From: Bispira polyomma
Taxonomy: Eukaryota
NCBI GenBank assembly: GCA_965649765.1
Contig: OZ287756.1
Coordinates: forward strand, 33,852,001-33,916,000
Direction of reading: 5' to 3'
DNA: 64,000 bases
Part shown: one piece after another, positions 1 through 64,000 of the stretch
How positions within the stretch are numbered: position 1 is the stretch's first letter
How the letters are laid out: the number at the start of each line of letters is the position of its first letter
The notes under the pieces: generated by a model
Database searches by the model: none
What the model was told of the DNA's origin: nothing
Seen by the model: the letters and a program-made list of their open reading frames with translations, nothing else
Made by a program: the position numbers and the translations under genes

Positions 1-643
1 TGCATAACTTGATTTAACCTAAAATGTCTGGGTTTTTTTTTGTGGCATCAGTTAACTGCATGGATGGTGCTCAATTTTGTCTCTGTACATTACAATACAT
101 TACATTGTCTCCTGTCTTTGATAAAAAAGTTGATATGCCCTCAGGTTAGAAGCATGTAACTCGGGTGTTCTATAAACTTACTTTATCTTACCCTGTCTTG
201 TTTTGGTATAAGCATCTCATAACTTATCTTTTAGCATCAGCATATCTTTGAGGATACATCACAAATATATTGAAGTCAGTTTTGTTATTGTTGGTCGCAA
301 GTACAACATGTTCAAGCTTTTCTAATGACACAGTTACTGCATTGATATATTTATACTGACACTAATTTTATTAACATGGCTTTACATATTTTAAAGATTA
401 TACAAAAATGAACAGTGTGTTTAATGCGTAGGGGGCTGTTGGAGGCCACTGGATTTGGTACAGATTGAATCTAGAAATAGAAGTTATTTTAGGGAGTTAT
501 GCTTCATATTTACAAATACATGCATCACAAAAATCCTGATATTTGATGATTATTATGTAGACTATACACTGCATGGATCTAAACCCCCATGTCTAAACCC
601 CCATGTCTCTTCCTGCACTAATTTAGTATTGTTGTTTTTTCAG

Positions 644-791
644 AACATAGACTTTCCAAGTTTACAATTTATGGGTCTAATAGTTCACATGCTCCACAAG
701 ATGATTCAACAGATAATGTGGAATGTGGTTATAGGCTTCATACAGTTTAAAACAGTTACAAAATGATTTGCAGTTCACCTGTTATGGCCAG
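644..791 (+). CDS. exon: F-type lectin domain, middle part (HRLSKFTIYGSNS...ECGY...*...ICSSPVMA)
   Basis: ttttcag acceptor, ag|gtaac donor; RLxxFxI...C...IC pattern of F-type lectins; TAA at 748-750. Confidence 0.65.
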
Positions 792-1264
792 GTAACTTTT
801 ACATATTACAAACATGTTCTAAGTATCTAAAAATATATGACAGTTTTACATTAATGCTTATTTTACATTTTTAGATAATTAGGATGAAGACCTCTAACAC
901 ATATCTTTGAAAGGTTTTTGTCTGTGAAATAATCTATTTAGTTAAGTTAGTCACCCAAACAAAAATGTTGCTTCTTTGAAAAGAATACAAACTTTTTATC
1001 ATATAACAAATATAATATATTGTATACAACACGGTTTTTTTCTTCAGTTTTCAACAGCTTTTTTAGATTGTAATATATCTCTAGTCGTATATGACACAAC
1101 TTTAGGAAATATATTTAATTAAACACTATATTTCCTTGTAAGCTCTTGCATTAAGGCTATATTAGGTAATAATATTAAGAATTAAAGTTTGTTCAATCAG
1201 TAAAATTTTGATGTGTGCCCATTGCATCTGTCTCTATGTCAGGGCGGTATTTTCTATGTTTTAG

Positions 1265-1339
1265 TTACGTACATATAGAGAAAAAATTTGCACGTAAGAG
1301 ACGAACGTCTGCTATGTCTGTGTGAAGTGGAAATAGAAG
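1265..1339 (+). CDS. exon: F-type lectin C-terminus (YVHIE...LLCLCEVEIE)
   Basis: ttttag acceptor, g|gtaat donor; hallmark YVxI and LxLCEVE motifs, which join only if one A is removed from the A6 run. Confidence 0.7.
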
Positions 1340-1718
1340 GTAATGGATTTTTATTGAATGGACTAGGATACTGTATAATACTGATTTGAGGTGTAATGTA
1401 AGCCAGGAGAAGGGTTCCTAGACCATTGGACATACTTACTCTCTGATGCCATTGAGCTCCAACTTATTTCCCTGGATTTGTCAAGAAGCATACTTCATAA
1501 CAGTATTCATATGATGAATTACTTACTTGCTTAACATGAGGGTTCCGAGAAACCATTATTAAATGAATGCATTAGGAATGACTGGAAGTAGGAATTATCA
1601 GTGTCGACTCTTTTGCCACATATGGAGTTTAGAAGGAAACAATGATCTGCCATACTGTGTTCTAAATATGCTGATTCCATGTTTGGCATATCTGTTAACC
1701 TTGCAAAGGGTTTCACAT

Positions 1719-1950
1719 GGGGTCTTAATGGTGTAGTGGTAGCACTTTGGCTTCATACCTCTGTAGTTGCCATTTCAAAATCTCCACCTGGACAGACAAG
1801 AGGAAAAAGGTAACAGTAGGTTTGATGCAGGCTGGTGGTTTACAGTAGAGATAAACTAACCTGGACTGATATACTTAACCAGTGAACTTGTCAATCATAA
1901 CATCATATGAAGGTGTTATGGGTGATGGTAGAGCCCCACAGAAATAAACG
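1719..1950 (+). mobile_element. degenerate tRNA-derived SINE
   Basis: GGGG start and pol III A-box TGGTGTAGTGG (1729-1739); layout similar to the SINE at 39970. Confidence 0.5.
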
Positions 1951-2115
1951 TCCCACTCATATATTTTTCATCTAGTTTACACTTTAATATTTGGTGATAT
2001 ATCCTTAGCAAATAGAAACATTTTAACATTGTTAGTGCAATTTGCAAATATTACTTTATTTATTAGAAAATAAAAGCTATAGAAAGTATTTAATGCAATA
2101 GTTCTTCATATCTAG

Positions 2116-2253
2116 TCTGCCCAGTCAACACTTATGGCCAGCAGTGTAAACAGTGTGGTCACTGTCAGAACCCCCAGTGTGACTGGACCTCAGAGACTGG
2201 TGACTGTTTTGGTGGTTGTACAGCAGGGTATACAGGGAATAGCTGTGACTCAG
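2116..2253 (+). CDS. EGF-like exon 1 (CPVNTYGQQCKQCGHC...CFGGCTAGYTGNSC)
   Basis: Phase-1/phase-1 exon of 138 nt with the 8-Cys MEGF-type pattern. Confidence 0.85.
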
Positions 2254-4442
2254 GTACTAAATGATATATATCACAGTTAAAATATGAAATAAAATCTAAA
2301 AGTTGTCATATGGAAAATGTGCTGTGTAGGTCAAAAATGAGCTCTTAATAAATATTAAGAAACTGATTTTTTTAAGAAACTGAATTTTCGACAATTTCAA
2401 ACCTTAAATTGTTAAATCTCATTAACCATTGAATGATTTTAATGGGAAAAAAATAAAGTAAAATTGAGGCTTTTCTTTAAAACTTTCGCAGTGCCGTTAC
2501 TGGTCTAAATTAAAAGCAAGTGTCATTCAAAAAAGCAACCCATTTTGTACGACTGACAAATGAGGTATGACAAATACCTAACGAGATCACAGAGACAAGC
2601 ATTTTGACACCCCCAGGGTCATCTGACCTTAAATATATGAAAAACATTCCCACTCCTGTTTGATATAGTTGCCAAAACGGTGAGAAAACCACAGGTTGAA
2701 TATGATAAACTTACCCTAATAACAATAGACAATATCTGTAATAGAAAAATTAAAAGTCATCTGTTTTAAATTGCCAACCGAAGTTTTCAGCTAAATTCAA
2801 GATGGCCGCCATTCCAACCTATTTTGGTCATAACCCTGTGTATATTAAACGTACACACTTGATTTAAGTGGCAAAACCACGATTTTTATACCAAACGAAT
2901 CATTTCCTTTGTACAAATAAGTTGTGTCTTTTTTTTTTATATCAACATGAATCAAAAATTTCTGACTTTTTTCCAAAATATGATGCAAATTTTTTACTAA
3001 AGTTTCCAACCGGAATTACATGTAAAATAATTTAATTTTTTTTTCAATTAAATCTGATGGCCACATATGGTATTTTCTCTTCTACTACATAGTGGTCATC
3101 ATCATAATCGGATCATAATTTAGCTTGTGCAAATAAATTTTAAAATTGACATAGTGGAATGCTATCCACTTAATAATGATTAAAAAACATATTTTAAATG
3201 TCAACGTAAATTATTATTGATACTTTCAAAATCAACATTCCGAAACTCACTTACTGAGGACCTGTCCTATATAACAATGACTGTTGAGTAAAACTAGTTC
3301 AGGAACATGTATAAAAAATAAAAGGCTCAAACAGAAATCTAATTACTGACTTCCATAAAACAACTCGGGCCAACAACTTTATATCTCAACTATCAAGTGG
3401 ACTGACTGTTAAGTAAAACTAGTTCAGGAAGATGAAAGCTGACTGTCTTAAATAAGCAGTTATTGTTGGAAAATGTCCACTATAATGGCTAAAACAACCT
3501 ACTGTAAAATCAGAATTAAAAGCTGAAACTATATATGCTATATATTTTTATCTAATGGCAGACAAAGTCTGACTAGAGATGTTGTTCTGGCAAACGAAAA
3601 CAGTATGGAAATTTGTGAAGACAGTACTTTCTATCATTTTCCTTCAGAAAATCAAACTACTTTTGCAGCAGTAACCATTGTTTGCTGCTCAGCACACGGC
3701 AGTCGATCTTATATTTGTAATCCTTGTCTTATTTTGTTTGCACTTAAGACATACAGTTTGATCTACTAAAACTATTGATGGGTTCCCTATGTAAAAGGCC
3801 TGGTTATAGAATAATTTATATATGTGGCCAATACTAGGTTTGGGGATATGTATAACTATATATATCTTTTTCTTCCCCCCCCCCCCCTTTTCGTAAGGAC
3901 CCAGTAACGCTTTCAATGAATTTGTCTTTAGAATGGGCCATTATATTCTGTAATTTTTTTTAATCAGCCAATGAGTAAACTGCCTACAATATGACTTGGC
4001 TAGCATCACCAATAACTACGTAATATAAAAACTCTTTAACATAAAATAAATAAAACGTGGCGGGGTTCTTGCAAATGGACCCTTAAATGATAAAATATAT
4101 TGCAGTTTAAATATGTGAGTGAACCGCTCAGAATATCAGCTGATATGTGTGTAGTTTGGAAAACATGGCTTCACAATTCAATTTCCTTAAATAACATATT
4201 TTATTTATAATTTGTAAGTCTGTTTGATAGAAACAAAGCAAGCCCAGATTTCGGAACACAAAAAAGTAAGATAAGCTCTTTATTTTGTCATACAAACACA
4301 ATAGCGTTTCTAAAATTTACATTATGTACATTAATCCCTTCAATTTGCTTTCCAAATATCCTAATTTCTATGTGCTTTCCAAACTACGCTATTTATTGTT
4401 AAGATGTTTAGAAGTATCACACGTTGGTGGTCAGCCAATCAG

Positions 4443-4915
4443 GGGCCTGTAAATGGAAGCCCTCGTTACACAAACAAGTTTGTTAGGTGTTGGTTAAGGC
4501 TTAGTTTGCAAAGTTTTGTGTAAATGGAAGCCTTAGTTAGTTTACTGCTGGTTAACTTTGTTCCTAAAAAACCCCAAAGTGAACGATATAGATGAGTACA
4601 TTGTGATACATTGTGGTTTACGTATATTTCAAAGTTCTAGATACATGATACACAGACCTTCTTGTTACACTTGATGGATCAATAACTCTGTATAAGACAT
4701 ATAAAAGCTTGGTGTTTTGTTAAATTGTGCATAATTTCTACATTTATTATGATATCATATAACCACATCAGTTAGACCTTCGTTTGGGCTGAACTAACGA
4801 AAATCTAACAAATGGTTTCCATTTACCCACATAGTTGTTTAATTATAGTCTCGTAGTTTGGTAATTACACATTTGTTAGTTGACATTTTAATGAAGGTTT
4901 CGATTTACAAGGCCC
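4443..4915. mobile_element. MITE with ~25-bp imperfect TIRs
   Basis: gggcctgtaaatggaagccctcgtt versus aatgaaggtttcgatttacaaggccc; shorter relative at 63576-63687; internal part also present inverted at 39170-39360. Confidence 0.7.
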
Positions 4916-5044
4916 ATAGTCACTGATACAGTAACCAATAAAATCGATTCATACTAACAGACATTGACCCTCAACAATCAAAATTAAGTTATAGTAAGAA
5001 AAGTGTTGATTTTATTAACACAGCCACTGATAATGTCATTGACA

Positions 5045-6110
5045 GCTACATGTTTGCCATTAACTTGTATATAGTTTCCCTCTCAGCTAGCCTATTGTAT
5101 AGATTGGATAGCGTCATGTACTTTTGCTAAGATCAGTTCCGCTCACTTCTGGCATCTAGCAGAATTCTTGTTATCATCATTTATTAGATATATAGGTTTG
5201 CCTCTGTTGCTTTATATTTGGACATACTCTTATCTTCTTGAGTTAACATGAATACTTGCATTTTATTAAAACAATCCACTGACAGAGCAAGTTTGAGAAA
5301 AAAAGGAAACCAAGTATTTTGAAAAATCCCATGGAACAGTTTAACAGATATGTATTGGAGTACATACACTTTACCTGTACAAATTGCATTTGTTTAAATT
5401 GTTTTTAAATGTTGGAAGGAATGAGATTATAATTGTCCTTTTAGAAGCAAATTTTACAGAAATAAGATAAGATGAAGTAATAAAAAGTTAGTTAATACAT
5501 GACAGTTAGAAATGAATAGTTTGTAAGGGGTCAGCAATACATTGTGATAAATCCTTCGAACCCCTTGCACTGGTTCATAAATGGGCTATTCAAAACAGCA
5601 CCATCCCTTTGAAATGTATGCTATTACCTCTAGTATAATATGTCAGGATATATATTTAGATACTTTAAGAATGCGACAATGGTGTTGGAATATTTTTAGG
5701 TAAATGTCATAGCATTGGAGATGATTATCTAGCATCATCTCACAATGTGGTGGCCACACCATTCTGTTCTCAATTTTGACTCTGTATCAATTAAAAACAG
5801 GATGTCAGTTTGTTTCAGTTGGTATTTGAAAGACATATCTATGCTCAGATTAAAAGAAGTGGAATTTAGGTGCACAATATCACCTCCATGGAGACGGGAA
5901 ATAATACATCCATGCCAGTCCTTATAGCACATAATGATTACTTTATATCTGACTTATTTTACTTCCAGACTGTCCAGATAAAACGTATGGCATTGGTTGT
6001 AAAAGTTGTTCAAACCGGTGCCAAAATTCTGAATGTGAGAAGCACTTGGAAACAATGGAGTGTAGCAATAGATGTCAAGCAGGATATCAAGGGTTGGATT
6101 GTTCAGAGGG
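5045..6110 (+). repeat. duplicated intron+exon block (partner 16445-16812)
   Basis: 5045-5210 matches 16445-16600; 5903-6110 matches 16605-16811. Confidence 0.85.
5969..6109 (+). CDS. EGF-like exon 2 (CPDKTYGIGCKSCSNRC...CQAGYQGLDC)
   Basis: ttccag acceptor, g|gtaag donor, 141 nt. Confidence 0.85.
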
Positions 6111-7898
6111 TAAGTAAAAGCATTACATTTGAATAATTCCTCAATTGCAAATACTTCAAGGGCAATTCCTGTTTTAGGTTTTCATAACACACACAAATAA
6201 CTTTTAAAAAGTAGGACTATGTAACATAAACTCAACACTATATTCTTACTTTACTATTGGAATAGGATTTTTATACGTTGTGATTCTCACACAATGTATG
6301 AGTTTAAATTTTATTCAAAAATGGCTTTAAATCTTTCATCATGATACTGACTTTATATAAATGGCCACCAGTGGCAATAATGATCACCGCTACATAACAC
6401 ACTAATTATTTTCTAATCATTTATTGTGCTTATTTTTTTGCAATATTTGATTAGAATACAGCTAAGAATTAGTTAGTAATACACAATAGCAAAAAAAAAA
6501 AATACCAAGATGACGTGAGCACTTTGATTGAATACCCAAAACAACTGTTTGACCATTTTTTTTGTCAAGTCAGTAGAACTTCATACAATATGAGGCAGGC
6601 ATGGATCAAGTATTAAAAATAAAAATCAGTCAATATTTATTTATCAAACCCAAGCGGTACACATTGCCATTGAACTGTCAGTACATTATTTTCTAATAAT
6701 GTAGCATAAGAAAATAATGTAGTGTTAGTTTTTTTTACCATTTATTAAAGTAAATATTTAAAGAAGCATTCCTCATTTAATTTCAATTTTTATACAAAAA
6801 TGTAGTTTTAGTTAGGTTGGGTTTTATAATAGATAAACACCTCATAACACTTACTAAAGGCCCTCGTACTCCATTAAGTTTACATAATGTAGTGCCCCTT
6901 GGGTTTTATAATCTATATAATCAAAGACAGTGTGGGAAAGCTGGTATAAATAAATTCTAGCAAATTCATTGTCTATAATATGTGTGTAATATACATGCAA
7001 CTACAGTCAGAAAAATACGACAGTGTGCAATGGTGTATTCACATCCAGAGTAAGGATGTTATCCTTTAATAAGTATTATGGGGATTGACCTTGCCATTGA
7101 TAGGCAAATTAATTCAAAAGTCTAACAACCTGCCATACATATAAATACCTACAAATATTCTAAGTGTACATATGCATCCTGTAAACATTAATTACATTTA
7201 CTGATCTGCTTTAAGAGTTTAAATTACCACCATGTTAAAGTTGCCACCTTTTTAAATTACACAGTAATGATATCAGTTGTATAAAAATCTACATATAATA
7301 ATTAAACCTCTTTTGATTAAGAAAATTAGTAATGTACCTTGGGTAACACTCATTCTAAAGAACAGTGACACTATAATCTAACATCAAAAGAGCTAAGTTT
7401 AAACTAATTTTATATTACCGCTGGGGGTGCAATCCAAAATTAATTTTAAATGACTGGGGGTAATATTTAAAATTGGTTAAAAATGAGAGGGCGTAATGTA
7501 GAAGGGGGTCACGTTTAATATGCTATACCCTGGTCATCTGCAATGAAATACTGGTAGTATTTTGCTTATTGTTTGCCCTGTGCATGAAGTCAACTGACTA
7601 CATTAGGTCTGCCATAGCAGAGGTTTCTTGGTCGATTAACCATGCAGGTTGTTTTACTGTTGTACCCGTGTCTATTCATTTTGGCCTGTGTACAAATCTT
7701 AACTGACTTTATTGAGTCTTCCAAAGCAGGGACATTCTCACAAATGTGATGACATAGTTTCGTTCACATTTAATACACAGTATATATTAATGTTGAAGTG
7801 TTTCAGCTACTTATGGAGCAAGATTTTAATGTTTGCATTATTGATCAGTGGGAGGTCCTACACGACATAACCATGAATGTTTACATATTATGTTGCAG

Positions 7899-8039
7899 AG
7901 TGTGAGGACAAAACCTATGGAATAGGTTGTATATCATGTTCTGAGAACTACACAGATGGAAAGTGTAAGAAGTTTTCAGAAACACTGATCTGTACAGATG
8001 GGTGTAAAGCTGGAAGAACAGGAGAGGATTGTCCACTGG
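7899..8039 (+). CDS. EGF-like exon 3 (CEDKTYGIGCISCSENY...CKAGRTGEDC)
   Basis: ttgcag acceptor, g|gtgag donor, 141 nt; one Cys replaced by Tyr. Confidence 0.85.
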
Positions 8040-8617
8040 GTGAGACAAAGATAAATGCAGACTTGTGTATATAAAGGATCTGGAAACTATTGTGTGTGGA
8101 ATGGTGGTCTCCTAATAAAATTTTAAATTAAATATACTTCTGTCAAGACAGTTTGGATGTTCAATTTCCAGATTTGTGTCTCTCATTTAAATTTCATTAA
8201 CTTTGACATATTATTTGGACACTGAATTTGTGACACCATAATCTTATAATACAAAAAATATCATAAAATTATATATAGTCTTATATGTCCATATTTAAAA
8301 GTTGTTAAACTATTTTAACTTTTTATACATTATGTCATCAGAGTGCAAAATTTATTAAGGCTACTTTCAAAAATAAATTTGCACAGAAGGCCAAAACAAA
8401 CATGTTTTAGTGATATGTTCATTCGATAGTGATCTTTCATACGTAAAAATGGGTTGTAATAAATAATTTGACTACAAAATGTTTCTGGGTTCTGTTATAC
8501 ATGTTTATGTTTTGGTTTGTTTGTGTCATTCTTGATAAAATTGACTTGATTATATAAAATTAAATTCATATTATTCAAATGACTTTTCATTCGTCTACAT
8601 TTGTTACATATGGATAA

Positions 8618-8828
8618 TGTGCACAACACGACTACTCTAGGGGTCTGTTAGTTCAGTCCAACATAAGATTTATCCAACCTTAAAAATTTTAGGTTACACA
8701 TAACCTTTATTTTCCTGTTTATGTGACAACCTCCAATCAAATTCAAGCTTAGTCACCCATGACCGCTCCCCTCCATTCTCTTAGCATTATTAACTCGAGA
8801 TTTGAACGAGCAACACAGACATTTTGAA
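8618..8828 (+). repeat. E1 repeat A1 (211 bp)
   Basis: Matches 14140-14350 with 2 differences seen. Confidence 0.95.
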
Positions 8829-8903
8829 AACTGGAATGTATACAGTAATTTTTATTTATGTTATTTTAGTTTGTTTTTAGTTTTATACATCCAGTAATTA
8901 TTT

Positions 8904-10322
8904 ATGTATAGTGTGATCCATAAGAAGAAAATGGGCAAAACAACGAAGAAAACGCCAGTTACAAGGGCGAACAAAGCTAGGACTAAGAAGAGCACGGTAA
9001 TTTCTACAGACCTCAGCAAAGGTCAGCAGGTATCTGACTTTATAGTTTCCGAGGTTCAAGCTCAGTTAACTGCCTTAGCGGCTAGACCTCTCGAACCGTC
9101 TCCAGAATTCTTGTCCACAACTACTACCAACTCCGGGGCCGTTTATGGTCAGGTCACACCTGCACGTGCACCTAATACCATCACCACTGAGTCTTCATTG
9201 CCACATACTCTGGGTTACTCGACTGCAGACAGAGACCTTCCTTATGCTGGGGTTACACCTTCACGTTTGCAGACCACATCGGGGGCGACTGTCATTCAAC
9301 CATTCATGGCGAGTCAACAGCCCATGTCGAGCGTTACTGTTAGCACAGACAGCTCATCAGAGATGCTGGCTATACTCAGACGACTGGAAACTTCGAACGC
9401 AGAACTCAGTCAGCGAATCAGTAAGGTTGAAACGACTCAGACCCAACAAGCGTTACTTACTAGGCCGGCAGCAGATACCACAGGAAAACACCATTCCACT
9501 TTGGCACCTCCGGCGTCAGTAGCTCCACCTCCATTAGGTCACACGTGGGCGTTGAATTCAGGTCCAACCACATTATCCTCAGGTCATCAGGATTTTGCTA
9601 AGGACGGCGTGGTTCCACAACTGGACACTCTTCGGGCGATACCAGCTATACAGGCTGCCATAGCCAGGCAGTTAGCGAGATATGAGACCAATAACCAAAG
9701 AGACATTCTTCAAGGTAAGGCTCCAGTAAAACAGAAATCTGGGCGTTATAACAGTTCTGACATTTCCACAGCAGACCCCAAATTTCGATGGCCGAATGAG
9801 GGGTGGGTAGGCGTTAACGCAAAACGGAAACCGACTTTTGACGACTTGTCTTTGGCGCAATGGGCAGCTGGGCAGCTCAACAATGCTCTTCTAGTAGCAG
9901 ACCCTGCCTTGATGAAAGGTATGATCCAGCAAGTAGTTCACACGCTCTGGGACGCGGCAGCTCTTCCCTGGCCAGTGGTTCGCACGGCCTGGGGCCACAG
10001 TATGCAGGAAATAGAAGAAGGGCAACTTACATGGGACAACCAAACGCAGTGGGCTTTAAATAGATTAAGTGCATTTCAAATGGCACTAGTAAGCAATACT
10101 GGGAACAATGGTAGCAATGATCTGAGTAAGGGGAAACAAAATGAATTTAAGACGATCTGTAAGTTGTACAACAGTGGGAAATGTTCTCACAAAACCGACC
10201 ATGCTAATTACAGGCACATTTGTTGGCATTGTTCAAAAACACTTTGTAAGGATGCAGAGTTTAAATGCTTTAAATTCCAGGCCAATCTGAACAAGAACCT
10301 AGAACAGTCAAATAATCGTTAG
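8904..10322 (+). CDS. gag: E1 gag-like ORF1 (intact, C-terminal Cys/His knuckles)
   Basis: 472-aa ORF; KSGRYN..WPNE..FDDL block shared with E3 gag; CxxYNxGxCxH...HICxxC. Confidence 0.85.
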   Translation: MYSVIHKKKMGKTTKKTPVTRANKARTKKSTVISTDLSKGQQVSDFIVSEVQAQLTALAARPLEPSPEFLSTTTTNSGAVYGQVTPARAPNTITTESSLPHTLGYSTADRDLPYAGVTPSRLQTTSGATVIQPFMASQQPMSSVTVSTDSSSEMLAILRRLETSNAELSQRISKVETTQTQQALLTRPAADTTGKHHSTLAPPASVAPPPLGHTWALNSGPTTLSSGHQDFAKDGVVPQLDTLRAIPAIQAAIARQLARYETNNQRDILQGKAPVKQKSGRYNSSDISTADPKFRWPNEGWVGVNAKRKPTFDDLSLAQWAAGQLNNALLVADPALMKGMIQQVVHTLWDAAALPWPVVRTAWGHSMQEIEEGQLTWDNQTQWALNRLSAFQMALVSNTGNNGSNDLSKGKQNEFKTICKLYNSGKCSHKTDHANYRHICWHCSKTLCKDAEFKCFKFQANLNKNLEQSNNR

Positions 10323-12967
10323 GGACAATACCGTCAGCCAATCAGCGAATCGGAAGTGTATAGTATTAAGCAGGAAAGTAGTTTAATTTGTGTCACTAGT
10401 AAGGAAGGTAAACAAGTTGGTACTAAAATAAATAATGATGATCTTAATGCCAAGACTAATTCTAACATTGCCAATAATGTTCACATGCAGGTAGTGGAGA
10501 ACACACCAAGGGAGTATTATGATACTGTGAATGATTTAAAAAATAGTAGAAAGGTAGTTAATTGTTTACAGGAAAATTTTGAGGATACTAATCCTATTTT
10601 ATCAGTTAAGTTCTACGGTAAAGATACTGGTTGTACTACCGGTGAAACTATTCAAGTGCATATATCTGTTACAAATTTCTCTGAAATTTCAAGTTATGGG
10701 GGAGTCATGGCCCCAGTGGTTTATATTCAGAGTGAAAATAAGAACTTTAGCAAGGGCTTCTATTGCCTTTGTCACTGTGCTACATACAATTGTATGGTAT
10801 ATTCTCCAACAGTTGTTAATTCAACAGGTGAACTGCAAATTATAGATTCATACAAAGCTGAAATTTGGTGGGAAGATAGTGTAATAGGAAAAATTCAACC
10901 TAGTATTGCTAATTATTCTTATGATATCAGGCAACAAGCAAAAAACTGTTACTATTACCATGGAAGAGATTTGCAGTCCTCTGTTCAACATAATTATAAC
11001 TATACTTCTTATATAGAAAATGTTATTGATGTTTTAATTAAGCAGTCACAGGCAGCAGATGTCTGTCATGTCAAAGATAGTCAAAATGTAAATAAAATGA
11101 TTGTTAATAAAAGCAAGCAGGTAAAGGTGAGTAGTGACAACTTACCGTATTCACACACGCATCCGTCTGTCTTCTTCGAAAATTGTCATAGCACAAATAT
11201 CCAGGTAGACAGAAATATTACCAGTTCTGGTAACACTGACATTAATAATCCAGATAAAACTACAGGTTTCATGGCACTTTCTTCCACAAAATTTGAATTT
11301 ATAGGTCCTGACAGGAAACCTGTCAACATTGACTCGGTAGGAAAAATGATTGAAATCGGCAAGTTGGTTAGTGACACTGAGCTTCCTAGCTACAAAAAAG
11401 CCAGGTATCCAATCATTTCAGGTTTGAACCCAAGTGCTTGGGAAAACATTTTTTCCGATTATCCTGGTAATCCAGTATGTTAAATTTGGATTTCCTTTAA
11501 GTCTTACTAATTCTGATAGCTTAAACAATATAAGAATAAAAAAACACTTCTCTGCTTTACAACACACTAAGGCTGTAGGTCAATATCTAGACAAAGAGAA
11601 AGACAATGGAGCTATGTTGGGCCCAGTCAAAGCCATTCACTCTACACAATTACATTGTTCTCCATTATTAACTCGTCCAAAAGATGTTGACAAAAGGCGA
11701 GTAATTTTGAATCTCTCTTATCCCCAGGGTAATTCCCTGAATGACAATGTTAACAAAGTACAGTTTGACGGGGTAAAATTTAAATTAAAATTTCCAACGA
11801 TAGATGATATTACACAGGCAATTCGTTGCACTCAGGAACCGACTTTGTTTAAAATCGATATTTCGCGCGCATTTTGTAACCTTTGTAAAATTTTGTAAGT
11901 TGGGCATATCTTGGAACGACGAGTTGTATCTGGATCCGGCGATTCCATTCGGGTGGGTTCATGGGAGCGGGGCGTTTCAGCGATGCTCAGACGCAGTAGC
12001 ATTTCATATGAATAAGTCAGGTTTTAATTTACTTTGCTACATCGATGACTACATATGTATCACACCTAAACATAAGGCTAAGGAAGGCTTTGAAATTTTA
12101 ACAGATTTACTATGTAAATTAGGTATTCCCATGAACAGCGACCAACTCACCCCACTCACACAGACTATGACATGTTTGGGCATAGATATTGATATACAGA
12201 AGGGCACAATTTCTATCACTAAAGAAAAAATTACCCAAATTTGGGATCTATGTTTGGAAATTTATAATAAAAAATTCATTTCAAAAAACAAATTTCAATC
12301 CTTGTTAGGTAGTCTGCTGTACATTCACAAATGTGTGAAGCCAGCGCGTACTTTCATAAATAGATTCTTAATAGCATTTAGAGGCAATACTAACAAGCGC
12401 ATTAAGGTCAATGTGGACATGAAAAGTGATTTACAATGGTTTCTAAAATTTCTGCCTTCCTACAACGGAGTCACATATATTAACTCCACCATAGTTTTGC
12501 ACGCTAACGAACTACATCTGGACGCTTGTCTCACAGGGTTTGGAGGCGTTTGGGGTGACCAGGTATATGCAACTCCGATACATAACGTTTACAACCGAGA
12601 CTTAAATATTGCACAACTCGAGATGTTAAATATTATAATAGCTATTAGAATCTGGGCGAATGACTGGGCCCACAGCAAATTAAACATTCATTGTGATAAC
12701 ATGGCTGTAGTATTGGTTGTCGGATCCCAAAAGACTAAAGATGATTTCTTAGCACTCTGTTTAAGAAACTTGTGGCTAATAGCAGCAGTATATCATATAA
12801 CACTTACTATAGAACATATTCCTGGGAAACAAAATATTACAGCAGACGCTTTATCTAGAGTATACTCACCTAACCCACCTTGTGTGGAAATGATGGAGGC
12901 ATTAAACAATAATTTTCAATGGAAACAAGTTCCATTGGAACACTTTAACCTTAATTTATCTGTGTAA
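10323..12967 (+). pseudogene. pol: E1 pol: N-terminal extension + RT + RNase H, two frameshifts (~11470, ~11890)
   Basis: FGFP, CSPLLTRPK, KIDISRAF, PFG, YIDD, LDACLTG, HCDN, NITADALSR. Confidence 0.9.
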
Positions 12968-12970
12968 TAG

Positions 12971-13970
12971 CAGGCTCTACCAACCTCAGCAGCCAATTTG
13001 TAGCCTCAGCCTGGAACAGAATTGACACTGCCGTCAGACCAAAGACAGCTAGTGCTTACAAGTCACAATTTAATACCGTTCTGGAATTTAATTATTTTGT
13101 TGGCATTTATCAAGTAACGGTACATTCTAGTATTTCTAGAGTATCTGGTTCAAGCAGGGTTATCACCCAGGGCTATAAACAACTATTTAGCTACCATTAA
13201 ATACATGATACAAAAATATCAACTAGACCCTACACCATTATCACACAAATACATTCAATTATTCTTGAGAAGCTTGACACATAATTCAGCTTTCAAGCCA
13301 AAACACAAAGGCATTTTCGACATACAACAACTGGCTAGTATTTCCAAGGCGTGCAATATTCTGGAAGATCCATTATTGTTCACTGCTATATTCCTCATGG
13401 CATTTTTTGCTTTTTTGAGACTGTCTAGCATAGCAGCACACTCAAAATCGGCCTTTGACCCTACCAGACATTTCCTTAGGCAAGACCTATTATTTAGACC
13501 ACCTGGGGCACATATAACACTTAAGTGGGCGAAAAACTTACAAAACAGATCTGACACACACATAATACAGATTCCTGAACTTCACAATACTATATTGTGC
13601 CCTGTATTAGCTTTAAGAAAATTGCTTGCTTCCAGGAATCTTGCACATAAAGCACCTTTTTGCAATGGCTACCCCACTTTTCTACCCTGTGGTGGATTCT
13701 CACGTGAGGGCAGCTCTTCAAAAAATTTTAGAACACATTGGCATTGAATACAAATCACATGGCTCCCATAGTTTTCGAAGATCTGGAGCTACATATGCAT
13801 TCAACAATAATGTTTCATTACAGAATATAATGTCACATGGCTTGTGGAGGTCTTCAGCTGTATGGACCTACTTGCAACAGACTTCAGAAGCAGCTTCTGT
13901 TGTCCCCCTCACTTTTGCTTCCACCATTCCTCCTTCCTCTTATTTGGGCTTGGGTGTCAAACAATTTTAA
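12971..13970 (+). pseudogene. E1 tyrosine recombinase, frameshifts near 13125 and 13657
   Basis: FLRLSS (Arg), KWAKN, CPV, HSFRRSGA, HGLWRS, AVWTY. Confidence 0.9.
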
Positions 13971-14141
13971 AATAATTTTAAACTTTTTATTACTTTACAT
14001 CTTATCTGTACATGTACATATATACTAACGTGTAAAAAATAAAATCCTCAAACAGAGTTTCATTGACTTATAAATTCATTCCAACAAACTTCTTTGGGAA
14101 TCATCTTAACTTATTGCTTTCACATCTTAGAACTTGGACTG
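13952..14141 (+). repeat. E1 repeat B1 (190 bp)
   Basis: Matches 15639-15709 + 16206-16324. Confidence 0.92.
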
Positions 14142-14350
14142 TGCACAACACGACTACCCTAGGGGTCTGTTAGTTCAGTCCAACATAAGATTTATCCAAC
14201 CTTAAAAATTTTAGGTTACACATAACCTTTATTTTCCTGTTTATGTGACAACCTCCAATCAAATTCAAGCTTAGTCACCCATGACCGCTCCCCTCCATTC
14301 TCTTAGCATTATTTACTCGAGATTTGAACGAGCAACACAGACATTTTGAA
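14140..14350 (+). repeat. E1 repeat A2
   Basis: Direct copy of 8618-8828, abutting B1 at gac-TG-tgc. Confidence 0.95.
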
Positions 14351-14799
14351 CCCACCACCTCCCCTTACCACAGCAGAGTATATGTGATTGAGGGACAGCT
14401 TAGGGGCGAGTTGAGCCTTGTTCGTGTCGCGTTCGGTTCCTGCTTCCATAAACTTACCTTTGGCGTGGCTGCCAAAGGAATTCGGAGCTCTGCGAGCAGG
14501 GACCGGCCGGGGCTAGGCGAGTCGGTGCCGCAGGTCCGGGGTTCAATCCGTTCCGGGCTGGTTGATTGCCTTCCAATATTGTAGTTGGAATTTGGTATGG
14601 TTTATCGTAGTTCATTTGTACACTTCTTTGAAAAATTTTGAGTTTCCAGAGGGATCTTACTCATTCCATTGTTATAATAAGGCCAAGTCACCCATTGCTT
14701 GACCTTGTGAATTAGGGATAACTAAGTTAGGGGTATGGCTATGTTAATGGTAAAATTACTGGTTTAGTTACATCTTATCCCTTCCTTAAGGTTATTCCT

Positions 14800-15086
14800 C
14801 ACCTACAGGACGTAGAGTAATATAGACTGACTCTAGGGTAGCTGGGCACTCTTAGGCTGTCGCTAATGTCAGAAGTTCGCTTCAAGTACTTCAATAAATG
14901 ATAAAATATACTTATAAACTGCAGTGCACTAGTATTGCTAAAAATACAAAAATTTAACAATTTAGATTCGAACACCATTTATTTTCCCTTTTTCCCACCT
15001 ACAGGATGTAGAGTAATATAGACCGGCTCCAAGGGAGCTGGGCACTCTTGGGCGGTCGCCATTTTTAGAAACTTGCTTCAAGTATT
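14800..15086 (+). repeat. ~92-bp direct repeat pair in the E1 spacer (14800-14891, 14996-15086)
   Basis: cacctacagga.gtagagtaatatagac...gctgggcactctt.ggc.gtcgc occurs twice. Confidence 0.85.
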
Positions 15087-15410
15087 TAAAAATTGCTGGA
15101 TATGTAGATGATGTATGTGATTATAAATATGTGTAATTAGTTGTTTTAGTAAGGCAACTTTATTTGAATGGCCATGATTATGGCTTGATTATTGCCCAGT
15201 ACAGGGGTAATAATGTTTATTCTAACAATCAGTTTATGCCAGGTTTATGGCCATGTACTGGGTTATGAACTAGTTCGCTAGTATGTTCAGGGGAAAAGAT
15301 TCGGTTAGGCATTGCCTTATGGATATATAACACACCCTATGCTTCTGTTATGTCAAAGTCGAGTTATAATGGGGCTAGTCCCTCAGATTTTAACGAAGTT
15401 ATTTTAATTA

Positions 15411-15558
15411 TCTTAGTATACTATTATTATGTTGCTGGTAGTAATTACTTGTATAAACACTATATAACATTATAGTATTATGTCTTAGTATACTATTATT
15501 ATGTTGCTGGTAGTAATTACTTAGATAAACACTATATAACATTATAGTATTATGTCTT
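15411..15558 (+). repeat. 72-bp tandem duplication
   Basis: tcttagtatactattattatgttgctggtagtaattactt... occurs twice. Confidence 0.9.
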
Positions 15559-15638
15559 GCATACATGATCCTACTGTATTATTTGATGAAGGGATCTTAA
15601 TGTTAATATTCTATGTTATTGGCACGGCACTTGTTAGC

Positions 15639-16324
15639 GGGTGTCAAAAAATTTCAAAATAATTTTAAAATTTTTATTACTTTACATCTTATCTGTACAT
15701 GTACATATAATCTAATCTAATCTAGTTGTACTTTTATAGCGCTTAATCTTTGTACAACAAATTCTAAGGCGCAACAAACCCAAAACGTTAATCGAAAATT
15801 AAAAATAGTGGGCGGATGGAAGTCGTAACCAGGGAGACTACCGTAAATGGTTGCGACGGCTAAGGTGGAAAAGCCTGTTCAAAAAGATAGGCCTTCAGCT
15901 TACTCCTGAAAGAGGAGAAAGTTTGAGCCAGGCGAACATGATCAGGTAGGCTGTTCCAAATGAGGGGGCCATCATGAGCTAGGCAGTGATTGAACTGAAC
16001 TTTGGATTTGTGGATGCGAGGGTCGAAAGTGGGAATGTTAAGGTATATTTTATCAGGGTTACTGCGCCTTGTCCTGACTGAGCATGCATATTTGGATAGA
16101 TGGGGGCTAAAATAAGTGGGTAATCCAGAATTTAGAAATTTATATATTATTGTTGCTGTTTTGAAAGCAACACGATATTTTATTGAGAGCCAGTGTATAC
16201 ATATATACTAACGTGTAAAAAATGAAATCCTCAAACAGAGTTTCATTGACTTATAAATTCATTCCAACAAACTTCTTTGGGAATCATCTTAACTTATTGC
16301 TTTCACATTTTAGAACTTGGACTG
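15639..16324 (+). repeat. E1 repeat B2, split by a LINE insertion
   Basis: 71 bp + 119 bp reconstitute the 190-bp B repeat. Confidence 0.9.
15710..16197 (-). mobile_element. 5'-truncated L2/CR1-clade LINE with 8-bp TSD tacatata
   Basis: Minus strand encodes HWLSIKYRVAFKTATIIYKFL...WNSLPDHVR; (TAGAT)n tail; TSD at 15702-15709 and 16198-16205. Confidence 0.88.
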
Positions 16325-16669
16325 AATTATACATCCCCACCAACCTGCCTGTGTAAGACATTACTATTTCTCCATATGAGACACTATCAAAATGTTACAC
16401 TTCTAGACTGTCTAACTACCTCATCCATCAGTAATTTCACTAGCAGCTACATGTTTGACATTACCTTTTACATAGTTTTCCACTCAGCTAGCCCATGTAT
16501 AGATTGGATAGAATCATGTACTTTTTCTAGCATCAGTTCCGCTCACGTCTGGCATCTAGCAGAATTTGGGTTATCATCATTTAATAGATTATAGGTTTGT
16601 CTGTATACATCCATGCCAGTCTTTATAGCACATTATGATTACTCTATATCATACTTGTTTTACTTCCAG

Positions 16670-16810
16670 ACAGTCCAGCTAAAACCTATGGCATTGGTTG
16701 TAAAAGTTGTTCAAAGCAGTGCAAAGATGCTGAATGTGAAAAGTACTTGGAAACAATGGAGTGTAGCAATGGGTGTGAAGCAGGATATACAGATAGTGAC
16801 TGTTCAGTGG
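16670..16810 (+). CDS. EGF-like exon 4 (paralog of exon 2)
   Basis: ttccag acceptor, g|gtcag donor, 141 nt; first Cys replaced by Ser. Confidence 0.8.
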
Positions 16811-17080
16811 GTCAGTGCTAGCCATACTTCTTCTATTTTAATACTCCCATAGCAATCAGTAAATAGGCTTATAAATAATACTTACAAACTACTTGTTCAA
16901 ATACGCTGTAAAACACAATGTAACCTCCAAGAGTACAGCGCATGCTAAATATTGGTCTCTTTTTTGGTAAATAACAGCTATACATATCTGCAAGTGCTGA
17001 TTATTTAATATATAATGACAAAATAAATAGTTTATTTGCACTTGACAGAGTTGTTATTGTACGGCATTTTATCACCACAG

Positions 17081-17221
17081 AATGCCCGGATAACACTTTT
17101 GGTATAGAATGTCAAGCCTGTTCTTCAAACTGTTTGATGACACAATGTGAGAAGTTTTCAGATACACTGGTCTGTACAGAAGGGTGTATAGCTGGTCATA
17201 CTGGGATTAACTGCTCATCAA
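17081..17221 (+). CDS. EGF-like exon 5 (CPDNTFGIECQACSSNC...CIAGHTGINC)
   Basis: ccacag acceptor, a|gtaag donor, 141 nt. Confidence 0.85.
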
Positions 17222-18157
17222 GTAAGTAGCACAACAGGGTTATAGCAAGTGGCTCGAATGGCCAACTTTGGGAATATTTACATAGTCGTGCTCATCTCTC
17301 TGCCAATTGTAAATGTCAGTATCCAAAGCATTTAGCACCTAAATGTTGTGTCCACAAACAGGTACAAACTGTACTGCATAGTGGACTACCTTATCATGTA
17401 CACACCATTATATTACTCACATATTTTCTTTCTATCTGGGTCTCTAGCTGGTAGTTTCCATGATAAATTTACCAAATAATAGTAATTGATACTAAACAAC
17501 TAAATGAGTGTAAGGGAAGAAGTTGTGTTATGGGGCTAGGACTCACCTCTAATCATTATTGTCGTAGATTTAAAACAAGGTCATGGCATCTACATGAAAA
17601 AGTAGGCAGTTGCTGCAGACATATGGTTTATAGAGCAAAAAGCCAGACATACCCCCTTTTACCACCCTTCAACTACCAGTAAACTGCTCATCTTTATATA
17701 TCATAAGCATATGGAAAGGGATATTCAACTCTAAATATAAACAAAATTGAAAGCAGTACTAAAAATTAATAAAAGAAAATAGAATGACTATGAATGTGGC
17801 AATTTATGGTTCTATTTTCTTTGGAAATCTTTACTGGACATAACTAGTGGACCCCCAGTTTAAAAAGTCCCCTGCAACCTATGTATTTATTGTAGCCAAT
17901 AAATCCTATATGTAAGCCTATATGTCTTACTACAGTACTTTGGTGATCATAGAGGCCAGGTCTGTAGTTAGCAAATACTATTAAAGCTATTAAATTTAAA
18001 GTGCACCATATGGTGTGGTTTTGTGGATTTCTAACATACACATCACGTTTTTTTTCATATAAGCCTTACAACACCAGCTGTAAAATTGTGGTCACTTCAT
18101 TCAACTGAATCTGAAATATCCTTTGTGTAAGAATGTATATTGTGTGTTACTTTTCAG

Positions 18158-18298
18158 CTTGCCCGGGTGATACATATGGCATTGGGTGTCTGGCTTGTTC
18201 AGAGCAATGTAAAACTCTCAAGTGTGAAAAGTTTGTCGAGGTACTTCAGTGCACAGATGGATGTACCCCGGGGTACACTGGAGAGAGGTGTCAACAGG
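18158..18298 (+). CDS. EGF-like exon 6 (CPGDTYGIGCLACSEQC...CTPGYTGERC)
   Basis: ttttcag acceptor, g|gtaag donor, 141 nt. Confidence 0.85.
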
Positions 18299-18984
18299 GT
18301 AAGTGTCAATAGGAATATTGACCCTTGACTATTGTATAAAGGTAGCCTCTTGTCAGAAGTGGTATGTTTAAAAGGTTGATCTCTATGAAATGACTGTATT
18401 GTTCTTCGAAAATTAATTTTAGGTACTTTCCAAAATAAACTTGAACATAAGAAAAAACAAACATTTTTAGTGATAGTTCAATTTATATAGATCTCCAAAA
18501 TAAAACATGGCTCATAATAAATATAAATTGGAACAAATTTCATTGAAAAATGTTTTTGGTTCTGTTGTACATGTATATATTGCGTTTTTGGCCAGATGGC
18601 CAATGATGGCCATCTAGCTTATAGGAGAGGGGGGTGTATATATGGAAGAATTTGATGAAATATGTGTCCACAACGTAATGTCTGAAACTATAAACAGTTG
18701 TCACTTCATATTTACAGAATATGTTTGGCATGGTCTGTAGATGTTTTAAAATGATTTTTAGAATCCTGTGGGTGCTACTTTTAAAGTTATAAGCCAAAAT
18801 GTACTAATTTCAAGGGGGAATGGGGGGACTGTACAAACTACAGCTTGGGAGCCCACAACTACAAACACACAGAGGATACTCTTACCATTTGTGTGTGTTG
18901 TGGGAGGCACTTATTTATACACACACAGAGAAAACTCAGGGGGGGGGGGAGTTTTATATTTATTGAATCATCTATTGTCAGTTT

Positions 18985-20007
18985 GATATTCCCTCTGCAT
19001 GGCAATACCAAGGTGTGAAACAAGAGTAGTAAAAGATAGCTATAATTTTGGCCATTTTATTCACTACCTTATGACACAGAAACATGACATCACAGTATTT
19101 TAGTATTATTAACCACATTAATATAATTTTATACACTTGGTACAAATAAAAGTGGCTGACCCCCACATATAAATACTAACTAAAACACTATAACACTAAA
19201 ACAATTATAAAGGTTGAGGGTGGGAGGGGAAAAGATACCAATGTGAGGTTATGTCAGTCCTCACTTAAATAAAAGTATTAACATTGGTATCAAATTTAAA
19301 ACTGAAGTTTGACGCCAGATTTCCAGTATATATACACAAGCCCTGTCTGGGCCAAAGATCTGCGAGTTATATTTTTTAATTGGACCATAGCTTGAATTGA
19401 ATAGCTGTCCAATTCAGACAGTTCACCCTCAACCTTTTTACACCCATTTTGAAGCCGCTACTGTAAACCTGTAGCACACGCTAAAATACTAATCTGCTAC
19501 CCATATAACCAGACCACACACAATTATATTATAAGAGGCGCATTTTCTTGATACATAATTTACACACAAGACTAACTCACACATATATATACTACTTATG
19601 TCCTAAAGATGAAGCCACTACCGTAATACTACAATTTATGGCAAGGGCAGGACTAATTTATTAAGCTTGACCTCACAGCGTAATTACCGTCATCTGTATA
19701 ATTAAAGTGAAAAGTCAAAGTTTAGGGTTTTTAGGCCCACAGCAGTTGTCACTTGTTGGAGTGAGCCATAATCTGTCATACAACTGAACTTAATTGGAAC
19801 CACTCAAGCCACAGTCTGATATCCCTTCCGCATGGCAAAACAAAGGTTTGAAACAAGAGTAATAAAAGATGGATATAATTTAAGCCATTTTATTCACTAC
19901 ATTATGACATACAAATATTACATCACATGACATATTAGTATTTTAGTATTATTAACCACAGTAATATAATTTTATACACATGATAGCAAATAAAGTGGCT
20001 GACCCCA
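18985..20007. repeat. diverged ~185-bp direct repeats (18985-19165, 19818-20007)
   Basis: gcatggcaa...aacaagagta.taaaagat...aaagtggctgacccc occurs in both. Confidence 0.8.
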
Positions 20008-20214
20008 GTGCTTGTTTGGGCATAAAATTACTGTAGATTAAAAAACTGTTATTCATTCCCCATATCAAAAGCCACCTCTCGGTATGTACTGAATTATTTG
20101 TTGACACAAAAGTCGAAATAATTTCAGAATTACTGATTTTCAGCTGGATGCTATTATTACACATGCCCATTTGCATGTTTTCAGCAATAATTGCTTATTA
20201 TTTCTGTCTTTCAG

Positions 20215-20385
20215 AATGTTCACCAGGTACCTTTGGTCTGAAGTGTATGCATCTCTGTTTCCCTAACTGTAAAGATAGTTGTCATCATGTCGATGGTTCT
20301 TGTAGAGCTGGTTGTGAGGAGGGATGGACTGGGGAAAAGTGTGAAAATAAACATCAACAAGATCAGCAAACTGAAGTCCATAACA
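20215..20385 (+). CDS. EGF-like exon 7 plus stalk (CSPGTFGLKCMHLCFPNCKDSCHHVDGSCRAGCEEGWTGEKC)
   Basis: tttcag acceptor, a|gtcagt phase-1 donor; classic MEGF10-type repeat. Confidence 0.8.
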
Positions 20386-20504
20386 GTCAGTGACATTATA
20401 CATTATATTAAGCATAAAAATGCTCTTTGTCAGTAAAAATCATTTCATTTGTAGCAATGTACAATATACACAAATTATTTACTTTCCTATGCATGATATT
20501 ACTT

Positions 20505-20990
20505 TCTTACGTATCCTCTTCGCTCTTCTTGGAGGATAAGGCGAGAAGCACTTGTTTCCACTTTGGTTTGTCTTTGCCTGCAGCCTCTGTTTCTAACCAG
20601 TTACTTCACTCCATTTCTCTTTCTTTCAACTGTCCTTCTCCTTGTTTATCTGTGTCTTCATTATTTTTTTTTGCCTTTAGTGGACCATGTCATTGTTACT
20701 ATCATATCATTTTCTCCTCTTAAAATGTGCCAGTGGTATTTCCATCGCCTCTTTAGACTAATTTCCATGGACTGATTTTTTCTTTTTGCATGATATGTCA
20801 CAAATTAAAGGTTAAGTAGGTTGCTGACACCAGTATACTCCCACTCCCATACTTTGTTAGCAACAAAATGTGAATGATTATCTCATTGCCAAAGTGAGAG
20901 GATGGGTGTTTAAGAGATGCTCTTCTTACATGCTTTAATAGAGCACAAATAATTGACAGAAAACACGTCTTATATTTCCTGATCAATACG
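20505..20990 (-). mobile_element. RTE-clade LINE 3' fragment
   Basis: Minus strand gives RRWKYHWHILR...TW...RRRTVERE...KDKPKWKQVLLAL, the RTE ORF C-terminal pattern. Confidence 0.6.
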
Positions 20991-21012
20991 GTTGCATATA
21001 TAAGGCCCAAAC

Positions 21013-21606
21013 AATTATAGCTAAAATAATTCACTGATATTTTACAACTTACTGATTATACAATTTGGATTAGTTTGATTTAAACATTGTTTTTAAACAA
21101 AATTGTGTCATAATATGATGGGCAGTTGACTAGTGAAGGAAATCAGAATTGGATAGGGGTCAAGTGCTTTTGTTTCTTCTTGTTTTTACAAACAATTAAC
21201 CTTCAAAAAGTATACGACAAGCTTTCCTACATGTACAATAGAACCAGGATTAAAATCTACAACATCGGAGGTGGGAGCATGTTTGATGCCATTTCACCAC
21301 TAAGGATTTAAATTATAGCCAAAATAATTCACTGATATTTTACAACTTACTGATTATACAATTTGGATTAGTTTGATTTAAACATTGTTTTTAAACAAAA
21401 TTGTGTCATATCATGATGGGCAGTTGACTGGTGAAGGAAATCAGAATTGGATAGGGGTCAAGTATTTTTGTTTCTTCTTGTTTTACAAACACTAACCTTC
21501 AAAAAGTATACTACAAACTTTCCTACATGTACAATAGAACCAGGATTAAAATCTACAACATCGGAGGTGGGAGCATGTTTAATGCTACTTCACCACTAAG
21601 GATTTA
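21013..21606 (+). repeat. 298-bp tandem duplication (21013-21310, 21311-21606)
   Basis: Near-identical adjacent copies. Confidence 0.95.
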
Positions 21607-21715
21607 CCTCTGTGGATTATAATATATTACTATTATATGCAAGTAAAAACATAAAACACCGATAAAGTACAGTTGATATTAACATAAATTAATTAGTGTC
21701 CTTTATTTTGAACAG

Positions 21716-22053
21716 ATGCATACATCATTGGTCTGGCCATACCATTAGCAATACTAGCAATTCTGTGTATTGTCTTGACAACATTAATCATATCAAAGAG
21801 ATGCAAAACAGGACAAAGTGGTGCCGGCTGCAGTCAGCAACAGCCAACATTACAGCAACCACATATATATGAGAATAGTATCGGAATTCCTGTTACCAGA
21901 ATGACAGAGGTAAATCAGAAAACTGAGGTCAAGTACGAAGACATCTCTCTCGATCTACATCCCAGCAAAGATGAAGCTGAGAATTATGAAAAGTTGGAGG
22001 ATTTTCAAATGGAGGCGCAAATTAACCAGCTTTATGAGGAACTGAGAAAGTAA
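21716..22053 (+). CDS. last coding exon: TM helix (YIIGLAIPLAILAILCIVLTTLII) and cytoplasmic tail with YENS, YEDI, YEKL, YEEL
   Basis: aacag acceptor in phase 1; hydrophobic stretch followed by KRCK; stop TAA at 22051-22053. Confidence 0.8.
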
Positions 22054-25000
22054 GATTTGCAAACAAGGAACATAATTACACAAAACAATGATTTTACTTT
22101 GTTTACACTTTGCAAAAACTAAAACCTATAATATTTTATTCACCTTTAATTATGTGTCTCAAAAACCTCACTACCATTTTGTCAAAAGCTTTGATTTGGA
22201 GCCACTGATTTTTGTATCTCTAGAATCTATCCACACCACAGCTGTAAACCTGTATAGCTCATTTTTGCTTAGCTGCTACTGGCCTGCTTTGCAATAAAAA
22301 AATGAGGGTTGGTAGTACATATTTTGACATGTTTGGTTCACGCCTTACGACACAGAGGCCCATACATTTGGTAGCTATGCAATACCGTAAACATCTAAAT
22401 TTTAGGGACAGATGAAACATGCCTTCATTGCATTGATTTTAATTATTACTAAAATCAATGTTCTTTCAAACCATTTCTCTTTCTCTGCTGTCTTATGATT
22501 GCATGGCCTCTGGTGTTAAACGTTTACACATTTCTTTATTTTGATTGTTGCACTATTTGATCTACTATAATCACTAATAGTACTAGGTAATATAGGTCAG
22601 AGTAGTTTAGCAGATAATTGCAATGTACAGTCTGCACTCTTATCCAGTAGAATATTACTGAAGAGTTTATTCAAACCCTATTCCACAACTTACGTTTCAT
22701 GGTTATGATACGTAAGAGATAAACTCATCATAGGTTTTGTAAAATATGTAAGTAATGCACAATGTTTCTACATTGTACATACACATAGATTCCCACAATG
22801 TACTCCAAGCTAAAACAGATGGATTCTCTCCTATGGCGTACAGTTTACTTATATATTGTGTAATTAATATGTTTGTAGTGTACCTACACATTCAGTACAC
22901 TTAAAGCTAATATATATCAGGGTTTGTTTAAAGTGTGTCTAACAAAATTAGTATGAATTTTGTATATTATTGTGTCCTTTTTCATAAATTAGTTGTTTTG
23001 GTACTCTAAAATATTTTACAAACATATGCAATAGCTTACAGTGACCATGTTTATATCTGAACAGAACTTCACAAGTGATACTTCTATAAATAATAATTTG
23101 AGGTCACCTTAGCATAGAGTTAGAGTGTGGTCATCCTAATCTGAAATGCTTTAATTTAACTTTAGGTCACTTTTATGTTTGTGACCATAGACTGTATATT
23201 TAAGTATAAATGCTACAAGTACACTATGACTAACACAAATTTGTAAATAAAAGCATTGTCTCTCTAACTGGTTATTTGTTTTTGAGGGTTGACCTATCTG
23301 GACGTCTTGATGATAAGTATTTCACCACAAAATTTGTATACAGAACCTACATAACAAAGTGTACCCCATATATATGGTAGTCTTACAAAATATTTATATT
23401 GTAACATCTCTCTTTGGTGGACTAACTGGCATATTTGTATTTATTGTGAAAAATTAAGAAAAAAAGCTTGGTGCTACATTTATGCAAGTACCAAAACATG
23501 TATATTGAGAAGAGTGATAACTATAATGCACATATAAATATATTCATGAAATATTACTAAGAAAGCACAGGTGTGTATTCATTTCTTGATTCAAAAATCC
23601 TTATTACTTCCCTGTATAGCACTGACAAACCGGTTGTGTCTATATACCCACCTTTCACCTTGTAATACTTGGTGAACAAAAATATCTTAATACATGTATT
23701 CAATATATTGATCTTTGAAACACGATGCTTTTTATTTAAATACAGTAAATGGTCTAATTTTATAAGTTTCCGGATCAATATTCAAACGACCACCACGTAC
23801 AAGTCTGTAACCCTGCCTGGTCCACTGTCATACACATAATGGTCATATAGCATTTGTTTATTCCCATTGGTAAGTTAGGTATTCCCAATTTCATACTTTG
23901 CACTTTGCATAGATGATCAGTTGACTCCCCTGATTATCGTTTCGATACATCTTCAAAAAATTGGTACTCATAAGAACTTAAGCTGGGTTTTGCTCATCTT
24001 TTGACTTACCTTTGATCCATACATCCAGGTTTGTTTGGAACTTTGCATTGAAAAGAACATAAATGTTTTTTTATGAAATTAATCATAATAAATTATGTAT
24101 GACCTTTTGGCTTCACATATTCTAAATTAAGAATAGCTAATTGCAGTTGTGTTGGTTTAAAGGATATGAAAAAGCTACGTTTAAAAGTGGATTCAAGGAT
24201 CAAAAGGGGCAAATCTTACATTTGAGTTAAAAGCAAAAAATATTTTAAATATTTTTTTGCTTAATATATATTAAATAATTAACATAATGCATTAAAATAA
24301 CAGTTTAATTGGAATTAAGTGACATTACAGCTGTTTAATGTGTATAAAAAAATTTGATCCAAAGATCAGCTAAACCTTTTAGATAGAAATGAACAAGTAA
24401 GGCATTTCCTAGTCTTGCGCACTTGCGATGAGGTAGAGGCAGCTGTGTTATCATGAGATATACACTGGTCAAAATAAAATATGACTCAGACATATAAATG
24501 TTGGTAATTTCAAAATTGTGGACAATTTTAATTGTTTTGATATGTATTTCTATTGACACATTTATTTTCACAGGAGAGTTTCAAGTGCTTTTTAAGTAAC
24601 AAGACAATTCTAAAACATATTGGGATATTATTTTGAAACCATCTCTGTAACAAAATAATACATACACTACATTGGTTAAAACTATGTTAGACATCAAAAC
24701 GAGTTTACTACTGACATCTTTTTACTGATGTCGTATTTATACAACAGAATAAGCATTGACACATTACAACTAAGTCCAGTTCACCATGTGACTACTGGCT
24801 GACTTAAAGTTATTCTAAACGCATACATATAATTATACTTTAAGAACCTATAAAACATTATATTTCCCTTGGTGTTTACTGTTTTTTAACCAAAGGAGGG
24901 GTTTTAGTAATGACAGGTAAGTAAAATACTAAAAGTTTGTATAAAGGAACACCCATTACACAATGTTGGTTAAAAGCACTTTAACCATGAGTTTGAGGAG

Positions 25001-25408
25001 GGTGGGGAAATTTGACAGTCCTTTAGTATTCAGTTCTTACAACTGACTTCTCAAGACAGGGGGAGGATTCTATATAGACCAAACGACCAGACAAAGGAAC
25101 AACTCAAAGCAGGGGGCATGAGGAGAATAGTAATAAAAACGCTCCCCAAGAGTAAGATGACTTTGTAAGGCAGTGCCCCAGCATTGGCGCTCTCAGTTCT
25201 GGGGGACCAGTCTACCTTGCAACGCTTCATTGATTGCGGACAGTATATAAGGAAGCTTCTTTTAAATTCCCCGCCATAATAACAATAGCGTTCACAGAAC
25301 AACAAGTTTAAAGCGGACATATTGGAAATTCTTGGAAACTCGATTTTATGTCTGGAAATTTACTTTGGTTTTAGAGTTTTTAGTTCTTTTATACATTTTG
25401 ATGTTATA

Positions 25409-26416
25409 ATGGCTCCAGTATATAAATGTTCTAAGTGTCAGGGCAACCACGGAAGGCCTGTGGGGGCTGTTTGCACAAATGAAGCTGTGGTTGTTGAGGT
25501 AGCTGCTGGTGCCGTTTCGTCTGAGGATTCATCCGTTCCAGTCATAAATTCTAGTTTGGAAGCAAATGTTTCTAGTCAAATCTTACTGCAACTGCAATCT
25601 ATGTCACAAATGATGGAACGGATGGATCAGTGAGTTCAGCAGACAGAGGCGGCACTGGCAGTGGACAAAGCTCAGGCTAGTACTAGTTCTAATTCCAGTA
25701 TTTCCGGTGGTTCTGTGAACAGTGTTAGTAGTGAAGGGTTAACCTCCGATAGTATAATCCCAGGTGTTGAATTCCTACGCAAAAATACCTAGATACAAAG
25801 CCAAGTAAAAATAAGGCTAGCGAAACTCAAACAATTGAATGAAAATCCGCAAGGTAAATTGAAATCACAAAGGGGGGGCGTTGATGTGGTATTTAAATGC
25901 GTGGTCGAATGGCCCCAAAACCATGCTTAAACAGGCAGCTTTAAATCCATACCAACCTACGACGATTTGTCTTTAAACCAGTGGGTATGCGGTTTTACCG
26001 GAATAATTCAAGAGGAAAAGTCCAACGAAATCCGTGAAATAATGCCCGATTATATGGCCAACTTAATGGAAGATGCAGAGGACTTCTCTTGGAAAGCTGC
26101 CAAAGCATGTCACGCCGTTGTGCTTACCCATATGGAGATGGACAAGGTCAAATGGTCGGATGTCAAAAAATTAGATAGATTTCGGAGGGCAGATGCCCAG
26201 CGACATATTGTTGGTACTGGTGCTACAAATGTCAGTTGCAATATCAGTAAATTAAATGTATCAAGCAAGCAGTCCACTGCTAACTGCAAAAAAGATGGTT
26301 TATGCAAGTTTCCTAACAGCCACAAAACGGGTAATACCTATTTCAAACACATATGTGAAACTTGTGGGGGAACTCACAAGACTAGTGCTTGTACTAGAAA
26401 AAATTAAAAAAACTGA
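25409..26416 (+). pseudogene. gag: E2 gag (in-frame stops at 25631, ~25790, ~25928, 26405)
   Basis: MAPVYKCSKCQGNHGRPVGAVC; QGKLKSQRGG; WPQ; PTYDDLSLNQW; KHICETC. Confidence 0.8.
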
Positions 26417-28880
26417 GGGGCCACTGCAGTTCTGGGAAACCAAGGTATTTGCAAGAACTTTTCACAATTCAGAGTTCACAGATTTCCATTTGTTTAATAA
26501 AAGTACAAGGGAAAGAATGCTTGCATACAGCAGGGGTACACGGGCTTCCTATTCATATAGTCAGGCGCTAAAATGTGTAAATAAAGCAAAATATGATGGG
26601 AGTATAAAAATGAATGTAAAAAGGTAAATGAATGCATGGGTAAAACTCGTGTTCAAGTTGATAGCAAAAAAGTACACAGCCGAGCTCCCCCACGTGTTCA
26701 TAAATTTAGAAGTGTAAATAATGTTAGTGAAACTTGTGTATCCTCTCTCCCTTCCACGCAACTAAAAGTCACAAACTGTTTGTCGGGAAACAATGCCAGT
26801 CCTAAGAATAGAAACACTAGTTGTAAATGGAGTCAGAAAAGTACTGAGGAGTCACGTTGGCACAATAGGTTTCAACCCCTTAGACAAACCATTGTTGCGT
26901 TGGGTAACAGCTATGGGGAGGTGGGGGAGAGTATTAGTAGTATGGTGACCCATAGAGGCCCTCAGAATTTGTTTTTAAAAATTATCAAATATGACAATGC
27001 TCCAAGACAGGATAATATTCCCCATGTAAAAACAAAAGTGGAAGTGGTGCCTGAGGACTCAGTTGTCTCTTCTGATAAATATGCTTTAGAGCTGAATCAA
27101 AAGCGTAATAAGCGAGATTTACTCGTAAAGGCTTTAACAAATGACACCCACATGCAATGGAACGAGCAAAACAATGTAGAGTACGGTTTCATACCCCTTA
27201 CCACATTGGGATGTAAAATTTGGGACAATGGGTCAACAGATCATGGGCTCGATATATTAGAAATGCATGCCAAACTGAGAGGGGATGGGAGGCCTAATTA
27301 CAAAGGCCTACAACTCGCTGTAAATTCTCAGCTACATGCTGAAAAATGAAAAAAGTACCTTGTTGACTATTTGGACTGGCAGCTGCCTCTGCTGGTAAAG
27401 TATGGCTTTCCCCTGGACGTGTGTAGGGAAGATATCAGTTAGTCAGATAACCCAAATCATAGTTCTGCTGAAAGTTTTCCTGAACACGTGGATACATATC
27501 TCAAAGAAGAATGTCAATTTGGTGCCATTTTAGGGCCTTTTCAGGACCCCCTATTAAAAACCTTCACTGCTCACCTATGATGACGTGTGAAAAATCAAGT
27601 TTTACAAATAGAAAAGTAATAATCAATTTAAGTTGGCAGCATGGTCAGTCAGTGAACGCAGGTGCTTCTGCTAACTCATATCTTGAAACTGAATTTATCT
27701 TGTCATATCTGTCCATCGATGATGTTACCAGGGAAGTCACTAAGCTGGGTAAGGGCTGTCATATCTTTAAAGTGGATGTGGGTAGGGCATTCAGGCACGT
27801 CCTCATAGATCCTGGGGACATAAATTTATTAGGTTTAAAAAGGAAACAGTACTATGTCGAAAAATGCCTCCCATTCGGATGCCAGAATGGCAGTACAATA
27901 TTTCAGCGTTTATCAGACGCGGTTAGATTCATAATGAAGACGGAAGGACACAATGTCCACAACTACATAGATGATTTTTGACCGTTTCACTCCCTAGTAA
28001 GATAGGTGACATTTATGTACATCTGCAAGCCCTTTTGCAGGAGCTCGGACTCACAGTGAGTCAGAAAAAGTTAGTTCCTCCCAGTACCCGGGTAATATGC
28101 CTAGAAATACTCATAGACACTGATAAGTTTACTACCTCTATACCCGGTGAGAAAATGGTCAAAATCAGACAAAAATGTGCCATTTGGCACAACAAGCAGT
28201 ATTGTACTAAGAAGGAACTTCAGTCCCTCCTAGGTTCCCTTTTATATGTTGCCAAATGCATAAAGTATGCTCAGTTTTTCTAAACCGGATGTTGCAGTTA
28301 GTTAGAGATAATCACAGTAAGACTAGGTTTCGTGTCACTGAGGATTTTGGGCGTGATCTCAATTGGTTCAGAAACTTTATGCAACAATTTAATGGGGTTT
28401 TCTTTTTCTCACATAAGACCACACATGCCCAAGTGGAACTAGATTCCTATTTAACTGAGATGGGGGGATCTGTGGCAAGGAGGTTTACAAGTTACAAATA
28501 CCTGAACAGATGACGACCGACAATATTGCCTCCCTTGAAATGGTAAATATTCTTGTGGCCCTGAAATTATGGTCTAGGGTTTGGAGGGGATGCAGAATCC
28601 TGTTTAAGTGTGACAATCAGGCAGTAGTTAGTATTTTAGAAACTGGGCGCACACAAGACCCCTTCTGGCGGCATACACCAGAAACATCTATATGTGGGCT
28701 AGTAGATTTGATATAGATATCAGAGTAATACACATATTAGGGGTTAAAAATAAAATAGAAGATATCCTCTCCCGTTGGGATAAAACCCGAAATAATATGT
28801 TTCTGCTGGCTCAATGGGCGGGCCCCGTTAAGTGGTTGCAAACTGATGATTCTCTACTGAAAATTGGCCACACAACATAG
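26417..28880 (+). pseudogene. pol: E2 pol (RT + RNase H), heavily disrupted
   Basis: YGFIPL, KYGFPLD, KVDVGRAFR, LPFG, NYIDDF, LQSLLGSL, KCDNQAVV. Confidence 0.88.
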
Positions 28881-28921
28881 TTTTGTCACATGTCTATATA
28901 GTGAATTGTGTTTTCATCCAC

Positions 28922-29932
28922 TGGATGCCTTGCTTAGAGACAAAGCTTGTAAGAGGTTGCATTCTGCCTTTGCTGAGTCTACAGCCAGAGCTTATAATTC
29001 AATGTTTAAGCTGTTCCTGGCCTTTGGGGCTTTCATGCAGTGGCCAGTACGTCAGGTGACTGTATTTGCTATTTTATCATTGTTTGAATTCTTGAACTTT
29101 AATCATATGTCAGCATCTCAAATTGCTAATCATCTCTTGGCTGTCAAAGCTAAATGCATACTCTTTCATGTAAATGTGGACTGTTTTTCAGATCCACACA
29201 CATCTTACTATAATAAGGCTCTAGTTCTGAACAAACCTTTACAAGCGAAATTAAAAGCAGTATTTGATATTCCGTTATTAACTGCCTTAGTGGCCAAATG
29301 TGATAGTACTTATATGGGCCAAATTTTCAAGCCCGTTTACCTCACTAGTTTTTTCAGTTTTCTGAGGCTCTCCAATTTGTGTCCCCACTCTGTGGTGGCA
29401 TTTCCCCCACTGAAGCAGTTGGTCAGAGGGATGTGCTTTTCAAACCGTGTTATATTACTTTACTAATTAAGTGGTCTAAGACCATGCAGACTAATAATCA
29501 GATTAAACTGTTAAACATTCCTGTTCTGCAAAATTCCAGCCTGTGTCCTGTAGCAGCTTTGAAGAATTCCTTGGCTCTTACCCCCACCCCCCCCACCCCC
29601 CTCCACCCCCACCCCCCACCCCCGGCTCTAATGCTCCTCTCTTTCACTATAGGCTAGGTGGCTCCTGAATTCCCTTGATGGACATGAGTGTACGACGCCA
29701 CCTGAAAAACGTTTTGCAGCTCCTGGGCTGTGGTCATCGCAACCTAACCTTTCATGCTTTCAGGCGTTCAGGTGCCACGTTTGCTTTTAACAATAATGTA
29801 AACATACAAGACATACAGCGTCATGGCACCTGGACTTCGGACTCTGTGTGGAGATATATCACCGACTCTGCCCACACTAGTTTTCAGGTGGCCAACTCTT
29901 TCAGATCTGCCCTTCAGCCTACTCCTAAGTGA
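28922..29932 (+). pseudogene. E2 tyrosine recombinase, frameshifted
   Basis: FLRLSNL, KWSKT, CPV, HAFRRSGA, HGTWTS, VWRY. Confidence 0.88.
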
Positions 29933-30797
29933 TTTGGTGTTTGGTGGTCTAGCATCTACGGGTCACCTGTTAAATAAATATAAATATTAATGTATAATAT
30001 ATAAAATCTGGACAGTTTACAATTCCCCCTGTCCTTTGGGCATAGGTCAACTTATATCTCAGCACATTATGTACTCTTACACATTCTATTTCAAATCACT
30101 TGGTAACCTTTATAGTATGCTGTAAAGTAACATTAAACTCAAGTTAGGGCCACCATTGGGTGCCCTTAACTTACAGACTAAATCTAATTCAAGGTATGGT
30201 TGGTCAAATCTTAAGTTAAAGTCAGGGTCACTTAAGGGTGCCCTTAATCCCCATACCTTGCATACCCGGTTGCTCTTCTTAAATTCATGTTAAGGCCAAT
30301 GTTAGGCCTTCTTAAATTCTAAATCTAAGGTGACCTTAAGTCAACCTTTCTTTTCAAACTTAAGGTGACTTTACGTTCACCTCAAACTCGTGCTGAGTTT
30401 AAGTTGGCCTTATGCCCTAACCTTAAACTATGAAACTGTACATAATAAACCTGTAGAGCTAACAATACTAGAAGTGCTAATAAAATATTTCCGCAATTCT
30501 TTTACTGTGTTGTTTAAGGACTTGCTATGCTCTAAGAGCTAGTCGCCTCAATGACTTTCCTTAGACCACAGGGAACTGGTATGTATTGTGGGTAGCTATG
30601 ATAAAACTGTATTGCTGAGTATTACTCCAGCATGAGGTTCTTTTGAGGAAATAAACTCCAGTTAGACATGGCAGCCACTTTGTAGAATCATCCCTACATG
30701 CTGACATAAAAGGACTGGGAGCATATGCAGGATCACAATCACCTGTGGGACAAACTTAAAGCACTGTATGAAACGGATCATCCAGAGACACATAAAA

Positions 30798-31035
30798 GAG
30801 TGCTGGTAGAGGTACACAAATCTAGGTACATGTGGTGCTGATAGAAGAGGGGAGGGGGCAGAGTGCGTAGAGGGAAGGGACAGAGGTATTGGTTCAAGTG
30901 GTGCTGATAGAGGGGAGGGTGAGGTTTTAGTACAAGTTGTGCTGATAGAGTTGAGGTGGGGGGAAGGGTCTTATTACAACTAGTGCTGATAGAGTAGAAG
31001 GTGGTCTTGGTGTAAGTGGTGCTGATAGAGCAGAG
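30798..31035 (+). repeat. degenerate minisatellite with GTGCTGATAGAG core
   Basis: About six copies separated by purine-rich spacers. Confidence 0.7.
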
Positions 31036-31159
31036 CAGTACCCTAATCAGCCGCCAGGTAGCTGTGGTGACTCTACTCCACCCATGTGCAGTCACATGTT
31101 GATCATCATATTAATTTGGCACACCAATTAGGGTTACAGATAGAGTAGAGGGGGAAGTC

Positions 31160-31950
31160 TATATAAAAACTAGATCCTATCCCAGCTGTTATTCTAAATA
31201 AATGCCTCGACATTCTAGTCACACCCATAACCAACATATTAAATTTTTCTCTTTGGGATTGTATTTTTTTAAATCTGTTTTAAGACTGCAAATGTAACTC
31301 CCTTAATAAAAAACCCCAGGGCTTGATAAAAACTAGCTCAAAAACTACAGACCTGTGTCAAACCTCAGCTTTGTCTCCAAAGTTATTCAGAAAGTTGTAG
31401 CACAACAAATTTCTGACCACCTCAACAGACATAACACCGAAAATCGTCACTAATTTGCTTACAGAAAGTTTCACTGTACAGGAAGTGCCCTTTTTTTCTA
31501 TCGGCAATGACATCAATCTCGGACCGCACTGAAACAGTAGGCCTCACCCTTTTAGATCATTCAGCAGCATTCAACACTATTGATCATGGCCTGCTCTGCG
31601 ACACTCTCAAGTAGTGGTTTAGAATAAATGGCACTGTCCTTGATTGGATCAAATCCTACTTTACTCTTAGAGCAAAAATAATTAAATTAGATAATCACCT
31701 GACATCTTCCATCAACCTACCATACAGCGTATCCGTGGGATCTGTACTTGGGCCTTTACTTTTCACCCTTTACACACATCCTCTCAGCACTGTTATCAAT
31801 AAACATAATACAAAACACTGATGACACTTAAGTCTATCTCTCTTTCAACCCTCAAAATGGAAATAAAAACATTGATCTAATCTGTGCAGGTGTTGATGAA
31901 CTACTCAAATTTAATCCTGACAAAACTGAATTCATTCTCATTAGAAACAG
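31160..31950 (+). mobile_element. L2/CR1 LINE RT fragment
   Basis: LDPIP, KNYRPVSNLSFVSK, SAAFNTIDH, GSVLGPLLFTLY, FNPDKTEFILI. Confidence 0.85.
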
Positions 31951-33474
31951 AAACGTGCCTAGTGTGACCACAGCATTATAGTTAGGGCAATAAGGTCCTT
32001 GATAATGTCAGCGATTTCCAGTAACATTTTTCCCGGGAAAATGATGTATTATTATTTTTACTAGTATTTTCTGAGATGACTTCAGAGAAGTGAATCTCCT
32101 ATATGGCCCTGTGTGCTTGGGTCAGGGAAGTGATTCTGTGATTTCATATATCTATTATTGGAGCTGTTCAGTGTCCACTGGGTTGTGTTTTGCCAATACA
32201 AGCATCAATCTTCCACTTGGTGCATATTTGATACCTTTATTTACAATTTCCCATCGACATGATGATAGATCACATATGACAACCTGCAGGGCATTGCCTA
32301 GTTGCCCAGCAGCACACTAGGGCAATGACAACTTGTCATACATGGGTCAATTTCCATGAAGATCGTTTCCGTTGGACTATCTTTACTGGGTATCATTAGA
32401 GGCAACAAATATGTGGTTAAACCAATCTAATTTAATGTGTGTGTTGTAAGCCTTATCCTGTCTGAGTAAACTTTGTGTCTGAGACTTGTACTGCACAATC
32501 TGCTTCGAAACTATGGCCTAGACATCAGGGATTGCTTTCAGAACATCAAGTATAGCAACAATTCTGTCTATTGTATATTCAATTGCAGGATTGTTTCTTT
32601 GATTTTGCGTAGTGTGGATGTCATGTGAGATTTGTGTGTTTGTGAATTGACTAACTTGATAAAAGACGTCTGTGGTTATAGTGCCCAAAATTGTGTCCGT
32701 TGCTATGGTATACGTATGCAAAGCAAGTAAGATAGAAATGTGATTTATATCTTGTTTTTTTTTTCAGTTCTTGCACATTTAAGGAGTATTATGTGTCTCT
32801 TATAATGGGCAGTTTATTGGTGCAGAACAGGGTAGTTAATCAAGTTTGCTGTAAATTATACTATAGGCTTTCAGTCTACTCAATGTTCGCACAGGCACTG
32901 TGAGACCATTATTTAAATATTATGGTTTGAGCTTTAAGATATACATGAAATTTGAGTTTGATGTTGCTTAAACTATAAAGTTGCTTAAAATTTGTAAAAC
33001 ACAGAACGGCTCATTAAAGTTAATTAGAAAATAAAAATATGTGACTTAAAACTGTAATAATTACTCTGAATGAAAGTTATGGCAGACCTACGTTTTGTGA
33101 TCAAAATAAGCAATACATGTCTAAGCACAACGATTATCAGCCTTTGTAGCATGTTTAAATCAATATATTGACTTAGAAAATCAATACAAAAGATATGTTA
33201 TGTAAGATGTGTAAATATCGATCAGGATGCTTTATCCAAAAATGTTTTTTTACCAAATCAATATTTTTGAATGTCTGTCTTGGTTATCATATTTCTGTAT
33301 ATGTTTTCTTGAGTGAAGCTTAGATTGCATGACAAAACAAAAGTCAAGTACTTCAAACAAAGTTCTAGGTTGGTATTCTGAAACAAATAAAAATGCCTTA
33401 TTTACTTAGATTTCAGGTTTATTTCTTAGTTTTTCACTTACTTACATCCAAGTGTTATTCTCGAAAACAAAACT

Positions 33475-33605
33475 TACTAGGCCCTAGGCCCAAGGGACTG
33501 CTAGTTCAGTCTACCATTTAAAACGTTATTTATTACTTCAAAGCTCCCAAGTGAATTCAGCTACATAACCCCTCTTTCTGTCTATAATTGAAAGTCCAAT
33601 TTATT
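33475..33605 (+). mobile_element. relic of an Ngaro A-type terminal repeat (second copy at 41460-41590)
   Basis: gggactgctagttcagtc...acataacc...tccaat resembles E1 A (gggtctgttagttcagtcc...acataacc...tccaat). Confidence 0.55.
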
Positions 33606-33639
33606 TGGGGTAAAAAAGTCTCACATTAATAACTTACAC

Positions 33640-34110
33640 TTAATTCGAAACTATGTAGTATATTTTCGTTTGAGAATCTGTACAGATGTCTCTTTATACC
33701 TCAAAAAGTTACATTTGCTTCCCATTTGCTTCCCATTTATTATCAAATTTTGTTTAAAATCCATGTATCTACTGTCAAATATGTTGTTTGTCAACATCCT
33801 TTCTACCTTGCTACTTGTCTTTCATTCAGTGACCTCAACAGCGGAAATCAACTTTCTGTTTCCTCTGTTAAACCCACCAAGAGGCCTGATTCTCGAGCTT
33901 CTTCAATTACTGCTCCTATTTTATAGAATAGTGTCCTAGTTGAAAAACTATCTGGGTTTAAATTAAACTTATAAACCTATCTCTTCAAACCTGCTTACCC
34001 TCCTTAGTTCCCATCCTGTACACCCCCACACCCTTCCGTACAAATTAGCCATGTCTTTCAAGTGGTTAATTGATTCTGTTTTTGCACTTTAGAAGATGCC
34101 TAAGGCACAT
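33640..34110 (+). mobile_element. L2/CR1 3' fragment
   Basis: LKKLHLLPI, HPFYL, TYLFKPAYPP* ending. Confidence 0.7.
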
Positions 34111-34929
34111 TCGAATATGCAAAATACAATATAAAGTGACCTGAATGAAACAAACACAAGTTATCAAGTCAGGTGGGTACATGCACAAAAAAATAAGGTC
34201 AGATTATCACAATGTTAACAATTCCTCCCATAATGATGGCAGAAATCCACTTCTAAACATAGTTAGTACCAAACACACAAGTCAGATCATGAGATTTAAT
34301 GACAGCATCACAATGTCTTGTCTTTGGTAAAACTGTTGAACAAACTACCAAATGCTGCAACAATCTATTGGTTTTCCAGTCTATTGGCTGTTGTGGTACA
34401 TGGGATGTTTGCCTTTACAAAGTGTTGGTATTATGTATACTACAGGAATAACACCTGACAAAGCATGGTATATGCATAATGTCACCATAATTCAAGGTTT
34501 AGACCCACAAAGGCCATTGAATTTTGCTTTTACAAATTACAAATAAATCCGGTACAACGGTCACCTTCTCAGGGACATCACCAAAAAAGCTAAATATGAT
34601 TTTGATTTTTGGATTAGCAAAAAAAAAAAGGTATAATTATGAATCACTTAAATTTTCCTACTTTTATCATATTTTCATATTTGTTAATAAATATCGCTAT
34701 TTTAACTTTTTTTTGCTATTTACTATTAATGCTATTTACTATTTCGGCATCCCTTATGTCAATTTTTTAAAAAATTTTCTCATACAGATTTTTTAATATT
34801 TATGTTATAGTTTTTTTCAGGTTTAATGTCACTTTCAATATGTTTTTGTCATATATATGAGGATGGACAGTTCGCTTGTGTAAAAAATCATAGCAGGGTA
34901 GTGGGTCTGGGTGTTACAAGAAATCATCC

Positions 34930-35335
34930 ATCAAGGGAATGGTGACTAAGGAGGGGGTAGGCCTGTCTAAATAGGTTTGTTTTCAGATGTCTTTTGAAAC
35001 CAGTGATTTTATCCTATTATTTGACAGTGTGTGGGAGTTTATTCTATTCAACAGGAACTGCAACGGCAAAGCCGCACCTGCCGTTTTTTACTGTTTGGTC
35101 AGATAGACGGTTCCCCTGATAAGACTACTAGATTTAATGAGTGGGGACAAATAAGGAGGTTGGTTGGACTTGATAGCTTTGTACACATGAAGGTTGTATT
35201 GAAAAAGAATGTGCTGTATTTGTTAACCTTGTACACAATATAGCAGAGGGCATTTTGGACTCTTTGGAGCCTTGTTATATTGACCTTACTAATACCTATC
35301 ACTAAAATTACTGGGACAGCAAGCAATTGAAATAG
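34930..35335 (-). mobile_element. L2/CR1 3' fragment
   Basis: NITRLQRVQNALCYIV; ends in LFRQAYPLL*. Confidence 0.7.
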
Positions 35336-36038
35336 TCTAGCCGACTGCTCACCATTATGTTTGCACCTGGAAGCACTTGTGGAGCAATATCTTGTATAAT
35401 GAAATTCTCTTTGATATTTCACTATGAATACAAATAATTAACATGTTTTTCACTATCATAGGGTTGATCGATATAAAATGTCTAAAGCTATATAGTTTTT
35501 ACTACTTATAATTTCATCATCTAGTGATATTCACACAACATTAACTATAATAATACAGTTTAAGAGGAAACCTGTTACCCTTAATGTTTCAGAACACTGT
35601 ATATTCAAGCTGGGTGTGTGGTTGTAGTTATAAGAAATATGTACTTAGCTGGTGTGAACTGGTTCCCTTGTGTCTCAAAGTGCTTTTCTGATTTGAAGTA
35701 TGTACATATTCCTATTAGTTACACATTAGATCATTGTGCTTTGTTATTGTATCTTTTGTCAGAGTAGCTTTAATAATACAAGAGGTTCTCTTATCTTTAA
35801 TATGGTTGTGGCTTCAATATAGTATGGAATATTCATGCTTTCCTTACCAATATTTTGCATATGGTTGTAATCACTCACGTTCTTTTTCTGTTGTGCAAAT
35901 TTTTATTGTTAAAAAAACATTGAAAAATGTCAATTAAAGATCGGGTTGTATGATGTTCATCATCAAGAGCATAGTAGAGTTACATAAAATTCATAGTTGT
36001 TAAGCAACTAATAAACCATTTTACGCAATAACTGTTAG

Positions 36039-37163
36039 TCATACAAAAGTATTGTTAACAATATATTCAATATTAATAAGATAATTTCTATTGAAGTCAC
36101 AAAGTCGTCTGTTTTTCTTAAATGTGGCAATTGCTTTTCTCAAACAATATATTGCTTCTGTTATGTTGTTGAAATTGAGCCTTTCAATACAGGTGTAGAC
36201 TGACCTAAAGTAACTCTGTCGAAATATATAGGGATATGTCGCATGAAGTAAGCTCACCCCAAATTCTTCTACATCTTTACACAAATAGGAAGTAACTTTC
36301 CCGTAATAATACATAGACTTTCTGAAGTTCCATACACAGGATAACAGCAGATACTGCTCTGGATAATGTTTAAAATACATGCAAAGTAAATCTTGATCAT
36401 CAGATGGTGATAGCTCTGTATGCACATCCTTACTACATTCTATCAGTGTCTTGATGAAGTCCAACTGTTTTAATTTCTTTATATCCATCAGCATCAAACC
36501 AGCATTAATGCCGTCCTTCACAAACAATTTTTCTCTCAATTTTGCATACCTTCCACCAACTGAGGTGGCTATGGTGTGATTAGTGCCAAATGTATGAAAC
36601 ACATTCCATAATTTCCAAATGTCATCTATAAGTACCATGTCTGCATCCATATAAATTAGTTTTGAGGTATGCTGAGCAATAAGCTCTGACTGAAATATTG
36701 CAACATAGGCCATGATTTTTATACTAATATGTTGTTGTTTGTCCTCCAGTAATGCTAAGTCTGATTTATTCAAGTATTCAATTTTATAGACATTTACTCT
36801 TGATTTGGTTTCCTTTGGCCACAACTGTATTTCTCCAAGTATTTTGTCAACTGAATCATCTTTGGTGAAAATATAAAAAAATACCCTTTTTTGGGTTGTA
36901 CATACTATTGACTTTATGAGAGTAAGTCCCATATTATAAAATTTCTGACCCATGATGGTAGTGGCAATGTGGACAGTTTCGTGTAAAGGTTTCATCGATG
37001 TCTTGCCCTGTTTGTGTTGTGCGGTGGTATTCTCTTGTTTGTCCACTACCTTGATGTTATTGTTGTGTAAATCATATTGGCTATAATTAAACAACATGTA
37101 TAGAGAAAATATCAGCATAGCTGCCCTACATAACATAACACCACTTAATTTGTTCTGAACCAT
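36039..37163 (-). CDS. GT8-family glycosyltransferase, glucoside xylosyltransferase (GXYLT)-like; type II membrane protein; intronless CDS
   Basis: N-terminal TM, TLIKSIV, DxD motif YMDADMV, GINAGLMLMD, DQDLL, LSCVWNFR, SLLH; ATG at 37163. Confidence 0.88.
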   Translation of the reverse strand: MVQNKLSGVMLCRAAMLIFSLYMLFNYSQYDLHNNNIKVVDKQENTTAQHKQGKTSMKPLHETVHIATTIMGQKFYNMGLTLIKSIVCTTQKRVFFYIFTKDDSVDKILGEIQLWPKETKSRVNVYKIEYLNKSDLALLEDKQQHISIKIMAYVAIFQSELIAQHTSKLIYMDADMVLIDDIWKLWNVFHTFGTNHTIATSVGGRYAKLREKLFVKDGINAGLMLMDIKKLKQLDFIKTLIECSKDVHTELSPSDDQDLLCMYFKHYPEQYLLLSCVWNFRKSMYYYGKVTSYLCKDVEEFGVSLLHATYPYIFRQSYFRSVYTCIERLNFNNITEAIYCLRKAIATFKKNRRLCDFNRNYLINIEYIVNNTFV

Positions 37164-39169
37164 TGTCTTCACAAATTATACATTTCTCTTCTGTGTAGGT
37201 GTTGTTCCTGTGCTGTTTCATTTTTACACAAACACTAAATGTATTGACAACTGTTATATGATTATATTACAAACAAATAGAGCTAAAATACAGTAGCTAT
37301 CCCAGATGTTTTATTCAATATATTTGTCAATATTATGTCATATATCATAATGCTTCTTTGAAATATTTGTTTCAAATTTCTAGGAAAAGAACATCACTTG
37401 TTGCAAATAACTTATCTTCATTGAATTTTAAAATTGATTTCAACTCACATCAATAGCTGGAAAAACAGTTGTCTATAAAGTTTATATTATCAGCAGCTGA
37501 ATTGTGATTTACCAACATTGTTAGTCTTTGTTTAGTGGAAAATATGATGTAATGCTGTGTTTTGTTGTTTTTCAGACATTTGGGTGAAAAGCAGTAGATA
37601 TGTAGAAGTTTTATGCTGACTTCAAAATCCAATCCAATTAAAGCTTAACTGAGAGTCTAAATAAAATTTCTATACATGTAGCATAATAATATTGGCTTAA
37701 TCAGTGGGAGCTCAAATGAGTAAGATTGCTCACCGATTATTGTATTGTACTTTGGATATGTGACCAGCCTTACTGACAGAGCATCTATGTGACAATATTA
37801 TTACATAAGGCATACCACTGGACACCAATGATACTTGAGCTGTGGTCTTCTTGTACTTCAGTACCTTGCTGCAGCATCCTTACATTTGACATATTATTTT
37901 ATTTCTAGTTGAGCATGATCTACATAATAATACTGATGTCATTTAATATAGTTATAGCGCAACGCATATTTTTTGAGGGATAGATCAAATAAACCAGATA
38001 TTTTGGGGGCAGAAATTATTATGATGATCTGATTCTGAAATATAAAACATACATCATTAAATTAATATATTCTTATATTGTGTTTTCAAACAAAAGTGTA
38101 CACACAAACTTGTGCAGAATTAATACAAAAATAATTGATTTTTTAAAAGTTATTCTACCTGTACAGAATGGACTGCTTTAAATTGGTTTCATCTAGAAAA
38201 TGCACATAATAAGTAGAACAAGTAGCATCATAGATGCAGCAACCCTATGGTTATGAAGCAAGATGACTATGCTTAAATTGAATAGTGGAAAAACCCTAGT
38301 TACTGTGATTAATGTCCAGATCCCACTGGAAAATTTACATCGCGAATGCAGCCGAAACCTAAAATTTGTCACAGTTGGTAGCCAATTCGTGCCAAGTCTT
38401 CTTTGTTTTCCATCCCGGTGGGGCTACTAGAATTTCAAAATGTTAAAACTCTCGTCATCACTCACCGTCATTTTCTTACTGCAAATTTGTCATGGTTGGA
38501 ATCAGTTATTTTGTAGTTGTAACTTTCTAATGGCATCATCATACAGACATTCACCTGTATCTCACCATTTCTCATCTATCTGTTTTTTTTGGAAAATGTC
38601 GACAATGTTTGTTTGGTAATACATTTACCCATTTGTATGGTGAATGCCGGCGAACGTCAAATATTACTAGTTGGTAGCCAATTTCTAGTGATTCTTCACC
38701 ATTCTAGTATTGTTCAGCCCTCGTAGTGGAGTCGGCTCTGTCATCGTAATTTATTGGTGGATAGTCGCCAACAAAAAAGAAAACAAAAAATGCCCCACCC
38801 TTTTTACGGAGAATGATCAAGAATCACTTCCCCATCATTCTCCAGCATTGCTAGTCATACTCGTAGCTCCCTCTCCGGAGTGGATCCTGTGCATTATTGT
38901 AATCGACTAACCAAATGTGGCAAAAAGAATATGACCAATCAGGTATAGTTAATAAAGATTACCTAAGGTACAAACAGTTGTGAAAAAACACCAAAACCAC
39001 ATGTAAAGCCAAGGTTTACATAAGGAGAACATGACCATGTAGGTAATTGGTATCTACAGAGAGATCACTGTGATAAGGCCTATTACAATTAAATACATGT
39101 CATACATTTTTCAACCCCAAATCAAGATATACTACATCAAGTTTACAATGTACTAAATGGACACATAAA

Positions 39170-39360
39170 AACATTGGTTAGGTTTTCTTTAGTTCAGCCC
39201 AAACGATGATATAAATGTAAAAAATTATGCCCCTTTTAACAAAAACCAAGCTTTTATATGTCTTGTACAGAGTTATTGATCCATCAAGTGTGACAAGAAG
39301 TTATGTCTTTCATGTATCCAGAACTTTAAAATATACGTAAAACACAATGTACTCATCCAC
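39170..39360 (-). mobile_element. inverted fragment of the MITE at 4443-4915
   Basis: Reverse complement matches ~4590-4815. Confidence 0.75.
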
Positions 39361-39499
39361 ATCTCCCAACAAATCCTATGAACTATATCATGATAAATAT
39401 GAACGACTGCATTGGCAAGAAAAAGAGAGGAACCAATATAATTTATATTGAGTTTTATGGGCTGTATTGGACATATAAGTGAAAATTATTCCATGATTA

Positions 39500-40760
39500 C
39501 CATTTCCTTGCTTTTTTAAAGTTTTTACTATGGTTTTTATTGATTCTGTCCTGCCAGAACACATCACCTATTGGAGAGTTGTAATATTCCTTAAGTAAGG
39601 CTTGTTGAGCATATTTGTTCGAGGTATTCCCCTGTAGTATCTCCTCCATATCTTGCAACGCTGCCCCATTATACCAATCCACTTGTAGTACATTGTGCTA
39701 AGCATCTTCCCAGTCAAACAATTCCATGTTGTCGCTTTGGGATACCTCACTCTGTAAATGTTATGTAATATACAACACACTGTGGGGATCAGAGTAGCTA
39801 CTTCTGGCGCATGGCGTAACCTTCCCACTGAGGCACTTAAATCTGTTCCCGAGGAGCTTAAAAGCATATTTAACAATTATCCTTGCGTGGGACAGTAGTT
39901 GAAAATCTTCTATTTATAAGTTAATGCCCTATGTCCATATGGTTTCATCATATACTTGGATAACGTGAAGGGGGCCACGTTGGCCTAGTGGTTAGTGAGC
40001 ATTGCGCTTCACAATCACTGGTCTTTCACCTCTGGGCGGCGTGAGTTTGAATCCCGTCTATTCCTATGTGGGAAAGGTGTTAGTTCCTTACTGTGGGCCA
40101 CTGATTTCAGTGCAGAACCTTGATCAACTGTGTGCAGTGTTTCCTCCAGCGTTTCCAACTACCCGTCCCAATATAACCTAAACAGGTACTAGAGTGGACG
40201 TTAAACATCCAAATTAAAAAAAAAGGATAACGTGAACACGTCATCAAAGAAATAGGGCATGGGCTGATTATTACTGGCAAAGAAGTATCTTGTGGAAGTT
40301 CGAGTAAATCATCCCATGAGGCTTGCCTCAAGTAAGAGATATTTCAGATTTCGACATCAGAGCAGCAGCCATTTGCACCAAACATCGAGGTAGATAAACT
40401 TGTAGTCCAAATCCACCACGGCAAAAAGTATATTTGAAGTGAAGCAATTGTAGTTGAAGCACCATGATCCACTGTGAGGGGGCTTCAATAAGGAAACGTG
40501 TTTACCATCTATGGCACCAATACAATGGGAAAAATTCAGCCCTAAAAAGTCCAGCCCTAAAATTGATTTGGTATTCTTGATTTCAGGTGTTAGTCCGGTT
40601 CTCAGAAGAACAAAAGGATGGTCATCCTCAAGCTCCTCAAATAGTTGCTCATAAAATTTATGCAGTGGTCTCCTCAGGATACAGGGCCTTATCCACATAT
40701 GCCTCGGTCTTCTCTTTTTTCTGGCATTACCCAGCTGTTCCTGTTCCTCCAAATATTGAG
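39500..40760 (-). mobile_element. PIF/Harbinger (HARBI1-like DDE) transposase pseudogene, internally deleted and interrupted by a SINE
   Basis: CIGAIDGKH, PPHSGSWCFNY, LFAVVDLDYKFIYLDV, MKPY, CCILHN. Confidence 0.85.
39970..40224 (+). mobile_element. full-length tRNA-derived SINE with 12-bp TSD ggataacgtgaa
   Basis: A-box TGGCCTAGTGG, B-box-like GTTTGAATCCC, A-tail; TSD at 39958-39969 and 40225-40236. Confidence 0.9.
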
Positions 40761-41669
40761 TGGCATTAAAATATTTGCATGGCCTGTAATTGAACCACCA
40801 TAGACTGTTGCATTACGTGCAATTGCCGAAATACAAAGTTGAACACCATTGTTGAAGTTCACTGTATAGCTGAAAATATGGTGAAAAGCATTATTAAAGT
40901 AGAATAATGAGGAAATATGTATGACCTCCTAGTATATATACCCCAAGAAACAGCTGTAGAAACGTATCGTGCATCTAGGGGAAACATTCGAGACATAATC
41001 AATGCATGTGGGACGAAATAAAAATGTAAGCGACATAATGGAAGCGTGCTTGGAGCATCAAAGAAGTGGCTGAAGCGTAAGAAGCTTAGAGGAAAGTATA
41101 GCCAAATGTAAGAAACGTTTACAGGCTTAAGAAATAACATGTCTCGTGTCACAAGCGTATTCAAAATGGCAACCAAAAATCCAATTCCATGTGTGTCAGT
41201 ATGTGAAACAAGGAACAAACGGACTTGTGTAATGGAAACGTCTTAGACATAATTTGGGGCTTACGCTACAGGTTTAGAATTTGTTTTTGAGTCCTACTTT
41301 GTGCATAATTAATACCTACACATTACGTAAAATTTATTTTTTATTTTATTAAAAATCCACAAAGATTCCTGAATGTAGATCTTTCTCAATCACTGCTCCT
41401 ATCTTATAGAATACGCCTATTTTCGAAAACATATTTACCTTTTTAATAACTACAACCCACTAGGACCTCTTCAGGGGATTGCTAGTTCAGTCCACTATTT
41501 AAACTTTATGTCTTACTTCAAAGTTAATCCCTAGTGAATTCAACTACGTAACCCCTCTTTCTGTTAATAATTGAAAATCCATTTTATTTTATTAAAAATC
41601 CACAAAGATGCCTGAATTTAGAGCTTTCTCAATCACTGCTCCTATCTTATAGAATAGTGTCCTAGTTGA

Positions 41670-41931
41670 GCTTTGATCACTATAATGGCTACGGCACCCT
41701 TCACCATGTGAAGCGTGAAAGGGAGTTGCGCCCCTTGCCGCCGGATGCTACGGGGTGGGTTAATACTCAATCTGGTTGCTTGCTGATCAACCAGCTGTTA
41801 ACCCCCTATCCTTACGACCTTGCTATGCCCATGGACTTTACGATTGGATCACTGATTCTGCTGTTGCGCTTTAGAAGATGCCTGGTATCAATAAAGCGCA
41901 TTAAAAATGCATTATTATTATTATTATTATT
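41670..41931 (+). mobile_element. short retroposon with L2-type 3' stem-loop and (ATT)n tail
   Basis: Absent from the paralogous site near 33943; gcgcttta...taaagcgc stem. Confidence 0.7.
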
Positions 41932-42619
41932 AAACACTTTCTGGGTTTAAAAGAAAACATATTTCTTCAAACCTGTTTACCCTCTTAGTTCCCCACACTG
42001 TACACCCACACATCATTCCTTACAACGTAGCTATGTTTTTGGACTTCTTAACTGGGTATTTAATTCTGTTTTTACACTTTAGAAGATGGTTAAGGCACGT
42101 TTTAATATAAGGCATGTTTAAACATGCAAAAAACATATATAAAGTGACCTGAATGAAGCAAACACAATTTAGCGAGTCAGGTTGGTACATGCACAAAAAA
42201 TAAGGTCAGGTTATCAAAATGTCAGCAATACCTCTCATAATGATGGCAGAAAATCCACTTGTAAACATGAGATTAAATGACAGCATTACAAATGTCTTGT
42301 ATTTGGTGAAATCGTTAAACAAACTATCAAATAATGAATCAATCTAGTGATTTCCAGCCTGTTGTGGTATATGGAATGTTTGCATTTGAAAGTGTTGGCT
42401 ATATGTATACTTTTGGAATAACACCTGACAAAGCATGGTGCATGCACAATTTTGACATGATTCAAGGTTTACATCCACAAAGGCGAAGTGAGAGTGAATC
42501 TAATCTTTGAAGAATGTCTCTTCCTATTCTAACATGACGAAATATTTAAAAAAAATAAAACTTAGTTCAACTTTATAAAATAATCATCAGTCTCAGTCAT
42601 AAAAGTACACACACCAACT

Positions 42620-44820
42620 GTTCTGTGTTATCTGCAAATTCTCAGGGCCTGCGAACTTATGAAAAACTAATTGATGTCCTTACCTATTTAAAGGAAACTG
42701 GTGCATCTATTGTATGTCTTTAAGACACACACCTTATTAATGGTGATATAAACTATGCAAACAAATTTATCAATGTTAACAATCCACAAGACAGATCAAA
42801 GGTCATCGAAAAAAATTACGAAAAGTTAGCTGGCTGAGAAACAATATCTCTGAAAAGTAAAAATTATGGTATATATATGTACTTCTTCATGACACTTTTG
42901 GGGAATTTAAAAACCTCTGTATTGTAAGGGGTAGATGGTTCTCAACCTTTTTACACAAATTAAACCCATTTTGGAAAGCTGTATTTACACATTGGATAGA
43001 AACATGTAGAATAAAAAAGATCCACTCAAATATTGGCATCATGCCTTGTTGTATCTGGTTTAACAAGTGCATCTCAAGCAACAAACTTTATTTTTCAAAT
43101 TATTCTAAAAGAGGTATTAACACAATTGGGGATATTTTAGATTCAAATGGTAAAATGATAAGTCTAGAAGATCTAAAACTTAGATAAAAGCTAAACACTA
43201 ACTTTGAAAATTACCATACAGTGAAGCAACTGATTTATATATAAATAGAAACAAAAAGGGGATAATTGGAAAATGGTACGACCATATATTCCATTCCACA
43301 TATCAATATTAATCAGTTGTACAAAAGGTAACAAATATGCGTATATTGCATTGTGTCATTCTGAAACGTATAATAGAAAGAACCAGTTAAAATAAAATCA
43401 AGAACTCAACATTAGAAGTGAAAAAGAGATCAAGAAATCAATATATAATGCATGCTTCTATTCAATATTAGATAATTCATATATATGGACTCAATTTAAG
43501 GCTTTAGTGACGTAAACACACAAATGCGCGGCCGTAAATTATACTGCACTTACGAAAATATTTTAACCGCAACCACCAACTGTGGCAGCCTTAAAATATG
43601 TCTTAAGGGACCGTTTTAACTATTTATTAATGCAGAAACAATTTAAAACTTCAGTATTTCATTAAAAAAACGATTAAAACAGTGGTATAGCGAATCCTGT
43701 ATTGTGACGTCACACAATTTGAAATTTATGGTGGAACGTCACATCTGTGAACAATTCTCGCAGAGAGACCTTTCTATTGTGACATAATACGAGTATTGAT
43801 CCAGCACATATGAACACAATATATACGCTACACAACTTAAAAAACATGTATATTATTTTGAATGAATTACATTTTTCAATATGTTTCCTTATTTTATAAA
43901 AACGAAGACTATAAAACATCTTTCTGTTTAGAAGAGTGTAACTTGAATGTTTTTCTAAAATTATTCCTGTTTTTGTGCTTTTATTGAAAAACGAATTCAT
44001 TCAAAATAATGCTGATGTTTTCCTTTTTTTAGTCATGTACAATACTTCAGTATTGATCCCTTCTTGGTGTATGAATTGTGTCACGTTTGTGAAGCATGTA
44101 CTTTGAAAATATTACCCATTTTAGTTACAATTTAACACACTGCTATATGTATTGTATGTCTCAAGATACCTATTAAAATGATACGTAAAATATATGAATT
44201 AGTATATAATTAATATATAAGTCATTCTTTATTATTTCTACTCATAAAAATGTAAATATGTTATCCACAAATCGAGTTTAAGGTCACAAAGAAAAGTTGT
44301 GCAGTTTCTGAGAAGCTCTAGCATACATAACGTGGTTTAGCGGTAATCGTTTTTTGTGTTTACGTTTCTAAACCCTTAAAATTATATACAGAACAATTGG
44401 CACTAAAGAATATATGCACAAATTAAAAATATCAAATTCAGATTGTTTAGAACTAATGGTGAAAATAGTGTAAGTATTTTACATATCTTTTCAGAGTGTT
44501 CTGTTGTTAAAGAATTGTGGACTAATGTCATATCTTAGACTAAATTGAAAATAGATGTGAATCTAGAATTGAATCAGGTCAGTCTTATATTGAGATAATG
44601 GTATCGAGATCAAATATACTGGCCTTTAAATTCTGTTTTAATAATTACTAGGCAATACACATTTACATGTGCCAAAAATAACCACAATTCAAATATATAT
44701 CGATTACAAAGACAATAAAGGACAAGTATCTAGAACAAGAATATGTAACTAAAACAAACAAATTATTTAATTTTTTCAAAAAGAAATGGTCAATTTGGAA
44801 AAATGTATTTTTAGATATAT
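42620..44820 (+). mobile_element. L1/Tx1-clade LINE relic (APE N-terminus joined to ORF2 C-terminus)
   Basis: SANSQGLR...IVCL*DTHL; GINTIGDILD; WTQFKIIYRTIGTKEYMHKLKI; LHIFSECSVVKELW. Confidence 0.7.
43500..44375. mobile_element. non-autonomous DNA transposon with TTAA TSD and GG termini (Kolobok-like)
   Basis: TIRs match at 18/21 (ggctttagtgacgtaaacaca); TTAA at 43496-43499 and 44376-44379; removing it restores the LINE frame WTQFKIIYRT. Confidence 0.8.
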
Positions 44821-47022
44821 AAATCATAAGGGACACAATCCAAGTCTTATCAAATAACCTATTTAAATCTACAATATTGTATTTTGTAAAGTCAAAGTAA
44901 TTAACCCATTTTTAGACTATATAAGAAAGGTTTTTGTTATTTGGATTTATGTAACTTTTGAGCAGTGCATCATTGGTTCCTTTTAAAAAATGTTCAGGAC
45001 AAACGTCTCATAATTGTAAAAATGCCTTTCATATTTACAGTATACCACTGCATCTGTACTGTTGTTTAAAAAAAAATTAAACCCTGAAAAGTGGGATTGG
45101 TATTTCAAATCATATTGGGATTGGTAGCTTCCCCTATTGGTCAAGTACCGCTTTCGACTCGATGTAAAGCGCGAAAACATTAGCCAATCAGATGGTAGTA
45201 ATCACAAATCGACTGTCGACTTTCTCGAACCTGTGGATGTATTCCTAAAAGAGAAATGCAAAAAAGGTGCCATATTAGGGCCCTTTAAAAATATACCAAT
45301 AGAAAACATGCCTTTTTCACAAATAATGACATGCAATAAGTTTAGCTCAAGTATCAGGTCAAGTAAGGTCATTATAGATTTCAGCTAGTTCGTTGGCAAA
45401 TCAGTTAATGCTGGGACTTCACATATTAAATACTTATGTTATGTATTGCTTATTGTCACATCTTTCCATTGATAATCTGACCGATGAAGTCGTGTAACTA
45501 GGCAGAGGTTGCCAGATATTTAAAGTCTATGTGAATCGTGCATTAAGGCATGTGCTTATCGACCCTGGAGACAGATTTGCTTGGCCTGAAGTGGGAGTCC
45601 TATTATCTGAACAGATCTCTCCAATTTGGTTATCAAACAGATCCACTATTTTTCAGCCTCTGTCCGATATGGTCAGATATATAATGTTCTAAGAAGGTTT
45701 TCACATACACGCCTAAATGGATGATTATCGCTGCCTATGTACAACAGACTGCTAATCCTATTACAATAATTAGGCCTAACTGTGAGATAAAACAAAATTT
45801 AAAATAAAAGCCAATTACTGCAATATACTAGAAACATTTACATGTGGACCAGTCATTTTGAAATTGACATTAAGGTCATACACATTTCGTGAGTTAAACA
45901 TAAAGTGTCTGATCTGCTCTTCAGATAGGACACGATCAAAAATATTAGTCTTTTTTGCATTAATCGGTTTGACCTGTAAAGTGGAACCCTACTGACCTGT
46001 TAAATGTGAACATTATTATTATAATATGTGTACATTGTAGTGGGCACTCTACTGACAAAAATTGCTAGTAGAAGAATGCACACTGCTTTTGCTACGTCCA
46101 CTGATAATGCTTATACCGGCATGTTTAAGTTGTTTTTGGCATTCAGTATCTTCATGGACTAGCCAGCTACTCAGGTGAACAGATTCCAATTGCTAGCATA
46201 TCTACAATTTCGAACTGTCTGTCTCCTTCTCAAATTCCCAACAATTTGTCCGCTGTAAAAGCTAAATGTATATTATTTCACATCAAAGTGAATGCTTTTT
46301 CAGATCCCAGAATTTCATATTATAGTGAAAACTTAAAATACTCTTTGATATACCACTTTTGGTAAATATAATTGAAACGTGTGGCTGTACCTATATGGGA
46401 CAGATATTTAAAGCCATTTATTTTAAGTTTTTTCAGTTTTTTTTCCGACTTTGAACTTGTGCCCTTATTTCAACGCCAGCTTCTCTCCACTGAAGCACCT
46501 GGCCAGAGGGGACATTCTTTTCAAACCTGGATATGTCATGATACTGATTAAAGGACCAAAAGCAAGCAAACGTACGATGCAGTTAAACTGCTTTCGTTGC
46601 CTGCGTAACTTATTCTAAACTGTGTCCAGTTGCCGCTATTAAAACAGCACTGGCACTTACCCCCTCTGGGCTGAATGCCCCCCTATTTCAATATAAGTTG
46701 GCAAGTTCCTGGGCCCTATGACCGACATTCAAGTTAGACATCACCTTTAAACCATCCTGTAAATGTAGAATTTACAACATTCAAATCTGACTTTTCACAC
46801 CTTCTGGCATTCGGGTACCTCTTTCGGTTTAAACAATAAAGTTTGTCTGCAAGCATCCAGCGTCATGCCACCTGCATGTTGGACTGTGGTGATGTATCAC
46901 TGACTCGGCCAAGGTCGGCACCCAGGTGGCTGATTCGTTCTGCCAGGCCCAACAGCATACTTTCTAGGTGTACTTGGTGGACTAAGACATCTCCCCCCCC
47001 CCCGAAAAGTTAAATATATACA

Positions 47023-47248
47023 TGTTGTAGTCATTGCTCGCAAAGCATGGCTAGTCAGTCGTGAAGTTGTAATACCTTACGGTATTATATACTTACTTAA
47101 GAATTGTTTACCCAGATACACCAATCCTAGACCAGAACCTCTTTTACTTCACTACCAATCAAATCCCTTAGCTTTTAGTCAATTTCCCGCCTTTTCTCAC
47201 ATTTGGTCATTATTAAGTTGCAAGTTAATGTAGCAACACCTTGAAATT
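47023..47248 (+). repeat. E3 repeat A1 (226 bp)
   Basis: No difference seen versus 52547-52772. Confidence 0.96.
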
Positions 47249-47417
47249 ACATTGGAATCGGCAAATAGAGCCGCCATATTGGAAATAACTGTTTGCGTGT
47301 AGGGAAACAAGCTTATTTTATATTTATTAAACATTATTTTACCTTTTTGTTTAGTGATTTTAGTGAGTTTTAACTTTTCTCATCTTATAGTGTGCCTTTT
47401 GTGTTGGATATCTTATT

Positions 47418-48779
47418 ATGGACCGTGCGAAGAAGAAGACTGTGGCTTTGTGTTCACGCTGTAATTTTTCACATTCTCGACCAGTGGGTACTAGGTGTCG
47501 GCTGGCCATTTAAGACGCCACGTCGGACGCAGAAGCCAGCAGAGTTTTTTCTACTGAAGTCCATGGTGCAGACGTTGAAACCAGCACGCTCAACTCCGTT
47601 GCTGACTCGAGTCACATTTCTGAAGATCACGTGAGTTTTGGTCAGTTTTACAAAGACGTTTTCACAGAGCAGCAGTCTATGATGAAAACACTAGTGTCCA
47701 CGGTAGCTAAGTTACAGGAAGACGTATCCGACTTAAAGACGTCTCGTTCATCTTCCCCCCAGGTCTCGTCAACATCTCAGACAATTAGGCCTCAGAGGGC
47801 AGCTCCACCTAAGCTTCCAGCACCTTTTACACAAAACATGGGCTCTTCTTTACCATTTACTCAGAGCTTCCCTCAGCTTCAGAACCCGCCAGTGAATTAC
47901 ACAGGAGTCAACGATCTTCGTTCTCACGTTTCTCATGACACTTACCCGACACGTCACAACACTCAGTTCCCAGACACACGACCAGTTCATTTGCCACCTT
48001 AACGGGAGGGCTACACACAGGACCACGCTCAGAGGTCCCTACAGAATGCAATCCTGCCTACTCCAGATGTATTAAAGCAGTCCGTTATGATACAGAACGA
48101 GGTTTCACAACGATTAGCCCGTTACGAGGCGTGGGCCGCTGATGAATCGCTTCAAGGTAAGCTCAGTACTAAACGCAAATCTGGTCGCTACAATGTATCT
48201 GAAGTGTGTGTCACCGACCCAATGAAATGTTGGCCTAATGAAGCATGTTTTTCTGGTGTGAGTAAGAAACGAGTTTCTTATGATGAGCTTACTGTGTCAC
48301 AATTTGCTGCAGGTCAGTTGCAGAACATCTTAGAAGTGAGAAACCCTACTATTTCTCGCGCCATGTTAATCCAGTTAGCAGATACTTTAAAAGATGCTTC
48401 TAATATCTCCTGGCAGATAGCCAGAGGTTCGTATGCATGTAACATGCACGATGTGGAAGAGGGGCGCCTCAGCTGGGTAGACGAAACTAGGTGGACAATG
48501 AACCGACTGTCCTATTCCCAGGCCTTAATTTCGAACGGCGCATCTTCAAATTCAACTTCCTCGAATTCCTCCTCGGCCACCGGAAAGCATGAGATGCCAT
48601 GCAGGCACTACCAGAAGAATACGTGTCAGCATCAGAAAGACCATGAGGGCAACAACGCCATTTTTAAACACATCTGTGCCAATTGTTTTCGTTTGCATAA
48701 GAAGCACAATGCACATCCAGAATCCAAGTGTTTTAAACTTCACGGACGCCCCGCAGTGCCCGCAAACGCACCCCAATAG
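47418..48779 (+). pseudogene. gag: E3 gag with in-frame TAA at 47511 and 48000
   Basis: MDRAKKKTVALCSRCNFSHSRPVGTRC; ORF-track pieces 47631 and 48087 are in the same frame; KSGRYN, WPNE, CRHYQxxxCxH, KHICANC. Confidence 0.87.
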
Positions 48780-51371
48780 GGGTGCGGACTGTCGACAGTC
48801 ACCACAGCCAGTGGTTATATACAGTATGTTAAACCGGATGTCGAGACTGCAGAGCAGGAGCATTCTGAGAGCATGAACTTAAGACATGAGTATAATAAGC
48901 AAAATTTTGAGTTAGTTAATCAAAGGAACATTTTTATGTACAGTATGAGCTTTAGGGATGGACAGTTCTTAAATGATTGTTCTCGTGATGTATTCACGAC
49001 AGATGGACAAAATAACGTCTCGTGTAGTAGCAACTCCGCCTTATGTTCTGTTGGTCACAAGTTATGTCCACCAAAAGTTCATGGCAGTAGTAATTTTATT
49101 GCAACCTCATTTCTGGTTTATTTGTATAGTAGTCACAGTTATGATGTCCTTAAAGGCCCAGTGTATTATATTGTTTGTAATGCTGACTCCAGTGTCTCAG
49201 GTGCATACACTTGGGTTTTCTTTCAAGGTCAATGGTCTCTTCAGAAACATGACCTCTCTCTACAAAAAATGTGGCCCACCAGTTTGGTTTGCACAGGTTC
49301 TGTACCTGTTTTACTTAGAAACACTGCTTCATATACCAAGGTTCGACCTTTACCAAAACATAAGAAGGTCACCCATACCCGTACAAACATCAGTTCTTCT
49401 GATTATTATATTGCCATCATTGACAACATTTGTAGTCGAACCACTCAAACAACATACGACAAGCATATAAACGCACGTGTGGATGACAAGTTTCTTTCGC
49501 GGAACCATACAATAACTGAGGACACACATATAGTAACCAACATTCCACAGGACGTTGTATTACAGAACAGTGACATACAGCACTCCCCCATAATGGAAGA
49601 AATTGTGAATGAGGACATTTTACTTACTGACCAATGAACTTATGGCTTCATCCCTCACGGGAGAAACCATTTTAACTTCATAGGACCAGACAGACAACAG
49701 GTAGACTTGACTTCTTATGATAAGTTAATTGAAGTAGCTGATATCATAAAGACCACTAAGGTACCAAACTACAGACAAGCGCGTTTTCCCATCAAAAGTG
49801 ATCTCAATGTTCTCAATTGGAAGAAATACCTACTCGATTATCCGGATCAAATCGTTCTACAGTATGTAGAATTCGGGTTTCCTATATCTCTGTATGAGAG
49901 GGACAGATTGAAGGTCATAAATGTCAAAAACCATTCTTCCGCTATGGCATTTCCACAAGCCATTGACAAGTATTTCCTTACAGAAGTAGCTAAGGGCACC
50001 ATAGTCGGTCCTATTTCAGGAAAACTTCACCCGGATATACATTGCTCACCTTTATTAACAGTACCTAAAGATATTGATCAGCGTCGTTTAGTTCTAAACC
50101 TTTCTCACCCCCTTGGACAATCTGTAAATGATTGTACAATTAAAAATAAATATGATAACGTCGCTTTTAACTTAAGGTTACCTACCATTGATCAAATCAC
50201 TACCCGTATTATTGAGTTAGGAACTAAGGCCACCTTAGCGAAAGTGGACATCACTCACGCGTTTAGAAATTTAAGAATTGATCCTTTGGATTGTTTAAAG
50301 TTAGGTTACCTTTGGAAAAATAATTACTTCATTGATCTCAGTCTAACTTTTGGACTCACTCATGGCATGGCGGCCTTTATGATTATTTCTGATTGTATTA
50401 CTTACATTATGAGACAGAAAGGATATATAGTCTACAACTATATCGACGATTTTATACTCATTGAGACTGAAGATAAGGCTGCCTTAGCTTATACTACTTT
50501 GCAACAAATCCTAGCAGACCTAGGTCTCCCTATTAACACCAAGAAATTAGTTCCCCCCAGTAAGCGTGTAACTTGCATGGGCATCACTATTGACATAGAC
50601 CTCCAAACACTCAGTATTGAACAAACTAAATTAAACTCTATATTTGACACATGTTTGGAATTTAAATACTTGCATAAAGTACGTAAACAGAAGTACCAGT
50701 CACTACTGGGAAAGTTGTTGTACATACAGCGCTGTGTGAAGAATTCTCGGATATTCATGAATAGAATGTTAACGTTATTACGGCAGTCTACTAGTAGTAA
50801 AACAGTATTTTTGACAAGTGACTTTCATAAGGATTTACAATGGTTTTTAACTTTTCTCAGACAATTCAATGGTACAACTAAGTACACATACATGGATAGT
50901 TCACATGACGTGTCATTACAAGTCGACGCTTGTTTATCCGGAATCGGTGGCATATCTGGTTTAGAAGTGTTCAAAGCTCCTCTACCATGCGTCCTTAAAC
51001 AAACACTTTCCATTGTCCATTTCGAAATGGTCAGTATTCTCATAGCTTTCAAATTATGGGGTCACAAATGGAGTAATAAAAAGATCAAGATACAATCGGA
51101 TAACATGGCTGTGGTGTCTGTCGTACAGTCATCTAGAACCAGGGACGACTATTTAGGTTTGTGTTTAAGGAACATCTGGCAGATCTGTACCTTAAGGAAT
51201 ATTGACTTGACTATCAGACATATACCTGGCAAAGACAACATAATAGCAGACGCTCTATCTAGGTGGTTTGAATTAGACCATTTTGACAACACAATAAGAC
51301 AGGAACTCTTACACAACTTCATCATGCATGACATACCCATTGAATGTTTTACCTTAGATACTTATGTGTAA
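48780..51371 (+). CDS. pol: E3 pol: N-terminal extension, TGA at 49635, then intact RT + RNase H
   Basis: ORFs 48873 and 49707 are in the same frame; KVDITHAF, NYIDDF, VDACLSG, SDNMAVV, NIIADALSR. Confidence 0.9.
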
Positions 51372-52357
51372 TTTCAGATCCTTCTGACCCAGCCTCCTCA
51401 CTGATCAAAGGAGCTTTGAGACGGCTGAGACAAACTTACAGACCTAGGACACAAAGACAATATGACAGCCAGTTTAGACTTTTCTTGAGCTTCACAGTTT
51501 ACTTTGATTTAAAGGAAACCTTCTGCTTTAACAGCGTTATAGCTTTTTTGGAATTTATGACACAAACAGGTGTCTCGTACAAAGTATTGAGTAATTACTT
51601 ATCTTCCATTAGGCACAACACAAAAATTCTGAACATTCAGCAAACTGGTCTTTATGATCCTAGATTGCCATTATATTTGAGGTCATTACAACTCACTTCC
51701 AAATACACACCTCGGGTCAAAGGGGTTTTCGATTTGCACCAATTACAACAGATTTCACAAGCTTGTAGCCAGTTTCAATTTCCTGATTTATTCAGAACAG
51801 CTTTTTTGTTTGCTTATTTTGGTTTTTTACGCATTTCTAACCTGACCACCACATCAGGTCTCCCCTTTGATCCTACCAGACACCTGACAAGGGCTGACCT
51901 GTTGTTTGCCCCCCCAGGCATTCACCTCATATTAAAATGGAGTAAGACTAACCAAACCAGGAAAAACCCAGACATCATACAATTACCAGAACTTTCAAAC
52001 CCATGGCTCTGTCCTGTAAAGGCAGCCACTTCGCTATTTCACAAACACCCTCTCCCTCCTTCTTATCCATTACTGGCAAACCCACTAAATAAAGACCAGT
52101 GCCTCTCAGACTCTAGTTTAAGGCACACTCTTAGCTCTATCTTAACACAGTTAAAAATCCCAAAAGAGGGGCATTCCTTCCATTGCTTCAGGCGCTCAGG
52201 TGTCTCCTTGGCATTTAATGCTAATGTTAAACTTCAGCATATCCAAAAACACGGATGCTGGAAATCAGATGCTGTTTGGTCTTACCTTCGATCTACCTCT
52301 CATGCTTCCACAATTATTCCAACAACGTTCGCATCCCTCGTCTCTTCTACTTTCTAA
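51344..52357 (+). CDS. E3 tyrosine recombinase, intact
   Basis: FLRISN, KWSKT, HCFRRSG, HGCWKS, AVWSY supply the catalytic residues. Confidence 0.93.
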   Translation: MFYLRYLCVISDPSDPASSLIKGALRRLRQTYRPRTQRQYDSQFRLFLSFTVYFDLKETFCFNSVIAFLEFMTQTGVSYKVLSNYLSSIRHNTKILNIQQTGLYDPRLPLYLRSLQLTSKYTPRVKGVFDLHQLQQISQACSQFQFPDLFRTAFLFAYFGFLRISNLTTTSGLPFDPTRHLTRADLLFAPPGIHLILKWSKTNQTRKNPDIIQLPELSNPWLCPVKAATSLFHKHPLPPSYPLLANPLNKDQCLSDSSLRHTLSSILTQLKIPKEGHSFHCFRRSGVSLAFNANVKLQHIQKHGCWKSDAVWSYLRSTSHASTIIPTTFASLVSSTF

Positions 52358-52365
52358 TTTGGCTT

Positions 52366-52548
52366 TGGCATTTTAAAATTATTTCATCAAAAATAATTTT
52401 TTGTACAGTTGTATATAGAGACGAGTAGTTAGAATAAAAATTATCCCAAACAGCATCTGATTCCTCACTCTCAATAACTATGACCTTTAAAGGTCACACT
52501 TACCCTAGGACAACATTAGTTCAATGTCACTCACAACTTAAACGACTG
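52366..52548 (+). repeat. E3 repeat B1 (183 bp)
   Basis: Matches 53346-53528. Confidence 0.96.
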
Positions 52549-52772
52549 TTGTAGTCATTGCTCGCAAAGCATGGCTAGTCAGTCGTGAAGTTGTAATACC
52601 TTACGGTATTATATACTTACTTAAGAATTGTTTACCCAGATACACCAATCCTAGACCAGAACCTCTTTTACTTCACTACCAATCAAATCCCTTAGCTTTT
52701 AGTCAATTTCCCGCCTTTTCTCACATTTGGTCATTATTAAGTTGCAAGTTAATGTAGCAACACCTTGAAATT
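52547..52772 (+). repeat. E3 repeat A2
   Basis: Copy of 47023-47248, joined to B1 at gac-TG-ttg. Confidence 0.96.
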
Positions 52773-53345
52773 CCCACCCACCACTTTCCCTTTTACTGGC
52801 TAAAGTTAAAATGAATTTTAAATTTTTCGGACTTAGATGGAGCTCATTAACCATGTGGAAAGTCCTATCTCTTACCCCTCCTCTGAGTTCACGTTTAGGG
52901 TTCCAGGGTTGAAGAAGAGCTCTGTGAGGTAGGACTTTCTGCAGGCGAATAGGTGCCCAGCGTTTCGAGCTCCCATTCATTTTTAAATTTTAAAACAAAA
53001 TTCCTTAGCCAGTAATCACTAACTTAATTTTACTCTTCGGGACTCTGATATTCCGAGTTATTTTGTCGCCCGAATGCGTGGTTGACTTTAGTATACTATG
53101 TATGTCGCCTTTATGTGGTTGACTATATTATTATAGTACATTATCTTATGTCATTTGTCTTAGTATTATTGTTTATGTCCTACGTCTTATGTATTTGACG
53201 ATATATTTTATTTGTTGTAGTATTCAACTTTATGTCGCCCAATTATGTGGTTGGCTTTTATCTTAACACTTTACATACGTTCAGGGTTATTTTTACCCCC
53301 TTTCGTATTTTAGCCAGTTCTTGGTTCTTGTTCATGTAGCCATAA

Positions 53346-53528
53346 TGGCATTTTAAAATTATTTCATCAAAAATAATTTTTTGTACAGTTGTATATAGAG
53401 ACGAGTAGTTAGAATAAAAATGATCCCAAACAGCATCTGATTCCTCACTCTCAATAACTATGACCTTTAAAGGTCACACTTACCCCAGGACAACATTAGT
53501 TCAATGTCACTCACAACTTAAACGACTG
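53346..53528 (+). repeat. E3 repeat B2
   Basis: Copy of 52366-52548. Confidence 0.96.
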
Positions 53529-54394
53529 CTTTAAAAACATGCAAATAGTTAAATGTAAAATAAAAGAGCAGTGATCCCCCTTTTGATAAGGTCTATACTT
53601 GCGTCCTTGTAATGCCTCGGGCACGTTCGCGCATTAGTGCCTAGGCTTGTCTCCACAGTGCTCCTGGTCAGATTGCAAGATGTGAGGAACAACGACTATA
53701 CCACGACTAGACCCATTGGGATAGGGGTTATGTTTAGACCGACAGGGCCAAGACGGCAACACTCTGGATGTACATCATTATATAGCTGAGAGCATTGCTG
53801 CTGTTTTGTGTAAAAGTGCTTCTTTTTGTGTAAAGTGTGTTTTATTTAATATGTTGTCATTCCTCCACCTGTGTAATGTTAAATAGGGGATCGTATTTTT
53901 CGACCAATTAAGACTATTGCAAAATAGCTGGAATGGAAAATTTGTTCAATAAGAGACTTTTCAAAATGGCTGTCATTGGGTAGTAATCCATATACTTTAA
54001 AATGCAAATGATATTTTAATCCTACATTTTAATAATCTCAAAACTAAGTTTAAGAAGTGAACTTATGGTAACCTTAATCTAATTTCCTACCTTAATTTAC
54101 GGTTACCTTAAACTCTTTCATAAATCTGTTGTCACTTTATGCTCTACCTCAAACTAAACTGTATGTATAAAGTATTTGTTTTTTAACAAACCAAGTCAAC
54201 TAATGAAATATTTACCGCAATTGTTTACTGTGTTAAATACAAATAATTATATCAAAGCATATAGACTTGACACCGAGGAACTCTGTCAAATAAAGATCGG
54301 GTTGTATGATGTTCATAATCAAGAGAATAGTAGAGTTACGTGAAGTTCATAGTTGTGAAGGAACTAATAAACCATTTTTCACAATAAGTGTTAG

Positions 54395-55523
54395 TCAGAC
54401 AAAAGTATTATTAACAATATATTCAATATTAATAAGATAATTTCTATTGAAGTCACAAAGTTTTCTGTTTTTCTTAAATGTGGCAATTGCTTTTCTCAAA
54501 CAATATATTGCTTCTGTTGTGTTGTTGAAATTGAGCCTTTCAATACAGGTGTAGACTGGTGTAAAGTAACTCTGTCGAAATATTCCGAGGAAGGTCGCAT
54601 GAAGTAAGCTCACCCCAAATTCTTCTACTTCTTTACACAAATAGGAAGTAACCTTCCCGTTATAATACATTGACTTTCTGAAGTTCCATACACATGATAA
54701 CAGCAGATACTGCTCTGGATAACGTTTAAAATACATACAAAGTAAATCTTGATCATCAGATGGTGATAGTTCTGTATGCACATCCTTACCTGATTCTATC
54801 AGTGTTTTGATGAAGTCTAACTGTTTTAATTTCTCTAAATCCATCAGCATCAAACCCGCATTAATGCCATCTTTCACAAACAATTTTTCCCTCAATTTTG
54901 CATACCTTCTACCAATTGAGGTGGCTATGGTGTGATTAGTGCCAAATGTATGAAACACATTCCATAGTTTCCAGATGTCATCTATAAGTACCATGTCTGC
55001 ATCCATGTAAATCATTTTGGAAGTATGCTGAGCAACAAAATCTGACTGGAATATTGCAACATAGGCCATGATTTTCATACTAATATGATGTTGTTTGTCC
55101 TCCGGTAATGCTAAGTCTGATCTAGCCAAGTATTCAATTTTATAGACATTTACTCTTGATTTGGTTTCCTTTGGCCACAACTGTATTTCTCTAAGTATTT
55201 TGCCAACTGAATCATCTTTGGTGAAAATATAAAAAAATCACTCTTTTTTGGGTGGTAAATACTATTGACTTTATGAGAGTAAATCCCATATTATAAAATT
55301 GTTGGCCCATGATGATAGTGGCAATGTGGACAGTTTCATGTATAGTTTTCATGGATCGATTTACCTTTTTGTATTGTGCAGTGGTATTCTCTTGTTTGTC
55401 CATTAACTCAGTGTTATTGTTTAGCAAATAATTTTGGCTATAATTAAAAAAAATGTTTTGAGAAATTATAAACATGGCTGCCATGCATAATATAACAAAT
55501 ATCAACTTATTCTTCTGAACCAT
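54395..55523 (-). pseudogene. second GT8/GXYLT-like copy with a 1-bp insertion near 55239
   Basis: ORFs 55212-55532 and 54395-55180 align to the N- and C-terminal parts of 36039-37163; gtga versus gta at RV(F). Confidence 0.85.
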
Positions 55524-55871
55524 TGTCCACACAAATTATATAATTCTTCTGTGTGTGTTAGTCCTGTGCTATTACATTTTAACACAAACTTTAAGTGTAT
55601 TGACAACTGTTATGTGATTGTACTGCAGACAAATAGAGAACTTAAATACAGTAGCTATCCCAGATGTTTTATTTGTCAATAATATATGATATATCGTAAT
55701 GATTCTTTAAAATGTTTGTTTCGAATTTCTGGAAAAAAACATCACTTTTTGCATATAACTCATGTTCACTGAATTCCTAAGTGAATTTCAACTGACATGA
55801 GTAGTGGGGAAAATAGGTGTCTATAAAGTTTATATTATCAGCAGCTGAATTGTGATTCACCAACATTGTTA

Positions 55872-56577
55872 GCCTACGCTTCCTTTCAGCATATTCCGAC
55901 GTCGGCCGATTTGTGTGTGTCCGACGTCGGCCGACGTCGGCCGACGTAGCGCTTCCTTTCATCAGATATACACTCCATATTCGTCGGATGTGAACTTTGA
56001 AGCTTATTTTATTGTGATTACTGTGCATCTTTTTTCATTAAAATCCGTCGAAAAACGGCTCAGAAATTTAAGTTTATACATTGGTACCCATTTCTACTTC
56101 TGTATGTGTCCGTTGTGACGTGCCTGCAAAAGTGGCGTCATTATGACGTTGCTGTGACGTATAATTCACAGTAGAAGAGTAAAGTTAAAGGGGGTACCCC
56201 TATTTGAAGTTAAATATCTAAGCCGTTTTTCAACGAATTTTGGTGAAAAAAGAAGCACAGTAATCACAGTAAAATAAGTTTTCTCATGCCATTTTCCAAA
56301 TCAATATACGACAAATATTAGGTATATATCATATGAATAATATACTTAAGACAGTGTATTTAAAAACATTTTTGCTTCAACATCGGTCAGTCCTCCCGAT
56401 TTTTTCGCTCCCTGACGGATAAAATCTGATAGCCCAACAGACGTCGGCTGACGTCTGATCGGATCTGATGCAAATCTGTTGAAAGGAAGCACTTGCAAGT
56501 ATTGTATAACAAGGGAAAAAATCGGCCGACATAGGCCGACGTCGGCCGATAAAAATATGCTGAAAGGAAGCGTAGGC
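55872..56577. mobile_element. PIF/Harbinger-type MITE with 24-bp perfect TIR and TTA TSD
   Basis: gcctacgcttcctttcagcatatt at both ends; empty site acattgTTAgtctttg at ~37515-37530. Confidence 0.92.
55965..56330. mobile_element. long internal inverted repeat or nested palindromic MITE
   Basis: ~56002-56070 is the reverse complement of ~56210-56280 with few mismatches. Confidence 0.75.
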
Positions 56578-57489
56578 TTAGTCTTTGTTTGTGGCAAAGT
56601 ATCATGTAATGGCACACCTTGTTGTGCTGTCGTTTAGACAACATTTAGGTGAAAAACAGCAAATATGTAGAAGTTTTATGCCGAGTTTAAAAATCCAATC
56701 CAATTAAAGCTTAATTGAGAGTCAAAATGAAACCTCTATACATGTAACATAATAGTACAAGCGTAATCAGTGTGAGCCCAAATGAATTATTTTGCCCACC
56801 CCTTATTGATTGTACTTTGGATATTGAAACATGTTTTATTGACAAAGCATCTATGTAACAACCTTTTTTATATAGGGCATACCACTAGACAACCGAGTAC
56901 ATGTCCTTCGTAGGGTAATATATCAATGTAAATACATATATCATTTGTCGCAGATACCAGACACCAACGATACTTGAACTGTGGTCTTCTTGTACTTCAG
57001 TACCTTACTGCAGCATCCTTAACATTCGACTCATTCTTACTGTTCGAGTTGAGCGTGATCTACATAATAATACCATACCAAATGTAAACCCAAAGTCTAC
57101 ATGGGGTGAACATGACCTTAGGGTTACTGCAAAGTGACAGAGAACTAGTAGTTTAAACTATATTTTTACATCAGTATCTACAGATATATCACTTAGATAT
57201 ATTGTAAAGCCTATTACAATTAAATACATGTCAATCATATTTTACCCCAAGACAAGACTTACTACATCAAGTTTACAATGCAGTCAAAAAACTATTTTTA
57301 TTTTCTATTATCGAAATTTGCTTAAAGTATTATTTAGTAGAAAACAATTGATTTTCACAAAGTTTTTTGCCATTTATAAAATTTTTAACATTTAATGGAT
57401 TTAATAATCAATAGCAATACTCTTCACATCATTGATCGATAACTTGCTTTGTAAAAAACAAAAAACAGCTTTCTAGCTGCTTGTCTTTG

Positions 57490-58200
57490 ATTGAATCTTG
57501 GATGAGTAATTAAATATTGAAACTCAACCCTGACAAAACTGAATTCCTATTTATTGGCTCCAAAGATCAGAGGGAAAATGCTACAACAACATCCTTGACT
57601 TTCGTAGGATTCGTTGGCATTTAACTGTAGAAAATGTCATTGAAGTGGCAAATGCCCTGGTATCAAGTTGATTACTGCAACTCACTACTATATAGAATTG
57701 GACAGGGCCAACTAAACAAGCTACAGAAAATTCAAAATAACCTGCGCAGAATAGTAAGCCATGCTGGCCCTCGTATTCACACAACTACCCTGCTGAAACA
57801 ATTACATTGGCTGCCTATTGAGTTCTGTATTAAATTTAACGTAATTGTCCTCATTTTTAAGACTGTCCATGTACATCAACCTGCCTACTTATCATCTATG
57901 CTGTCTCTCAGCAATCTCACCACAGGTAATAGTCTCTCCACCTCTTAGTTGCAGCACCTGCTGAGTGGAATAGCCTGCCTACTAGTCTTTGGACTGAGAC
58001 AAGCATCACAAGTTTTAGAAAAAAGCTCAAAACACATATGTATCGACTCGCTTTTCCGCCTTAGCATTCATTTGCTGGTCATGACTGAACTCTGATCACA
58101 AACCTTTTCCATCTACCGGACTATCTTTTTCCACACTTTTTAGGATATGCGCCACAGAAAATGCCTGGTCATCGATTGTGGCGCTATAGAAGTAAAAACT
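57490..58200 (+). mobile_element. L2/CR1 LINE 3' part
   Basis: LKLNPDKTEFL, DYCNSLLY, LQKIQN, LHWLPI; 3' stem gcgccaca...tgtggcgc. Confidence 0.85.
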
Positions 58201-59469
58201 TTAACATTAACAACAATATTAAAGATTTGGTTAACAGAGTAGAATACAATTGGATGAGTTACTTACAAATTACAACGTGAATATTTTTTACACTATTTAA
58301 ACAACTTCAAAAAACAAACTATTACAAATATGCATCAGTGTGTTGTAAGAGGGTTAACCCATGTGATGTAGGCAGGTACCAGGGTGGCACTCTTTAATAT
58401 AAATCCAACTTCAAACCAAACTATATTATATTTCAGAAAACACACACACACACATAACATGTTCTAATTTTGAACACAGAAAACTTGACCAGCACTATTT
58501 TTTAGAGCTTCCGAATTACACAGAGTCCACAGCTGTTTTCTGTTATCTAAGAACTTATTTCTTTGGTACACACCATTCTAAATTGCTACTAATTGGTAAA
58601 TCTGGTTGTACACTACTGTCCCTCCATCTGACCTCTCTGTCAGAGAATATCTGGTGCTTATATACAGTACTAACCAACTATATGATTAGTACATAACATT
58701 AACGGTAAGACTTCATTTCTTTAAACTACTTTCATTTAAATACAATACATGATAAACATTATATAAAAAACTTTACATTAAGTGAAAAAGAGATAATGTG
58801 TAGCAGTTTATTATATTAGGAGTAAGAATCATACAATTTGTGTATTTGCATAAGGCTTTTATAGTGTAAACAGACATAAATTATGGTGAGAACCTATTTC
58901 CACATACATTTAGGGAATACTCAACACTATAGTAATGTATGCCATTTCTTTAATAATGATAAGAACAAGGGAGATTTCCACTTAAGACGTCACTAGTAAT
59001 TAGAGCAGTAATTTGATTGGAGCTACCCATTACAGCAATGATATGGCTGGAGCGTATACTAGGTCATTTTTACTGTGGGATGTCTATGTTTAAGAGAAAA
59101 CTTAACTACTAAATGATTTTTCTGTTTTAAAGTTTTCAATTTTAATTACATTTCTTGATTTTCGACTACTTCTAGATATTGTCAATTTGGCCCATCAGTT
59201 GAAGTATATTTTAATGTGGAGGTGATAACTTGCCTTAAATATATAGCAACCCTAGCCATCTAACATGAACCTTATTATTAGAATCTTGGATAGAAATGGT
59301 GTGACATAATTAATCACAATATACTCCATAAATGTCTTAATTATTGGTTTGGTCTATCAGATTCAGATATTCAAGGTATTGCATCTTTTCTGGACAGGCT
59401 TCATGAAAACAACTGGGTAAGCAGAGCCAAGTAATCTCTTTTTGATCTCCAGTTCGGAGAAACTAATAA

Positions 59470-60400
59470 CCTCCCACCACAATATCGGCTATCACTTGTA
59501 TGCAGATGATACACCAATCTACTGCTCCCTCACCCCTAAAAATGCTTTCCATGTCTTTCATCACCTAATCTATATTGAAATTGAACCCTGACAAAACAGA
59601 ATTAATACTTATTAACTCCAAACCTCAGAGGAAAAAAGATTCTAAAATTGATTCCAACAACTCTATATGGTAGCAAAACTATTTCTGTCGATAGTGCCAA
59701 ATACCTGGGAGTCAATTTGGACTCTGATTAATCCTTTCAGAAACATGTTTTAAACCTTTGGCGATCCTGCTACTGCAACCTACAAGAGGATTAGTAGGAT
59801 TCGTCCACACCTAACTCTGGAAAATGCTATTGCGAATGCCCAAGTGGCGAGGAGACTTGATTACTGCAACTCACTATTGTATGGTATTGGACAAGGGCAA
59901 ATAAACAAGCTGTAAAAAATTCAAAACAACCTCTGCAAAATGCGTGCCATTCTGGTCCAAGCTCACACATGACACATCTGCTTAGCTTAAAAACTGCACC
60001 GGCTGCTTATTGTGTTCCGTGTTTAAGTAGTATCTTCACTTTTAAGACTGGCCAGCAACACACCTACTTATCATGTATGCTGTCTCTCAGCCATCTTACC
60101 AAAGTAAATCGTCTTTGCACTTATGGCTACTTACCTAAAAAACTAGCTGGTTCAAAATTTTTCGAAGGTGCTGCTACCTTAGAACTGAGATAAGGATTGC
60201 AGGCGTCAGAAAAAAAATTAAAAAAAAAAGCCAAAAATGCATGTGTGTCAACTCGCTTTACCACCTTAGCATTCATCTGCTGGCCATGACTAAACTCACT
60301 AACATTTTACTCGTACAAACTATTCTTTTACATACTGATTCCGGTGTGCAGCACAGAGGATGCCTGGTCAACAATTGTATTAAGAATTACAGGTTTCAGA
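59470..60400 (+). mobile_element. L2/CR1 LINE fragment
   Basis: YHLYADDT, LKLNPDKTE, KYLGV, RLDYCNSLLYG. Confidence 0.85.
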
Positions 60401-60807
60401 AAAAAGCTCAAAACCAAAGTGTTTACATTCATCTACTGGCCACGACTGAACTCAGATCACAAACGTTTTTTACTTACGAACTATTTTTTGTATATTAATT
60501 TGCAGAAGGTGTCTGTTATCAATTGTAGCCATATATAAGTAAAACTTTAAAAATTTAGATTGACCTATTATGTTATATATTGTATATTCTCCCTAAATTA
60601 TGAGGAGGCTGGTTTGTTGTATTTTATGTAATTTTTTATCGTGTATGTATCCAATATAACACTATAATAAAAAAAATTCTTATCTATTATTATTGAAACC
60701 GAAAAGAGATTATATTAGGTGAGCCAATCAATAAATGATTACATGAATATTTATTTATCCTTTATTTCCCATATATACATACAGTCATAAATATTAGATC
60801 ATATTTT

Positions 60808-63087
60808 CTAAAGCAGCAGTATCTGTCTGGCTTCCTCTACACAGTCAGTATAGTCATCGAATGAGTAGATCTGTGACTGACAGACCTGGGTAATGCGGCA
60901 TTCCTCATTACAGGTCTCATTACTGGGCCTTGCCAGAAAGTGCTTGTAGTAGGTCTGCAGTGTGACGTCATCAGTGTCCATTCTGAAAGAGAGAGAGATT
61001 CTGCTTGGTGAGAAATCAAGTATAGCAAGTACTTTACACAATTTTCACTTCAACCCCGCAAACTTGGGAATGTGTGCCAAAATGTACATCACTCAACATT
61101 CAGTCCAGTGTGTAGTGGGTCGAAAGCTTTTGCAGCAAGTATCAAGTGAGCCTGATAAATTGACACAATAAAACACTTTTATTAAGACATTTATGTGACA
61201 CATCATTGTAGCAGATGTCAAAGATGGCAACATTGATAAAAGAAAATTTTTGTATTTCTGAAAATTAAATCAAACTGTAGACAGTAATGTTGAAACAATA
61301 AACTATTTCTGGAGTCTGAGCTTTCTATCATAAGTAAAACTAGTGGTCTAGGACATCTCAAACCATTTAAATATTTCTGTGTAATAATATTATGGATGAT
61401 ATAGGTTGCTTTTTGTGATTTACATTCAGTAATCATTATTGCTATTGTATGGACATTTTGGCAATGCATGCTGGTTTTACTCCTCTTTGTCCTGTGTGCA
61501 ATTTCTGCCCAGACCATTATGTTGAATCTTCCATTTAAAATATTAAAATAAACAGTGATGACATTCTATAAGCTACATGTTAACTTTTAATTAAGCCCTA
61601 TACATTTTATCGTTTATATCAAGTATTACCGTAAATGGTAGCATGCAATTTTGAATGGATGCAAAGAACTAGTATTATCTATAAATGTTCATACAATCAA
61701 TATCCAATAAAAGGTCATCAATATATGGTTAAAATGAGGCCATTTCTTTTAACCATTTACATGTATCATTTACATTTAATGTAACATGCATATAATTTCG
61801 GTCGTATCCACACTAAAACCATAATTAATTATCCATAATAGAAGTCATATTTCTAGAATTGCAACATTTTTTACCAAGTATATCCAATATAGGGATTTTT
61901 CTTTGACTTTTTTTGCATATGGCCTACGTATTAATCAATCCTCTATTGATCATGTGACATGTCATAATAAAATGAGTGGTATATTTTGGTTACACCTACC
62001 TGTCAATTAAGTCTCTCCAGCTGTCAGGTGACATATCTGCCAAACCATATTCTTCCACTGCAGAATACATCAGTACAATTTCTGGTTCCTCAGGATGATC
62101 TGACAGTAAAACAAATACAGGCATGATAGTAGTATCAATTAAGATAACTCTATATGTAATAACCAAAATAAATTGCAAAGTATTGTGTTATATTTATTAA
62201 ATGCAATCGAATTAATAATGTATTATTAGGTGACAGCTTCTTATAGATATTAACAATGTTCATCAATGTAAACTTTACTGGTGGGAATCAAATTCATGAG
62301 TTTCTTATGATTTCAGCGTTTAGAACATACTTCATGGACAGTGAGCGAGTTGGTTAAAGTTATTTCTAAACTATTTACCACAATAAATAAACACGTTTAG
62401 TGCTGAAAAGTAACATCAACAGTTAGTATTTTGATTAACAACAGAGTTTGAATACTCTGAGTGTGTGAATAAAATAGAATAAGGTTTTCCTGTTTTACCC
62501 GACCTCGTATTATCGAATGCATACTCAGCTCAAAGTCATGCTCAACTCAAATCTGGACTCTCTACAACTCTGGATACAGTAAACATCTGTAAGATCTGAC
62601 CTCGTCTTGGAATTCAGGGCTAGAAGATCTTTCAAAATTAGATTGGTGTATTGTACAGTATAGGTGAGGTCCATGCACAAGTATTTTCACAAGGCCTATA
62701 TTTAATATGAGTGTGGCATCTAATCACAGGCTGTCACCTCTGCATGGGTTCGCCTCCCTCAAGTGGCAAATGCTGAGGGCCTGTCCCAATATGACCCTGG
62801 CTGTTGAACGGGACATAAAACCCTAAACTTTGACTTTGACTTTAAACATGAGTTCACATTGGAAATACAAGCCAAGTCCCAATCGATTACCATTAACCAG
62901 GAATTGTTTCTCTCATGCTTTGATAATTACCAATAGATTCAGCCAGGTAGAACCCATGTCTCTCATAGTCAAGAACCTCTAGTGTGTCCAGGTCTATGTA
63001 GAACACTCTCATGGAGGGATCCTTGAGTAGAGAGGTGACCGGGGGTGCTGCCCACATTACACTAACCGGCTGACCACCCAGGCTTAA
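60808..63087 (-). CDS. acid sphingomyelinase-like phosphodiesterase (SMPD1/SMPDL3 family), last three exons 63087-62931, 62099-62000, 60982-60808
   Basis: Phase-consistent AG/GT exons; APPVT..DPSMRVFYID..EVLDY, YSAVEEYGLADMSPDSWRDLIDR, LQTYYK...CNEECRITQVC. Confidence 0.85.
62715..62843 (+). mobile_element. SINE fragment with (CTTTGA)n tail
   Basis: ggttcg B-box-like motif; 3' cccaatat.acc...ggac.t.aaac similar to the SINE at 39970. Confidence 0.6.
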
Positions 63088-63575
63088 CTGTATAGCAAAT
63101 GTTGAGTAGGGTTCACGCATTAAAGAGGCTTTAATGAAATACATAATTTTTTAGTCCACATTAGTGCAAAATAAGTGAAAATACACTCACTGTAGATAAT
63201 CATGTATGCCAACAAACCGCGACAGTAGGCAAGATTCACAGTATGGGCAGTTACATGTAGCTAGGGTTAATGAGTGACTAGATTGTTTGTGCATTGTTTC
63301 TCTGTCGCTTTAGAATGGGGATATGACCTTCAAGGTCAGAGGTTTTGCAAAACACAATATTTTGACCCCTTCCTGAATATACATCCGATAAATGACCATT
63401 AAGTAAATTCCATTGACGATGTGACCTATTTCTGATGTGCAGGTGTTCTATATAATAATTTCAGAAAAAATGTCTCATGAAAAATTGTAGCTATGATCTA
63501 GTGTAGTATGTGAATTTAGCATAACCAACTGTGGTCTAGTAGGCTAGGACACACTTAGAAACACAAAAAACCCAG

Positions 63576-63687
63576 GGGCCTGTAAATCAAAACCTTCACT
63601 AAAATGCCAACTAACCAACGTGTAAAGACCAAAGCACAAGACAATTACGAATTTGTTTGTGTAACGAGGGCTTCGATATAAAGGTCC
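63576..63687. mobile_element. 112-bp mini-MITE (same family as 4443-4915) inserted in a degenerate SINE (~63528-63790)
   Basis: TIRs gggcctgtaaatc / gatataaaggtcc; splits the SINE A-box (tggtctagtagg) from its B-box (gttagatccc). Confidence 0.65.
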
Positions 63688-64000
63688 CACGTTAGATCCC
63701 AGACTGGTACAGGCAGATAAATAGTGGCTCAGCTATCCAATTGAAGTAGTGGTCATCCATGATTGAGTCCTATCACTGGTTCCAGGCCATAAATTATAGG
63801 GGAATGAAAATTAGCCAATGCTGGTTAGCCACCGGCAATAAAAAAAAGATTAATTTAATTTAGCACCTTGTATACCAGATCAATAGTAGATAAATTACAC
63901 TGAGTATAACTTTGAATACATGGTTACAATCCAGGGGTGGTATGCAAAAAAGGTATTAGTCTTAACTTAATATTTTGGTCTTTATTTTTGGCCTTAGTAC

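Follow-up and report, generated by a model that had tools for sequence, protein, structure and literature searches.

How the tyrosine recombinases (YRs) of DIRS-order retrotransposons select and join DNA is an open question, and at the time of PMC7192593 their specificity had seen no experimental investigation. The stretch of Bispira polyomma DNA analyzed here (the window; 64,000 nucleotides of contig OZ287756.1) includes two elements, E1 and E3, with definable ends and with a stem at their internal repeat junctions. Published accounts of the DIRS order already include a core of 2-3 nt without TSD, and the TG rule described below is therefore in itself ordinary; the junction stem is the new part, and it may be the feature that the YR recognizes.

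The elements and their class

E1 and E3 are Ngaro-type YR retrotransposons of the DIRS order, as judged by repeat layout, domain order and absence of a methyltransferase, the characters being set from published descriptions. Both contain split direct repeats in the order A1-ORFs-B1A2-B2, with RT and RNase H followed by YR on one strand (Table 1). A methyltransferase domain was not found in the pol region of E3, where the RNase H-like match stops at 543 of 577 aa and the YR overlaps that end, and the methylase family was found in none of the 14 homologs scanned. The proteins of E1 and E3 are 36-50% identical, and also their repeats show distant homology. In the structural models the YR has a Cre-like fold together with YR motifs, that of E3 being closer to Cre (Z 20.6) than to integron IntI (Z 17.7), and the PDB sequence search with the YR gave nothing relevant. 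Protein homologs included 151 RT-RH and 160 YR matches. No relative was found in two genome-contig scans or by tblastn of plasmids and phages.

Two other identities were rejected. The DIRS1-like one involves inverted terminal repeats and an ICR, while E1 and E3 have only direct repeats and E2 has none; the PAT-like one (Pat1, TOC, kangaroo) agrees in the split direct repeats but not in the methyltransferase domain, which is missing here.

The site hosting E3 lies in the 3' noncoding part of the left piece of E4. The flanks of E3 align collinearly with the uninterrupted E2 (17/1000 shuffles), the target bases falling within an alignment gap. For E1, the intron paralog of the left flank (8347-8511 vs 18409-18581) did not extend across the insertion (176/1000 shuffles as good). 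Split repeats were not found in E4, nor in E2, where neither an A1/A2 nor a B1/B2 pair was detected.

Table 1. Positions of the elements and their parts in the window.
Feature	Position	Strand	Remarks
E1, second Ngaro-type element	8618..16324	+	inside intron of EGF-repeat gene
E1 repeat A1	8618..8828	+	TG core at start; 209/211 identity to A2 (14140-14350)
E1 repeat B1	13952..14141	+	GACTG at its end
E1 junction hairpin	14124..14191	+	outer stem 14124-29/14186-91; core stem 14134-41/14176-83, closing on TG 14140-1; inner stem weaker
E1 repeat B2	15639..16324	+	insertion at ~15716-16197; TG core 16323-4 at end
E2 candidate A-side arm CAGTCCTTT	25016..25024	+	tentative
E2, decayed relative	25411..29933	+	gag, RT-RH, YR
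E2 candidate right end AAAGGAC[TG]	30709..30717	+	tentative; 9 bp complementary to 25016-24
E4 left piece	45065..47022	+	heavily decayed RT + YR, E2-related
E3, Ngaro-type YR retrotransposon	47023..53528	+	order A1-gag-pol-YR-B1A2-spacer-B2
E3 repeat A1	47023..47248	+	starts with TG core 47023-4; A2 identity 226/226
E3 gag-like ORF	47418..48779	+	in-frame stops at 47511 and 48000
E3 pol region	48780..51371	+	RT + RNase H 49638-51371; in-frame stop 49635
E3 tyrosine recombinase ORF	51344..52357	+	open; Cre-like fold by model; catalytic motifs
E3 repeat B1	52366..52548	+	GACTG at its end
E3 junction hairpin	52533..52594	+	outer stem 52533-39/52588-94; core stem 52542-48/52580-86, closing on TG 52547-8; inner stem 52552-77
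E3 repeat A2	52547..52772	+	A1 identity 226/226
E3 repeat B2	53346..53528	+	B1 identity 181/183; TG core 53527-8 at end
E4 right piece	53529..54234	+	54036-54234 66% identical to E2 30310-30511
Start of glycosyltransferase-paralog homology (vs 35928)	54284..54289	+	E4 end proposed earlier

The TG core at ends and junctions

In both definable elements the two ends and the B1/A2 junction have an overlap of exactly 2 nt, TG, in common. Listed from left end through junction to right end, the E3 sequences are tataca[TG]ttgtag, aacgac[TG]ttgtag (TG = 52547-8) and aacgac[TG]ctttaa, and those of E1 ggataa[TG]tgcaca (TG = 8618-9), ttggac[TG]tgcaca (TG = 14140-1) and ttggac[TG]aattat. All the end and junction strings given for E1 and E3 in the sequence-only reading were thus located with the shared TG, and E3 is present in the span it had proposed (47020..53532), with the right end at 53528 instead of 53532. 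Under a null of blunt B/A joining, with three possible registers and 200,000 random cuts for each case, the summed probability of a TG-covering overlap in both elements is ~0.014. A-derived bases follow TG in neither right end, and a shifted crossover was seen in 0/2 elements.

The claimed YR crossover at the shared TG without an ordinary TSD fits both elements and agrees with the short-core model set out for the DIRS order (PMC7192593 section 26). As to a TSD, none was found in the flanks of E3, while AA stands directly outside both ends of E1, probably by chance. The preference for A just 5' of TG is not significant: A is present at 2/2 sites, with p = 0.086-0.137 (background P(A|TG) = 0.29, or 0.37 with C excluded). 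The targets show no likeness to the element arms beyond TG, with 0.33-0.70 of 9145 TG sites scoring equally. Between the putative targets of E1 and E3 the ungapped similarity has p 0.28, and the gapped p (0.005; AT-matched 0.025) is one among several scores tried and a lead only. Because no empty allele was seen, we infer rather than observe that TG was present in both targets before the insertion.

The junction hairpin and its possible use

At both junctions TG closes a stem, not noticed in the sequence-only reading, in which GACTG is paired with CAGTC 31-34 nt inside A, and the last, TG-terminated 16-18 nt of B are complementary to an arm inside A. Each hairpin also has an outer stem, a bulge and an inner stem, the latter two differing in size between E1 and E3. 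On the plus strand, folding of the junction is stronger than in shuffled sequences for E3 (z -5.1; 0/500 shuffles) as well as for E1 (z -3.3; 1/500), and the junctions reach -11.2 and -16.5 kcal/mol vs -1.2 to -4.6 kcal/mol for the integrated ends. The minus strand folds slightly worse (z -3.65 and -2.17) because of the G.T pairs of the plus strand, which suits RNA or plus-strand DNA and not first-strand cDNA.

A perfect TG-anchored stem of at least 7 bp occurs at 20 of the 9136 TG sites, the stems of E1 and E3 being 8 and 7 bp. The motif GACTG-N22-45-CAGTC alone is not rare window-wide, two matches being reached in 10/100 shuffles; it is the position of the pair, not its occurrence, that is rare. 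The core stems of E1 and E3 share five identical pairs, and the two pairs that differ both do so by compensatory change (G:C vs C:G, T:A vs A:T); one further compensatory pair was judged by eye in the outer stem. The stem is conserved with the crossover point at its boundary in 2/2 junctions. A covariance model built from the E3 junction alone did not detect the E1 junction at E up to 10, and the inner geometry therefore differs, and the Rfam search was negative at E up to 1.

The same 2-nt core had been proposed also for E2 and E4, for which no valid evidence was found. The suggested E2 end aacTG occurs three times within 29930-31300, and among the 58 TGs in 24300-25300 the suggested start at 24729 is not distinguished. 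The TG-stem rule, as fixed on E1 and E3, gave a 9-bp anchored match between the 3' and 5' regions of E2 (14/4752 null draws), and 30717 is tentatively suggested as an alternative right end. This candidate shows no clear inner stem, its left TG is ambiguous, and the virtual-junction ranking of 5782 TG pairs did not yield a single best pair. The strings given for E4, ctc[TG]tcaa (TG at 54284-5) and aaa[TG]tcaa (35925-33), are present in the sequence, but reading the latter as an empty site is unsupported: the 100 nt left of the paralog TG have no counterpart in 42400-47022 (109/200 shuffles as good), and the last 66 nt of the proposed E4 do not match the E2 tail (477/1000 shuffles). The place was instead identified as the point where homology between two glycosyltransferase paralogs breaks off. 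Both GACTG and CAGTC are absent from 53529-54300.

The mechanism preferred here, tentatively and by analogy with integron attC sites, is that the junction folds as a single-stranded attachment site with YR crossover at TG. The reverse-transcribed copy would be recombined by the YR, at its B|A junction, with a chromosomal site that has only TG in common with it; the junction, folded as single-stranded DNA, would form an attP-like site, the YR would make one strand exchange at TG, and the intermediate would presumably be resolved via replication or repair, as in attC. Integration would part the two arms, and the integrated ends therefore could not fold, while the intact internal B1A2 copy would be inert as long as it is double-stranded. 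The cDNA of DIRS-1 is single-stranded, can integrate when transformed and has a self-complementary junction (PMC7192593), although for integration the authors prefer a double-stranded circle as substrate. Against the folded site it can be said that there are only two elements, of common ancestry, that no empty allele was seen and that the YR model lies nearer to Cre than to IntI.

Two other explanations are close rivals of the folded junction. In one, rather unlikely in our estimation, the substrate is a duplex circle with asymmetric inverted repeats, in which the YR binds the B-end and A-internal arms as double-stranded sites and the crossover is IntDOT-like, with 2 bp identity at the first cut and mismatch tolerated in the remaining overlap. 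The standard DIRS model has a double-stranded circle (PMC7192593, PMC3266345), the first cleavage by IntDOT requires two base pairs of identity (PMC2817482), and inverted binding sites would give compensatory changes as well. The E3 junction duplex also has a near-symmetric core, AACGAC-7 nt-GTCATT, but this 7-nt core is missing in E1, and the gap of 31-34 nt far exceeds the 6-8 bp spacer of typical YR sites (PMC3212892). An inner stem located inside A speaks for a fold rather than for two bare duplex sites of binding; the lack of a shifted crossover points weakly in the same direction. Every chromosomal copy would moreover keep a reactive duplex junction, and rearrangements do arise from Crypton YR sites (PMC9977147). 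In the other rival, which we consider unlikely, the hairpin works earlier, in RNA or reverse transcription (template switch, end restoration or poly(A) read-through), and the TG crossover takes place on an ordinary duplex circle ignoring the stem. The better folding of the plus strand via G.T/G.U pairs is in line with this, as is a short sequence common to DIRS1 ITRs and ICRs, suggested for circle formation in PMC3266345; the strand difference is, however, merely 1-2 kcal/mol with DNA parameters, and in both elements the stem closes precisely on the crossover dinucleotide.

It is improbable that the target needed no homology, both TGs being derived from the element because the internal B1A2 copy restores each end, with a target possibly lacking TG, or that E1 made a 2-bp AA duplication. 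The window sequence, with no empty allele seen, is compatible with either origin of TG, and the AA at E1 would fit the duplication, but no outside duplication exists at E3. YR chemistry conserves bases, which counts against such an origin. The published model takes one core copy from the target (PMC7192593), and the terminal motif of active Cryptons is also the one they target (PMC9977147). Chance, or inheritance without function, is a very improbable source of the TG overlap and of the stems: the sample is small and the repeats of the two elements are distantly homologous, but the overlap and the anchored stems are both rare under the nulls given above and the compensatory changes occur despite diverged loop sequence.

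It is a more doubtful proposition, though still one to entertain, that split-repeat YR retrotransposons generally use a folded single-stranded site, with the stem closing on a 2-nt core and a single exchange resolved by replication. If true, this would be a eukaryotic counterpart to the attC recombination of integrons, would account for near-random targeting, irreversibility and the harmlessness of the junction copy in every chromosomal element, and would mean that DIRS1-type inverted repeats build the same folded site via another route. The junction stem offers a defined substrate of ~65 nt that, with the open YR ORF, allows a direct test, and the TG-stem rule helps curators to locate where split-repeat elements end. 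As an enzyme for integration, a eukaryotic YR with TG as its sole target need would be interesting.

Comparison with known systems

E1 and E3 resemble the Ngaro superfamily in the order A1-ORFs-B1A2-B2, in the common orientation of gag, RT-RNase H and YR, and in lacking a methyltransferase (PMC4157794, PMC3783388 and PMC8547959). Ngaro elements are also described there as having no TSD, and none was seen at E3, with AA outside E1. No description of a Ngaro TG core or junction stem was found in the literature searched, with the original Ngaro and kangaroo papers outside it. PMC3266345 lists for DIRS-order junctions 3-bp cores and two 2-bp ones (Table 3), the latter in AmDIRS1 (CG) and BfDIRS2 (AA). 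DIRS1-like elements, as far as described there and in PMC7192593, are also similar in repeating the short core of the circle junction at both ends, and their junction is self-complementary (PMC7192593). They differ in having inverted terminal repeats, an ICR, a methyltransferase and mostly NTT cores (same sources), whereas E1 and E3 have direct repeats and a stem formed by a short inverted repeat in B and A.

Split direct repeats are shared with kangaroo-1 of Volvox and other PAT elements (PMC3266345). These differ in belonging to the methyltransferase-bearing DIRS group and, in some, in the inverted YR. For kangaroo-1, circles have reportedly been found, as has a TG dinucleotide at its junctions. 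Among the DNA elements, IntDOT of CTnDOT integrates with 2 bp identity (PMC2817482) and Crypton YRs with 4-6 bp identity (PMC3212892, PMC9977147), but both use duplex substrates and Cryptons excise.

The integron attC is likewise a folded site of ~60-70 nt with an outer stem, an unpaired spacer, bulged bases and a variable tip, and with little sequence conservation, the comparison being functional only (PMC3458562). It differs in being bacterial and without a retro step, and the E3 YR models are closer to Cre than to its integrase IntI. Single-strand use has been demonstrated for attC (PMC3458562) and is what we infer for E1 and E3.

Elements and their surroundings

The window is AT-rich (36% GC) eukaryotic DNA, probably of an invertebrate animal. 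It contains two complete tyrosine recombinase (YR) retrotransposons, E1 and E3, together with E2 and E4, which are decayed relatives, and one gag relic. Both complete elements have the repeat order A1-ORFs-B1A2-B2. The A copies were identical at 226/226 positions in E3 and 209/211 in E1, and the B copies at 181/183 and 185/190 aligned positions, respectively. The YR directly follows RT and RNase H in both, and a methyltransferase would not fit between. Judged from the sequence, these features match the definition of Ngaro elements, given in parts of PMC4157794, PMC3783388 and PMC8547959 as this repeat layout with RT-RNase H-YR and without methyltransferase.

The YR of E3 is open and Cre-like, Cre being the best structural match of its predicted structure (pLDDT 91; Foldseek E 3e-9; Z 20.6). 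The residues R154, K192, H271-x-x-R274, W297 and Y305 are present, and we take their roles to be those of their analogues in Cre. The gag/pol of E3 includes three in-frame stops (47511, 48000, 49635) despite the identical A repeats, and E3 may for this reason have been mobilised in trans.

In E1 and E3, respectively, TGGAAT lies directly 3' of A1 (8829-8840; 47249-47260) in a primer-binding-site-like position, and a CCCACC tract 3' of A2 (14351-14370; 52773-52790). The A2-B2 spacers start with strongly folded multi-branch RNA structures (14400-14560; 52793-53015) of about -70 kcal/mol each, a value without shuffle control; an Rfam search gave no matches for them.

E3 sits in the 3' noncoding part of E4, an older decayed YR retroelement (45065-47022, 53529-54234), and these flanks are collinear with E2 in alignment (17/1000 shuffles). 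The nesting is reminiscent of that of DIRS into DIRS. Downstream of the YR, E2 (30035-30511) and E4 (54036-54234) have in common a short-palindrome array, which in E2 forms a large fold-back (z -4.0).

Features of the window
Feature	Position	Strand	Description
E1	8618-16324	+	complete YR retrotransposon
Insertion in E1	15716-16197		~480-495 bp, splits B2 repeat; single copy within window
E3	47023-53528	+	complete YR retrotransposon
EGF-repeat host gene	2127-21831	+	intron-rich, tandem EGF-like cysteine-rich exons; E1 within one intron
Glycosyltransferase family 8 paralogs (n=2)	36039-37175, 54395-55237	-	89% identical; local duplication
Gag relic	32166-32580	-	fifth element; strong hairpin inside, around 32270-32350
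Harbinger-type transposase-like fragment	40357-40812	-	by eye only, no tool match
LINE RT-like fragment	about 31300-31990		by eye only, no tool match
Inverted-repeat element	56000-56281		

The TG core and the targets

The sequence-only reading had proposed a 2-bp TG crossover core into ATG targets, without ordinary TSD, for all four elements. Its junction and end strings for E1 and E3 were correct on re-check, and in both the TG is the exact A/B overlap at the left end, the internal B1/A2 junction and the right end, an outcome that a blunt join would give with a probability of about 0.014. The observation holds for these two elements and is not supported for E2 and E4. Nothing was found in support of an E2 start at 24729, split repeats were not detectable in E2, and the tail of E4 did not match that of E2. 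The paralogous sequence taken as the empty site of E4 has a left flank unmatched in the second copy, and 35928/54284 is therefore a homology breakpoint, with TG at its start by coincidence. The preference for ATG is unproven: A precedes TG in 2/2 cases, where the background frequency is 0.29-0.37, which gives p 0.09-0.14. The rule itself is of a known kind, being expected for the DIRS order from the published order-level model and from the TG core that Volvox kangaroo-1 reportedly has. The literature searched gave no account of a TG core or of a stem at the junction for Ngaro, but one may exist in the primary papers on Ngaro and kangaroo or in reviews.

The empty sites of E1 and E3 are deduced from the element flanks (8602-8617 and 16325-16339; 47007-47022 and 53529-53543). 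Beyond the TG these targets show no likeness to the element arms. On the left they have in common a shifted GTTA-x-ATAT stretch (gapped p 0.025, AT-matched), a weak lead for a possible wider target preference. Genome-contig scans and plasmid/phage tblastn gave no outside loci of the elements.

The junction hairpin

The stem closing on the TG core is real in E1 and E3. Folding gave a long imperfect hairpin at both junctions. The B terminus is paired there with an arm lying within A, and the core stem has the TG as its innermost pair. In E3 the B side consists of ACAACTT, a 2-nt bulge and ACGACTG, and the A side of CAGTCGT (partner of ACGACTG), 1 nt and AAGTTGT, with a loop of 31 nt; in E1 the B side is ATCTTA, a 4-nt bulge and TTGGACTG, and the A side CAGTCCAA (partner of TTGGACTG), 2 nt and TAAGAT, with a loop of 34 nt. 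Both loops include an additional stem. Compared with 500 dinucleotide shuffles, in windows picked once the fold was already known, the + strand gave z -5.1 for E3 (0/500) and -3.3 for E1 (1/500), and the minus strand -3.65 (0) and -2.17 (14). The B arm paired with the start of A better than at 300/300 (E3) and 298/300 (E1) random places, and a TG-anchored stem of at least 7 bp was present at only 20/9136 TG sites. In the core stem, E1 and E3 have five pairs in common, and the two pairs that differ are compensatory; their loops show little similarity. Counting against the stem, a covariance model of the E3 junction alone missed the E1 junction, the bare GACTG/CAGTC motif reached two matches in 10/100 shuffles, and the two elements have a common ancestry. 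The integrated ends hold one arm each and fold weakly.

When the stem rule was applied to E2, AAAGGACTG, ending at 30717, was complementary to CAGTCCTTT at 25016 (14/4752 random window pairs). A right end at 30717 is tentative, because the candidate left TG is ambiguous (24964, 24967 or 24988) and the B pair is absent.

Proposed routes of integration

Canonical YRs work on inverted arms around a spacer of 6-8 bp that has to match (part of PMC3212892), a requirement that a 2-nt core cannot satisfy. We infer the TG in the target, the form of the substrate and the number of exchanges. For E1 and E3 we tentatively favour a route in which the junction would fold as a single strand and undergo one strand exchange, with resolution by replication, as at attC, the folded recombination site of integrons. 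This choice is based on the presence of an inner stem, on the large distance that separates the arms and on the single-stranded cDNA of DIRS-1 (portions of PMC7192593). It is also based on the intact junction that every chromosomal copy retains, which would be a hazard if it were reactive as duplex; Crypton sites do cause rearrangements (sections of PMC9977147). The same hazard weighs against an IntDOT-like duplex route, a close rival that we consider rather unlikely. A role of the hairpin at the RNA level, likewise a close rival, is supported by the wobble pairs of the + strand and seems somewhat less probable again, and an origin of both TGs from the element is improbable.

The junction stem makes the integration step of the DIRS order directly testable. 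Two precedents get round the problem of a short core: attC sites, where single strands fold, one exchange takes place and replication resolves the product (part of PMC3458562), and IntDOT, the recombinase of CTnDOT, which acts on duplex substrates that are identical over 2 bp where the first cut is made (part of PMC2817482).

Follow-up and report, generated by a model that had tools for sequence, protein, structure and literature searches.

The locus studied here raises the question of how pol is expressed when it follows gag in the same frame across a single stop codon. For tyrosine-recombinase (YR) retrotransposons, the published accounts consulted describe only overlapping ORFs and do not settle the route by which reverse transcriptase (RT) and recombinase are expressed. 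The window analysed, a stretch of 64,000 nucleotides from Bispira polyomma, contains three elements, termed E1, E2 and E3. A sequence-only reading of this window had proposed programmed readthrough at their gag stops, a palindrome behind the E3 stop as its local stimulator, and a spliced Gag-YR product. Comparison across copies makes readthrough of the gag UAG-G highly probable for E1, E3 and their clade; E2 and the local palindrome drop out of the proposal. No report of readthrough for the Ngaro-like group was found in a literature search.

Element identity and sampled copies

Both E1 and E3 belong to the Ngaro-like tyrosine-recombinase retrotransposons (order DIRS). In E3, a gag-like ORF is followed by RT/RNase H and the tyrosine recombinase, with Pfam matches to RVT_1 (E 1e-9) and RVT_3 (E 2.5e-4). 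The Phage_integrase match is weak (E 0.017, under the cutoff), and the translated YR exon shows H-x-x-R and Y motifs. Pfam gave no integrase or protease match in E3 and no methylase match on pol of E1 or E3. In 22/29 cases, the pol stop lies 90-91 codons past the D-N motif, which leaves no methyltransferase domain after RNase H. Split direct repeats in the order A1-ORFs-B1-A2-B2 were seen with both pairs in 20 of the 42 elements examined, A2 and B2 always being apart, with a spacer of 86-1,848 nt. A PAT-like assignment, which the split repeats fit and the missing methyltransferase does not, keeps a small probability, because some PAT lineages have lost this domain (PMC4157794).

The clade is abundant in this genome: a pattern combining the splice donor and KSGR gave 1137 matches genome-wide vs 0 for the reversed control. 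Homologous proteins from searches are at most 57% identical to the families of the Bispira polyomma genome, and no relative was found in the viral contigs scanned. Of 90 clade loci sampled, nine without a gag C-terminal match and 11 with a stop outside 6-13 codons past this match were dropped. For the helix set, drawn from one genome and mostly from one contig, 16/56 were excluded for want of an intact D-N motif; L179, L126, L128 and L129 were each omitted from single analyses.

Table 1. Positions of element features and predicted signals in the window.
Feature	Position	Strand	Remarks
E3 repeat A1 (left end)	47023..47248	+	100% copy at 52547-52772
E3 gag-like ORF1, ATG to TAG	47418..48779	+	private stops in window copy: 47511, 48000
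E3 predicted splice donor CAAG/GTAAG, phase 1	48153..48161	+	intron from 48157; from sequence
E3 gag stop TAG plus G, predicted readthrough site	48777..48780	+	family and clade conservation
E3 pol frame: ~290-codon fast-evolving linker, RT, RNase H	48780..51371	+	first ATG 48873; private stop 49635
E3 helix 5' arm (predicted)	48787..48810	+	includes 14-nt palindrome; duplex energy, low variation
E3 helix 3' arm (predicted)	51106..51130	+	RNase H codons after D-N motif (starts 51096)
E3 pol stop and predicted splice acceptor TAATTTCAG/	51369..51377	+	intron end 51377
E3 tyrosine recombinase exon	51378..52357	+	weak Pfam match, visible motifs
E3 right end	52366..53533	+	B1 52366-52553, A2 52547-52772, B2 53346-53533
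E3 structured spacer between A2 and B2	~570 nt	+	
Element E1	8618..16324	+	A1 8618-8828, B1 14015-14141, A2 14140-14350, B2 16198-16324
E1 gag stop TAG plus G	10320..10323	+	TAG in 27/30 family copies
E1 5' arm core	10331..10342	+	partner 12712-12723
E1 3' arm core, RNase H codons	12712..12723	+	partner 10331-10342
E2 predicted -1 frameshift site: A AAA AAC, TGA, hairpin 5' half	26407..26433	+	hairpin 3' half deleted in window copy

The gag stop codon and the frame of pol

In E1, the TAG (10320-10322) is followed by GGA CAA and, as had been read from the sequence, the frame stays open, here for 386 codons into RT-upstream motifs; the described lack of an ATG for about 50 codons also holds, the first ATG being codon 55. 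The window copy of E1 carries frameshifts that break pol and YR. In E3, TAG (48777-48779) and GGG TGC stand as described, but the window copy is not open into pol/RT, since an in-frame stop lies at 49635-49637, and two more interrupt gag at 47511 and 48000. These three stops are private to this copy: none of the other 29 copies in the family has them wherever the site exists, so the open frame belongs to the E3 family rather than to the window copy. Gag, one TAG and unbroken pol were found together in 7/30 family copies, and the first in-frame ATG after the E3 stop is codon 32.

Gag terminates in TAG in 28/30 E3 copies, and in the clade sample in 64/70 copies, with G as the next base in 60 of these 64 (37 clusters, <80% identity). 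Among the 42 copies with a located RT, pol is unbroken back to exactly the gag stop in 15 and runs into gag in another frame in none. The comparison of frames across copies, which the earlier reading had suggested as a check, came out in its favour for the clade of E1 and E3. Over the 50 codons past the stop, 51 of 64 unselected TAG copies are free of stops in frame 0, vs 1 and 2 copies in the other frames, an excess beyond chance. The first ATG past the stop falls between codons 8 and 117 (median 57, 51 copies), so there is no fixed start codon.

Two other routes to pol have to be weighed against readthrough. Pol may be made from an internal promoter, or by reinitiation or internal entry at a later ATG, the shared frame being a relic of a fused ORF. 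A junction promoter has a precedent in the available account of Tca2 (PMC2194720), ATGs occur in the linker of 51/64 copies, and the excess of third-position variants in the E3 family linker is only slight (3.3% vs 4.1%). However, the open codons ahead of the ATG recur in families with unrelated linkers, the position of the ATG is unconserved, the stop is nearly always TAG-G though the genome is AT-rich, and in a sister lineage this junction carries a signal for -1 frameshifting. Taken together, this route appears very unlikely. A second spliced RNA that bypasses the stop, using TAG/G or a nearby AG as acceptor, is hardly credible as the source of pol. TAG/G does match the YAG/G acceptor pattern and the elements have strong splice signals, but no T-rich tract precedes TAG (17% T vs 52% at the YR acceptor), and joining the phase-1 donor to +4 leads into a frame in which the median distance to a stop is 13 codons; TAG/G is therefore disfavoured as an acceptor. 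Moreover, frame 0 and a conserved stop would be needless for such an RNA.

The E2 family is predicted to use a -1 programmed frameshift rather than readthrough. AAA AAC TGA GGG is present at 26408-26419 as reported, but the apparent continuation of pol in the gag frame is created by deletions: the window copy is short of 13 + 10 nt that most sister copies have, and restoring the 23 nt places pol in the -1 frame. A TAA (26405-26407) directly precedes AAA AAC, and several stops follow TGA GGG. Among the 23 loci with the motif (32 examined), 21 carry the slippery heptamer A AAA AAC pointed out earlier and 2 carry A AAA AAT, and a local hairpin of -13.5 kcal/mol or better was found in 10/13. The -1 assignment relies on indel accounting and a shared peptide; raw stop counts (28 vs 23) cannot tell frame -1 from frame 0. 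With heptamer, hairpin and pol frame, readthrough was ruled out for E2. In E2-type elements, the RNase H window was the best long-range partner in 0/8; donor and acceptor are the same as in the clade, the acceptor being found in 10/12.

Complementarity between the gag junction and RNase H codons

The perfect 14-nt palindrome at 48787-48800 exists, but as a conserved hairpin stimulator it does not hold. The 64-kb window contains 17 perfect palindromes of this length, and one of at least 10 nt follows the stop in only 2/36 family representatives. Local folding 3' of the TAG gave a mean z of +0.47, and z <= -2 in 0/29 clusters (mononucleotide shuffles, pseudoknot-free folding). With this rarity and the missing fold signal, the local hairpin was ruled out; in the model proposed here, the palindrome makes up half of an arm in a predicted long-range helix. 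A TMV-like CARYYA motif downstream of the stop was likewise considered and rejected, since the conserved C, C, CA and G columns are accounted for by pairing to Val/Leu codons.

In dozens of families, the bases just 3' of the UAG are complementary to RNase H codons about 2.5 kb downstream and covary with them, and a long-range RNA helix is predicted between the two. The predicted stem of 11-24 bp starts ~8 nt past the UAG, with its partner 2.2-2.8 kb downstream; the distance from the stop to the D-N motif is 2,170-2,787 nt in 28/29 clusters and 909 nt in the remaining one, a copy with an internal deletion. The RNase H window, picked from the same data then used for testing, was the top partner among ~309 windows in 27/29 clusters, vs 0, 0, 1 and 2 of 29 for four control segments. 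Cognate arms reach -24.3 vs -14.2 kcal/mol for non-cognate arms (0/100,000 permutations, in a test that ignores relatedness), and pairing is better than under synonymous recoding (p <= 0.05) in 26/29. The E3 duplex (48787-48810 with 51106-51130) is predicted at -43.9 kcal/mol, and its 5' arm has 0.43% variant cells vs 2-3.6% in the flanks. All these energies are two-strand predictions for a contact that spans 2.5 kb of translated mRNA. A helix is also predicted in E1, which answers the earlier caveat that this element has no hairpin. E1 and E3 had suggested the 3' spacer separating A2 from B2 as the pairing partner. This was ruled out, since among full-length elements the top site falls within pol in 18/20 and within the spacer in 1-2.

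Pair types were compared in 21 clusters. At +17 they are T-A 8, A-T 8, G-C 4 and G-T 1; at +20, C-G 15 and T-A 6; at +22, G-C 16 and A-T 5; and at +14, A-T 10 and G-C 7. Changes mapped on the RT tree (5' base/3' base/pair) number 6/6/7 at +17, 4/4/4 at +22, 2/2/2 at +20 and 2/2/2 at +12, with 5/5/5 at +18 and 3/3/3 at +24 in a second subclade. The true register is 86% and 88% paired and has 22 and 17 coincident changes, where slid registers reach 21-57% and 2-13; per-column tests comprise 1-4 independent pairs each, too few to reach significance. Pairing rises from 2/21 and 1/7 at +9 over about half at +10/+11 to 20/21 and 7/7 at +12. Selection on the pairing of the arms is almost certain, and it is likely that the pairing acts on readthrough.

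Proposed expression scheme and comparison with known systems

The Gag-YR splice predicted by the earlier reading is well supported by comparison: a phase-matched acceptor occurs in 29/31 elements, in most of them at a distance of 9 nt from the stop of pol. Three sequencing runs, consisting of contigs with the even coverage of DNA, contain no Gag-YR joint and so carry no information on splicing. Both helix arms would lie inside the intron, the 3' arm ~250-270 nt before the acceptor. This position is consistent with another job for the helix, such as shielding of the unspliced RNA from nonsense-mediated decay, tuning of the Gag-YR splice, packaging or reverse transcription, with the UAG-G context alone driving readthrough. 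Five distant relatives from metagenome contigs have gag-TGA-pol in frame without the long-range helix, so the helix is not needed for this arrangement in general; moreover, the 5' arm occupies the earliest stretch past gag that is free to evolve, which could partly explain its placement. On the other hand, E2-type elements share the splice signals and the long region past the gag stop but show no helix, and the start of the arm is fixed 8-9 nt past the stop despite a fast-evolving linker of ~1 kb. We therefore regard another job as unlikely.

A single UAG-G, Gag-Pol made by readthrough and the long-range helix as the likely stimulator form a scheme that is probably correct as a whole. Most ribosomes would halt at the UAG and release Gag. 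With the UAG in the A site, the helix would lie at the mRNA entry channel, as do the MuLV pseudoknot and alphavirus stems, and would favour a near-cognate tRNA. The resulting Gag-linker-RT-RNase H fusion of ~1,300-1,450 aa would stay uncut, because the elements are without protease, and the predicted 3.2-kb intron would take out the stop together with both arms to give Gag(N)-YR. More tentatively, and with considerable doubt, the helix may be a sensor that permits readthrough only while the RNase H region is present, unspliced and untranslated, one pairing setting the ratio Gag : Gag-Pol : Gag-YR. Each readthrough ribosome would then melt both arms, a negative feedback on Gag-Pol, and splicing would take away stop and switch at once. 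In that case, one junction would have three swappable solutions: a long-range helix behind UAG-G, UGA lacking the helix, and a local hairpin with a -1 frameshift.

A full scheme, with readthrough to Gag-Pol and splicing to Gag-YR, is thereby proposed for a clade with more than 1,000 motif matches in one genome. The partner is concealed in conserved RNase H codons and offers dozens of natural compensatory variants. If the helix acts as proposed, a reporter with the stop plus 80 nt would give a false negative. This may bear on unexplained cases such as Candida Tca2 (gag-UGA-pol), whose failed junction-only reporter illustrates why a distant partner matters in such assays. By the available account, the Tca2 junction did not support readthrough in yeast by itself and contained a minor promoter (PMC2194720), which weighs against the readthrough scheme.

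In Xenopus Ngaro, all reading frames overlap (PMC9210276). In contrast to the overlapping ORFs of published Ngaro-like elements, a TAG is all that separates gag from the in-frame pol in the E1/E3 clade, the YR lacks a regular start codon, and a spacer separates A2 and B2. The fungal LTR elements Tj1/Tosmo/Tcry1 and Tca2 share the one in-frame gag-pol stop but have LTRs and integrase, UGA and a short context motif, and no long-range helix is described for them in the cited accounts as available (10.1101/2022.12.06.519325; PMC2194720). Closer in stop codon are gammaretroviruses, with gag-UAG-G-pol in one frame and, in MuLV, a structure 8 nt past the gag stop (PMC3159437, PMC8310308, in the parts available). 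MuLV has a protease and a compact local pseudoknot; the gammaretrovirus-like local structure expected earlier found no counterpart in the 29 clusters, whose covarying partner is distal.

Kilobase-range stimulation of readthrough is documented in plant RNA viruses and would here, if true, occur in a nuclear retroelement. The tombusvirus PRTE-DRTE contact likewise serves UAG readthrough to a polymerase over ~3.5 kb but, in the account available, comprises 6-7 nt between the bulge of a local stem-loop and a 3' UTR hairpin (PMC5893793); in the clade, long-range pairing would form the whole stem, with a coding partner and no local stem. The extended stems described by Firth et al. 2011 for alphaviruses, tobra-, furo- and pomoviruses and Drosophila kelch resemble the predicted helix in their spacer of 8-12 nt, their 11-14 bp with a 1-nt bulge, their coding arms and their compensatory changes. 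Their loops of ~100-270 nt mostly follow UGA in the text available (PMC3159437), whereas the clade would span a loop about ten times longer, behind UAG-G and in a retrotransposon.

Gag stop and pol frame

The assembly is AT-rich with a size of 1.035 Gb, and the window (G000:C9:33852001-33916000) harbors three tyrosine recombinase (YR) retrotransposons, E1, E2 and E3. All three copies are damaged, so that the question can be decided on sister copies only. The codons cited in the sequence-only reading for the three elements and the palindrome of E3 were all found in place. Its claim of a gag-TAG open into pol in E3 applies to the family, in which TAG ends gag in 28/30 copies and in 7/30 gag and a single TAG are followed by 863 codons of uninterrupted pol, but not to the window copy. 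This one has additional stops in frame, at 47511, 48000 and 49635, which none of 29 other copies shares. In the E1 family, the gag stop is TAG in 27/30 copies.

A search of the assembly for a pattern combining a splice donor with KSGR(Y/F) codons yielded 1,137 matches, compared with none for the reversed control, and the clade containing E1 and E3 is thus a large expansion in this genome. Ninety matches were examined, all from one contig (C1); 30 were the first in order, and another 60 were hand-picked for diversity among the next 70 rows. The gag C-terminus was matched in 81 of them, with a stop 6-13 codons beyond in 70, the set used for stop counts; together with E1 and E3 these form 37 clusters at 80% identity (pairwise median 60%). 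The stops comprise 64 TAG, 4 TAA and 2 TGA. G follows TAG in 60/64 copies, and two of the four TAA are directly followed by TAG-G. Reverse transcriptase (RT) was located in 42 copies, 15 of them with pol open back exactly to the gag stop and 27 broken between gag stop and RT, while overlap with gag in another frame was seen in 0/42. Over the 50 codons that follow the stop, frame 0 is free of stops in 51/64 copies and the two remaining frames in 1 and 2. The frame relation, on which the readthrough proposal had been staked beforehand, is therefore non-random. The first ATG after the gag stop lies at codon 8-117; internal initiation of pol fits the data poorly and is regarded as very improbable.

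Predicted pairing of the post-stop sequence with RNase H codons

Counting the T of TAG as +1, positions +13, +16, +20, +21 and +22 are conserved among 36 cluster representatives while the encoded residues vary. No local fold after the stop was detected across the clade and the palindrome occurs in E3 only, which removes it as a hairpin stimulator. In a whole-element scan, the best partner of +10..+35 was located in pol in 18/20 full-length elements, where the RNase H stretch D-N-x-A-V-V-x-V-V is encoded. Both arms were available for 29 clusters (motif intact in 40/56 copies); in 27 of these, this RNase H window ranks best among about 309, compared with 0-2 for four control segments. The mean duplex energy is -24.3 kcal/mol for cognate and -14.2 kcal/mol for non-cognate arms, an advantage which holds when the subclades are taken separately (0 and 14 of 100,000 permutations). 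Natural codons of the 3' arm outpair synonymous recodings in 26/29 clusters. The registers of the two subclades differ by a 1-nt bulge, and both start at +11/+12.

Watson-Crick swaps occur at wobble positions, for example at +17 (T-A 8, A-T 8, G-C 4, G-T 1; 21/21), and both arms change on the same branches of the RT tree (27 rows). The true register shows 22 and 17 coincident changes with 86-88% of cells paired, slid registers 2-13 and 21-57%; single-column independent-pair tests yield 1-4 pairs each, too few for power. In the E3 family, whose copies are not independent, variant cells amount to 0.4-0.6% in both arms versus 2-3.6% in the flanks. The pairing is a real feature under selection. 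That readthrough is kept while the helix serves another role is the main alternative, though an unlikely one.

Internally deleted L213 (copy L129), possibly a non-autonomous derivative, retains both arms 909 nt apart with strong pairing.

Features of the window
Feature	Position	Strand	Remark
E1	8618-16324		split direct repeats A1...B1-A2-spacer-B2; RT and RNase H matches, weak YR match
E3	47023-53533		split direct repeats A1...B1-A2-spacer-B2; RT and RNase H matches, weak YR match
E1 helix	10331-10342 with 12712-12723		predicted pairing
E3 helix	48787-48810 with 51106-51130		predicted duplex, -43.9 kcal/mol
E3 predicted intron	48157-51377		would join Gag to YR in frame
A2-B2 spacer, E1	14351-16197
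A2-B2 spacer, E3	52773-53345
Glycosyltransferase family 8 gene 1	36039-37175	-	Pfam E 1e-16
Glycosyltransferase family 8 gene 2	54395-55237	-	similar to gene 1
Degenerate ORF	40357-40812	+	candidate Harbinger/IS5-type transposase fragment

The A2-B2 spacer is present in all 20 full-length elements found (L202-L240; 86-1,848 nt). Its first 400 nt fold more strongly than mononucleotide shuffles in 14/19 (z <= -2.7), and the E3 spacer contains a 266-nt long hairpin (z -2.6). The two glycosyltransferase genes flanking E3 are long uninterrupted ORFs 18.4 kb apart. Repeated Cys-rich exon-like segments at 5100-6130, 7960-8010 and 16500-18300 (repeat families D5, D8, D19) suggest a host gene with duplicated exons, interrupted by E1.

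Candidate frameshift lineage, predicted splicing and distant relatives

E2 had also been listed as a readthrough candidate. Its sisters show A AAA AAC, then TGA or TAA, then a GC-rich hairpin starting 2-4 nt past the stop; the window copy lacks 13 + 10 nt present in most sisters, and with these restored pol lies in the -1 frame and the in-frame appearance is gone. Since raw stop counts in old copies are too similar for frames 0 and -1 (23 vs 28) to tell these apart, the assignment is based on indel accounting, a shared peptide and the signal. The lineage (26407-26433; L061-L108) thus carries, where gag meets pol, a predicted -1 frameshift signal of textbook form, for which no report in YR retrotransposons was found in the literature searched.

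A phase-matched YAG occurs at the pol stop/YR boundary in 29/31 elements, mostly 9 nt from the pol stop, and YR has no regular ATG upstream; donor conservation is built into the search pattern. Judged from these signals, Gag-YR would be made by splicing. E2-type elements have the same splice signals (acceptor 10/12) with the long-range helix in 0/8, so the splice layout does not need the helix. Expression of pol itself from a spliced RNA agrees poorly with the data and is the least probable alternative.

Among 12 metagenome loci examined, seven gave a near-full RT-RH match, two of which begin inside pol. In L241, L243, L246 and L247, the gag match ends at a single in-frame TGA followed by pol, and L242 probably has the same arrangement, which therefore extends beyond this genome. 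The bases after TGA in the five are G, C, C, T and C, and pol is 38-40% identical. An RNase H helix was found in none of these five, and it is so far confined to the UAG clade.

Proposed mechanism and known systems

Beside the gag/pol frame, stop identity, complementarity, covariation and splice phase observed in the UAG clade, we consider the following mechanism probable. During UAG decoding, the predicted helix would be positioned at the ribosome entry channel and raise readthrough to a Gag-linker-RT-RH fusion, while splicing would in parallel supply Gag-YR. The cited sources describe readthrough of UAG at ~5% as the route to MuLV Gag-Pol, with a pseudoknot 8 nt past the stop (PMC8310308, PMC3159437), extended alphavirus stems with spacers of 8-12 nt raising readthrough 3- to 14-fold (PMC3159437), a 3.5-kb contact used for readthrough in tombusviruses (PMC5893793), and YR elements as lacking a protease (PMC3783388). 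Neither readthrough nor a long-range helix is reported for YR retrotransposons in the full-text literature searched; reviews or Repbase may mention in-frame stops. Retrotransposon readthrough as such is known (Tj1, Tca2); new here would be programmed readthrough linked to a covarying helix of kilobase range, its partner concealed in RNase H codons.
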